A stretch of 63,592 nt of DNA, filler included, from Octopus bimaculoides (Eukaryota), in the NCBI RefSeq assembly GCF_001194135.2. It is 5 parts of 5 records of this genome, joined end to end, with 100 filler letters (N's around TTAATTAATTAA, not from the genome) between each part and the next. Parts side by side here need not be neighbours in the genome. Positions count along the whole stretch, not along the records: positions 1 to 31,274 come from NC_068983.1; positions 31,375 to 43,235 come from NC_068996.1; 3 more parts are not named here. The stretch is one strand, 5' to 3'. Position numbers and translations under genes: made by a program. Positions 1 through 63,592 of the stretch are shown here, in pieces (the first letter of the stretch is position 1; every line of letters begins with the position of its first letter). The notes beneath the pieces were generated by a model that did no database searches, had not been told where the DNA came from, and was given only the letters and a program-made list of their open reading frames with translations.

Positions 1-364
1 ATTGATGTTTCAATACCAGCAGATGACAACGTTTCTCTAAAAGAAATGGAAAAACTTTCAAAATACAAAGACCTGGAAATAGAGATAACTCGAATGTGGA
101 ATCTAAAAACAGAAACAATTCCTATCATAGTAGGTGCCTTAGGTATAATAAAAAAATATTCAGACAAATACATAACAAAAACACCAGGACTTACAAATAT
201 ATATAACATACAGAAAATTGCACTACTGGGTACTGCACACATTCTACGCAAAACACTTTCAATACAGTAAACATAAGAGCACCACAGCAAACCACAGCAC
301 ATACCCAAGGCGCACAGAGCTGCGCTCGGTAGTGAAGTGAAAGCACGTTATAAAAATAAAACTA

Positions 365-367
<3 letters not shown>
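1..367 (+). mobile_element. R4/Dong-type non-LTR retrotransposon, lineage A, 3' end (RLE C-terminus + 3'UTR)
   Basis: IDVSIPADDNVSLKEMEKLSKYKDLEIEITRMWNLKTETIPIIVGALG...LLGTAHILRKTLSIQ* (stop at 270) is typical of the restriction-like endonuclease end. (AAT)n follows at 368-397. A near-identical 3' end occurs on the minus strand from 43511. Confidence 0.9.
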
Positions 368-397
<30 letters not shown>

Positions 398-400
398 CCC

Positions 401-633
401 TTAAAGTGAAATTGACATGAGAGCAGAGCAAGCCCAAAAAACTGCTTTGCTGGGGACAGCTAGGGTTTTGAAATTGATACTTGGATGTTGAATGTCTCCC
501 ATGATAATTAACAACCAAGTATCAAGGTTTGTAATGTGTAGAAAGAGACCCTGTGAGACTTCTGACAGCAGGCTGCTATCCGCTGTCACAGAATCTACCA
601 GAACAAACAAGAGCAAACGTTCTGAGAAGTAAA
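401..633 (+). mobile_element. R4/Dong-type 3' fragment, lineage E
   Basis: QAQKTALLGTARVLKLILGC* motif, then a different 3'UTR, then an AAT-rich tract (~636-659). Confidence 0.7.
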
Positions 634-664
634 ACAATAATAGCAATAATAATAATAATCTTTC

Positions 665-830
665 CAAAAGTTGAGCTGCAATTTCACAGATTTTTCTTTC
701 TTCTGTCACTGCTCTGTATTTCTTCAGAATGATGCCATCTACATCAACTACCATAGTGTCTATTATAGTAATGTCACCTGCCTATGCCAATACAGCTCTC
801 CATTGTTGAAGTTGAAATTGGATACCTTAC
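665..830 (-). mobile_element. Degenerate L1/Tx1-like RT fragment
   Basis: AVLA*AGDITIIDTMVVDVDGIILKKYRAVT resembles the decayed YADD region of Tx1-type RT. Confidence 0.45.
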
Positions 831-1184
831 AACATTTCCATTTTCCATAGTGATGGCTCAAGTGTCAGTACATGAGTACACAATTTAAAATAGTTCTAAT
901 TAGTAACCATTTAATTTGACCATTTAGCAGATGCCAGTGTACGTGGAAGTCATTCAACCTATGGAAACTGAACTCAAACCAACTGTTCTGAACAGCGAAG
1001 GACATCCACCAAATAATAATGGTTGGTTGTATTGAAAGCTTTTGATTGAGTCAAATTTACAAGAGCCCCACAAAATTCATAATCTATGTGAAAAAATGTA
1101 AATAAAAAATAATGATGGATCCTCCATTAGTTTTGCAGATGAGCATTTGATAAATCATTAACTGACTCAGTACATCTTCATCAT

Positions 1185-1640
1185 CATCTTGTAATGTCTG
1201 TTCTCCATGCTGGCATGGGTTGGACAGTTTACCAGCTCAAGGACTGTCCTGGTTCCAGTTGTCTGTTTTGGCATGGTTTTTATGGCTTGATGCTCTTCCT
1301 AATGCCAACCACTTTACAGAACATGTTGGGTGCTCTTTACATTGTACCAGCTTGCGCACTTTCCTGTGGCACTGGCACAAGCACTTTTATGGGTGCTTTT
1401 CTCTGGCACTAGCATGGATATTTTTACGTGGCACCAGCTCCCACAAGCCTGCAAGTCTAGTATCTCTTAGCTGAAAGGGAGATGAAGAGGACATGCCTGC
1501 ATGCATGAACAGCCATGATTTTATTTAGTTTGGCATGTCTTCTCAAGCACAGCAAATTGCCAGAAGTCTTGGTCCCTTATCATCTCCTCTATGAGGCCTA
1601 GTGTCTGAAGATCCTTTCTCACCTCTTCATTCTATGTCTT
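1185..1640 (-). mobile_element. RTE-type LINE 3' tail or tail-sharing SINE
   Basis: (CAT)n tail and GATGCTCTTCCTAATGCCAACC motif; inverse homolog at 21885-22157. Confidence 0.65.
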
Positions 1641-2781
1641 CCTGAGTCTGCCCCTTTCACACAAATAAATGAATTACCAAGTATTCCACAGATATGTGAT
1701 ACCCTTAATATAATCCTCAGGCTAAATTGGTGATGAAAATATGTGACAAAAGCATATGCATTCTAAATAAAAGGCTGAACTTTGTTCCTGAAAAGACTGG
1801 ACCTTTGAATTACAAGTATGATCTGACTGACAGGCTTCTAGACAATTTCTTCCAAACCCAGTTTCACTCATAAGGCTCAAGATTATGGTAAGGGATATCT
1901 TCTCAAGATGCTATGAAACCAAACCCAGACCCTTGTGATTGCAAAGCAAACTTCTTGACCACTCAATTATGCTTGTAAATAAAAATATATGCAGTCTAGC
2001 AAAAAGGTTGGACATTACTTCTGAAAACTCATGCATAAAACAGGAAAGGAATATATGGACCAGAGAAGAATGAATACATCACTATGTTACATGTATTTTA
2101 CAGCTACACTCTTCCCCAAAATGAGACTGCTACAACTTACATACATAATATCTGGATAAAACATAATTCTGATATAGAAATAACTTTGGATTTCAACACA
2201 TTCAAATAATTTAAGTAGATATACACTGACAACTTGAAAGATACCAGCTATAGAAATAGAATACATCAAATAAAGAACACATAACAAAAATACAAATAAT
2301 AAACAGAAAACAAACACAATTGCAAAGTAGGAGTCTCTACACAGTTAATAAACAACAACCAAGTTTCCCTTAAATCACTATAAATGCAAAAAAGACAGGG
2401 TGGTCACAGTCAGAAAACTTTTGATCAAAGGTCTGTTTGATCAAGGTTAACTTGAGACTGAACAATAGTGAAAATAAAATATAAAAAAAAAAAAAACATT
2501 AAAACTCTTGTGTTTGAGAATGTAAATCACAAAGACAGAAACCTAACAAAAACAAGATAAATAAAGAAACAAACAAAATCAAACCCCAGATTACTCGTAA
2601 ATTACTGTCAACAAAAGCTGAACAAGATCTATATACATGAAAATATATGGACACATATGAAAAGTGTGAATATGAAAATGAGCTAAGAGTTGAATGTTCT
2701 AAATCTGAAAAATTTGAATATGACAATAATCTAAATGTGTAAATACTTGAAGATTTAAAATAAATAGAACAAATTGTTAAT

Positions 2782-3005
2782 GGATTTGAAGTGTACTCAT
2801 TCCGACTGCAGGGCCTCAACAGAGTCCTGCGTGATAGCTTTTTGTCACTACCTCCCCGTGCTGGAAGTGAGTAATTTGTGCACCTGCTGTCTTTATTGAA
2901 TGTGGTAGCTGTTTAGCATGCTCCCTCTATAGAATCAGACCCTGATTCCTCATTACCTGTTGCCACCATAATTGGTGCTTACCGGGGCTGTTGACAGTTG
3001 ATAGG
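2782..3005 (-). pseudogene. 18S rRNA gene fragment (5' domain), decayed
   Basis: Reverse complement reads cctatcaactg...gaggaatcagggtctgattctatagagggagcatgctaaacagctaccacattc...cagcaggtgcacaaattactcacttccagcacggggaggtagtgacaaaaa...ggaatgagtacacttcaaatcc, collinear with universally conserved eukaryotic 18S sequence. Confidence 0.9.
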
Positions 3006-3052
3006 ATTGACTCACAGGGGGACCAGTCTTGCAAAGGCCAGTCAATCTTAGC

Positions 3053-3464
3053 TTACTCTTTTACTCTTTTACTTGTTTCAGTCTTTTGACTGTGACCATG
3101 CTGGAGCACCGCATTTAGTCGAGCAAATCGACCCCAGGACTTATTCTTTGGAAGCCTAGTACTTATTCTATCGGTCTCTTTGGCCGAACCGCTAAGTTAC
3201 GGGGACATAAACACACCAGCATCGATTGTCAAGCGATGCTGGGGGGACAAACACAGACATACAAACACATACACACACATATATATATATATATATACAT
3301 ATATACGACAGGCTTCTTTCAGTTTCCGTCTACCAAATCCACTCACAAGGCTTTGGTCGGCCCGAGGCTATAGTAGAAGACACTTGCCCAAGATGCCAGG
3401 CAGTGGGACTGAACCCGGGACCATGTGATTAGTAAGCAAGCTACTTACCACACAGCCACTCCTA
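3053..3464 (-). mobile_element. tRNA-derived SINE family B (CORE-like), full length, with internal CA/TA microsatellite
   Basis: A/B-box head (tggctgtgtggtaag...ggttcagtccc), cttgggcaagtgtctt CORE-like motif, gagtaaaa tail. Partial copies at ~1770-1975, 19020-19180, 26835-26985, 28585-28650, 32890-33055, 60225-60350, 61795-61930. Confidence 0.85.
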
Positions 3465-4384
3465 CGCTTGTGCATCTTTTTATTATAATTTCATTCACTT
3501 TTAGGATATATCATATGAATCACCCCCAATACATGAGCAGTACTTCATTTTATTGACTCTGGTTGGATAAAAGACAAAGTTGATCTGCTGGAGATTTAAA
3601 CTCATAGCTAAATATCACAACCAATTCTGCCAAGCTAATGCCTTTATGTCTTCAGCACCAATAAAAGTCCCTCTTGTTAATAAAACTTAATGGTTAAGTA
3701 ACAACAACAATAAAAAATGAAAATTTGGCCATCCTAGATATTCTTGAAACAGATTCAAGCATCGATATCAACCAAAATAAATTGACTAATCTATGTGGAA
3801 GCTACAGCAACCATAACACTTTGCAAATTCCTGGTATATAAACATCTAAACTCAAACTAACAAAACAAAACAAACATAAAGGAAAAACAAAATATAAAAT
3901 AAAAGATCCCTCGATCATTAATGATATCAAAATACAGAGAAAGTGGAAGATATAATACACATCAACCAGTAGATGTATATTTAACGTATATCTAGAGGTC
4001 AAAGGGCTTATGTTGCACAAGACATAAATTTTGTTCATTAACGGCCATAATTTTTCACATCAAATTATCATCTGACTGGAAAGTTCTGTCAGTGGAAGGG
4101 ACTACTATTAAATTCCAGACAAATTGAGTGGTCAGCTAAAGACTCTCTCTCTCTCTCTCTCTCTCTCTTGCACCCACACACACTCACACACAACAAAAAC
4201 ACACACATATATATATAGACACACATATATATAGAGACACACACGCAAGCACTCACACACACACAAAACACACAATTTGATTTAATATTGAGTTTAATTT
4301 CTGATTCTTAATGTCATCTTCCATTGTAACCTTATGATTTCTTTTGTTGAGGAACAAGCTTAATTATAAAAATATGGTAAGCTA

Positions 4385-4625
4385 TACATACATACATTCA
4401 TTCATACATACATACATAAATACATACATACATACATACATACATTCATTCATACATACATACATATATGTGTACACATGTACAAATGTACATATGTACA
4501 CACACTTATACAACCATACATACATACATGCATACATACATGCATACATACAAACATACATACATGCATACATACATGCATACATACATACATACATTCT
4601 TACATACACATACACATACATGGTA
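4385..4625. repeat. (CATA)n-type compound microsatellite
   Basis: Direct reading. Confidence 0.95.
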
Positions 4626-4639
4626 ACATGATCATCATC

Positions 4640-6870
4640 AAAAGACAATTTGAACTAGTCATAACATTCTCATGAGACATAGGAATGAAGTTTAGGCAAG
4701 TTACATGCTCATACATGGTAGTCAACCAAAGAAAGATTGTTGACCAGATGGAGACATGTACATCAATGGCTTGTCTATCTCCTCATCACAAATGGTGAAA
4801 AATACAAGCGTCTCAGAATCAATAAGAATGTTGCATATATTGGTACTGTGACTATAGCCAGAATATCAAAAGAAAACTTCTGTAGACTCCAGTACATATG
4901 GAACTCAGCGCTGTCTGCACTTAATAAGACTGTATCTTACAATGCTATTGTAGTGCCATAGCTAGTACCAGCACTTGGGATACAGAATTGGACACTTGAA
5001 AAAAAAAGAATCTGGACATCAAAACTAGAAAGGTACTGACCACTACTGGTGACTTCTACAATAACAGCAACACTAATAGGATCTATGTGAGATGAAGTGA
5101 TGGCAGTAGAGGCATAAGGTCAGTTCAAAAGGCCTTTGAATGTTATATTCTTTCATCACATTGTATCACTCAGATAACACCTGCTGAACAGTAAAGAAAG
5201 AAATGAATACATTCCATGCATACTCAAAAGTGAGAGCTACATCTTCTGGGTTGGAGAACTACTGTAGGAGGGGGTACCCAAAGTAACTAGAAACATTCTC
5301 TGTGCAACAAGCCCATGGCAGTTCAGGTTTCCGCTGTTAGAAACTACTTGATGCAACCCTCAAGTATCAATCTGCCAACTGACATCATCAGGTGTAGTTC
5401 TACTGCCACGTGGTGCATCTTTGTTTTGCAGTGCTTCTCCCCTGCTTGTTTCTGTGAAATTCTGTTTTCTGCTGGGGAAAACAGCAGCCGAAACAGTTGT
5501 CATTCTTCAAACAGCTTACAATGACACTACCATGAGCAAAACACAAGTTTATGAGTGGTTTCCATGGTTTAGGAATGGTCACTTGTCACTTGAAGATCAA
5601 TTTCCTTTAGGATGACTGTCAACCTCCTGAACAAATAAAAACTTCGTGAAAATTCATGAACTGATCTTGGAGGACTGTCACTGAACAATTGATGAACCTA
5701 TTGATATGACTGGTGTGTCCTGGAGCTCCTGCAAACGAATTTTGAGCAAGAAATTGCGAATAAAAAAAGTTGTAGCAAAATTTGTGCCTCATTTGCTCAT
5801 GGAAGATCAAAAGCAGTCACAAATGGATGCATGTTGTGAACTGAAAGAATAGTTGGAAGTTGATTTGGACCATTTTTTGAAGGTCATCATTGGTGACCAA
5901 AAACTGGTGCTATGGAATTTGCAGATGTGGAAGAGGTGAAGAAGAAAATGATGGAGACGTTAAAAGGCATCACTTCACAAGAGTTCCAACACTGCTTCGA
6001 ATCATGAAAAATGTGCCTGGACCCATGCATTGCTTCAAATGGAGAATACTTTGAAGGTGATAAAAGTGTAAATATATAAAACTAAATGAATAAAATAATA
6101 TTTCAAAATTCTGGTTTCTTTTGGGTAACCCCTCATACAAGTACTTTGAGAATACAACTGTTTCATGTGATCCAAATGAGGCAGGGCTGGCCTATTTAAA
6201 CAGAAGCTTAAAGGAGAGGCAGGTATCATACCAGCAAAAGGCAATGCATGGGCCATATACCATAAGCTAGAGGATAACAACAACACTGACAGCAAGAGTA
6301 GCCTCTCTTGGACCTGTGGTAGATACATTACATCCCACCTTGATGGATATACCTTCACTATCCAAAAATAGGAGATAGCTACTAAGTACCTAATAAACAA
6401 GAGGGACAAAGATATTACCAAACCTCCATGTTGTGATAGAAAATGTTAGCTCTGCTATACCGGGGTGGAAGCTATCACCCACATCATCAACAGCTACTCC
6501 AAAATGTCTATGAGATACTGCCTGCCCCTGAGGCATGATATAGTAGCAAAGACTATTTGCAATGCTATCCATAGGAAGGACTGCTCTGATATAAACATCA
6601 AAGGCATGTCAGAAGCAGCATGTATTCACTCCTTTAAAAACAAGGAATACTGGTGGAACACTCCAATAAAAACATCAGTTTGGTGCAACATAACAGACCT
6701 GATATTGTTCTGTGGGACAGGGAACAAAAGATATGCACTGTTGTGGAGGTCAACTGCCCAATGGATGTGAATGTACCATCTCAAGTGCAGGAAAAAGAGA
6801 TTGGGTGATGAAAGTATGTTGACATGACAAAGAAGCTGAGGTGAGAGAACAGTGAGAGAAAGAGAGGTAA
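4640..6870 (+). mobile_element. R4/Dong-type lineage B fragment (late RT to CCHC/RLE), interrupted by a mariner
   Basis: Homologous to 45873-47270, 56190-59150 and 61985-62600. C-terminal motifs EAITHII...LPLRHDIVAKTI and WWNTPIKT lie after the mariner. Confidence 0.8.
5265..6137 (+). mobile_element. mariner transposon, internally deleted
   Basis: TIRs TAggagggggtacccaaagtaactagaa / ttctggtttcttttgggtaacccctcaTA with terminal TA. Transposase remnants GKTAAET...MSKTQVYEWF and KKVVAKFVPHLL. Confidence 0.9.
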
Positions 6871-6897
6871 GAGGGGGGAACAGTGGAAGAATGGTGG

Positions 6898-6931
<34 letters not shown>

Positions 6932-7603
6932 GAGAGAGAGAGAGAGAAAGATAAAGCAGTGAAAGAATGAGAGGCAAAAGAGTATCCTCCATCTCAGCAT
7001 GTTGCTGATTATTATAGTTCTTTTGTTATTTCCTTTGTAAGGTTCAGCATCTTGAAACTCATTTTCATTACTTTGTCCCATGTTTTCTGGGTCTTCCATT
7101 TCCTCAAGCACCTTCTGATTTCAGTGTTTGGCTCTTTTACCTGAAACTGTTACCATTCGTACTCATCATATATCCAGACTAACAAGTGTACATGTACATA
7201 TTTACATGCATAAGTGTTAATGTTCGGCTTGTTAAATTAAGAAGTATTCAACATGCTGGTTGAATAAACTGCTACAGACAAAATTTTAAAGCTCCAATCA
7301 ATCCAACATGTATAACACACACACACACACACACATGCAAATATATGTGTTAAGTTTGAGCATTTTGAGGGTGCACAATGTGCTGTTAATATATATTAAC
7401 AGCTAAGATATTTTAATATACACGATATTAAACATTCCGTCTCTGTAAACATCAATTTAAAATTGAAAACCCTTGACAGAATGTGACACAGATGTCTATT
7501 TCTTGCTGCGTGTGTTTGTGAATTCAGATATCTATATACATACAAAACTGCATGCATACATGCTATAAATGTAATATATACATATAGACATGCATACATA
7601 TAG

Positions 7604-7605
<2 letters not shown>

Positions 7606-7671
<66 letters not shown>

Positions 7672-7675
7672 ACAC
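7606..7675. repeat. (CA)n microsatellite
   Basis: Direct reading. Confidence 0.95.
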
Positions 7676-7880
7676 ATGTGTGCTGTCAAACAGAATCCAA
7701 AGAGATGTGTATTGATCTGCATTGGCAAAACTTGCATTATTTAGTAAACTAGACAAAAAGAGTAGAGTGAAATTGCTGTGGGGAGTTGAAGCACCAATGC
7801 TATGGACAGAGTCCTTCTTCATAGAAAAGTTGACAGGGGTGACATTAAAGAGAGGTAGTAGAGTTTTACATCCTCTTAGT

Positions 7881-8179
7881 CAGTGGTCCTCAACCATTTT
7901 TTTATCTATGGACCCCTTTGATTACTATTTTATTTTTATTCTGGTGGACCCCCATGGCTATTTGATGCTTTTAAACAAGTTTTATTGATACTTCTGATGA
8001 AATTTCTCTTCTGTTTTCACACATTCACTAGTGCAGCTGATTCTTGCAATAAATAAATATAGAGCAAATTTTTTTCAGAGACCTCTAAAATACTACTGTG
8101 GATCTTCAATTTACTGTAGACCCTCAAAAATCTTATATGGACTTGCAGGGATCATATGAATCCTGGTTGAGAACCACTA
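7881..8179. mobile_element. hAT/Charlie-like MITE
   Basis: TIR cagtggtcctcaacc ... ggttgagaaccacta with ggacccc subterminal motifs; no TSD seen. Confidence 0.7.
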
Positions 8180-8480
8180 CTGGTTGCAGCTGATGAAAAA
8201 GGCTGGACCATGGGTGCTTCATACACAGACAAGAGGTAAGAAGAGAGAAAAACTGGATGAGAAAGGTAGAAGGAAAGAGAAATAAAATGAGGAGGAGAAG
8301 CAGGCAATAGCAAGAATGAGGTGAAGGGGAAAAAATGAGATGAAAGGGGAGTCAAAGGATAAGAAAGGGATTACTGAGGAGGTGTAGAAGAAAGAAAAAC
8401 ATTCATTTAAACCTGTTGGTGACATAGTACCAAGTTTGAATATTAAAAGTTGTTCAGTACATTTCCTTGATTATGTGGAT

Positions 8481-8738
8481 CAGTGTTACTCAACCTTATT
8501 TTTGTCTGTGGACCCCTTTGATTCCTATTTTACTCTACTGGACCTCCATTGCCATCCAATGTTTTAAAAAATCCTATATTTTTAGCATTAAATATTATTA
8601 GGAACTGCATAAAAAAGTTGTTAAAATATTTTATGCCTTATCGATGTATAACCAATTTATTGCACATAAATTTAAACAACAAAATCTTATATGGACCCCC
8701 CAACCAAGGGCCATATGGAACCTGATTGAAAGCTACTG
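8481..8738. mobile_element. hAT/Charlie-like MITE, related copy
   Basis: cagtgttactcaacc ... gattgaaagctactg; shares ggacccctttgatt with the 7881 copy. Confidence 0.6.
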
Positions 8739-8934
8739 TAGCTCTATGATGTATGGAGATGCTATGCACTGATAAGTGAGTGCTGGAATGACCTGCTGTG
8801 TGGCAGTGGGTAGTGACTAGTTGGCCTGGCATATGTAGTATTACGTTTCAAATGTATTCCTGAAAGGATTGGCAAAGTATCTGCCAGTTTCCCCACCCAG
8901 CATAAAGAACACTGCAAAGTTTGTATATGAGGAT

Positions 8935-9142
8935 TTCAAGTTTTGGCACAAGACCAGCAATTTTGGGGAAGGAGCTAAGTCAATTAGATCGACCCCCAGT
9001 GCTCCACTAGTACTTACGTTACCAACCCTGAAAGGATCAAAGGCAAAGTTGACCCTAGCAGAATTTGAACTCAGAACGTAAAGGTGTATGAAATGCTGCT
9101 CAGCATTTTACTCAACATGCAAAGAATTTTGCCAGTTCACCT
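8935..9142 (-). mobile_element. tRNA-derived SINE family A
   Basis: Reverse complement of the 36361 copy; a divergent partial + strand copy lies at ~9265-9380. Confidence 0.8.
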
Positions 9143-9439
9143 TAAATTTTCAATTTCATACAATATATAAGATTGAACAATGTGCAACATATGTTCTAGA
9201 TAATGTAATATTGTGACATAGGCCCAGTAATGGTCATAGTGTTGTTAATATAGGAGCAAGTGGAAGGTGGCAAGTTGGCAGAATTGCTAGCATGCTGGAT
9301 GAAATGCTTAGCAGCATTTCTTATACTTGACTCACCCCCACCTCCTCCGAAATTGCTGGCCTTGCACCAAAATTTGAAACCAGTATAGAGGCAGGTGTTG
9401 CATTCTCAGCAGGCTCATATAAAAGTGTTTGGTTGCATG

Positions 9440-10040
9440 CAGTTGGGCATTGTGATACTTCTTTCTAGAAGGTTACTGAGGTTCCTGCCTTTCTGGAAGG
9501 CAAGCATAAGTAGTGTAGGAAAGACTGGGGCAGTAGAATTTGCAAGTAGTGAAGGAATTTATCTTTCAATGGAAGGAAAGTTAGGAAGAAGGTGGAAGAG
9601 AATGGAATGTAGTCTCTAGACCTGTGTAAAGAGAGTAAGAGCACAGTGGTGTGGTCAATGACATGGGTCTAGTGAAGTGCAGGGTCAACAACTGATTGAA
9701 GTACCCTCAATTCAAGAAGAATTATTGCAATCTGTTACACTGGGGTACTGTAGCATTGAGTACTGGCATCAGGTGGAAGCTTAACCCAGTGATAGACTGG
9801 TATTTTGTGCAGGGTGAGACTGTTGTCTTCACAGTTCTTGAGCGAGTTCGAGCTGGTCACTAACAAAGTGAAAAGATTTTTTGAGTTTAGAGAGTCTTTG
9901 GTATTTGTAAATATGTGGTTGAGTTTGCGTGTTGGTTGAACTGTTGACACATACACCCAAGTGTGCATCTATTCACATAAGAATCTCAAATGGAGAATTT
10001 TGGGAATGTCTTACAAGTCTTCACTGTACTACTGATAGAT
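9440..10040 (-). mobile_element. Penelope-like element fragment, decayed
   Basis: FPTLLMLAFQKGRNLSNLL resembles the PLE RT-to-GIY-YIG linker; upstream residues are weakly collinear with the PLE at 52-53.7 kb. Confidence 0.5.
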
Positions 10041-10072
10041 TGGATTTGGAGAAACCACATCATGTATGCATG

Positions 10073-10104
<32 letters not shown>

Positions 10105-11129
10105 TGTATGTATGTATATGTATGCATGTATTATGTTTGGGTATATGGGTATTTTGAAAATACCTAAGTGATAACTGTGCCCTGCATAGTTATGGGAAAG
10201 GCATAGCACCTGGTTAGCCACCCTGCTAGGGATACAGTGAAATCATGGGACTGCAGCACTGCAGATTGTGAAGAGGTAGCAGAAGAGGCTCAATTGGGCT
10301 AATGGTGCTTCACACATTGATACTAAACCTCGAAGGTCAGTGGTCAAGATCACCAATCTCTATCAAGAGAGTAACTGTGACACATCCATAGGGGTGGTGT
10401 CCATGGTTGTGTAATCAGCTAATGAAAGATTCACTATGACTCAAGTTCCCAATTCGAATTCATAATAATGGAATTGGATGATGACTGAGAGTCATGGGAA
10501 TTCCCAAAAGCAGTGAAGAATATGTATGTATGAATGTATGTATGTGTTGCAGGTTTTCTCTCAGAGTTTCCCTCTCCTAGAGAGATATTGTGATAACAAC
10601 AAAGGAGCCTCCCGCTCCCACTGGGCCACCCACTCACCTGGACACCAACACAGGTATTTCCAAGTCCCTATGCATGCATACATACATACATACACATATA
10701 CACATATTGTTGGATGGCAGTTGACTGCTCATGAGCTCTTCAACCCTTTGACAGGTCTTATTTTTTGTCCTGCAGAATGTCCAACAATCACCATCCTCAT
10801 CAAGCAAGCTTGATGAAGTTGCCAGTTTAGTCATTGATGATGATGTAGATTAGTTCTTCTTTTCGAGTTTATGTTGACTATGTTCAGGGAGTGGGGTTGG
10901 ATTTGTGCAAATCCTTTCCCCACTATAAAAAGCCATTATGCATGGGCATCGCTTGCAAAAAAGAAAGTAAGACTGACCACAAAAATGGCTGGTCATAGCC
11001 TTCACATATGTGGGACTTTCGATCAGGCGATAGCAATACTCGAACCCGAGTTTGTAGCCATCATGTATGTATGTATGTATGTATGTATGTATGTATGTAT
11101 GGCATGCCCACTTGCTTGCCTGTCTATCT

Positions 11130-11515
11130 TTGGCATAGGCATGGCTGTATGGTAAGAAGTTTGCTGCCCAGTTACACGATTTTGGCTTCAGTCACTGCAT
11201 GGCAACATTGGTAAGTGCCTTTTTACAATAGCCTCAGACCAACCAAAGCCTTGTGAGTGGATTTGGTTGAGGAAACTAAAAGAAGCCTAGTGTATGTCTG
11301 TTCATTTGTCTTTGAATTTGTGTTTGTCTCTCATCACTGCTTGACAACCAGTGTTGGTTTGTTTACATCTGTGTAACTTAGCAGTTTGGCAAAAGAGAGC
11401 CATAGAGTACGTACCAGATTTAAGAAAATAATTGCTGGGGTCAGTTCGATTGATTAGATCCTTCAAGGTGGTGCCCCACATAATCGCAGTCCAAAGAAGA
11501 AAATAAGTAAAAGGT
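11130..11515 (+). mobile_element. SINE family B, decayed
   Basis: Collinear with the reverse complement of 3053-3464 (aaagccttgtgagtggatttgg; gtaacttagcagtttggcaaaagag). Confidence 0.8.
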
Positions 11516-11956
11516 AAAATATATGTAAAAGATATTTCCTTTAAATCATGTACCAGAAGTTAACATTTTTCATTCCTTTTACTGCAAAGATTTAAATATG
11601 TGTCATATCCCAAGCAATTCATAATTTACATGAACATCATTGAGTACTTTTAGTGAAAAACACCTTTCTAATACAGATTGCAGTATACTCTATTGTATCT
11701 GTACATGTCATGTTCTTGTACTTCTATGCCTAGGAAATAATTTCTGTGTTAAGTACTTTCATTTCAAAAGTTGAGTTTCAACAGTTGAATATGGAATGTG
11801 TCTTTTTTTCTGTACAACCATCAATTTCAAGGTGTTTTGTACCTCATCCCATATGACTGATAACCTTATACTGATGATCAAAGTCACTTATCTTTTACAG
11901 AGTTTCTGATGAAACATAAAATTTTCAGAACAGGAAGTTCTGTACCAGTATGGAAT

Positions 11957-11959
<3 letters not shown>

Positions 11960-12014
<55 letters not shown>

Positions 12015-12082
12015 ACACACATATATATATATACATATATATATATTCCTTAGATTGTATGAATCAGAAGTGTGTGTACATC

Positions 12083-12128
<46 letters not shown>

Positions 12129-12269
12129 AGGATTGCTTCAATATTTCAGGGGATAGTTAAATCCGAAGGCACTCCTGGAGATCACTTGTGTGGGTACTGT
12201 CTTGTTAAAAGGTATCCAGAGGCAGGTAACTTATCGTTTAAACCGCAGTTTATAATTATAATTCTCCAC

Positions 12270-12321
<52 letters not shown>

Positions 12322-12704
12322 ATATATATATGTATATATACATATATACATATGTATATATAATAACTAGACATAACTGATTTTAAAAGGCATCTTCAAA
12401 TTTGTCTAATTGAAGTATTTATTTACTGAGAACATTCTACAACTGATTACAAATTAAATAGAGCAAAGATCAGTATCTATTTGAAATAAATAGACTGAAA
12501 GAGTGAACCTTGGAAATTCTCATTTAGAGAAAATGTATGTATATTTGACTTATAATGACACTATATTTGTACACATGCACACACATACATATTCATTGAT
12601 AGATGGATGGACAGATATATATACATTGGAGTTTAAGTTCAAATCATTTGAACACTACTATGTGTTTTCTATACTGAGCATATCTAGCTCTCACCTATTG
12701 TTTG

Positions 12705-12742
<38 letters not shown>

Positions 12743-13160
12743 AGGATATGTATGTATATATATATGTATACATATATGTATATACATATATATATACATA
12801 CATATGTATGTGTATATGTGTGTACATATTTGTATATGTATATTTATATATATAGATTAATATATATATATATATATANNNNNNNNNNNNNNNNNNNNNN
12901 NNNNNNNNNNNNNNNNNNNNNNNNNNNNNNNNNNNNNNNNNNNNNNNNNNNNNNNNNNNNNNNNNNNNNNNNNNNNNNNNNNNNNNNNNNNGATACAGAG
13001 ACAGAGGCTGAGAGTGGGCGAGCAAGAGACAGATACACACACACACATGCACATTTGCAATATGCATGAATATATGTATGTATACACAAACCTATACAGA
13101 TGTACTTTCACACAATCATAACACACACTTACATGTGCACACACACACACACACGCAGAC
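11960..13160. repeat. CA/TA compound microsatellite field with N gap (12879-12991)
   Basis: Direct reading. Confidence 0.9.
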
Positions 13161-13767
13161 ATACACACAACTTTCTATGTACATAATGACCATTATGATA
13201 GTGTACTTGAACAAGTGATAGAAATAATAATAATGTCTGACTAGATTGTTGGTAATGAGAGGAGAGAAATAATATTATGTGTTGTGGAGTTGGAAATGTA
13301 TTTATTTCTCATCTGATTAACACTAGAGATCTGGGGAGTTAAACACCAGTCTTTGGAGACACTTTGGATGGTAAATACAGCTTTATTGATATGTGTCTGC
13401 CAGGGCAGAAATGAAGTATATACATTAAGTTTGTTGATGTTGAAGATGAAAGATGAGAAAATGGTGATGATGGTGGTGGTGGTAGAAGTTATGATGATGA
13501 CGAGGAGGAGGAGGAGGATTGTGGTGGTGGTGGTGGTGGTGGTGGTGGTGGCAGAAGTTATGAGGAGGAGGAGGTGAAAAACAGAGGTGATGTTGTTGGT
13601 GGTGTTGATGATGATGACTGCTGATGTGTCCTCATATTAACATGAGAGATATTGATGTGAGATTTTGAACTACCAATAATCAGACAATTAGACTAAGACC
13701 CAAAATATACACCTTAATTTCACTATCAATATAGTCTTGTGCGCGTGATATATTATAATACTGAATA

Positions 13768-14900
13768 AGGTGGTTGATTGGTAAAGTCATTAGAGCACTG
13801 GATAAAACTACATTGTCATACTTGGTCTTGCTGTCACTGCTCTTGTGCTCTGCGTTCAAATCCCATCAAGGTCAAATTTACCTTTTAGGAGCAATAAATG
13901 AAGTACTAGTCCAGTATTGGTGCAGCCCTATATCCTTCCATCCCTCACATCTTGGATATTTTGTTGGGTCAATAATTGGGGAGTTGAAAAGGTGTCTATA
14001 TCTACTTGCAACTACCATGAGTATCAAGTATCTAAAGCAATTATCAGTTTCAAATTTTGGCACATGACCAGCAATTTCAGAAGAGGCATCAAATCAATTG
14101 AAATGACCCCGTTGCTCTACTGTTACTTAATTTATTGATCCCGAAAGTATGAAAGGCAAAGTTGACCCTGGCAGCATCAGAACTCAAAATGTAAAAACAA
14201 ATGAATTTAAAGTAATTATAGAAAACATATAGCAAGCTAACGAGCAATGCTATCTTAAGGCATGGGCACACTGGGTAGTTGCCCAAGGGCCTCACGAGTT
14301 TAGGGGCCCAATTCTAATCTAAGTATGTAGGTGGCTTGTTGTCAATGAATAAATACTATAAGGACCCACTGTATTGATTTGCTCGGGGGCCTATAAAGCT
14401 GCTAAGATGGCTCTGCTAATGAATCATCTTTGATTGATTGACAATATGCTAGTTAATAATAATGGATATTAGATATTTGTTTCAAATATTGGTGCAAGGC
14501 CAGCAATTTTGGGGAAAGGGCTAAGTCGATTACATTGATCTCAGTGTTCAACTGGTCCTTATTTTATCAACTCCAAAAGGATGAAAGGCAAAGTTAACCT
14601 TGGTGGAATTTGAACTCAAAACATAAAGATAGATGAAATGCTGCTGAATCTTTTGCCTGGAGTGTAAATGCTTCTGCTTGCTCACCACCTTATTGGATAT
14701 TGAATATTGGCAGTGGGTTGGCAGAATCCTCAGTATACTGGACAAAATGTTTTCAGGCATTTCTTCTGGCTCTTTACATTCTGAGTCCAAATACAACCGA
14801 GGCCAACTTTTGCTTTCATCCTTTAGGGTCTGTAAAATTGGGGCTGATGTAATTAACTTTCTGCTTCCCCTCAAAATTGCTTGTCTTGTGTCAAAATTAG
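13768..14900. mobile_element. Cluster of four SINE family A copies in alternating orientation
   Basis: ~13768-14000 (+), ~14050-14200 (-), ~14480-14690 (-), ~14703-14900 (+); all carry a variant of the ggcaaagttgacc / tttgcctttcatcc core. Confidence 0.7.
14245..14415. mobile_element. hAT (Tip100-like) MITE with 8-bp TSD
   Basis: TIR caatgctatcttaa / gctaagatggctctg; flanks ctaacgag / ctaatgaa; internal gggccc motifs. Confidence 0.65.
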
Positions 14901-15911
14901 AAAGAAATTATATTGGATATGTGTTTGTGTGAAATGGCTGTGTGTGTGTGTGTGTGTGAAGGAGGTTGTGTGTGTGTATGAAGGGGTTGTGTGTGTGTAT
15001 GTGTGTGTATGAAGGTGTGTGTGTGTGTGTGTGTCTGCATAGGTTTAGAAAGTGGTGTTGAAGATACATAAAATGTAAGAAGCAGCCAGAAAGCAAGTAT
15101 GAGGAACAAATATAAGAGGTGACATGGTGGCACACTGAAGGGGTGCTACACTGAATTACATGGCTAAATGTAAAAAGCAGATAACACATCAATCTTTTAT
15201 AGAGCAAAGATATAATGGACAAATGACATACATGTATTATTACATGACTAAATGTAACAAATGGCTGTTACATTATGTCACAAGAAGAAATGTCTCACAC
15301 ATCTAAAATACAAAGATTAGATGATATATCACATGACCAGCAGATAAGAGAAGACAACATAATGTTATAAAGTTAATGTTTGTCTGTTTATATGTTTATG
15401 ACATGTCATAGTTGCAATGCCATTTTTTTAAATGTTAGTTGTATATTAAATATAATTGAAGATACCTGTTGGGAAAGTAAAAAGAATATAGTGTTGTTTG
15501 TTGTTGTTGTTAAGAGTGTACAGTTACCTCATAAATTTATAAATATATATTTCAAAATACTAATTTCTCTGTTCTCAGACATACATTATTCTGAAAAATA
15601 CATCATAATCTCTCTCTTTTCATCATTCTCAAGGCACCTAATTATAATGGGTGTTGGTCGTTTTCAATCCCTACATTACAGATGTCTCTATTTCCAGACA
15701 GTATCATCATCATCATCATCATCATTATCTCACCACCACCTCCATGATGATGATGATGATGATGATCATCATCATCATCATCATCATCCCCCCCCCCACC
15801 ACTGTCATAACCATCATTGTCATCACCATTTTTATTATCTCAGTAGTCTTTCTTTCACAGTTAAAAGTCAAATATAGCTGTGTAACCTTGGGTGTGTGCT
15901 ATGTTTTCCAA

Positions 15912-15944
<33 letters not shown>

Positions 15945-16410
15945 GTGTGTGTGTATGTGTGCGTGGGTGTGTGTGTATGTGTGCATGTGTGCCTATTTTC
16001 TATTGTTTAGTGCCTAGCATTGTTATGTTGTGTTCTGTACGTTGTGTGTTCTACATACGCCCCAATAATTTGGTTATGCATTTATTTGCTTATTTTTTTT
16101 TATAACTCCCAAGGCACCTCCTATTATGGGAATTGTTTCTGTTTTCAGTTGTTACATTCTGGTTATCTCTATTTTTAGATCTTTCACTCACACCTTATAA
16201 TGATGTCCTTTGCTCCACTGCTGTCACAACATTTGTGTGTTTAACACCATGGATCGGTTTCAGGTGAGACAACTTTTCCACAGATCAAGGGATCATGCAT
16301 GTAACAAAACACATGAAAGCACATAATATATAATTTAATTATTATGTATCTGATACATCATCATTATCATTATTTAGCAACCATTTTCCATGCTAGCATT
16401 GGTAAGATGG

Positions 16411-16460
<50 letters not shown>

Positions 16461-16999
16461 GAGTGAGAGAGCAGTGCATGCCATCAAAGTGACACTGGGG
16501 TACAAATATACGAAGCCCAGTACACCCATCATAACTACCTGTCTGATGAAGGTACACCAGGCACATGCATCACAACTATATGTGCATAACATGGTGATCT
16601 CATTTCAAGATAAACAGCACATGACTTTGTAGGTGGGGCCCAGTTAGAATTTTCTTCATGTCAAGTAGCCCATCCCACTCAAATGGTCTCTGAATAAAGG
16701 TTGTTTAGGGATGCTGAACGAAATACTCATATTTTCAGAGGTGAATTATTCAAACCCCAAAGAATCCCTCTCAACACATAGCTATGATACTCCTCCACTA
16801 CTCCTGCTCATGATCAGAGATGCACATATTGTCAGCTATCAAGGGACATGCTCAACTGGTTATGGTCAAACAACTGACAAGCAAATCTGTGGTATTGAGC
16901 AGAATATTTGCTGTAGCCCATCTTTTATAGTAAGACAAAGCATGTACATGATAACACTTTCAATCAGTTAAGATCAAAAGCCATGAGAGCCAGTGCCTG

Positions 17000-17002
<3 letters not shown>
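16461..17002 (-). mobile_element. ~540-bp non-coding (TAA)n-embedded element D, copy 1
   Basis: Reverse-complement homolog of 37242-37781; (TTA)n on both flanks. Confidence 0.9.
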
Positions 17003-17058
<56 letters not shown>

Positions 17059-17085
17059 TATTATCATTATTATTTTTATTATTAA

Positions 17086-17450
17086 GGTGGCGAGCTGGCA
17101 GAATTGTTAGCATACTGGGCAAAATGCTTAGTGGCATTTCATTCGTCTTTACGTTCTGAGTTCAAATTCTGCCAAGGTTGACTTTGCCTTTCAGGGTCGA
17201 TAAAATAAGTACCAGTTGAACACTGGGGTTGATGTAATTGACTAGTCCCCTCCCCCAAATTTCAGGACTAGTGCCTATAGTAGAAAGGCTTAATATTATC
17301 ATCATTATTATTATTATTATTCCACTGAGGTTGATTTTGCCTTTCATCCTTTCGGGATTGATAAATTAAGTACTAGTTGAGTACTGGGGTCAATATAATT
17401 GACTGTCCCCCTTCCCCAAATTCCAGGCATTTTGTGTATAGTAGAAAAGA
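17086..17450 (+). mobile_element. SINE family A, one full copy plus one 3'-half copy
   Basis: ggtggcgagctggcagaattgttagc...gagttcaaattc head; second core at ~17325-17450. Confidence 0.85.
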
Positions 17451-17699
17451 TTATCATCATTATTATTATTGCAATAGAACTCTCCTTAAATGCCTCAAAA
17501 TACCTAGGTATACTGCTTTATGTTCTAAATCCAAATCCCAAAGTTGGCTTTGCTTTTCTTTCTTCCAGAGTTGATATAATAAGTACCAGTAATTAGTGAT
17601 ACATTTCATTTACTTTATTCCTTTCTCAATAAATTTAGGCCTTTCGTGCCTATGTAGAAAATGAATGGGGGTAGTTAGAAGTTATACTGATGATAAAGC

Positions 17700-17960
17700 T
17701 GAAGTTGGTGACGATTGGGTGAAAATGACAATGATGATGATGATGATGATAGTGTGGGAGGAGGAGGAGGAGGAGAAGAAGAAGGAGAAGAAGAAGAAGA
17801 AGAAGAAGAAGAAGATGGTGATTGATGGTAGCGATAATGATGATGGCAATGATGATGATGATGTTCGGGATGATGGTGGGGATTACAAGGACAATAGTTA
17901 TAATGATATATTGATATTGTTGATGATAATATATTGCTAAAGCTACCAGTGGTGGTGGTA
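17700..17960. repeat. GAT/GAG/GAA trinucleotide low-complexity tract
   Basis: Direct reading. Confidence 0.9.
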
Positions 17961-20925
17961 GTGATTGTGTTAACGACAATTATGATAGTGATGGAGATAA
18001 GAAGTGAAAGAGACCGACAGGAGATAGAGGGTGGCCAATTAAATTAGATGAAGGAAGAGAGTAATAAAGAAGGAATAGAAGGTGATCGGACGGGGCAGAG
18101 AAGGTCAAGAAACCAAATAGAGGATTAAAGAAGATAGGAAATAAAAGAAGCAGGAAAGTAGGGGGGAAGGGGACAAAAAAAAAAAAGAGAATAAGGATAT
18201 GGAATAACAGTGAATACCAAAAACCAAAAATCATTGATTCTATTGAATATTTTTAAAGCTGAGCAATTCTAGCCAGCAGCCTGATCTAAAAAGTCACCAA
18301 AGATAATCAATAAAATCAGCTAAATAGAATATGATATAAGTTCCAGGAACATATTTTCCTGGTAACTATCAGCTATCAGCTGATATCCAAAGCTGACTTA
18401 TTCCACTTGAAGTAATCATGTAAACAGCATACAATTTCTGAGACATAAATAGTTTGAATTCTTCAAATTTGTGTTAGATTACTTTTACGTTTTGCTACTG
18501 GTAAACATTTATTACACTACAAAGTAAACTCTATTGCACTATAAATACCAACGACTTCTTTTTATGCTGTAGAAACAGCAAAAGCATATACCATAGGAAT
18601 ATATATTATTTTACATGAAAAGGCTTATTTTTTCATGTCTCTCAAGTATTCATATCATCAAACTTTCTATATGTACTCAGTAGTAAGCAAAATCTGTAAT
18701 TTTGAGATTTTGTGATTTTGTAATTTTGTGTGTGTTTATACAGGATATGAGCATGATGTTTTTGTAAAGTTATTGCTATCAAAAAGTCACCAGTCTGCAG
18801 ATGTAATGGCTTCTGGTTCTTCAATTATAAAGTTAAATGTTTTCCATAATTTTTGACGATTATGTTTAGTTGTTTGATCAGTTCAACAACCAACTCATTG
18901 AATCAACATGAAAATGGTTAAGTATTTTACAGACACACCTATCTTTCATGCGATTCCTGGGTAGAATCAGTATGACACAGTGTGTGACAAGCTTGGACCT
19001 TAAAATTACAGGTATAATCCCTCCGGTTAGCTTCCACACAATTTCTGCTAGCACAATTTCACTCATAAGACTTGAATTGACCTGAGGTTACAGTAAAAGC
19101 TACTTACCTAAGATACCACTTGGTGAGCTTGAACCCAAGGCTTTATAATTTCAAAACAAACTTCTTAACCATTCAGCTGTGTTACAACTACAGTCCAAGC
19201 ACATGCCTCAGATAGTGACTTGATAAAACAGCAATTTGGTGGTCAAGATGCTGCAGTCATTGCTTGAGATGCTCTCCTAGAACCTGACTCAAAGAAGCAG
19301 TTACTTTTGCTATACAGATCATGTTTGAACAAACTTATGATCAAAAAAATTTCAACCATGGCCATCCTATTCTGTTTTTCATGCATAGTGTACCATAGAC
19401 TACATTATCCAAGAGGTGTTTTTTTAAGGGTGTGATTTGGAGATTTTACTGCTGTATCTTGCACTAAACAACTATTTTGAGACATTCATGCCAACTTGTG
19501 CAAGTAGTGTTGTTTCATAGATAATATCATTAAAATATGCCTATCAAAATGTTTTACAATACCATATGGTTAAGTAATTTCAGGAATCCAAAGCAGCTGT
19601 TCTTCAGAGAACTGTAATGAAGGTGGTACTGTTAACTTGCTGCTTGGTTCTTTATTGAAATTCATTCTGTTGCATGTATTATGCTTGTGTTTTTCTTGTG
19701 GACATTGGTCTGCAAACATTAAGGTTGGGCAAGAGCAATATCAGTCTCACTAATGTAGGAGTGGGAGCTGGAAAAGTCATGAGCACTATCTTTTCTTTTC
19801 TAGTTTACTTTTCAGAAAAATAAAGTTTTCAGAAGATTGAGAAAATACTCCTAAGATTGCTAGACTTCTACCCTGAAACTTTTCTTGATGTTTGGAAGGA
19901 AGCTTGGAGGAAAGAGTGATAGTGTTTAGAATATATTATAATATTTGAATATTATAAGTGAGACTAAGACAGTGGAACTCAGTGAAAGCTGTGCCATCAA
20001 AATGTAAATGCAATTTCAATTCATTTATTTTAATCACAAAATTACAGCAAATTGCAGTGTATAAACGGATAAAGCAAAGAGTTGGGTTAAAGGGTTTGAG
20101 AAAAGGACTAAAACTGGCAGTAGAGTTTCAAGAACTCCTAAGTGTGGTTCTTATAACTGAAATAACAAGACAACAATAACAACAACAAAAAAGCAGCTTT
20201 CATATGCTCATCAGAATCTATATTATCGCCATGGCAATGTAAGTGTTGGGAGAATAGCGTATGATAATGATAATAGTGCAGCTTACATACTTTTTATCTT
20301 CTAGTCTGTTAAACATATACTTTAGTTCAAAACAAAAATTGTCTATCAAATGGATGTTGTTTTTAGTCAGAAAAAGCTAAAATTTGTGAAATACTGATCT
20401 CATATTATTACTTGAACATGTTGAAAGCATTAAATAGATAAATAATTAATTTACATATTTATGTTTAATATCTCCTGCCTTTGGCATATTTCCCACATCA
20501 GAAGTACTGGGGCATCAACTAATCTCATTCTTTTCTTTTAATGTACGTCCTTGTGCTCAAGTTTGAAAAATCTTTTAAGTCTTTGTGTTAAAGTGAGAAA
20601 TCAATACCTGAAGTGAATTCTTTAAAGCTTTATATGTGAATTCTTTAAAGTTTTCTTCTAATTGTCATGTTATTTATTAAACAAGAAAAAATTTCCAGCT
20701 TCTGGACATGTTCCATCAGGAAATAATGGGATCTCAGTTTTAGAGGAAGCATTACAGTTAAAGCTATAAGAATTTATTTTTGAAACTTGCATTGATCATC
20801 TATGTAATTTAATACATATGTAGAGCCATCTTAATTTCTGCTAAGTTTGGAATGTTATTTGAAGTATTGTTTGAAAATAATAACTGAATAACAGTAAATT
20901 GTTGTTAATCTGGTGATTGTGAGGG

Positions 20926-20959
<34 letters not shown>

Positions 20960-21884
20960 GGTACTGCTGCTGTTGTTGTTGTTCATTGTAATGTGGTACT
21001 GGTGTTGCTCATGTTGGTGGTGTGTAACAAATGCTTTTATACAGAGTTAGTCAACCAAACATCTAGAAGTGACTTACTGAACCAAAATACAAAATATGTC
21101 ATGATGTTCTCTAGCCTGGAACCAGACTGTATCTTCTATCATCCTGTAATTGATTGTAACAAATATAATGTGATCTAGATAGGCTTCGTTTCCACTCAGT
21201 ACACAATGTTTGCAGAGTTGGGTGGTGATGACAGCATTAACAATACAGGCAGAGTTGGGGGATGATAACAGAGATAATATAATGATGGATAATACTAATT
21301 TGCTATCTTTGTCATTAAAGTGTCTGCTTCTCTATTCTACCATGGACCAGTAAAAAAGAAAAGTCCACACATTTTGTTTGTCACAATCCTAATGTCATTT
21401 CATTTATGAAGCACAACATTCTCAGATTTGATATCATCACTTCTTTCTATGTTTTCTGTTCTCTATTCTCAACTCTCTGTGTGTTTTCAGTTATCAGTAT
21501 TAACTTCTACTTAGCATTTTTTTTTTACTCATCAGATATCATCCTTTCATAGTATGCATATATCTGTATAGCCAACTCTCCTACACACATCAACAGGTAG
21601 ATAAGACTCTAAAATTAGTAGGTTAATGCTGATCAACATCATATATAAATCAGGTTTGAAAATAGTATATAAGATATTGTATTTTCCAGTATATAAATCA
21701 AATTTTTGCTGACCAAAATTTTCAGCCCAAAAAATGGCAGGTCATCATATACCCCAAGATGACTTTGGAGGACCAAAAATTCTGTGTTAAATGCAGCAGG
21801 ATTTGGAAAGATAGTGATATTTGAATGTTTACACATGTTTACACTATATACTACATCGGTCTTCTTGAGTATGTGGTGCATTGC

Positions 21885-22157
21885 TGTACTTGAGAAGACC
21901 CACCCACCAAAACAGAATTGAGATCTTAAAAACTAAGGTGCCACATAGAAAGCATTGGTGATGGTGCCATGTAAAAAGCACCCAGTACACTCTGTGGAGT
22001 GGTTGACATTAGGAAGAGCATCCAGTTAAAGAAACCAAATCAAAACAGAATATGGAACCTGGTGTGGCCCCTGACCTTGCCTGTTCCTGCCAAGCCATCC
22101 AACCCATGCCAACATGGAAAACAGACGTTAAATGATAATGATGATGATGATGATCAG
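21885..22157 (+). mobile_element. RTE-type 3' tail / SINE
   Basis: ggttgacattaggaagagcatccag ... caacccatgccaacatggaaaacagacgttaaa then (GAT)n. Confidence 0.7.
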
Positions 22158-23523
22158 TATGATAGAAAATATAGTACATATAGCAAGGAAAGAAGAATTA
22201 ATATCTTTATGGAAAAATAAACTTTCAATTTCTATGCTTTCATAACTTTGCTACAGTGCTAAATTACATTCATTTAAGTTTTTCAATAATACAGAGCTAC
22301 CACAACCTCCTTAAATAGTTTGTACCTAGCTTTAATAACTGCTTTATCCTAAGAATCTCTTAAATGTATTCAATAGTAGAAAATTTACAAAAAAAAAAAA
22401 AAAAAAAAAAAAAAAAGAAAAACGAAAAGAAAATCAGTGATGACTAAACATGCTGCTCACCATTTGATAAAGCTGTGTATATCCATTGCATTTTATGCCT
22501 AGATACTTTCTTAACTCATGCTTAACTCACTTGCAATCAGTCTTTCATGTAAATTAATATTGTGCATTCAATTAACTACATTCAACTCATCATATCAATT
22601 CATTCTTCTCAAGCCAATGCAGATGCTCCTCCACATCTTTTTATCATCATCACCGTTTTATCATCATTATCGTCGTTATCATTGTCGACGTCGTCATTGT
22701 CATCGTTATCATCATCCTCTTAGTGCCTAATTTTTTTGTTTGCATAGGCTACATGGAATTCGGTGAAGTAGATTTTCTATGACCTTGTGCTCTTCTAGTT
22801 ACCTATTCTCCCGGATTTCCAAGCAAGATAATATTTCCCCACAACTACACATACTTCCATGGAAGATTGGAAACAAATGACACTGCTTTTATGATGGGAA
22901 CACTAATTTGCAGCTATATGAAGAAAAAGAGGCACAAACACACACATATTTATATATATATATATAAACTGATGTAAGATCCAAAGATCGAGATGTAGGA
23001 AGAAATTAGCTTCAAGCAATCCATAGTAAATATATAAACCACCTTTCAGAAACAATAGTTGTTTGTTGAGGTAGAAGGTTGTGGATTTTCCTGTATTGAA
23101 GTACGATAAGTTGGAAAAAATTCTTTTTATATTTCTGTACCTCTTTGTGACAATGTAAACTTTCATTTAATCAAGATACCCTTGACCTGATGAGTAGCCT
23201 GCAGCATACACCTCACTTGGCTATTTACCACTTCTGAGGTTCTGCTTGCTATGAAACATTTGTAACCTGGAACTTACCTACTCCAATCCTTAACTCTTGC
23301 ATGTATATATATATATAAGATATTGGTATCTAGAAGACCCAAAGAGTGGCAGGTAATACTAAATGCTAAGGACAGACCATAGTTAAACTTTTGGTTCAAT
23401 CATGATACGAGTGAGGAGTTTAATGTAGGGCATGTATTAGCCTGCATATATATTAGACAAGAACAGATAACAAAGCTAAGGCTGTGAGGAGTTTTCAGGA
23501 CCATTTATAAGGAAAGAGATATA

Positions 23524-23562
23524 GTCTTACAGCTGTTTCTGGGATATCCCTTCATCAGAGGC
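23524..23562 (-). ncRNA. Minimal hammerhead-ribozyme-like motif (PLE pLTR)
   Basis: gcct-CTGATGA-a-GGGATATCCC-a-GAAAC-agct-GTA-agac. Confidence 0.6.
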
Positions 23563-24346
23563 AATGTGAGAGAGGTTTGAGTTCGAAATAAGGAAATCAT
23601 TATGGAAAAGGAGATAGGGAGAATAGAGGGAAATAAGAGAATGAAAGTAGAAATAACATAAAATATTGTCATTGCAGTTCCATTATTCGAATAAAGTGGT
23701 GTATAGAAGTGATAAAAAAGTTTCCTGTACATGGTATATAAGTTCTTATAGTAGTTCATGTTTAGTCATTTCAAAGTGTGGAACTGAGGATTCTGTGTTG
23801 CCCATTCGAAGGGGTTTTGTGGTGTGAATAAAAATTTGAGAATGTATTGGTAGTATTTGTGGACAAAAATAAAAAGGATAAAAGAGTAATGATAATAAAA
23901 AGAGAGAGAAAAGAAGAGGGAGAGAGAAGAAATAATGAAGAAAGGGTGACAGAGGTGAGAAAAGAAGTGTTAGTTGGTGGTCAAGATAATGTGAGGGGCT
24001 GGGAGAAGAGTGGGGGAGGGGTGGATAGGAAGAGATGGGAAGGTAATGAGCGAATTAGTGTGAGATATATGGGTAGGGGTGATATGATAGGGCTGTATTA
24101 AGGGATGGGTAGAGAAAAGGTATGGATGGGGTGATACCAAGGTAAATAGTAGTTTTAGTAATAAAATTCAAAGTGGAGGGAAGAATACAAGGATGTCAAA
24201 ATTTCTATAAATAGATGTATGAGATAAGTTGTTGTGATAGGTAAGAATCAGAGAGGAGGAATGAAGGTATGACATACGTATGCTCGCACCCACATACATA
24301 TACATGTGTGCATATGCATACATACATATACACACATACATATTGT

Positions 24347-24643
24347 TGGCACTCCGTCGCTTATGACGTCGAGGGTTCCAGTTGATCAGATCAACGGAAC
24401 AGCCTGCTCATGAAATTAACGTGCAAGTGGCTGAGCACTCCACAGACACGTGTACCCTTAACGTAGTTCTCGGGGATATTCAGCATGACACAGTGTGACA
24501 AGGCTGGCCCTTTGAAATACAGGCACAACAGAAACAGGAAGTAAGAGTGAGAGAAAGTTGTGGTGAAAGAGTACAGCAGGGTTCACCACCATCCCCTGCC
24601 GGAGCCTTGTGGAGCTTTAGGTGTTTTCGCTCAATAAACACTC
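24347..24643 (-). mobile_element. tRNA-derived SINE family C, cut by gap
   Basis: Reverse complement of 59248-59629. Confidence 0.9.
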
Positions 24644-25720
24644 NNNNNNNNNNNNNNNNNNNNNNNNNNNNNNNNNNNNNNNNNNNNNNNNNNNNNNNNN
24701 NNNNNNNNNNNNNNNNNNNNNNNNNNNNNNNNNNNNNNNNNNNNNNNNNNNNNNNNNNNNNNNNNNNNNNNNNNNNNNNNNNNNNNNNNNNNNNNNNNNN
24801 NNNNNNNNNNNNNNNNNNNNNNNNNNNNNNNNNNNNNNNNNNNNNNNNNNNNNNNNNNNNNNNNNNNNNNNNNNNNNNNNNNNNNNNNNNNNNNNNNNNN
24901 NNNNNNNNNNNNNNNNNNNNNNNNNNNNNNNNNNNNNNNNNNNNNNNNNNNNNNNNNNNNNNNNNNNNNNNNNNNNNNNNNNNNNNNNNNNNNNNNNNNN
25001 NNNNNNNATATATATACATGCATGTACCCACATTCATATACATACATACATAAAAATACATGCACATACATTTACACACACACATGTATCTGCTTGTTTG
25101 TCCAAATATGTAGTATTAAATGATCACGATCCTTGAAGTAAGAGAGGGGAGTTAAAGAATTAAAGATTAAAAATTAAAATGGAGATAAGGGAAAGTTAAG
25201 TAGGGTTCTTGGGAATTACCTAAGGGATGTTGTGGATATAAGCTGTGTGGTTATTTAGGTTGCATCTAGATTTGTGGTAAAATTTGAAGGTATGTAAAAA
25301 GTGGTGGTTGCATGAACCTAAGGCTTCATTATATTTATTCAGTAGTTTCGAGGAGTTGTGTTTTAAAAAGTGGAATGCCTCTTTTAGGCATAGCTTACAG
25401 GTTAAGTGTTGACCTTGGTATGGAAGCCCTGAATCTATTATGGACCATGACAAAATGTAGGGAATATTTCTATTTTTGAGATGATGTATGTGACTAGCGA
25501 GTGTTGTGGATTTACTGTGTTTCTCATATCTAAAAGAATTGGGATGAGCGGCATCTCACTGTTAAAATTTATGGTTGACTCTATATATACAGCTGTAGGA
25601 TTGTGTAATGTGTTGAGGACAGTGCATTTATAAATTACGTAAGAATTACATTACAATGGGTTTGTAGAGGGCAGATGGATGTAGGACGGGTTGAACTCAA
25701 ACATTTACCTCTCTCACATC

Positions 25721-25768
25721 GCCTCTGATGAAAGGATATCTATGATATCCCAGAAACAGCTGTAAGAC
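25721..25768 (+). ncRNA. Hammerhead-like motif, second pLTR copy
   Basis: gcct-CTGATGA-aa-GGATATC-tat-GATATCC-ca-GAAAC-agct-GTA-agac. Confidence 0.6.
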
Positions 25769-25835
25769 TATATCTCTTTCCTTATAAATGTTCTGAAAAC
25801 TCCTCACAGCTTTGACTTTGTTATCTGTTCTTGTC

Positions 25836-25874
<39 letters not shown>

Positions 25875-25927
25875 GAATAGAGATGTGTTTATGTGTTTAT
25901 ATATGAATATAGATGTGTTTATTTACA

Positions 25928-26282
25928 TGGCACTCCATTTGTTATGACGACAAGGGTTCCAGTTGATCCAATCAACAGAACAGCCTGCTCGTGAAATTAA
26001 CAGACACATGTATCCTTAACATAGTTCTCAGGGAGATTCAGCATGACACAGAGTGTGACAAGGCTGGCCCTTTGAAATACAGGTACGATAGAAACAAGAA
26101 GAAAGAGTGAGAGAAAGTTGTGGCGAAAGAGTACAGTAGGGTTCACCACCACCCCCTGCCAGAACTTTGTGGGCTTTAAGTATTTCCGCTCAATAAACAC
26201 TCACAACACCTTTGCTGGGAATGGAAACCATGATCCTATGACGGTGAGTGCACTACCCTAACCACTGGGCCACTGTGCCTCC
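25928..26282 (-). mobile_element. SINE family C, CpG-decayed
   Basis: Collinear with 59248-59629, with CG>TG/CA changes and an internal deletion. Confidence 0.85.
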
Positions 26283-26284
26283 AT

Positions 26285-26318
26285 ATATATATGCATACAT
26301 ACATACATACATATATAT

Positions 26319-26360
<42 letters not shown>

Positions 26361-26436
26361 TGTATGTATGTATGCATATATGGTGTATGTGTGTGCATGT
26401 ATATATGTGTGTGTGTATGTATATATATATATATAT

Positions 26437-26473
<37 letters not shown>

Positions 26474-26830
26474 NNNNNNNNNNNNNNNNNNNNNNNNNNN
26501 NNNNNNNNNNNNNNNNNNNNNNNNNNNNNNNNNNNNNNNNNNNNNNNNNNNNNNNNNNNNNNNNNNNNNNNNNNNNNNNNNNNNNNNNNNNNNNNNNNNN
26601 NNNNNNNNNNNNNNNNNNNNNNNNNNNNNNNNNNNNNNNNNNNNNNNNNNNNNNNNNNNNNNNNNNNNNNNNNNNNNNNNNNNNNNNNNNNNNNNNNNNN
26701 NNNNNNNNNNNNNNNNNNNNNNNNNNNNNNNNNNNNNNNNNNNNNNNNNNNNNNNNNNNATGTGTGTGCATGTATATATGTGTGTGTGTATGTATATATA
26801 TATATATATATACACACACATACATACACA
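26285..26830. repeat. TA/CA compound microsatellite with gap 26474-26759
   Basis: Direct reading. Confidence 0.9.
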
Positions 26831-27460
26831 CAGTAAACCTCTATCTGTTTTGAACTACCAACTTCCCACACAAGGATTTGGTCAACCCAGGGCTACAGTT
26901 GAAGACAATTGGCCAAAGTGCCATGTAGTAGAACTGAACCCAGTACCCCATGACTAGAATGCAAACTTCTTAACCACAAACCCATAAATATTTCAGTTTT
27001 TTTTTTTGTTTTACAGTGGCAATTTTTACTTTAAGCAAATTCTATTATTTGACTTCAAATACCTGAAAGTGATTAAAGTTATATTATTACTTTTTTTAAA
27101 TTGCTTGAAATCACCCAAAAATTACTTGTGAGATAGTAACTTGTCTGAAACAGTCACTTAGTAAATCTAGAGATACATTGTTGTTTGACCATCAGTGACC
27201 GATGAATGAACTGTCTGGGGAAGAGTTAATGAAAGATAATTCGAAGTCAAAGGTATTTTATTGAAGGCTGGTACGTTCTTTAAATGTCTCCCAACAGAGT
27301 CAGGCACTTATATCAGATTTTAAGCTCGATTAATTAATGTTTGAAATTGTTGTTTGACATATTATATGAAATTGCTAATATAAATTGGATTGCTGCCAAA
27401 AATGAAGAACATCAAACAATTACCTCATGCAACTCAGATGGCAGTTTCTTTTCTTTTTAG

Positions 27461-27573
27461 AAAATATTTTTGAATTACAAACTCTTACTAATATCTGTAA
27501 TTTGATTGAGGAAATGTCCAGTATCAATGTGCAGTTATTTACCTGTATCCTGTATTCTTTGGCTGGTCCGCTA
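27461..27573 (+). CDS. Candidate internal exon of an unidentified host gene
   Basis: Acceptor ttcttttctttttag, donor CTA|gtaaat; open frame (E)NIFELQTLTNICNLIEEMSSINVQLFTCILYSLAGPL; no homology recognised. Confidence 0.3.
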
Positions 27574-29191
27574 GTAAATATTAGAATTTTTGTTTGTTTT
27601 TGCTGGGAGAAAGTTTTTAAATTTTTTTTGTTTTCATACTGTTGATAGCATTTCTTTCTATGCAGATAATAAATATAGCAAGGTTTATTACATTTGAATT
27701 TTAATTACCCTTCAAAATATGTGACTCTAATGCCATTCACAACAACTTTTTCATTGGTTGTAATACAAGTATTGCTGTGTTTTTCTTAAGACGATTTTGT
27801 GTCAGGCATTTATTCTTTACATAAATATGCTGACATGTTTGCAATATTCTGAAAGTTAATAAAGAGATACTAAATAGAATTTGTGCTGTGTTTGAACTGA
27901 GAATTCAGTGAATATGTTTTATTTTTATGTTTTGTTGTTTTTCTTGTTTAAGAATTAATTTGAAATGAAATTCAGCGATAAATTAATTAGCTTAGATTTT
28001 AACTCTATTGAAAATAAAGAAAAAATTGAAAGCAGAAAATCTAGAAAATCATTTAGTGGAAGAAAGCTGTAGAGCAGTTTTTGGACAATTTATTTCAAGA
28101 AGTTGGGTGGGGAGAACCATTTCAAAATATTCATTGACTTCAAAAATGGCAGAAGAAAATGGGAAGAAATCAACCCAGAGAGAGGTGGGAATGGATTGGA
28201 AATACTTTCAGAAAATCTTTATTTGAGAATTAATGAGTTGACATTAAAGAGTGATCTAAAAAAAAGTTACAACAAAATTTAGCTTATCTATTTTAGAGTT
28301 TAATGTTGAGAATCACAGAAAGTGAGTATAGAAAAGTGTATATGTTGAAATGCAATATATACATACAAACATACATACATGCATACACATTCTCACACAT
28401 ACATGCACACATACACATATATAAATACATATATACGTGTGTTTGTTTGTATGCACATACACACACATACACTCATACAGAATGCCTTCTTCAACATTAA
28501 GAAACTGGAATTATTGTGGTTCTGATAAAATATGTAGTAAATGACTGCACATATGTTGACACACAGCGGGAACGCCGTCTTTTTTTAAAGGCGGTGCTCC
28601 AGTATGGCTGCAGTCAAATGACTGAAACAAGTAAAAGAGTAAAACAGAGTATATTCACAAACAAATAAATACATAACTATACATCTCTCTCTCTCTCACC
28701 CTCTCTCTCCCTCTGTTTGTCTGTTTAGCTATCTATCTATCTCTATATACAGAGAGATAAAAAAAAGTAAATAAAGTTGGAAAGGCTCATAAGTATATTT
28801 TAGAGACTGTTTAGTAACATACATTTTGCAAATTTATTTACTTTTTTAACTATAATTTTTGATTTGTATGAACTCCTAACCACTTTTCATCTATCTATCT
28901 AGCTAGCTAGCTAGATAGATAGATACACACACACACACACACATACCTAAATAACAAAAGACAGAAAACAAGCAAATTACAAGGGATGTTCACAATTAAT
29001 ATTATTAGGTTTACACACAAGGAAGGAATAAGTGTTACAGAGTAAAAGTTATAAAATTTCAGGTTTAGTCCTTTGTTAAATGCTAGAGGAGAGTGCAGGA
29101 GAGCCTGGGAAGAGAAGAGAGGAGTTAATAAGGGAGAAAACCAGGAAAGTAGTCCACATAGGTTAGGTTCACACATATATATGTGTGTGTT

Positions 29192-29252
<61 letters not shown>

Positions 29253-31274
29253 GCATGTGATTGTACATACTTATGCATGAATGGACACATGTATACATGC
29301 TTATATGTATTTATGTATGTGAAACACAAGTGCAAAATAATGATTATATATATAGAGCAGTGGTATCAAAACCCCTCATACACCAAAGGAACCAATAATC
29401 GGGGCAAAACCACATATGGGTGTGGGGATGTGAAACCCCACCACCCTGAAGAAATCAGCCAAAGAAGTGCAAAATTATGGTGATGTTCCAGTGTGACCAC
29501 AGCCGCATGGCTGAAATGAATAAAAGAATAAAAGCATATATATGTGTATAATGTCAGTGTTCCACACTGGCATGAATTGGACAGTTTGTCACAGTTAAGT
29601 AATTTATTTGAACATGCTACCTTTCTAGATATATTGGAGGATGCTGTCTTGTTTGTACTTACATTTTTGGTATAGTTTTTTAGCATGAGAAAGTGATGTG
29701 GCTACGGCCCTGATATTATTATAATCTTCTAGTTTCAAATGAGTCATAATAAAGAACACCAAGAAATATGAAGACACAGGTTAAAATTGACAGCCACATT
29801 TATTTTTCCACTAATAGAACATACAGCAAACTGGTGCAACATGAATAATATTGTTAACAAAAATACATTGGTTCCTCATGCAGCTTGTATATGATAATGT
29901 GTGCGGAAAAAGCACAAAGCATGGCATCAAAGATTTCTGCTGACCACCCTCTCCTCTCTGAGGATGCTTAGAGGAAATTCTTTATTTATAGCTGTCAGTA
30001 GGCTCAAAATGCACTGTGCTTTTCTGGTCTTGCAAGTGGTTTGATTGGATAACTTAAAGCATCTAATCAGCATGAACGAATTTGGCCATATGACCTTTTG
30101 TAGAAAACAGGCGAAATACATCACTTTGCACTCTTTAAGTCTAAACATGCTACAGTTTCTCTGGTCAGCTGTTTTTCTCAACTCTAGTAACTTTACAACT
30201 GTGTGTAGGGCACATTTTATTGAGGCCCCAGCATTAAAGAAGTTGTCATGTCCTCAGCAAGATCAAGGAGTTCGCTATACACAATGTTGTCTCTGTCTAA
30301 TCACCAGTTATTTTACAGAGCACACTGAATGTGTTTTATTGTGGTACTAGCACTAGAGAGCTTCCTTGGTTCCCTGTAAGATCTGTGTCTATTTAGTCTC
30401 GTTTCTTTTAAAAGCTGGGATTGAGAGTGTGAATAGAACAGGAGTGATGATCAAAAGTGTAAGTATGGCAGAAGAGTGCTAGAGTATTTACAGGGAGGGT
30501 GTGTGTGTGTGTCTGTGCGTGTGTGTGTGGGTGTGTGGATGAAATGGAATAAAAAGAAAAAAACACCTGCATGTTGGTGGTTGGGAGTTAGTAGCTAGCA
30601 GGAGCAGATGCAATTGCATAAAAGGTATGTCATTGCAAGAGAGAGTGAGTAATGGATAGTAACAGAGATGGTAAGAGAAGCCGATGTCATCTAAAAAATG
30701 GACGAGTGGGAGAGAATCTGTAGAATTACACACACACACATACACACACATGCCCATATGTACATACATATATGCATACATTCATATATACATACATATA
30801 TCTATGAATATAGAGATAGGTTAGGTTAGTGGGTAATGCAACATAAACAACATTGTAGAGATCAGTCTGTAATGAAAGAGAAACAGCTATAACAGTATAC
30901 TTTCTATTTATGTATGAGCATATAACACTGTACTATATAAACAAACACTCTTGCTTTACTTACTGCATGTACTCTGTGACCTACATAACTGTAGATTCCA
31001 ATCAAATGACATTCAGACTATAATACAAGTCCTCACAGTTTCCATTTGGATATTGAGGAATACATACGATGTTCTAAATACAAAATACTCGTCTAATTCA
31101 TATATATTTATCTCTCTCTACACACACATCTTAATCTAAGAATACAATATTATAAATCTATTACAGCTGATTTTACTGATGAGTTTCACACTGGATATAA
31201 GATAACTGGATGGTTATCAAATACATATGCTCTTCAGATATAATATGTGTATGTATATATATATATATATATAT

Positions 31275-31374
31275 NNNNNNNNNNNNNNNNNNNNNNNNNN
31301 NNNNNNNNNNNNNNNNNNTTAATTAATTAANNNNNNNNNNNNNNNNNNNNNNNNNNNNNNNNNNNNNNNNNNNN
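31275..31374. other. Artificial scaffold join 44N+TTAATTAATTAA+44N
   Basis: Identical structure at 43236-43335, 59992-60091 and 61659-61758. Confidence 0.95.
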
Positions 31375-31412
<38 letters not shown>

Positions 31413-32279
31413 CGCACACACACGCACACAGCGTCAGAACTTCATATACACGAAAATTAAGCGCACTCTAAAGCATTAAAATAGTAATATATTTTTTAGC
31501 ATGTTGATTGTAATGGTCTGTCATAAAGTATCCGTTGGTCTCACACCTATAAGACTGTATAGACGACCCAATAGACTGAAATGGCTAGGAGGAGATGATG
31601 TCATCGTCAGTTAATTATGTTAACTAAAAATATACACCCGGAATGGTCGTGCAGGAGGTATTATAAGCGGGTTACGGTTATTTCCCTTACATTATTTCCA
31701 GCAGTGGGTAATATTTGAAGATGCTGTCGCGGTTCTATTTAACGAACGGGAGATTTGAAGCTTGTGGCAGACAACGTCTTACATGTGGGCGTTGTCTAAA
31801 TACTTCTTTCCTTGAGTTTAAAAAGGTCTTCGGGTCAAGCGAGTCCTTTTTAAAAGATTCTTGCTCTTTCTGCCAAGCAAAGCTACATCGTTTGCTACCG
31901 TTTATATTTAATGTTCCTTAGGAAACAATGATCACACATGTGAGGGATAAGTAAGTCGTATTTAGGAGAAAATAGAAAAATTTGAAAAAGGAGACAAACT
32001 CTTAGGATGTTATTAAAACATTTATATCGTTATATCTTCTACATGTGTTCCGATGAATGCATTCAAAATACGTTCGACAGGAAGAATTATGGTCAGCTAT
32101 GAATCAATCTCATCAGGATAGATATAAGAAATCACACTCGTCAAATAGACTTTTTACTAATATAGAAAGTCCTAGAATATGTGACGTATTTATATGCATA
32201 TATATATATATAATTTTTAAAAATCGTGTAGTAAATAAATAAACCAACACATGCTAAATAGACGAACAGAAAATACACA

Positions 32280-32830
32280 AGGTCACCAACTCCTCATCAA
32301 TTATCGGCCTGAGGATCGAATGCAATAATCAGCCATTATCGATTGTCTCCACTCTAGAGGCACCGGAAAGAAACTTTCCGGGAGTGGGAACAAAACATAA
32401 CAAAACGTGGCGGGCTCGAGACGAGACTGTAAGTGGATAGACGAGAGACAAAACAATAAACAGAATAACGGATTAGTGCCAGACGAAGACAAAAATTAAT
32501 GATAAAAAAATAATACATATGCAACAAAAAATGCCTTGGGACTGCAAGACAGACAAAAATGGGTACAGCGATGAAGAAAAGAAAACTGTCATAATGGACT
32601 CTAGAAACAAGAGGGATACAGTGAGGAGCAAAGATAATCGTAACCAGTCCGGTCCAAGGAAACGCGAAAAGAATGACACCGCATTAGGCTGCCACGGGTC
32701 ACGTGATAGTGGTAGGACAGTAACAGGGCGGGAAAGAGACGAAAAGAGAGAGAGGAAATTAAAAGAGAAGCACAGTAAAGAGACAGAGTTACACAAAAAT
32801 AAGTATATTTCTACAAATGAGTAAAATTTT
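32280..32830. promoter_or_regulatory. CpG-retaining unique region with E-box GTCACGTGA (32698-32706); possible promoter/5'UTR
   Basis: Many CpGs, no repeat similarity recognised, USF/TFE-type E-box. Confidence 0.3.
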
Positions 32831-33674
32831 AAGGAGTGCGTGCGTTACATAAATAATATTTTCAGAATTAAATAAAACTACATATATATACTTTTATTCT
32901 TTTACATCTTTTAATCATTTGACTGCGGCCATGCAAGAGCACCACCATAGAGATTTAGTCGACCAAATCGACCTCAAAACTTATTCTTTGTAAGCCTAGT
33001 ACTTATTTCATGAGGTACTATTATAGAACCGCTAAGTTACGGGGACGAAAACACGAATATCAGCGCTTGCACCTATTCTTGTAAGTTTTTCCAATATTTG
33101 AAAATATTTCAAAATGTTTGAAAAACCTACTCACTGGAGTGAAGAGATGGAGTTTATGCAATCATATATATATACATATATATATACAATAGCAAAAGAA
33201 AAATCGAGAGTATAAAAATAAAAATATAAATATAAATATAAATAAAATCCCTACAATTGTTTCGATTCAAACACCAAAACCAAAAGCAAATTCATAAAAA
33301 TTAATATCATGGAAATATTTTTGCGTAAGACTCTTATCAGGGTAACGGACGAAAATGACATAATGAGAAGTTTGAAATCACAGTCTGTTTTGTGATTTCA
33401 AATTATATTATTGTAATAATAATATAACATATTAATAAATTAACATATGTCAATTTGAACTATCCATTTTCCTTTTATTATTGTATATTATGTATATATT
33501 CCCATTTATATTGGAGAAATTTTTCTACTAAATATGTATCATATATTGAGTATTGAACAGTTAACAAGTCAAAATATTGGATATTTTACATTCTTATAAG
33601 AGGAGCTTATCTCCTTGCATTGGATATANNNNNNNNNNNNNNNNNNNNNNNNNNNNNNNNNNNNNNNNNNNNNN

Positions 33675-33742
<68 letters not shown>

Positions 33743-33839
33743 GTGTGTGTGTATGACTCTGAGTATATGTGTACATCCATGCATACATATCCATTCATGC
33801 ATATATACATATCGAACATCTTGAAAGTTCTAGTGCCAA

Positions 33840-34070
33840 ACTTTGTGATTGTAAGCTTTACCAATCCCCGAACTGGACGCTACTGCATAGCAAAGGGCCC
33901 TGTAAAAGTTAGGGTTCAAAGCTCCAACATTTTCAATAACGTGCCACAAATATGTACAGATCTACAAGAAATAGTATAGAATATACTTTAAAAAATTGTA
34001 TCTGAAGTTCCAAATGAATTCATATCAGGGCAAGAACCACAAAGGAGGGCGAGATATCCAGCTCCCGCAT
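33840..34070 (+). mobile_element. CR1-like LINE 3' end, decayed
   Basis: NPRTGRYCI.KGP...VPNE-like terminal residues. Confidence 0.45.
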
Positions 34071-34178
34071 ACACAGAAAAAAATATACTCAGGAGTGTTA
34101 ATATGAATTAAATTTAAAACCACATTAGTGGTGAAACTCCAGCATGCCCACAGATTTAGATGGACAATTTAAATAGGA

Positions 34179-34186
<8 letters not shown>

Positions 34187-34231
<45 letters not shown>

Positions 34232-34465
34232 NNNNNNNNNNNNNNNNNNNNNNNNNNNNNNNNNNNNNNNNNNNNNNNNNNNNNNNNNNNNNNNNNNNNN
34301 NNNNNNNNNNNNNNNNNNNNNNNNNNNNNNNNNNNNNNNNNNNNNNNNNNNNNNNNNNNNNNNNNNNNNNNNNNNNNNNNNNNNNNNNNNNNNNNNNNNN
34401 NNNNNNNNNNNNNNNNNNNNNNNNNNNNNNNNNNNNNNNNNNNNNNNNNNNNNNNNNNNNNNNNN

Positions 34466-34517
<52 letters not shown>

Positions 34518-34824
34518 GCATACATACATACATATGAGTATAAGAGTGGATATTAAATAATTGTTTGTATGTTTATTCGTGTACGTATGTGTGTGCGTTT
34601 CCCTATGTGTGCATTTATAGACATACGCAATTCATATAAACATATATTTATAATCTCTAGAAATGCTTGGATTCTCTCAGAGTAATGATTCTATGATTCG
34701 AAGACTCTATGGTTGTATGAATGGGTTCTCTCCATAATACTACAGAAGTCACTCAACGAACGGAACTTTTCGAAAGTTCAATATTGATATATTAGATATA
34801 CATCATTGCGTATGTGAACATGTA

Positions 34825-34871
<47 letters not shown>

Positions 34872-34988
34872 GCATGTATGTATATACATACATATATATA
34901 TCTATCTATCTCTCTATATTTATATATATGCTTATATATGTATCGGTATGTATATATATATATGTGTGTGTGTGTTTGTGAGTATGCG

Positions 34989-35027
<39 letters not shown>

Positions 35028-35364
35028 GTGTAAACACAACACACACTCACACATACACATACACACTACACACATATATCGGTGCTTATATAGACATATG
35101 TATATACGTATATGTGTATATACACACGCTTCCACCACATATATATTTACATCTAGATATACAAAGCATCAAAGCATTCATGTGCATAACCCTAAACACT
35201 CCCGAGTACACATCTACTCACACACAGGAAAACACACACATAAATACAATACTCATACACATATAATTGTGTATTCTGTGCGTGTACGTGCACTTATATT
35301 TATGTTTGTGCGCGTATGTGTGCATGTGTGTGTATGTGTGTGCATGTGTGTGTGTATGTTTGTG

Positions 35365-35409
<45 letters not shown>

Positions 35410-35420
35410 AACAGAACTGT
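34187..35420. repeat. TA/CA microsatellite field with gap 34232-34465
   Basis: Direct reading. Confidence 0.9.
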
Positions 35421-35630
35421 TTGAGATTATCTGAAGAGCGGAACTGATTCATCTTTATCCAAAATTATACTGTCAGTCTACGATCAGAAAAGTCTGCAAG
35501 AATTTTTATAAATTTCTCTCCCTCCAAACCTATTGATGTGAAGCACATATAAATATAGATAAATGCATATAAATTATAAAATCTCAGGAAATTAGACAGG
35601 TGTATATGCACACACACATTGACTAACACA

Positions 35631-35681
<51 letters not shown>

Positions 35682-36360
35682 ACATACACACACACACACA
35701 TATATATGCTCTTACAGATTGACGCACGTATGTGTGTGTTTCTATATTCTAGTTTATACATATACACATATATGTTTGTGCATTTTTCTCTATTTTTGAA
35801 GATGTTGTATATGTCTGAAAGTGTATATGTCTCTTCGCTTATATCAACGCCCAAAGACACTCATTTTCCTAGTATGTGTATGTGCTAAAATGTTTATACA
35901 TATACATATATCTTTGAGTATATATTTCTGTATATGTGTGTCTTTGTGTGCGTGTATTAATAGTGTATTTTATCTTTGTCATTGTATGAATATAAACTAA
36001 GTTACAGAAGATCAAACGTTACTTCAGCCCTCCCTGAAAAAATATCAAAAATAAAGAACAATGGATAGAAATGAAATGTAAAATATCCACCTCGTTTAGT
36101 ATTTTGTCATAAAACAAAGACGATCTCTATAATGTATGTTGACTATTATTTTATAAAATATACCACAATTTTGAAAATATTAAGGGAAATACTCAAGACA
36201 TTAAAGGAACGATTCGGAACAAGAATATACACATTGGTGTTCCTAAAGGAAATACACTCCTATGCATTTAATCAGTGTAAATACAATTGGATATAAACTG
36301 ATATGAAATATGTATATATGCGATTATATATATATATATGGTGAGAGAAAGTAAAAACTA

Positions 36361-36595
36361 AGGCGGCGAGCTGGCAGATACGTTAGTGCACCGGGCGAAA
36401 TGCTTAGCGGTATTTCGCCTGCTGTTACGTTCTGAGTTCAAATTCCACGAGGTCGACTTTGCCTTTCATCTTTTCGGGGTCGATAAATTAAGTACCGGTT
36501 ATCCGCTGGGGTCGATATAATCGACTTAATCCCTTTGTCTGTCCTTGTTTGTACCCTCTATGTTTAGCCCCTTATGGACAATAAAAAAAATAAGA
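36361..36595 (+). mobile_element. SINE family A, best-preserved copy
   Basis: ggcggcgagctggcag A-box, gagttcaaattcc B-box, gactttgcctttcatcttttcggggtcgataaattaagtacc core, A-rich tail. Confidence 0.9.
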
Positions 36596-36609
36596 AAGTA
36601 AAAACCAGT

Positions 36610-36980
36610 TTGATGCAATGAATAATCTCGAAAGCGGTGAGGTTAGTAAAGAGGCCAAACATGTTATCTTCAGTTCGGTTTTGTACGTATCCTCACCTAT
36701 CTTCATGAATGTTGGATAATGACCGAAAGAAGACGATCGCGAATACAAGCAGCCGAAATGTGGGAAGAATCTCAGGAGTAACGTTACCCGACAATGAACG
36801 TAGCTCAGAGATTAGAGTTCCTCCAGGTCGAACCGCTACATCTTTGTATTGAGAGGTCATACATCCAGCAAAACGGACATATGATTAGAAAGTTACAGAG
36901 AAGAATCGCAAGACAGCTTCTTCAAGTCTAGCCAATAGGAAGGAGACATAATGGCAGGAGAACGAGATGGTTGGATGATA
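36610..36980 (+). mobile_element. RTE-like RT C-terminal fragment
   Basis: GHMIRK...IARQLLQV*PIGRR...RTRWLDDI. Confidence 0.5.
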
Positions 36981-37120
36981 TAAGATCACCATATCGCGCA
37001 CATATGGTTGTGATGCATATGCCTGGTGTACCCTTATCAGACGGGTAGTCATAATGGGTATAATGGGCTTCGTATGTTTTACCCAAGTGTCACTTTGATG
37101 GCATGCTCTGCTCTCTCACT
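36976..37120 (+). mobile_element. Element D, 5'-truncated copy
   Basis: 3' 145 bp of D followed by (TAA)n; joined to the RTE fragment at shared tgatat. Confidence 0.85.
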
Positions 37121-37241
37121 TAATAATAATAATATAAGTAGTAGTAGTAGTAGTAGTAATGATAATGATAATAATAACAACAACAACATTAATAATAATA
37201 ATAGTAATAATAATAGTAATAATAATAATAATAATAATAAT

Positions 37242-37781
37242 GCCCTGATGGCTCTCATGGCTTCTTATGTTAACTGATTGGAAGTGTTATCATGTACATT
37301 GTTTTGTCTTGGTATAAAAGATGGGCTACAGAAAATATTCTGCTTAATACCACAGATTTGCTTGTCAGTTGCTTGATCTTAACCAGTTGAACATGTCCTT
37401 TGGTTGGCTGACAATATGTGCATCTCTGATCACGAGCAGAAGTAATGGGGGAGCATCCTAGCCATGTTTTGAGAGGAATTTTTTGGGGTTTGAATAATTC
37501 ACCTTTGGAAACATGGGTGTTTCGTTCAACATCCTTAAACAACCCTTATTCAGGAACCTTTTGAGCGGAATGGGCTACTCGACCTGAAGAAAATTCTAAC
37601 TGGGCCCCACCTGCAAGGTCATGCGCTGTTTATCTTGATATGAGATCACCATGTCGCGCACATGTAGTTGTGATGCATGTGCCTGGTGTACCCTTATCAG
37701 ACGGGTAGTCATGATGGGTATAGTGGGCTTTGTATATTTTACCCCAGTGTCACTTTGATGGCATGCCCTGCTCTCTCACTC
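37242..37781 (+). mobile_element. Element D, near full length
   Basis: (AAT)n on both flanks; gccctgatg...ctctctcactc. Confidence 0.9.
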
Positions 37782-37852
<71 letters not shown>

Positions 37853-37863
37853 TGATGATAATA

Positions 37864-38336
37864 GCAGTATCAGGTAGTTACTCTCATGGCTTTTGATCTT
37901 AACTGATAGGAAGTGATATCATGTACATTGTTTTATCCTGGTATAAAAGATGAACCGCAGTGAATATTCTGTTCAATAACACAACTTTATTGGTCAGTTG
38001 TTTGACCTTAACCAGTCGAAGCCTTTGTGGCTGACGTTATGTGCATCTCTGATAACGAGCTGAAGTGGTGGGGGAGCGTCATAACCATGTGTTGAGAGGA
38101 ATATTCAGGGTCCTTTTGTGTGGGATGGGCTGCTCAACCTGAAGAAAATTCTAACTGGGGCCCACTTGCAACGTCATGTGCTATTTGTCTTGATATAAGA
38201 TCACCATGTCGCGCACATATTGTTGTGATGCATGTGCCTGATGTACCCTTATCACACTGATAGTCATGATGGGTATATTGGGCTTCGTATATATTACCCC
38301 AGTGTCTCCTTGATGGCATGCGCTGTTCTTTCACTC
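37864..38336 (+). mobile_element. Element D, internally deleted copy
   Basis: Same termini as 37242-37781; AAT-type flanks. Confidence 0.9.
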
Positions 38337-38364
38337 AATAATAATAATAGTAATAATAAATTTC

Positions 38365-40105
38365 TCTTGTAATTTCTAACTTCCTGAAGCATAACATTTC
38401 AATGTGGAAAACAAATCTCCAATTGTACCACTCTAATGGAATACTGACTTCAAACAATATTAACATCAACTGTGGCATTTTCCAGAGTGGCTTACTTTCA
38501 CTTCTAATATTTTGCATAACCCTAATACCTCTTACAAGTGAACTTAATAGAATAGGGTATGGATATAAAACTGACAATAAGAAAATAAACCATCTATTTT
38601 ATATAGATGACTTAAAGCTGTAATGCAAAGTCAATAATGAGCTGGAAGGCCTATTACGTACTGGGAAAGCATTCAGTGATGGCATCGGGATGGAATTTGG
38701 TTTTGATAAATGTGCTAAGGCTACTTTCTTAGAAAGGGAAATGGAAGGCCTCACATTCAGTGGTGTTATATGTTGACACAATTATAAAAGAATTTGAGCA
38801 GGAGCAGACCTACAAATTCCTCGGACTTAATGAAGGCGCTGTCACTCAGCATGCAAGCATGAAAAAGAAGATGAACAAATAATGTTACAAAAGTGGTAGC
38901 AGTCCTAAAATCTAAGCTAAATGCGCGTAATAGGGTGTTAGCTATAAATTCTTAAGAGTTCCTTTTGTTATTTATATTTTCAATGTGTTGAACTGGAATA
39001 TCAGCGAAATAAAAAAAAGATTGACAGGAAAATCCGTAAGCCACGAGATCGTAAGAAGCTTCAATCCGTCAAGAAGCTGGACAAAAAACATGATGGAAGT
39101 GCGGCAACTGTTGTTGCAAAGGTGAAATCAATAGCAAAGCAAAAAGCGTTTCAACAATTGGCTGATAGGTGGGAACAAAGATCACTGCATGACAAATATG
39201 TGGCCTGTAGCAAACAAGGTGATGTAAACCAAAAATACACTCATCAGTGGCTACGGAACTCAGGGTTAAAGGCTGAGTGCTAAGGCTTTATCTTGGATGC
39301 TCAAGATCAGATCTTATTGAGACGGAACTATCAAGCCAACGTAATGAAAAGTAGAGTAGATCCAAAGTGCCGATACTGCAGCGATAAGATTGAATCAGTG
39401 GACCATCTAATTTCTGGGTGTAAAATTTTAGCACCTACATAGTATAAACCAAGACATGACACAATTGGCTAATATCTACACTAGTTAATATGTTGGCATT
39501 ATGAAGTCAAAACTGCTGACAAATTGTACAAGTATTCCATGAGGCTGTAACTGAAAGAGAAAATGTAACAATTCTTTGGGACTTTCCAGTACATACTCAG
39601 AGAACCATCAAAGCTAATAAACCAGATATTGTTGTGAAAGTCCAAAACAATAAAATCTGTTTATTAATTGACATAAGCATAATTTCTGGTCATACTATCT
39701 CGACAAAAGAATTTGATAATCTCAGAAAAAATGTTCAGATTGAAATCGAAAATATTTGGCATCTCAAGACCGTTACAACACTACTGATTGCAGGAGCACT
39801 TGGAATGATCGAAAAAGGAACTGAAAATTATTTGAGGATGATCCCTGAGTTACCATCCATACAAGAAGTGCATATGCTTATTTTCTTTTTTCCCTTTATT
39901 TTCTTTGTTTTCATTTTTCTTGTTTTTATTTTGTCTACTTTCTTTTTTTCTTTCTTTTTCCCCTTTTCTTCTATCATATGACTTTGCAAATGAACAATCT
40001 GGTTTGTTTATTTTAATGGCCTACCAATGTCTACAGTAAGTTTCTTTGCCCAATGTGTCGGGAAGACACTCGGCAAGAAATGGAAACAAAACTGAAAGAG
40101 GATAA
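38365..40105 (+). mobile_element. R4/Dong-type lineage C, 5'-truncated
   Basis: RT motifs NININCGIFQ and INHLFYIDDLKL; CCHC (CRYC...VDHLISGC); RLE (ANKPDIVV...LLIDIS). A T-rich tract interrupts the end; AAT/AAC repeats follow. Confidence 0.85.
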
Positions 40106-40130
40106 TAATAACAACAATGATGACGATGAA

Positions 40131-40161
<31 letters not shown>

Positions 40162-40194
40162 ACAGCAACAACAACAACAACAACAACAATAATG

Positions 40195-41959
40195 TGTGTG
40201 CACTGATTAAAAACAGTATGCCTGGTTGAAAAACACGTCTATCCTGTAACAACCAGCACTTAGCCGAATTAACAATCAGAAGAGGTATCTTCCAAGGAGA
40301 CTCTTGTTCACCTCTGTTATTTATTATATGCTTGATCCCACTTTCTGTAGTCCTACGCAAAGTCAACGCGCACTATGAGCGGAGAAAGAATGAACCACAT
40401 CTCAGTCACCTTCTCTTAATGGATGATTTAAAATTGTTCGCAAAAACTGAAATAGAGAGGCTGGTTGTGACTGTGCAAATGTGCAGTAAAGATATAAGGA
40501 TGGAATTAGGTATCTCGAAGTGTGCGGTGCTTACTTTGAAGCGGGGGGTAAAGAGCAAATTGTAGAGGCATAGAATTGCCGAACGGAGAGAGAATGGAAA
40601 ATACAGTTGAAAATGGGTACAAGTACCTTGGGATTCTGGAACTGGACAATATCTGGCATAATGAAATGAAAAACGAAGTCATCAGTGCATATTTTAAGTG
40701 CCTTAAACTTCTCTTGAAATCAAAACTGAACTCAAGGAAACTTGTGACTGCCATCAGCATATGGGCTATAGTGCACATATCTTGATATGGACACAAGCGG
40801 AGATTAACCAACTCGATCGCAATACCGGAAAGACAATGACAATGTATGGTGCCCTCTACCATAAGGCGAATGTACACAGGCTCTACATGAAGAGGGGTAA
40901 AGGTGGACGTGAACTGATTTGCGTACGGGAGTGCATCAACAGTGAAAGAAGTAACACGGCAGAAGATTTGGTAAACAGCGAACAAGACTTGCTACAGTAT
41001 GCTGTTAATGCAGAAGGATTTAATAAAAACGGACTTGAGAGTGCTCATGAATTCCGATCAAGAACAGCCAGCAGGAGAGAAGAAACTCAACTCCGAATGT
41101 AATTACATGCTCAATTCCACCGTGAAACCAACACATTAAAAGACCAGGTACCATCATGGAGGTGGTTTAACAAGGGTGATTTAAACAAGAATGCTGGAAG
41201 ATTAATCATCGCTATCCAGGACCAGGCTTTGAACGCCAACTCCAGGCTGAACCTGAAAAAGACTATATACCACACGAGAACAACGGACCTCTTCAGAATG
41301 TGTGGGAAGAGGGTCGAATGCGTGACTCACATATTTAGCGCATGTCTTGCGCAGAAAGAGTACATGTGTAGACACGACAAGGTAGCCCCAAATCTCCACT
41401 GGCTACTATGCGGTAAGTATGGATATGAGGTAATGGGTGCCTGGTACCAACATATACCGGAAAAGTAATGGACGAAAAGGGGAAGGCAGAAATCCTTTGG
41501 GACTTTGAGTTCCAGACAGATAAGGTGTTAAAACACCGAAAGCCGGATATAGTAATTTTTGGGAGGGACAAACAAGAGTGCTTGATAATTAACGTGGCCG
41601 TGCCAAGAGATTAACATATCATCATGAAAGAAAGAGAAAAGGTTGGTTAATATGGAGACCTGAGAATTGAGATCGCTAAGATGTGGCAGCTACGAGAGTC
41701 AAACATAAAGGTTATCCCTATTGTCATCGGAGCATTTAGTTCAATAACACCCAAACTGAAAAACCATCTGAAAACTTTAGAAATCCCCTACAATCTAGGC
41801 GTATTGCAAAAGTCGGTATTACTTGGAACTGCACACATATTGTGTAAAGTACTGTCTGTCTGAGGTTCTTGTTGTAACTTGACAAACAGTACAAACCCCT
41901 GGTAGACACAATATCTTCAATCAACGACTTCACGATATTGTATACTGCGCGACGTCTAC

Positions 41960-41960
<1 letters not shown>
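40195..41960 (+). mobile_element. R4/Dong-type lineage D, 5'-truncated
   Basis: IRRGIFQGDS, SHLLLMDDLKLFAK, RMC...ECVTHIFSAC...RHDKVA, KPDIVI, LLGTAHILCKVLSV*; (TAA)n directly after the 3'UTR. Confidence 0.9.
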
Positions 41961-42041
<81 letters not shown>

Positions 42042-42051
42042 GTAATAATAA

Positions 42052-42370
42052 TAATGTGTCAGATAATTGAATTTACAGTCTCAATTGATGAAAAAGTCAA
42101 TATGAGAAGTATAGAGAAAATAGTAAAGTACCAGGACCTAGCTATTGAATTACAGAGACTATGGAAAGTGCGGATAAAATGGATCCCAGTAGATGTAGGA
42201 TACACTATAATTACTATCCCTAAAGATTTGAAGAAATAGGTATAAAACCCAGTTTAGTACGGCTCTAGGAAACAAGGTTATTAGGGACAGCTACGATACT
42301 TAGCACGGTTCTTAACATTTAAGGTTACTTGTAGCTCGATCTTAGAATTTTTTCTGTTCCAACAATCTAA
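42052..42370 (+). mobile_element. R4/Dong-type lineage F, RLE fragment
   Basis: CQIIEFTVSID...EKIVKYQDLAIELQRLW...LLGTATILSTVLNI*; (AAT)n on both sides. Confidence 0.8.
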
Positions 42371-42391
42371 TTTGTTGTGTATATAATAACA

Positions 42392-42473
<82 letters not shown>

Positions 42474-42584
42474 TGATGATGATGATGATGATGATAATGA
42501 TCATGATCATCATCAATAATATTAATTCCTCTAACTTTTTGTTTTTGTACGTAGCTGTTGTGCGCGTCACACTCCAAAGAAGTG

Positions 42585-43020
42585 GCAAAGCGAGAGAGAG
42601 GAGGACAGAGAGGAAGTAAGAGAAAAAGAGAGAGTGAATGAGAGAGAGAGAGAGAGTGAATGAGAGAGAGAGAGAGAGTGAGAGTGAATGAGAGAGAGAG
42701 AGAGTGAGAGTGAAAGAAAGAGTGAAAGTGACAGTGAATGGTGATAGCATTCGTTTTGTGTTTTTAAATGTTTCAGAGAGGACGTAAGACAGAAAGAAAG
42801 ACAGTGAGAGAGAGACAGAGAGAGAGAAAAAGAGAGGGAGAGAGATAGTGAAAAAGAGACAGTGAGTTGTGACGGCGTTCGTTTTGTGTTTTTAAATGTT
42901 TATCAAATCGCAAGAGAAGTAGATACAGAGATACATATACACATTTTAAAATCAAAAGCGGGAGAGAAGAGGGACTCAAAGGAAGTGAAAAAGAAAGTGA
43001 GAAAGTGAAAGAGACAGTAG
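42585..43020. repeat. GA-rich low-complexity tract with short direct duplication
   Basis: ttcgttttgtgtttttaaatgttt occurs twice (~42751 and ~42878). Confidence 0.8.
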
Positions 43021-43413
43021 ATAAATCCAAAGAAAAGTTCTTACACAGGTACATAGACAGCAAATATTGGCTGTTAATTTCACTTTTCATTACCACACGA
43101 GGATAAAATTAACTCACAAATGGCTGAGTACTCCACTGCCATGCATAACAACACAGTTCTCAGGAAGATTCAGCCTCACACATATGAGAAGGCTGGTCCC
43201 TTTTTTTAATTACAGCTACAACTCGAGACATAAACNNNNNNNNNNNNNNNNNNNNNNNNNNNNNNNNNNNNNNNNNNNNTTAATTAATTAANNNNNNNNN
43301 NNNNNNNNNNNNNNNNNNNNNNNNNNNNNNNNNNNAAATAAGACATCTAAAATCGCACTCTTCGTCTTGACTAATTACCTTCGTGAAGAGTTACGTCAAT
43401 CCTTTTTTTAAAA

Positions 43414-43503
<90 letters not shown>

Positions 43504-43510
43504 TATTACT

Positions 43511-45872
43511 CAATAGTCTTATTTTTATAACGTGCTTTCACTGCACTACCGAGCGAAGCTCTGTGTATCTTGGGTATGTGCTGCAGTTTGTTGTGATGCT
43601 CTTATACTTACTGTATTGAAAGTGTTTTACGTAGGATGTGTGCGGTGTCTAGTAGTGCAATTTTCTGTATGTTATATATATTTGTTAGTCCTGGTGTTTT
43701 TCTTATGTATTTGTCTGAATATTTTTTATCATACCTAATGCGCCTACTATGATAGGAATTGTTTCTGTTTTTAGACTCCACATTCGAGTTGCCTCTATTT
43801 CCAGGTCTTTGTAGTTTGAAAGTTTCTCCATTTCTTTTAGAGAAACGGTGTCATCTATTGGTATTGATACATCAATTAGAAAGCATTTTTTTCTTCGTGA
43901 TCTCTGACAACTATATCTGGTCTATTGGCCTTAATTTCTCTATCTGTGTGTATTGGCATATCCCATGGTATTGTTGCTTTCTCATTTTCTGTGACCTTTT
44001 CTGGCGTGTGCCTATACCATCTTTTTACTGTTGTTATTCCATAGTGTTGGCATAGATTCCAGTGTATGTAGGTTCCACCTCTGTCGTATCAGTGAATATA
44101 TTCCTTCTTAGTCAGGACTGGGCAGCAAGAGACAATATGATTTATTGTTTCTGGTCTATTTCCACATATTCTGCAGTTACTTGTTATGTTTCTTTTCATA
44201 ATATGTTTTTGGTAATTTCTGGTGGGGAGGCTTGTGTTGCAATTAAAATCCTTCAGTCTCTGCTTTGAGTCCTGAGCTTTTCAGCCATCGTTGGGATTTT
44301 GCTTTGTCTATTTCTTTTGCTTTTAGCTTAACCTAGTATTTGCCATGAAGAGGCTTTTCGTGCCATCGTTTTATCATGAACCGTTGTTGTTCTAGTGTTA
44401 GTTTGGATTTCATTTGTTTTACAGTTTTTGTTGTTTCTTCTTTTTCTTCATAGTTGTCAGGTAGTATGACTTCTTGTTTATATTTGTCAGCTTCCTTAAA
44501 GACTGAAAACAGTTTTTGTTTTGTTCGTGTTTTGTGGCTATTTGTATTAATTTTCCTTGCTTCTGAAGTAGGTATTTTTTTTTTAGTCCTATGGCGGTTA
44601 TTTTGTAATAGTTTTCTAGCTCTACCAACCTTTCTATGTCAGATTTTGGGTGGTGCATCCTAAACCTTGTCATTATTTTTCTTGTTTTCCTGTCTATTTT
44701 GATTAGTTCCTTTAGTGTCCAGTTAAGGATATTGTAGCTGTAACTTATAACTGGGACGGCTAAAGTGTTGATACCTATTATCTTGTTTTTCGCATTGAGC
44801 TCTATTTTCAGTATCAATCTAATTCGTCTATAGTATTATTTTTTATTTTCTCTTTCATTTGTGTGTGCTGTATCGTATCTAGTTCATTGATCCCTAAATA
44901 TTTGTATGTCTGGCTTTGGTCTAATTTTCTTATTTCATTTGCTTTATCTAGTGTGAGGTTGCTACTCTTAACTAGTTTTTCTCTTTTCAAGATTGCTTTG
45001 GCACATTTTTCTAAGCCAAATTTCATATCTATTTCTTTGGTAAATCCATGTACTGTCTGTAGTAATGTTTCCAGCTATTTATCATTTGTAGCGCACAGTT
45101 TTATGCCATCTATATATAAGAGGTAGCTGATTATTTTGCGGTAACACTTGTATCCACATCCAGTTTAGCATGTCTGATAAAGGTGTCAGAGCCAAGCAGA
45201 AACGGAGTGGAGAGAGTGTGTCTCCCTGGAATATTTCTCTTCTAATGGGGATGGCTTTGGTTTTATGAGTTCCTCTTTTGTTTGGAGCTGTAGCACTGTC
45301 TGCCATTTATTCATGGAATGTGTTATATATTTTATGATTATTGGTGCTACCTTGTTTATGGCTAGTGTTTCTAGGATCCATGTGTGGGAAATACTATCAA
45401 AAGCCTTTCGGTAATCGATCCAGGTCATACTTAGACCCTTCCTATTTCTGCGGCTGTCTTCAGTTATGGCTTTATTGATCATTAGTTGTTCTCTACAGCT
45501 GTAGGAGCCCTTGCAACATCCCTTCTGCTCTTCTGGAAAGAGATTGTTTTCTTCCAGATGCTTGTTCATTCTCCGCGATATTATTGCAGTAAAGGCTTTG
45601 TAAATTGTAGGGGGATAAGTTATCGGTCTGTAATCTTGTGACCTTGCCGTTTCAGTGGATTTGGAAATTAGGATAGTTTTCCCTTCCGTGAGTCATTTAG
45701 GCATTGTCTCTGGCTCTGCTAGTATGTCATTAAATTTCTCAGCCAGCTTTTTATGTGTTCCGCTCAGATATTTTAACCAGAATTTGGGGATCTTATTGTT
45801 CCCGGGTGCCTTCCAGTTGCTTAGTTTTTGCAGTGCCTGGGTGACCTCTTCAGTTGTTATAGGGCTCAAGAG
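43511..45872 (-). mobile_element. R4/Dong-type lineage A, ~2.4-kb 5'-truncated copy
   Basis: RT motifs YRPITYPP, EEQKGC, WIDYRKAFDSISH, IFQGDTLSP, MKFGLEKCA; 3' end matches 1-367; (TTA)n at 43414-43508. Confidence 0.92.
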
Positions 45873-47270
45873 TTATTGAGTTCGTTGTTTTGATAGCCCC
45901 TTTTCTGAGGTTGTTCCTTCGCCGACCATATTTCTTTCTAAAATTCTTCCACTTCTGCTGAGTGATACCATACGATATTCGAAGGCCGCCTGCACTGATC
46001 TCAGGCCTTTATCACCGTCATTTCTTCTTAGGTAGAGCCTGTCAACATCACTGTTTCTGTGGAAGTTCCCAGTTGTTGTCAGGATTTTTCGGGTTTTGAT
46101 GTCTATGGAGTGGATTTCCTCTACAAACCAATCAAGTATCCCAAGTGTTGGGATCAGCGCTGGTACTGCAAATGCATTGTGGGATATTGTTTTGTTGTAA
46201 GAAGAGAGTTCCAACTGCCATATTTTCCTAAGTCTGGTGTAATATTCTCAGGTCACTCTATCTTTATTCACAGTGCCTTCATATGATGCATTTTCGTCTA
46301 TGCCTAGGTACTTTAACGTTCTTTGTGTGGAATGGGAAAGATAGAGAGAGACCGTTGATACACAAGTTTTGGGTTTGGGGGACTGTCTCTCTTCGTTCTA
46401 TAACCAAATATGAACATTTCTTTTGGCCAAATTCCATTCCTGTATCAGCTGAAAATGTTGTTATTAATTCCAGTTAGTTTTTTTTTGTTTGTTTTTTTGC
46501 ATTGTTAACACCTTTCGCATAAATCTTCAGGTCGTCTACAAAGAAATTATGAGTTACATTGATATTTCTGGTAGTTGAAGATCCTAGCATGTAACCATTT
46601 GTTTTCTGCAGTAGGAACGATTATGGATTCAGGGCCAAAATGAAAATAAGTACAGAAAGACTATCTCCCTGGAATATTCCCTTTGTAATGTCTATACTAT
46701 TAGAAACAATTATTCTGTTCTCAGTTGTAAGGATAAGAATAGTTGTCCATGTCTTTGTGAGTCTCCCTATAGCAGCAATTAAGGTAGTAGGTACTTTGCC
46801 AGATGTAGGCACTTCAACAGCCATGACTGAGGGATAGATTTGAATGCCTTCTTATAGTCAAGCCATACTGTCACAAGGTTTCTGCGTTGTTTTCTTACAG
46901 GACAGCTTTGTTTATTAAAAGTTGTTTGGCACATCCCCACACTCCCTTCTTTCCACCAGCTTGTTCATCAGTCACAATGTTGTTCGACTCACAATGGTCC
47001 TGAAGGAATTGGTTGAAGCAACTTGTGTACAGTTTGTACATAACGTTTAGGCAAGCAATGGGCCTGTAGTTTCCTGCCATCTCGGTGATTCCATTTTGGG
47101 CAACAAGATTACTCCTTGCTGTAGCAAGCCAATTTGGTACATCAGTCTGACCCTCCATAGTCCTTTTGAACATACATATCAAGTGGTTTCTATAAAATGT
47201 CAGCATCTTGTACCAATCAATATCCAACTATTAGGTCCCTTCCAGGTGCCTTCCCATTTTGCAGCTTACC
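45873..47270 (-). mobile_element. R4/Dong-type lineage B, RT fragment
   Basis: NYRPIACLN, DEQAGGKKG, DYKKAF, GIFQGDSLS, FFVDDLK, DVDRLYLRR. Confidence 0.88.
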
Positions 47271-47679
47271 TACTGCTATAGCGAAGTATGTATGTATGTA
47301 TGTATGTATGTATGTATGTATGCATGTATGTATTATACACTCACATATATATTCTATATACCTGAGCATATACAAACAGTAGATGGTGCACATGCTCTCT
47401 TTGAAATATGTGCTGTATGATTTGTATAATTTGAAGTGTATATATGTATATAGGTGTGTGGGTGTATATATTTATGTGTGTGTGTGTGTGTGTGCGTGCG
47501 TGCGTGTGTGTGCGCGTGTGTGTGTGTGTGCCTGTGTGTGTGTGAAATGTTAACTTGCTTAGTTTCATGCACGTATGTATAAACTCATGCATGCAGATAT
47601 TTTTGCACATGTGCATATATGCATGAAGGAATGATATGTAATATATTCTTTATATATGAATTACTTGAGGATGAAATGA

Positions 47680-47772
47680 TGAAAGGCGAAGTCGACTTTA
47701 GTGGAATTTGAACGCAGAACGTGAAGACTGGCGAAATGCCACTAAGCATTTTGCCCGGCGCGATACACGGAA
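47680..47772 (-). mobile_element. SINE family A, 5' half
   Basis: Reverse complement of the head of the 36361 copy. Confidence 0.75.
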
Positions 47773-47795
47773 ACGATAATAATAACAAAAATGAG

Positions 47796-48412
47796 AGATC
47801 TATTTCAAAACGGGGGCACCAGTATTTTCTTAACGAAACACAAACGAAACACTTTGAAACTTGGGACACTGGTAGAATGTGTCATATAAAACATCTTTTA
47901 CTCTTAGTCTTCTTAACAAAAAAATGTACATCGCAAGTTATTCCATGTTAAAGTTGTCATATTTCTGTAATTTCAACCAATCACTGACGTCTATTCAGCT
48001 GAATAGAGTTACTGCTGGGCGGTCATAAAAATGTTATTCCCTGTGACATATTTCATCCGGTTTAATCGTAATTTATACGCATATATTGTTTATATAATAA
48101 ATTACGCTGTGCGTATCTATGTGTGTAACAATTTTAGAGTTCTGATTCTAGAGTTAGGGTTAGTTTTAGGGTTAGGGTTAGGGTTAGGGTTAGGGGATTG
48201 ATACGATATACACCGTTACAGCGCTAACTGTTTTCAACTGAATAGACGTCAGTGATTAGACAATTTTTTACATGAAATAAATTCGAATACAAAAATATTT
48301 TTCTGTTCTATAACACAAAATAGATAAGTATACGAAGTTTGAAAGTCTTTCCGTACCAAAAACACTACATAAAACATAAATGAAAACTGGCGCCCCGTTT
48401 TAAAATAGATCC
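47796..48412. mobile_element. 617-bp non-autonomous TIR element with 8-bp TSD and internal (TTAGGG)n
   Basis: TIR agatctatttcaaaacgggggcaccagt / actggcgccccgttttaaaatagatcc; TSD AAAATGAG (47788-47795, 48413-48420); inner inverted repeat aatcactgacgtctattcag. Confidence 0.9.
48154..48195 (+). repeat. Telomere-type repeat: 6 TTAGGG + 1 TTAGTT
   Basis: Direct reading. Confidence 0.95.
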
Positions 48413-49539
48413 AAAATGAGAACAAAGAGCAGAAAAACGAACGACTTGTTCTTTGAATTCACCCGCAAGTTTCACCGTAACCTCCTCCGCCACCATTAAC
48501 ACCAATGCAAGAAAATTAAGGCACAACAACTTACAAATTTGACGTTAACGGGTTTGCCGACGTCATCCGCTGGAAGAAGTCGGAAGAATTAATAATGCGA
48601 AAAACACTCATTCGAGGTCAGGACGAAATGATGTGTCAAATGTGTCGGGATCCATCCGACTAGAGACCAACTATACAAAATCATAACAGCAACAAGCAAG
48701 AAAATGGATCAGGCGACACAGCAGCAAGTAGAAGAATGCCCCAGATTCATATAGGGAGTCAAAACATACGTCGCTAGGGTATGCATAGCACAAAATAGGT
48801 GAGATTCCCACTAGAGAATGAGATGAGGAAACACTCCACTATAACCCAAAAGACCAGCAGCCACTAAAGCAGCAGCGGCTGTAATAGCGACAACAGCAGC
48901 AACAACAACAATGAAAGAAACCCCGCTTCCCATCACTGAGAACGAAGAGCAGAAAAACAAATGAAACGCCCAAACAATAACAGAACAAAGACAATGACGC
49001 CCCACGACATACTCCTCCTTGTAGGAAGCTATTCAGACATACCGCATGACAGAGATAACGGGGCAGAAAGCAAATGGCAATATGTAACAAAGAAAAATGG
49101 AAAGAGGAAAAACACGCCAACAAAATAATTAATGGTGAGGGGTTCAAACAGACAGAAGTACCTTCCAACATCGATGCCAACAATAACAACACCACCAAAA
49201 CTACCAAGGTCATTATCACTACCACCATCACCACCATGACAACCGCCATGAGCACAGACATAACCAGCATCACAAATACCAACAAACCCCATTATACTTG
49301 CAAACAAAGAGCAAGAACAGCAAAGAAAAAAGTTTCACTGCCACAAATACAAACAACAAAAAACTACTGACAAACACACCAATACACACACACACGTGTG
49401 TGTGTGTGTATGTGTGTGTGTGTAAATAGAAGAAAGCTTTACTTGTGAAAACGAACTATATAAGAATGCAAAACATACTTTCGATGTACTTTCCGCTAAT
49501 CAAAATCAAAGAAGGGATGTGTTTACAATCGTACATTAA

Positions 49540-50761
49540 TCATTTTCACAGTTAAGGCTTCCTAATATTAAATATATTTCACTTCCCGTGTTCTTAAGCT
49601 CTATGAAGAAGCTCAAGCTTTTGAACCGAAAAAGGCAACTGGTAGACCACGCAAAACCACCATGCGAGATGATTGAGCCATGAAACGGAAGGATGTTTTC
49701 GAGACTGCGGCTGGAATTTCTAAGAAAATAAAAGTAAATAATGGTACAAAAGTGAGCCGCTTTACAGTGTCTCATCGTCTGAAGGAATTTGGATTAAAGA
49801 CTTGTTCCCTAGCAACGAAACCTACCATCAATAAGAAGAACAAATTGGAAAGACTTTCATTTGCAGAAGCTCGTGTGTACTGGAGGGGTGAAAATTGGTC
49901 AAAGGTTCATTTTTAGCGATGAAAACAAATTCAATTTAGTAGGTTCAGATGGTAGACAGTATGTTAGGAGCTTCACAGAAGATCGGCTGAAATCCACTTA
50001 CCTGAAGAAATCTGCCAAATTTGGAGGAGGAAGCGTCATGGTGTGGGGAATGATTTCTTCTGAAGGAGTTGGCCCTCTAGCGCAGATTAAAGGGACTATT
50101 AATGCTAATATCTATTTGAATTTGGTTAAACAGCATGTAATCCCATCATTACGAGCATTTCCGAATCAACCGAACATTTTCATGCAAGATAACACCTCTT
50201 GTCATACTGCAAAGTGTGTCACTGAATTCTTTAGTGAACAAAATATCCAAGTAATGAAGTGGCCAGCAGAAAGTCCAGACTTAAATCCAATTGGAAACCT
50301 TTGGAAGATACATAGAGACAAATTAACAAAAAGNNNNNNNNNNNNNNNNNNNNNNNNNNNNNNNNNNNNNNNNNNNNNNNNNNNAGTAACACCTGACTTG
50401 TGCAGGAAACTTATATCCTGTGGCAATCGATGTGCAGAGGTGATCTCCAACAAAGGTCTACAAACATCATACTAACTGTATTAAGTTCATATTTGCATCT
50501 CTTTCATCATTATTATGGTTTTGATTTAATTGAAGCATTTTTTGGTTTGATCGTTCTCTTATTTTGCGCATGAGAGATTTGGACGAAACTAGTGTTAGTA
50601 TTATTAACTTTTATTAAGACCATTAAACAAACATAAATTTTTCACAGAATTTAGCTAATGGTTAACCATATTTACGAAACCAATTGCGAATTTGTACGTT
50701 TACTAGCTTTTCCGAAATTAAAAAAAAAAAATTAATCGCTCTCTTTTTTCGCTCGCCACTG
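49540..50761 (+). mobile_element. Tc1-family transposon, 5'-truncated, pseudogenised transposase
   Basis: GRPRKTT, FSDENKF, FGGGSVMVWG, FMQDNTSCH, WPAESPDLNPIGNLW; 3' end cgctcgccactg followed by TA. Confidence 0.92.
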
Positions 50762-51435
50762 TATGTTTAGTTATCCCAAACAGAACCATTTTTCCAAATG
50801 TACGCACATATGTGCATATGTGAATGAGTGTACATGTAAATATGCAAGTAAGTATATGTATGTTTGTATATATGAATGTGTGTATATATGTGTTTTACGA
50901 GCGTATATGTATGCTTTTGTGTGTAGGTATACGTGTGTCTACCAGTGCATATATGCTTGTAGGCATGTGTTATAACGTGTAAATATATGAGTGAGTGTGT
51001 ATTTTTTTGTACACATACATATATATATATATATGTAATTGTGGCTATATGTATGTGTATTCAAATGTATGTGTTTGTGTATGTGTGGTGTATGTGTACA
51101 AATACATATGTAAATGTGTAGATGTGTGTATACACAGAGAGACCCGAGCACACATATATATTTGTGTATGTGTATATGTATTTCTGCATCTGTCATTGTA
51201 TGTGTGCGTATATGTATGTATGGGTGAGTGTCGGGTCGCCTTGATTGCTACTGCTAACATGTATTTTAGTATAACCCGTTTCACGGTTGGTTCGTCAGCA
51301 ACTAAACCGGCTTCTCCACTAGACAATCTTCCTGAGGACGTTTGATAGAAACCCAGCAATACTATTACAAGAGCTGTCAAAAAGACTGATGAACCCAAAT
51401 GGTGTCAATGAACATCTTGAAATATTATGTATAGA

Positions 51436-51685
51436 TGGCGAGCTGGCAGAATTGTTAGGACGCTGGACAAAAATGCTCATCCGTATTCCTATCGGAGAAA
51501 CAGGCTTTCACTATATCTATGGATTTAGTCTTATTTGTAAACTGCTGATAATAACACACTGGGTTTACGTCCTGAGTTCTTCCTTTCGAGATCGATAAAA
51601 TATTATCAGTCAAGTACTAGGGTCAATTTAATCGACAAACCCGACCTCACCAAAAACTTTTCAGGCCTTGTGCCTATATTAAAAA
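51436..51685 (+). mobile_element. SINE family A with 72-bp insert (51490-51561)
   Basis: Head and core present; the insert matches 53940-54008. Confidence 0.75.
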
Positions 51686-51929
51686 GAAAAAAGGTATTAC
51701 GTATACGAAAAGAGACTTTCAAGATAATGAACAAGCAGCAGCAAAACAAATTTGTATTTCATTAGTTTCTGTCAGATCCTCTGACTAGGAAAGCAGCCGA
51801 TAGATTTCTTTAGACCTAGTGGGACGTTTCTGAGACGTTCAGAAAGACGAAGACAAAGACAAAGGGTGGGCACACAGGACGTAAAACAACATACAAATGT
51901 CACTTTTAAGGTGTACCGATGGGTGTGTG

Positions 51930-53720
51930 TTTATGCTAAGGTAGGGTAGTGGATGAATGCGGAAGTAGATGTGTATAGGTATGCGTGTGTCAGCATGACG
52001 GTGTTTCTAAGTATGTATCTGAGCGTGCTGGTGTACGTGGAAATGTCAAGTCGACATGATGGGAGAGGAGATGAGGGGTGTGTATGTATGTACGTAAGCA
52101 ACAGATGTATGAGGTGGGGTGGCGGTGAAAATATTTTGTACGTGACGGCCTTTTTGTTGTGAGAGTGATTGTGAGAGCGGTGTAGGTGTGAGTAAGGTGT
52201 TTGGGAGCGACATGCGAGAGGAGAAAAAGAGAGATTGACAAAGGAGAGGGTAATATAGTGAGGGAGCAAGAAGGGAGAAAGGTTTAAGAGAATTGATGAG
52301 GAGAATTCAAACCGAAATTCGTATGTATTGGGGAGAAAATAAGAGCTTCTGTTCTGAGAGCATATGATGTGAGATTTGAAGGTGGTGTATACACAGAAGA
52401 CCGATAGGTGAAATGGTCAACGGAATGGAATTGTCAAGAAACAGGAGACCGGTTGGCAAGTCGGATGTCTCTGTGGTGCTTCACGAAGCTATCAGCCAGT
52501 CGCTGCCGGTTTCTCCGATAAAGAAAAGATTGCAAGGGGACCACTGAAGCGCAAATTTCAGATTAGTGGAGGTGCAGCGTAAGGAGTCTCCAATGTTTGA
52601 AACCAATGAAAGAGGTGGAATAAGAAAGAAGAGGGGAGATATGACAGTGAGAGCGGGAGCAGGGAAGGGATCCAGGAAAGGTCAGGATATAGGAGAGGAG
52701 AAGCTACGGATGAAGGAAGGGATGAATGTAAGAGGGAAGAAACTGGAGGTAGCAGGAAAGATGAAAGTGGCAGATGATGCTTTGTAGGGACAGAGTGGTA
52801 GAGCGGTAGGTAGGAATATACAGTGGATGGGATTCTGGATGGGGAGTATGAAGGTTGATGTGCGATCAACGGTACGGGCACGAAAAGGGTAACTTGGATA
52901 CGGATGGGTAGGTAACCACGTCGAATGAAGAGACGGGTCATATGTCAAGTCAGGGTCGTGAAGTCGTGGTTGCTGCTGCACAGGTACCGGAGAGGGAAGA
53001 ACTGGGAATAGAGGATGGAGAGCTTGGTGTGAGTGGAGCGCGAGGAGAAGTCAGAGTAGGAGTGAGAGTTTGAGCTGTTATAGAAGATGAAGCTGGAGTG
53101 GATGAGATTAAAGTTGTTGATGAAGACGATGACAGCGTAATCGTGAAAAGTGGTATTGAAGATGGATGACGTAAATTGAAGAGGAAGGTGAAAAAAAGAA
53201 TGAGATGAAAGTGTTTCGATCCTCGCAGCAGAAAGAGATGGCACCGAAACAGTCATCGATATAACGGTTATATAGCTCTAGATTAGGCTAGGTAAACTAA
53301 GTGAAGATTTGGAACTCAACATAGTCGACAAATAGGATGGCAAAGTTGGATTTGACTCTCAGTGACATTTTCATGCATCTCGCCCGTGAAGGAGAAACAA
53401 TAAAAGGTGAACATGAGCCCGGCTAGATGAAGGAGAGCAGAAGTACTAGGGCAGAGAGTAGGGTGGCGGTCGAGGGCGTGTTTGAAAGCCCAGAGGCCCT
53501 TATTATGAGAGATGATGGTGTAAAGAGGCTTGATGATCATGGTGAAAATGAGGCGAAGGGATCGGGGTTGAAGGCGAAAGAATGGAAGAAACTGAAAGCA
53601 TTGTTGGTGTTATGGATGTGACAGAGGTGGGCAGTAGTCAGTGGCCCAAGAAGGATATCGAGTTAAGAGGAAATGAGTTCAGGCAGGGATGATGGGGCGG
53701 TTAGAGTTCTGGGTCTCATG
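51930..53720 (-). mobile_element. Penelope-like element (RT + GIY-YIG), decayed
   Basis: FTMIIKPLYTIISHNKGL, YNRYIDDCFGA, SHSYSDFSSRSTHTKLSILYSQF, PCNLFFIGETG...HRDIRL; purine-rich 3'UTR at 51930-52290. Confidence 0.9.
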
Positions 53721-53893
53721 GATTTTGAGGAGCAACACCACTACTGCTGGCTATATTAAAGACTGTTGTAAGCCAAAGGGAACCCCAACTATTACTGCTA
53801 CTACTACTACTACTACTACTGTCCCTCCTCCCACCACCAACCATTCCATTCTCACCACCACCTTATATCATTTTCCTCAACGGAGGGAAACAA

Positions 53894-54200
53894 CTAATCT
53901 GAAATGTGCGCCTCAGTATTCCCCTTGCAATCTTTTCTATATCGGAGAAACAGACAGTCATTATATCTATAGGTTTAGCCTTGTTTGTAAACTGCTGATA
54001 ACACACTGCTTTGGATATATATTCTCACACTGAGTGAAATGGTATTAGGGTCTAACAAAGGACATATTTAAACAATCACCTGAGGATGCGCATTTTACAA
54101 TTTGGATTGATAGTACGATTACACAATATCTCACCAATGTACAATGAATGTAAGAATCTGTCGAAACAACTGTAGCGATTTAAAATAAAGAATGTCGTCC
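53894..54200 (+). mobile_element. Inverted PLE-derived segment with 3' tail
   Basis: 53894-53957 is an inverted match to 52503-52566; the tail carries CTGAGGA...CGAAAC and AATAAA. Confidence 0.65.
54074..54180 (+). ncRNA. Type-I hammerhead-like motif with long stem II
   Basis: aatcac-CTGAGGA-t-g...c-GAAAC-aact-GTA-gcgatt; stem I pairs 5 of 6 bp. Confidence 0.45.
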
Positions 54201-54217
54201 ATTCCATTTTATTTCTT

Positions 54218-54291
<74 letters not shown>

Positions 54292-54645
54292 CGTCCGTCT
54301 GTCCGTCTGTCTGTCTGTCTGTATGTATGTATGTATGTATGTATGTATGTCTATCTATCTAAGCCTCGTCCAGCTATTTCTTTTTGCGAGTCTATCTCAC
54401 AAGGGAAAGATCGTTTTAGTTTTCTGTGCCCGCTTCCCGCCAATGTAATGAGGTTAGTGTTTTTGTGACTTTCAGAGTTAATCTCTTGACTCTTATTTTT
54501 AGCAGTCGCTGATGCTATTTTCCCCCTTTATTAACTCCTTTTTGGTTTTTAATTGCCAGAGGGCCACTCATACTATAATGTGTTTAATATATCTTAATAT
54601 ATTAATATATTATTGTAGTATATTCTTGTATTGATTATATATACA

Positions 54646-54685
<40 letters not shown>

Positions 54686-54895
54686 CACGGGTGTCTATGA
54701 TTGTGTACAGAAGAATATATTACTCAAAGAAATTCCAACTTTGTTTGATTTTCACATTTTATTTACAATTTTATAATAATATAAGATAATATAATATAAT
54801 GAAATGATGGAATGTTAAATACCCATTCTGATTGAACTAGTACTTTCATGCATTAAACTATGCAATCTTCAGGTTCATGTAGTAGTGGTGACAGT

Positions 54896-54936
54896 TATGT
54901 TTTACAATTTACAACTGTTGTAAATTGTAAAACATA
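54896..54936. repeat. Perfect palindrome, 20-bp arms, 1-nt spacer
   Basis: tatgttttacaatttacaac-t-gttgtaaattgtaaaacata. Confidence 0.95.
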
Positions 54937-55191
54937 GTAATCGTTACCAATAGGAATAAATTACCTTAATAATGGATATTAGCGTCAAATCTCTCTCTTA
55001 AATTAAAAAATTAAAATCTTTGTATATATANNNNNNNNNNNNNNNNNNNNNNNNNNNNNNNNNNNNNNNNNNNNNNNNNNNNNNNNNNNNNNNNNNNNNN
55101 NNNNNNNNNNNNNNNNNNNNNNNNNNNNNNNNNNNNNNNNNNNNNNNNNNNNNNNNNNNNNNNNNNNNNNNNNNNNNNNNNNNNNNNNNNN

Positions 55192-55222
<31 letters not shown>

Positions 55223-55342
55223 CAGAGAAATTCCAACTTTGATTTTCACTTTTTATTTACAATTATAATGATATAATGCAGAGTGACCCATGGCTTGAGA
55301 GTTTTGTGCGTTGGCCTTTATCAGTGCACGAAACTCTCGGCC

Positions 55343-55538
55343 CTTGAGTCACTTTGTTACTTCTGCTAAATATTAATAAAAAATAAATACATACTCATGT
55401 TTTGAGTTCTATTTTTCCTGTTTGCATCACCATGTCTGTGTGTGCGTGTGTGTGTGTGTGTGTAAAAATAGAACTCAAAATGTGAGTATGTGTATATTTT
55501 TATTTGTATATTTAACAGAAGTAACAAAGTGACTCAAG
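55343..55538. repeat. Long inverted repeat, ~75-bp arms (MITE-like)
   Basis: cttgagtcactttgttacttctg...gagttctattttt versus its reverse complement at 55464-55538. Confidence 0.9.
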
Positions 55539-56189
55539 ACACACACACACACACACACACATAATACCATGGAATAAGTTTGACACCTGTACAAATGTGT
55601 GTGGGTGAGGGTAAATGGTTTGACACTCATGACTGTTACTATAAATAGCCCTAATCATTTATAAATGTATCTGTTTGCTTTTGTGAGGATGTATGCGTCT
55701 ATATATGTATATGGATTGGTGGATGGGAGTGGCTGTGTGCGCGCATGTGTCGGAGTACTTTAAAGTACGTGTGTGAATGTGTGCATATAATATATGTGTG
55801 TGTATGTGTGCGTGCGTGTGTGTGTATGTATGTGTGCGTGCGTGTGTGTGTATATATAAATAAATGTAAATAATTGTTTAAACTTGATGACCTGTAGGAT
55901 ATATGCTTATGTGCATGCACTTGTATATGTGATTTTGTTGATTCGTTATTTTGTTGTTTTTATATATATTCACCTTAGTTTTCCCTCGTTGTTGCTTGTG
56001 TTATACTTTTTTCAAGATCATATTCATTCTTAATAACCGTTCACTTTGTTTTGGTTCAGGTGCTACCCAATACCTGTCTTATTTATCATATTTACTGTAA
56101 TTTGTCATTGAGTTTTCAGTTATGTGATCAGCGAGGATATTCGCGAAACTCAGAATAGCAACAGAGATTAACCTCATGGTAATAAATAA

Positions 56190-59150
56190 AAAAAATTTTA
56201 TTGCTCTATTGAGTACTTTCTCCTATAATTTCTAAATTCAAGCGAACACCAAGTGAGTGATGAAAATTTCCTGGCTTTGGTTAAAAAGAAATACAGGAGG
56301 GTCAGTTAATTATGATTTTATTCAACATATTCAACATATTTGTATGTTTTATGTATATATTCTCATGCATATAGTTACATATCTAGACATGCTCATATAT
56401 ATTTAAAAGATAAACTTCTGGAAAGTTTTACAGATTTTTACAGTTCCAGTGATGGATTGGATCTGTAGTCTTCGAATTAGCTTTCTCCTTTCTGGTTTTG
56501 AGAAGCCTAATTTCTCAAGATTGATATTTAGGCAGTGTTGCATATCCCAGGGCCTCAATAATTACAGGTATAAACCTGAACTTGTAATCTTGATAAAGTA
56601 ACTGCAAATTTCTCAATAGTTCAGCATAGGTGTTCTCTTTTTCACTGAACTTCAGCTTTATGTTAACATCCGTTGGGCAGCTAATTTTCACATACTTTTT
56701 CTTGTCTGTCCCAAACAACCATATCCGACGTGTTATGCTTACACTTGACAGATGTTTTGATGGGAACGTTCCACCAGTATTCCTTGCGTGCATATTAAAT
56801 AACAAGTGGATTCTCTATATTTATTCCGGGAAAGTCTTTTTTCTGAATGGCATTGTATTAATATGTTATTTTTACGACAACGTCATATCGCATAGGGAGG
56901 TAGTACCGTGATGATATTTTGGGGCAGCTACTAATCACTCGTGTGATGTCTTCCACGGAAATATAACATAATTTACATTTACGGTTGAATCTTGGAACTC
57001 CAAGGGCCCCACTCTCCCTTTTGTTGATTTAGGTATTTAGTAGCAATCTCCTGTTCTTGGATTGCAAATGCATAGCCTTCTCAGTGTAATGTAGTGTAGC
57101 GGTCACGAGTTCAAGAGAGGCTACGCTTCATGTCAATAATATTATCTTCTTCAAGTCTTTGAGAAACATACCATGCTAGTTCGGCTGATTTTGGAATTGT
57201 ATAGGAGATCATCAGGAAGAGAGTACTTCCTGAGGAGCTCACTTCCAACACGTAAGTTATCGTTTTTATCACTTTTCAATACTAAGTTAAGGTATTTATT
57301 TTTGCTGCTATTATTTAGTAAGTGCTGTCAGAGAGATTATGTGACATTCGAAGGATGTCTGCACTGATCTCAATCCCCTACCTTCTTTATCTCTTCTTAG
57401 GTAGAGCCTGTCGATATCAATATTTTTGAGGAGATTTCCGGTTGATGTTAGAATTTTGCGGTTTTAATGTCTAAGGAGTGAATTTCTTCTACAGTCCAAC
57501 CAAGTATCCCAAATGTTGGAATCAGCACTGGTACTGCAAATGCATTGTGGGATATTGTCTTCTAAGAAGAGAGTTCAGTCAGACTGCCATATTTTTTTTA
57601 GTCTGATGTAATATTCTTGGGTCACTTTATCTTTATTCACAGTACCTTCGTATGATATATTTTCATAAATGTGTGGGATAGATGACCATTGATGCACAGG
57701 TTTTGTGTCTGATGGACTGATTTTCCTCGTGCAACAATAAAATAAGAACATTTCTTCCGGCCAAATTCTATTCCTGCGTCCGCTGAAAATGTTGTTTCTA
57801 ATCCAGCTGATTTTTTTTTTTTTTTTTGCACCGTTAGCATTTTTAGTATAAGTCTTGAGGTCACATTAATATCTCTGACAGTTGCAGGCCCTAACATGTA
57901 GCAGTTTGTTTTTTGTAGCAGGAATGATAATGGATTTAATGCCAAAATGAATAGAAGTACAGACAGACTGTCTCTCTGGAATATTCCTTTTGAAATATTT
58001 ATGGCATTGGAGACGATCGTTCCACTCTCTGTTCTAAGTGTGAAGATTGTGACGCAGGTCTTTGTGAGCTTCTCAGTGGCAGCAATTAAGGCAGCAGGCA
58101 CTTTTATCAAATGAAGACACTTCAATAGCTATGGGTGGGAAATAGAGATCAAATGCCGCCCTATTATCAAGCTATACTGTTGTAAGGTTTCCACGATTTT
58201 TTTTTCTTTGTTACTTCAGACAGTATAGTTTTGTTTATTAAAAGTTATACGGCACATCCCCACACTCCCTTCTTTCCACCAGACTGCTCATCTATCACTA
58301 TGTTGTTCGACTCACAATGATTCTGTAGGAATTTGCTGAGGTAGGATGTGTACAGTTTGTACATAATGTTTAGGTAAGCAATGGGCCTGTAGTTTTCAAG
58401 CAATTTGATGGTTTCATTCTTGGCCACGAGATTCGTCCGTGCTATAGCAAGCCAATTTGGTATGTCGATCTGACCTTCCGTAATGCTTTTGAATATACTT
58501 ATTAGTGGTTTCTTGTAAAATGTCAGCTTTTTATACCAGTATCCAACTATTAAGTCCCTTCCAGGTGCCTTCCCATTATGCAGTTTGTCTACAGCTATGG
58601 TGAAAGTTTCCGGGTCAATTGCATATGTTTTACTGCTGATGCTGGTACGGTATTCTCTCTTCGCGATGCATTGAGGTTGAGATACCTCTTTTCGTTCATG
58701 ATTTTCAGCCAGAATGATTCAAGTTCTTAAGAAGGGGCTTTCTTAACGGTGATATTTTCTTCCCTCATCTCTCTATATATTGCCAGTGGGTTAGAAGCAA
58801 ATTTATGATTTATACAGACTTATTCAGAGATTCGTTTTGGCCAGTTCTCAGTATTTTGAGAAGATCGATTTAAACCTCGAGAGCAAGTCATGTTTCTTTT
58901 GAAAAAGATGCTTGTTGTCAAAGTTGCTTCGCAGTAAATCTGGGATAAGATTCGTCCCAGTATTTTTTTAACCGCTTCATATATCCGATAGAAAAGTTTT
59001 CATGGATTTTCTCATAGCATCGAAGAAAAATGAGCGGAGTGCTTACGTCTTCTCAGGTAGCTTACTGGTGGTGTATTGTTGTTTTCGTCAGTGGTGATGC
59101 TAGTTTCTGTCATAATCGTGTCAGCGAAATTCCACGTGGTACAAGGTATA
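56190..59150 (-). mobile_element. R4/Dong-type lineage B, longest copy (~3 kb)
   Basis: Pre-RT region through RT (NYRPIAYLN, GIFQRDSLS) to RLE (ISCPTDVN...EKENTYAELLRNLQ...FIPVII). Confidence 0.88.
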
Positions 59151-59247
59151 TTTTTAAAATCTCGTCTGAATAACGCTACGGTGGTAGGTAAAAAGGTGTT
59201 TCTCTTATTTATAATGGGATAAATAAACCAATTACTGATTTAGGCTG

Positions 59248-59629
59248 TGGAGGCGCAATGGCCCAGTGGTTAGGACAGCGGATTCGCGGTCATAGGATCG
59301 CGGTTTCGATTCCCAGACCGGGTGGTGTGAGTGTTTATTGAGCGAAAACACCTAAAGCTCCACAAGGCTCCGGCAGGGGATGGTGGCGAATCCTGCTGTA
59401 TTCTTTCACCACAACTTTCCCTCACTCTTTCTTCCTGTTTCTGTTGTACCTGTATTTCAAAAGGCCAAACTTGTCACACTGTGTCACGCTGAATCTCCCC
59501 GAGGACTACGTTAAGGCTACACGTGTCTGTGGAGTGCTCAGCCACTTGCACGTTAATTTCACGAGCAGGCTGTTCCATTGATTGGATCAACTGGAACCCT
59601 TGTCGTCGTAACCGACGGAGTGCCACGGC
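59248..59629 (+). mobile_element. SINE family C, full length with 11-bp TSD
   Basis: A box tggcccagtgg, B box ggtttcgattccc; TSD GATTTAGGCTG at 59237-59247 and 59630-59640. Confidence 0.92.
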
Positions 59630-59740
59630 GATTTAGGCTGGAGGAGTCAGCATGAATGTAGACGGGAATGTAGGCCCTCTACGCCTGCACGTCTGATGTT
59701 GACGGCACCATGTATGTATGTATGGTTTATTTCTCCCATG

Positions 59741-59779
<39 letters not shown>

Positions 59780-60879
59780 CGTGCGTTTTTGCGAGGATAT
59801 AGATTCCGCTTTAAAGGGATGTTAGCATCCAAGATTCCCCGGTTTAATCCTATATATCGATGAAATACTCATGAGTCACGTTTTACTTAGTAGTATTGTT
59901 GTTTATTAGTTAATAATTGGCATAAACATTAAACACATTAAAGAGTCCAGGCATATTTAAATAGATGTTTGTTTCACTTCAATATATATGGNNNNNNNNN
60001 NNNNNNNNNNNNNNNNNNNNNNNNNNNNNNNNNNNTTAATTAATTAANNNNNNNNNNNNNNNNNNNNNNNNNNNNNNNNNNNNNNNNNNNNGAGAGAGAG
60101 AGAGAGAGAGAGAGAGGGGGGAGGTTTCTTTTCAATTTGATGTGGTCAACCCATTGAAATATATATATACAGATATATATACACACAGATATATACACAC
60201 AGATATATACAAAGAATGGAATTCATTCAGTTTACCTCAAGGAAATCCATTCAGAAGGCTTTGGTTGTCCCGAGACTATGGTAGAAGGCACAGGGAGCCG
60301 TACTCAAATTCACTGTTGGAAAGCAAGTCTCTTAACTGCACAGCCACGCTTGTATCTATTTCATACAGTCACAAACATATATACATACATATCTATAAAT
60401 CACTGTAGCAACCAGATGATTGGCCGTTGCTATGCCCTGCTGGTCACACTGCAGTTCTTCACGTTATTCTGAGGACCAAGGTGTATAAGTGACGCAGATC
60501 ATGATATTCACCCTAAACAGGGCACCAGTCAATCACAGGGTTATTTATTTACAGCTCAGTTGACGGGAACAATGTGAAATTAGGTATCTATCTGAGGACC
60601 TCTAAGCACCACCCTCTGGGATTCGGAATCATGTACACAAGATCAGGAACACCATAACGTAATCACTAGGCCACACATGTTTACAATGTGTGTGTGTGTG
60701 TGTGTGCATGCATGTGTGTGTGAGAGAGAGAGTGTATGAACATGTTTCTATATAGGTGTTGCCCAATAAAACCAATGATAAAAATGTTAACAAGATGTCA
60801 GGCTTTTATTTGTCACAAAATAAAAAAAGGTTTAAATGGGCTTCATATAATCTCCATACGTAGGTGTGTGTATGTGTGC

Positions 60880-61620
60880 GCATGCGTGTATAAGTACATG
60901 GAGATCGTCTACTCCTTATGCAGAGTTTCACTACCTCCTCTACCTACACCTTAGCACCATCATGGCGTCTGATGTGGCTTTTAAACCAGACAATGTGCTG
61001 AAAAGACACCCACACAGATTGCGCATCCAATTTGGACCACCAAGAGCTGCAGGTAAGTTCTGATCTTTGTGGATATTAAAATGTCTTTTGAAGCCTCCGT
61101 TGCATTTGCAAACCTTCTAGCATACATTGCATTCAAATGTGTGCACAGACATATGGGCAGAATAGTTGGTGCAGGTTTGTTTTCCATGGGTTCGCAGATG
61201 TGATTTGAGCCCAGCAAAAGAAAGGCATGGTCTGTTACAGACTGTGCACACAAAAAGGTCCTTGTCATTCAACTTCTTGGTCGTTACTTTCTTCCTTAGA
61301 TGTCTTTTGACTCTTACATGTGTTATCCTGGCCTCTTTAAATGCTTTCACTCCACTCCACATTTTGTTCGCCATCCACCTCGATCCAAAGTAAGGGTTTC
61401 TATGTCTTTTGCATCCATTCCAAGTGACTTTATAGTCGTCCTTATGTTGTCCTTTTTAGGTTTACGCCGATAGCGTTTCCCCCTCTGAAAGCTTACCATA
61501 AAACAGCTGTTTCGGCATGCGTTCATCTGCCATTTGAACAATATGGCCACACCATCTCATTTCGTTCCTCAAAATCATAGCTTTAATTGATGTGATGCAT
61601 GCAGATGCAAGGTTATCTGT
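60880..61620 (-). mobile_element. RTE-clade LINE 3' region with three C2H2-like zinc fingers
   Basis: KQLFYG..SEGKR...KD...DRGGWR, then CTVC..HLRTH, CNVC*..HFNIH and a frameshifted NLCG..HIRRH. Confidence 0.8.
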
Positions 61621-61984
61621 GTTTGGAGTAAAAGAACACCATTTAATTTTTAAAATGTNNNNNNNNNNNNNNNNNNNNNNNNNNNNNNNNNNNNNNNNNN
61701 NNTTAATTAATTAANNNNNNNNNNNNNNNNNNNNNNNNNNNNNNNNNNNNNNNNNNNNACGCACACATAAATGTACACATCTATACGATATATATGTATG
61801 TGTGCGACGGGCTTCCACACAGTTTCCGTGTACCAAATTGACTTACGAGACATTGGTCACTCCTGGACTACAGGAGAATACACTTACACAAGGTGGTGGG
61901 TTGTGATACTGAACCCGAAACCACGTGGTTGTCTTCTTCACTTGTCCGCACTAGGTTTATATATTTATTTTTCATGCTGCTGTT

Positions 61985-62600
61985 TAGCAGATTCTGTCTA
62001 AGAAACTGTATCATATCCGAAGGCTGTTTTCATTGATCTCAAGCTTCTACCTCTTTCATCTCTTCTTAGAGCCAATCGATATCACTGTTTGTGTGGAAGT
62101 TTCCAGTTGATGTGAAGATCTTTCAGGTTTTAATGTTTATGGAGTGGATATCTTCTGCAGATCGATAAATTGTCCCAAATGTTGGAATCAACACTTACTG
62201 CAAATGCATTGTGGGCTATTGTCTTGTAAGAGAAGGTGTCCGGCTGCCATAGTTTTCTAAGTCTGGTATCTATCTTTATTCAGAGAGCCTCCGTGTATGT
62301 TTAACGTCAATGCCTAGGTACTTTTAGCATCCTTTGTGAGAATCAGAAAAGATGGAGACCATTGAGTATAGGCTCTCGGTTTGGGAAACTGATTTTCAAC
62401 GTTCATCAATCAAATATGAATACTTCTTTTGGCTAAGTTCCATTTCTATGTCAGCTGAAATGTTATTAACTCTGATTGATTTTTGGCATTGTAAACATTT
62501 TTAGGACAGATCTTCAAAGAAATTATGGGTTACATTGGTATCTTCAGTTGCAGACCCTAGCATGTAGCAATTGGATTTTTGTAACAGAAATGATAACGGA
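61985..62600 (-). mobile_element. R4/Dong-type lineage B fragment
   Basis: Collinear with ~46000-46640 and ~57390-57950. Confidence 0.8.
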
Positions 62601-62732
62601 TTCAATGTCAAAATAAGCAGAATTGCAAAAATGCATATATGAATCTCCACCCCCTCCTTCTCTCGACATAAATATAAATATAATATATATATATAGATAT
62701 ATGCATGCATATATCATATATACATATATACG

Positions 62733-62765
<33 letters not shown>

Positions 62766-62836
62766 GTATGTGTGTGTATGTGTTTATAGCTATAAACAAA
62801 CTTACATTTGTTTTTATTAGAAGCGTCGAAATGTGT

Positions 62837-62960
62837 TATTTCTTTACTACCCACAAGGGGCTACACACAGAGGGGACAAACAAGGACAGACAAACAGATT
62901 AAGTTGATTATATCGACCCCAGTGCGTAAGTGGTACTTATTTAATCGACCCCGAAAGGAG
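62837..62960 (-). mobile_element. SINE family A, 5'-truncated, with 16-bp TSD
   Basis: TSD aagcgtcgaaatgtgt at 62821-62836 and 62977-62992. Confidence 0.8.
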
Positions 62961-62991
62961 GCGTATTGTACGATACAAGCGTCGAAATGTG

Positions 62992-63098
62992 TATTGTACG
63001 ATAAAACAAGAAGATGATATTTTTTCGAACGCAGTATCGCCTGTTCTAACGGCAATACTGAGTTCGAAAAAATATCTTCTTATTTGTATCGTACAATA
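62992..63098. repeat. Hairpin with ~50-bp arms and 9-nt loop
   Basis: tattgtacgata...ttttttcgaacgcagtatcgcc / ggcaatactgagttcgaaaaaa...tatcgtacaata. Confidence 0.88.
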
Positions 63099-63418
63099 TG
63101 TATATGTATATATACATACAATGCTTACAATATGTAAATTAGAGTTATGTTGGAAAACTCTTGCATGATTGGCCAGAAATGCTCTGAAATGGTGCGTCCT
63201 CGAGAAAAACGAATTTGATTTTCGAAATTTGCATCTCAAGGAGAAGGTTTCCCCTAATAATAATATAAACTAGAAAAGCACACGGAGAGCGCAGACCTGC
63301 GCCAAGCAGCTCATTTCCACCCATATACACGCATGCTGAAAATCGCCCAATTTCCCAAACCACCACCACCACCACCATCACTTACTCTTTCCTTCTCTCC
63401 CTCTCTTTTCCCTCCGTC

Positions 63419-63592
63419 GGATCTTTGGGGTTTGACGGGCAACATTTTTTTTGTAGTGTTTTTGGTACCGAAACACTTTCAAACTTCGAATATTTGTATA
63501 TTTTGTGGTATAGAACAGATAAAAAATATTGTATTCGAAGTCATTTTATGTAAAAAATTGTCGTATTTCGGTAATTTCAACCAATCACTGAC
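63419..63592. mobile_element. Second, inverted copy of the 47796-48412 TIR family, running off the window
   Basis: Starts ggatct; matches the reverse complement of ~48250-48412. Confidence 0.8.

What the first reader, a model, noticed from the sequence alone, without database searches (positions are those of the whole stretch)
16411..38345. A ~540-bp non-coding element with fixed ends that inserts strand-specifically into (TAA)n
Seen: four copies (16461-17002 minus; 36976-37120 5'-truncated; 37242-37781; 37864-38336). All share the same 3' end (...ctctctcactc) followed by (AAT)n on the element's sense strand. The three long copies start within ~15 nt of each other after another AAT run. There is no ORF, TIR or recognisable pol III A/B box, and three copies are tandem. 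Known: R4/Dong elements target TAA repeats, and R2 has short internally deleted parasites (SIDEs) with 5' HDV-like ribozymes. Inference: this is a target-specific non-autonomous passenger of an RLE retrotransposon, i.e. a SINE-like element without a tRNA head. Its 3' end matches none of the R4 3'UTRs in this window, so the partner is unidentified. It may already sit in repeat libraries as unclassified. This is my best candidate for an undescribed system.
Basis: partly seen in the sequence, partly recalled or inferred. Interest (0 to 1): 0.75.

Follow-up and report, generated by a model that had tools for sequence, protein, structure and literature searches.

The report
Dong-hitchhiking repeat in TAA microsatellites
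A 556-base non-coding repeat with thousands of copies in what is likely an octopus genome sits in one orientation inside TAA microsatellites and likely spreads by borrowing the enzyme of TAA-seeking Dong retrotransposons, whose predicted tail hairpin it appears to keep without keeping their sequence.

Summary
The four copies are real and belong to a high-copy family (1,940 exact matches to its last 34 nt; estimated 13,000-28,000 copies). The unit is 556 nt, has a fixed 3' end followed by (AAT)n in 81 of 85 3'-intact alignments (background 2.6%), a main 5' start and many 5' truncations: the footprint of target-primed reverse transcription. Dong/R4 LINEs of more than ten families use the same microsatellite in the same orientation. 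No Dong family shares its sequence at either end, so it is not a strict SIDE, a long 3'UTR or a solo LTR. No tRNA head, pol III boxes or known ribozyme were found. New here: nt 459-499 is predicted to fold the hairpin that five Dong families carry in their 3'UTRs (same loop, same register, bulged A as in one family); my own tests support this (p about 0.005-0.025, partly post hoc), two Infernal models do not (E about 7). Nt 103-272 is shared with a Chapaev3-like MITE. Works like Entamoeba EhSINE1 and R2 SIDEs; I found no Dong passenger in print. The scan noted this element before in another genome. New variant of a known kind.

The parts
16461..17002 (-). Copy 1, unit nt 15-556
   Evidence: 91% to consensus; self hit G000 C3
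17003..17056 (-). (TAA)n tract upstream of copy 1
   Evidence: 18 units
16414..16460 (-). (AAT)n tract downstream of copy 1
   Evidence: 15 units
16746..16915 (-). Segment S (unit nt 103-272) shared with a Chapaev3-like MITE, in copy 1
   Evidence: 94% to the MITE consensus
36976..37120 (+). Copy 2, 5'-truncated (unit nt 411-555), no TAA upstream
37121..37239 (+). Degenerate TAA/TAG/CAA tract between copies 2 and 3
37240..37781 (+). Copy 3, full-length start, 14-nt deletion near the 5' end
37685..37724 (+). Predicted Dong-type 3'UTR hairpin 1 in copy 3 (outer stem, inner stem with bulged A, five-base loop at 37703-37707)
   Evidence: not detected by Infernal
37745..37770 (+). Candidate Dong-type hairpin 2 (CAG...CTG stem) in copy 3; weakly predicted
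37782..37863 (+). (AAT)n tract between copies 3 and 4
   Evidence: 22 pure units, then degenerate
37864..38336 (+). Copy 4, unit nt 11-556 with internal deletions, the most diverged
   Evidence: (13.7%)
38360..40090 (+). Decayed, 5'-truncated Dong/R4 LINE (family F0) in the same tract and orientation, right behind copy 4 (end approximate)
   Evidence: RT and endonuclease-region matches at 38423-39879, 3'UTR before a TAA run
549..630 (+). 3'UTR of Dong family FI carrying the same two-hairpin layout (comparison, not part of the element)
   Evidence: found by a model that was not trained on it, 15.9 bits, E 0.02

Best explanation
This is a high-copy, 556-base non-coding repeat that sits strand-specifically in (TAA)n tracts and is likely copied in trans by the reverse transcriptase and restriction-like endonuclease of Dong (R4-clade) retrotransposons. 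Shown: fixed 3' end before (AAT)n, graded 5' truncation, same strand and target as Dong, no coding frame. Inferred steps: (1) an RNA of the unit plus a few UAA repeats is made, likely by polymerase II (four T4 runs and no A/B boxes argue against pol III; the promoter or 5' processing step is unknown, the 102-nt head hairpin is the candidate); (2) a Dong protein likely binds the 3' hairpin at nt 459-499, a predicted structural homologue of the hairpin in Dong 3'UTRs; (3) the endonuclease would nick the TTA strand of a microsatellite and prime cDNA there; (4) the 5' end would join by short annealing to the target, which fits the cluster of starts at nt 1, 8-9 and 15 and the occasional loss of the upstream tract. 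The unit is a mosaic: head (1-102), a segment shared with a MITE (103-272), a middle of unknown origin, and a tail likely descended from an old Dong 3'UTR.
For: 3'-intact alignments followed by TAA-phase repeat: 81 of 85, by the opposite strand 1 of 85; near-full 5' ends preceded by it: 54 of 66 scorable; background 2.6% of 165,202 random 18-mers. Tail-selected sample: 18 of 31 copies start at nt 22 or before, 13 are truncated at nt 72-522. Random 498 kb: 6 copies, 4 cut at the 5' side, 1 at the 3' side. Dong-A 5'-truncated copies show the same flank, 16 of 21 scorable; 132 of 212 Dong 3' ends have a TAA run within 450 nt; RT domain confirmed (PF00078). Dong targets TAA in insects, molluscs and cnidarians (PMC7998251 passage; PMC3812793 passage). 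Hairpin: covaries among 13 Dong UTRs of three families (19 cells with two-sided change against 5.6 in shuffles); the element consensus forms it with pair probability 0.95 or more in four folding windows and in 20 of 25 full copies; a score trained on Dong UTRs only peaks at the expected place in the element in all five leave-one-out models, 13.4 bits with no unrelated position that high among 380,023; hairpin 1 alone 17 of 3,000 shuffles, 44 of 980,127 random positions; descriptor for both hairpins 1 of 20,000 shuffles; family F10 has the same loop and bulged A.
Against: No Dong family with a matching tail or head was found: best local match 2 of 200 shuffles among 19 clusters, not significant; Dong-A 5' end unrelated; ORF-end-plus-hairpin pattern 0 hits; the one Dong end that carries the element's last 33 nt is a single chimera. 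Two Infernal models built from Dong UTRs gave the element 7-8 bits, E 6.5-7.4, in only 2 of about 15 copies searched and none in the window; they also scored true F10 copies weakly (16.8 and 11.7 bits, one missed). My descriptor and scoring ranges were set after I had seen the element. Hairpin 2 is weakly predicted (0.26-0.8 in the consensus, 0 of 25 full copies above 0.5), and three single copies folded over the last 100 nt take another fold. Only 12 of 36 scorable 5'-truncated alignments have TAA upstream (this set includes split pieces), 0 of 4 in the random sample; one copy lies in a (TA)/(CATA) tract (L338). RNA reads show no strand bias and no pile-up of ends.
Confidence: 0.75

Rival explanations
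1. Dong-mobilised, but without an inherited 3'UTR: the hairpin likeness is chance or convergence, and Dong proteins take up any RNA that ends in UAA repeats (relaxed recognition).
For: No primary-sequence match; Infernal not significant; five or more Dong clusters lack the full two-hairpin layout by the descriptor.
Against: Register, loop and bulge match at the 3' end. Relaxed uptake predicts many unrelated TAA-flanked retrocopies; the multi-copy sequences abutting TAA tracts were mostly Dong ends, this element and two tRNA-head SINEs, though 143 of 524 were singletons and were not examined.
Confidence: 0.12
2. A strict internal-deletion derivative (SIDE) or long 3'UTR of one LINE family that I did not sample, with matching head and tail sequence.
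For: The assembly is gappy (17% N in the random sample) and only one Dong family's 5' end could be read; 5' ends of F4, F5, F8, F10 and FI were not recovered.
Against: 0 of 31 tail-selected copies continue upstream as the UTR of an ORF (two are joined to Dong sequence at unrelated points); none of 29 head-selected copies continues into a LINE 5' region (one 3'-cut copy meets mid-RT sequence); in a DNA run the only frequent non-indel loose ends among the six shown are the two MITE junctions (882 rarer ones not shown).
Confidence: 0.08
3. Mobilised by an APE-type LINE that makes (TAA) tails; the microsatellite link is a tail plus passive clustering.
For: Many truncated copies lack upstream TAA; a tRNA-head SINE uses the same microsatellite.
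Against: Upstream TAA in 54 of 66 near-full copies cannot come from a 3' tail; that SINE lies on the opposite strand and shows long target duplications in several copies, whereas none was seen by eye for this element in copies without upstream TAA.
Confidence: 0.04
4. Solo LTR or DNA-type element (MITE).
For: Fairly fixed length; 170 nt shared with a MITE.
Against: No TG...CA ends, no terminal inverted repeat, one-sided truncation, 3' microsatellite; the shared part excludes the MITE's TIRs.
Confidence: 0.01

Closest known systems
EhSINE1 of Entamoeba histolytica (PMC2996970, passages; PMC1635306, passages)
   Same: About 500-600 bp, non-coding, no identified small-RNA precursor, moved by an RLE-type LINE, body unrelated to the LINE.
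   Different: EhSINE1 shares about 70 nt of sequence with EhLINE1, makes target duplications and has no fixed target sequence; this element targets (TAA)n and matches its presumed partners only in predicted structure.
R2 SIDEs and R2/R1 hybrid SIDEs of Drosophila (PMC3414825, abstract and Discussion)
   Same: Non-autonomous passengers of a site-specific non-LTR element, inserted at the partner's target, 3' end used for recognition.
   Different: SIDEs are made of recognisable R2/R1 ends, start with an HDV-like ribozyme, live only in rDNA and are rare; this element has no detected ribozyme, no recognisable LINE head, and thousands of dispersed copies.
Dong elements, R4 clade (PMC7998251 and PMC3812793, passages; Dong-R4 in octopus, PMC8967140 passages and PMC13282606 parts 1-2)
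   Same: Same target, same strand, same 5'-truncation pattern; predicted shared 3' hairpin.
   Different: Dong encodes RT and endonuclease; this element encodes nothing.
tRNA-derived SINEs of octopus and other molluscs (PMC4758252, passages; OK/OR names recalled and seen in its citations)
   Same: Short, non-coding, high-copy retroposons.
   Different: No tRNA head or A/B boxes, four T4 runs, opposite strand in the microsatellite compared with the tRNA-head SINE next to copy 1.
Chapaev3 DNA transposons (PMC4079192, passages)
   Same: The MITE that shares nt 103-272 has CAC...GTG ends and TWA duplications.
   Different: Applies to the MITE only; no transposase-coding partner was found.

Membership tests
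Non-autonomous non-LTR retroposon (TPRT) | Fixed 3' end with simple-repeat tail and variable 5' truncation | tested here: met
Non-autonomous non-LTR retroposon (TPRT) | No coding capacity | tested here: met
   six frames of consensus; Dong C-terminal profile on 21 sequences, best E 1.7
Dong/R4-dependent passenger | Same target and strand as Dong | tested here: met
Dong/R4-dependent passenger | 3' end shared in sequence with a Dong family | tested here: not met
   (19 clusters from 132 of 212 ends)
Dong/R4-dependent passenger | 3' RNA structure shared with Dong 3'UTRs | tested here: inconclusive
   for; against:
Dong/R4-dependent passenger | Mobilisation by Dong protein in trans | not testable with these tools
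   needs an assay
SIDE (R2-type) | 5' HDV-like ribozyme | tested here: not met
   Rfam none; strict descriptor from recall 0 hits, relaxed one uninformative and no positive control run
SIDE (R2-type) | 5' end derived from the partner's 5' end | tested here: inconclusive
   no match to Dong-A; other families' 5' ends not recovered
Classical SINE | tRNA, 7SL, 5S or snRNA head with pol III boxes | tested here: not met
Solo LTR | TG...CA ends, 4-6-bp duplication, symmetric decay | tested here: not met
Chapaev3-like MITE (the segment-sharing family) | CAC...GTG termini, long TIRs, TWA duplication | tested here: met
   about 110-nt imperfect TIRs; identical 3-nt flanks in e.g. L156, L167, L170, L176, L180; hallmarks from PMC4079192
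Chapaev3-like MITE (the segment-sharing family) | Related transposase-coding element | not tested
   none among 60 loci; no protein search made

The most novel reading that the evidence does not exclude
A microsatellite-targeted, non-pol III SINE-like family that parasitises Dong through a conserved RNA fold alone: its tail has lost all detectable sequence identity to the LINE but keeps the Dong 3'UTR hairpin, which would define the so far unmapped RNA signal read by Dong/R4 proteins, and its unrelated 102-nt head would supply an unknown way to set the 5' end.
Probability: 0.45. Interest if true: 0.65.

Novelty: new variant of a known kind. Interest (0 to 1): 0.5.

Why it matters
Known passengers of restriction-endonuclease LINEs are few (EhSINEs, SIDEs). 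A family of over ten thousand copies riding Dong would show that microsatellite-targeting LINEs can carry large non-autonomous loads in animals. The hairpin shared by five Dong families, and apparently by the passenger, is a concrete candidate for the RNA signal these site-specific enzymes recognise, which can be tested with one protein and a few RNAs. It also names a likely unclassified part of octopus repeat libraries.

Tried and rejected
Rfam over the region and over one copy: nothing relevant. HDV, hammerhead core and pol III box scans, motifs recalled: no convincing match. DNA search with the last 63 nt returned nothing because common words are skipped. The frequent loose end at unit nt 272 looked like a partner LINE 5' end; it is a MITE junction. 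RT query of window 58248-58718 led to a non-TAA R4 lineage with no link to the element. Long 'open frames' in search tables were N gaps. An nhmmer hit of the element profile on a Dong F5 end is a one-off chimera. Tree of Dong C-termini: the hairpin-bearing families group only weakly (80/73), two rows were mis-extracted (FIa, F6a), seven of 32 rows were missing or too short; not used as evidence. Covariation within the element cannot be tested from dead copies of one master. Not in print as far as searched: searches listed no paper on a non-autonomous Dong passenger; subscription journals, Repbase, Dfam and the O. vulgaris library and supplement of PMC13282606 were not seen and may hold it as Unknown or unclassified SINE.

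Full report
Observation. The window is a pack: copy 1 lies on contig C3 and copies 2-4 in another stretch, whose neighbouring Dong maps to C16. The genome has 2.34 Gb in 145,327 contigs; from its size, its tRNA-head SINEs and Dong content I infer an octopus (inference; earlier scan notes say the same).

Family and copy number. Copy 1 gave 10,579 first-look candidates; the 40 scored were nearly all full length at about 90%. Their flanks show that the unit starts 14 nt upstream of copy 1, giving 556 nt. The last 34 nt match exactly 1,940 times and a 22-nt head word 1,761 times, reversed controls 0. Of 41 alignments not chosen by these words, 6 and 5 carry them exactly, which gives about 13,000-14,000 copies; 6 copies in 498,092 non-N random bases (7 hits, one an N-gap duplicate) give 12 per Mb, up to about 28,000. 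Both are rough.

Ends and target. Over 107 distinct alignments (MITE hits set aside, 56), 81 of 85 3'-intact ones are followed by a TAA-phase repeat, 1 by the opposite strand, 3 by neither; 68 have the junction ACTC|AAT. Of 68 that start at nt 25 or before, 54 have TAA upstream, 12 not, 2 are at N. Of 39 5'-truncated alignments, 12 have it, 1 the opposite strand, 23 not, 3 at N; this group includes split pieces of deleted copies. Background is 2.6%. In the 30 loci chosen only by the tail there are 31 copies: 18 start at nt 22 or before (9 at nt 1), 13 at nt 72-522; upstream TAA by the strict rule 16 of 18 and 5 of 11 scorable, by eye with degenerate runs 17 of 18 and 8 of 11. In head-chosen loci 22 of 29 scored have it. 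Dong-A copies truncated at the 5' side have it in 16 of 21 scorable (9 of 30 left out: 5 at locus edge, 3 at N, 1 no hit). Starts cluster at nt 1, 8-9 and 15, where the element's first letters continue the repeat; some copies join directly to upstream Dong or SINE sequence (L125, L132, L142). This is what target-primed reverse transcription with annealing at the 5' junction would leave (established knowledge of R2-type elements; PMC3414825 Discussion mentions upstream deletions).

The LINEs. Window fragments are R4/Dong-like. From 212 Dong 3' ends in the loci, 132 have a TAA run within 450 nt and fall into 19 clusters, of which three are artefacts. Dong is reported to target (TAA)n in insects, molluscs and cnidarians (PMC7998251, passages). 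One family could be read to its 5' end, which opens with 24-nt tandem repeats and does not match the element. A second RT lineage in the window is not TAA-linked.

No sequence partner. The element's last 150 nt match no cluster significantly (best 2 of 200 shuffles, 19 tests). No tail-chosen copy is the UTR of an ORF, no head-chosen copy runs into a LINE 5' region, a pattern joining a Dong ORF end to the element's hairpin has 0 hits, and the one F5 end with the element's last 33 nt is unique. Contigs of a DNA run show only indel artefacts and the two MITE junctions among the six loose ends listed.

A structural link. Families F4, F5, F8, F10 and FI share a 3'UTR layout: a 7-bp outer stem, a 6-bp inner stem closed by C-G on a five-base loop with GG, then a CAG...CTG hairpin. 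On 13 copies of F4, F5 and F8 the structure covaries (related sequences can beat these shuffles, so this is support, not a probability), and an Infernal model from them finds held-out F10 (25 bits) and FI (15.9 bits). The element's nt 459-499 lies in register with F4/F5 and has the bulged A and loop of F10. The consensus folds this hairpin with probability 0.95 or more in four windows; 20 of 25 full copies and about 60% of 74 copies do. A descriptor finds both hairpins in the element and in 1 of 20,000 shuffles, hairpin 1 alone in 65; it recovers F4, F5 and F10 but not the F8 consensus. A log-odds score trained on 20 Dong UTRs peaks at the expected position in every leave-one-out model, at 12-16 bits against 14-38 for most held-out Dong copies, with no unrelated site above 12.7 in 380,023 positions; hairpin 1 alone reaches 9.0 bits, matched by 17 of 3,000 shuffles and 44 of 980,127 random positions, several of them other Dong UTRs. 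Against it: both Infernal models score the element at 7-8 bits, E about 7, in 2 of about 15 copies and in none of the window's; my ranges were chosen after seeing the element; hairpin 2 is weak; three single copies cut to 100 nt fold otherwise. I put descent of the tail from a Dong 3'UTR at about 60%.

The shared segment. Nt 103-272 is 94-96% like part of a MITE of about 480 nt with CAC...GTG ends, about 110-nt imperfect TIRs and TWA duplications, the marks of Chapaev3 (PMC4079192, passages). Its two words match 377 and 516 times. None of 30 loci chosen on the MITE's left part continues into the element beyond nt 275. MITE copies are older (9.6% non-CpG divergence, 54 copies) than element copies (5.4% in 24 tail-chosen, 6.8% in 24 others). 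No element copy has more than 3 of 7 MITE alleles, and those with 3 are the most diverged. Two CpG sites of the element are decayed in the MITE, and the segment abuts the right TIR; this favours capture by the MITE from an early copy, while the age order favours the reverse. Direction unresolved.

How the RNA is made. No tRNA, no Rfam family, no A/B box pair and four T4 runs on the sense strand argue against pol III. No HDV-like or hammerhead fold was found (descriptors from recall, no positive control). Nt 1-102 is predicted to form one long hairpin (z -3.3 in L013, -0.8 in L021) that ends where the shared segment begins. In one RNA run 10,209 of 12.9 million reads lie on the element, equally in both directions, without a pile-up of ends: no sign of a discrete transcript, and no proof against one.

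Comparison and verdict. It works like EhSINE1 (PMC2996970, passages: 500-600 bp, about 70 nt shared with EhLINE1, no precursor RNA) and R2 SIDEs (PMC3414825), but fails the defining tests of a SIDE and of a classical SINE. Paper searches listed no Dong passenger; PMC13282606 (parts 1-2 of 3 read; supplement and library not seen) lists active Dong-R4 and hundreds of unclassified SINE families in O. vulgaris, where it may sit. An earlier scan note (e1-10333100) reports a 558-base element of this kind in another genome; that is an AI note, not independent support. New variant of a known kind; interest 0.5; confidence in Dong dependence about 0.85 in all, in the full reading with an inherited hairpin lower.

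Noticed in passing
L151-L210 (G000 C1, C2); shared part in window 16746-16915 and 37327-37497: A Chapaev3-like MITE of about 480 nt with about 110-nt TIRs and TWA duplications carries nt 103-272 of the element; no coding partner seen.
   Followed up: partly
window 17084-17300 (+) and 104 hits in the random sample: A 212-nt tRNA-head SINE uses the same microsatellite on the opposite strand ((ATT)n tail) and shows long target duplications in several copies, so two retroposon systems share one tract in opposite orientations.
   Followed up: partly
window 549-630, L126, L133, L229, L322, L361-L380: Five Dong families share a covarying two-hairpin 3'UTR; shorter related hairpins appear in other families (F0, F2, F17). 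Candidate recognition signal for Dong proteins.
   Followed up: partly
L311, L314, L316, L317 (5' ends): Full-length Dong-A begins with 1-6 tandem copies of a roughly 24-nt unit directly after the TAA tract, possibly an internal promoter.
   Followed up: no
window 45974-47330, 57135-58718, 61938-62623 (-): A second R4-like RT lineage whose relatives are not flanked by TAA runs.
   Followed up: partly
L031:386, L033 and others: A short tRNA-like SINE of about 80 nt also ends before AAT runs on the Dong strand (10 hits, 9 in the random sample); possibly a second passenger.
   Followed up: no
L326:3674-3769 (-): A Dong F5 3' end fused to the element's last 33 nt through a short shared word; unique in the genome.
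   Followed up: yes
window 49813-50475 (+): A Tc1/mariner-like transposase fragment (recognised from the translation, not searched).
   Followed up: no
run X24, L011 places 1625 to 1486: 649 RNA reads show the first 140 nt of the element repeated head to tail, likely one expressed locus with a duplicated head.
   Followed up: no
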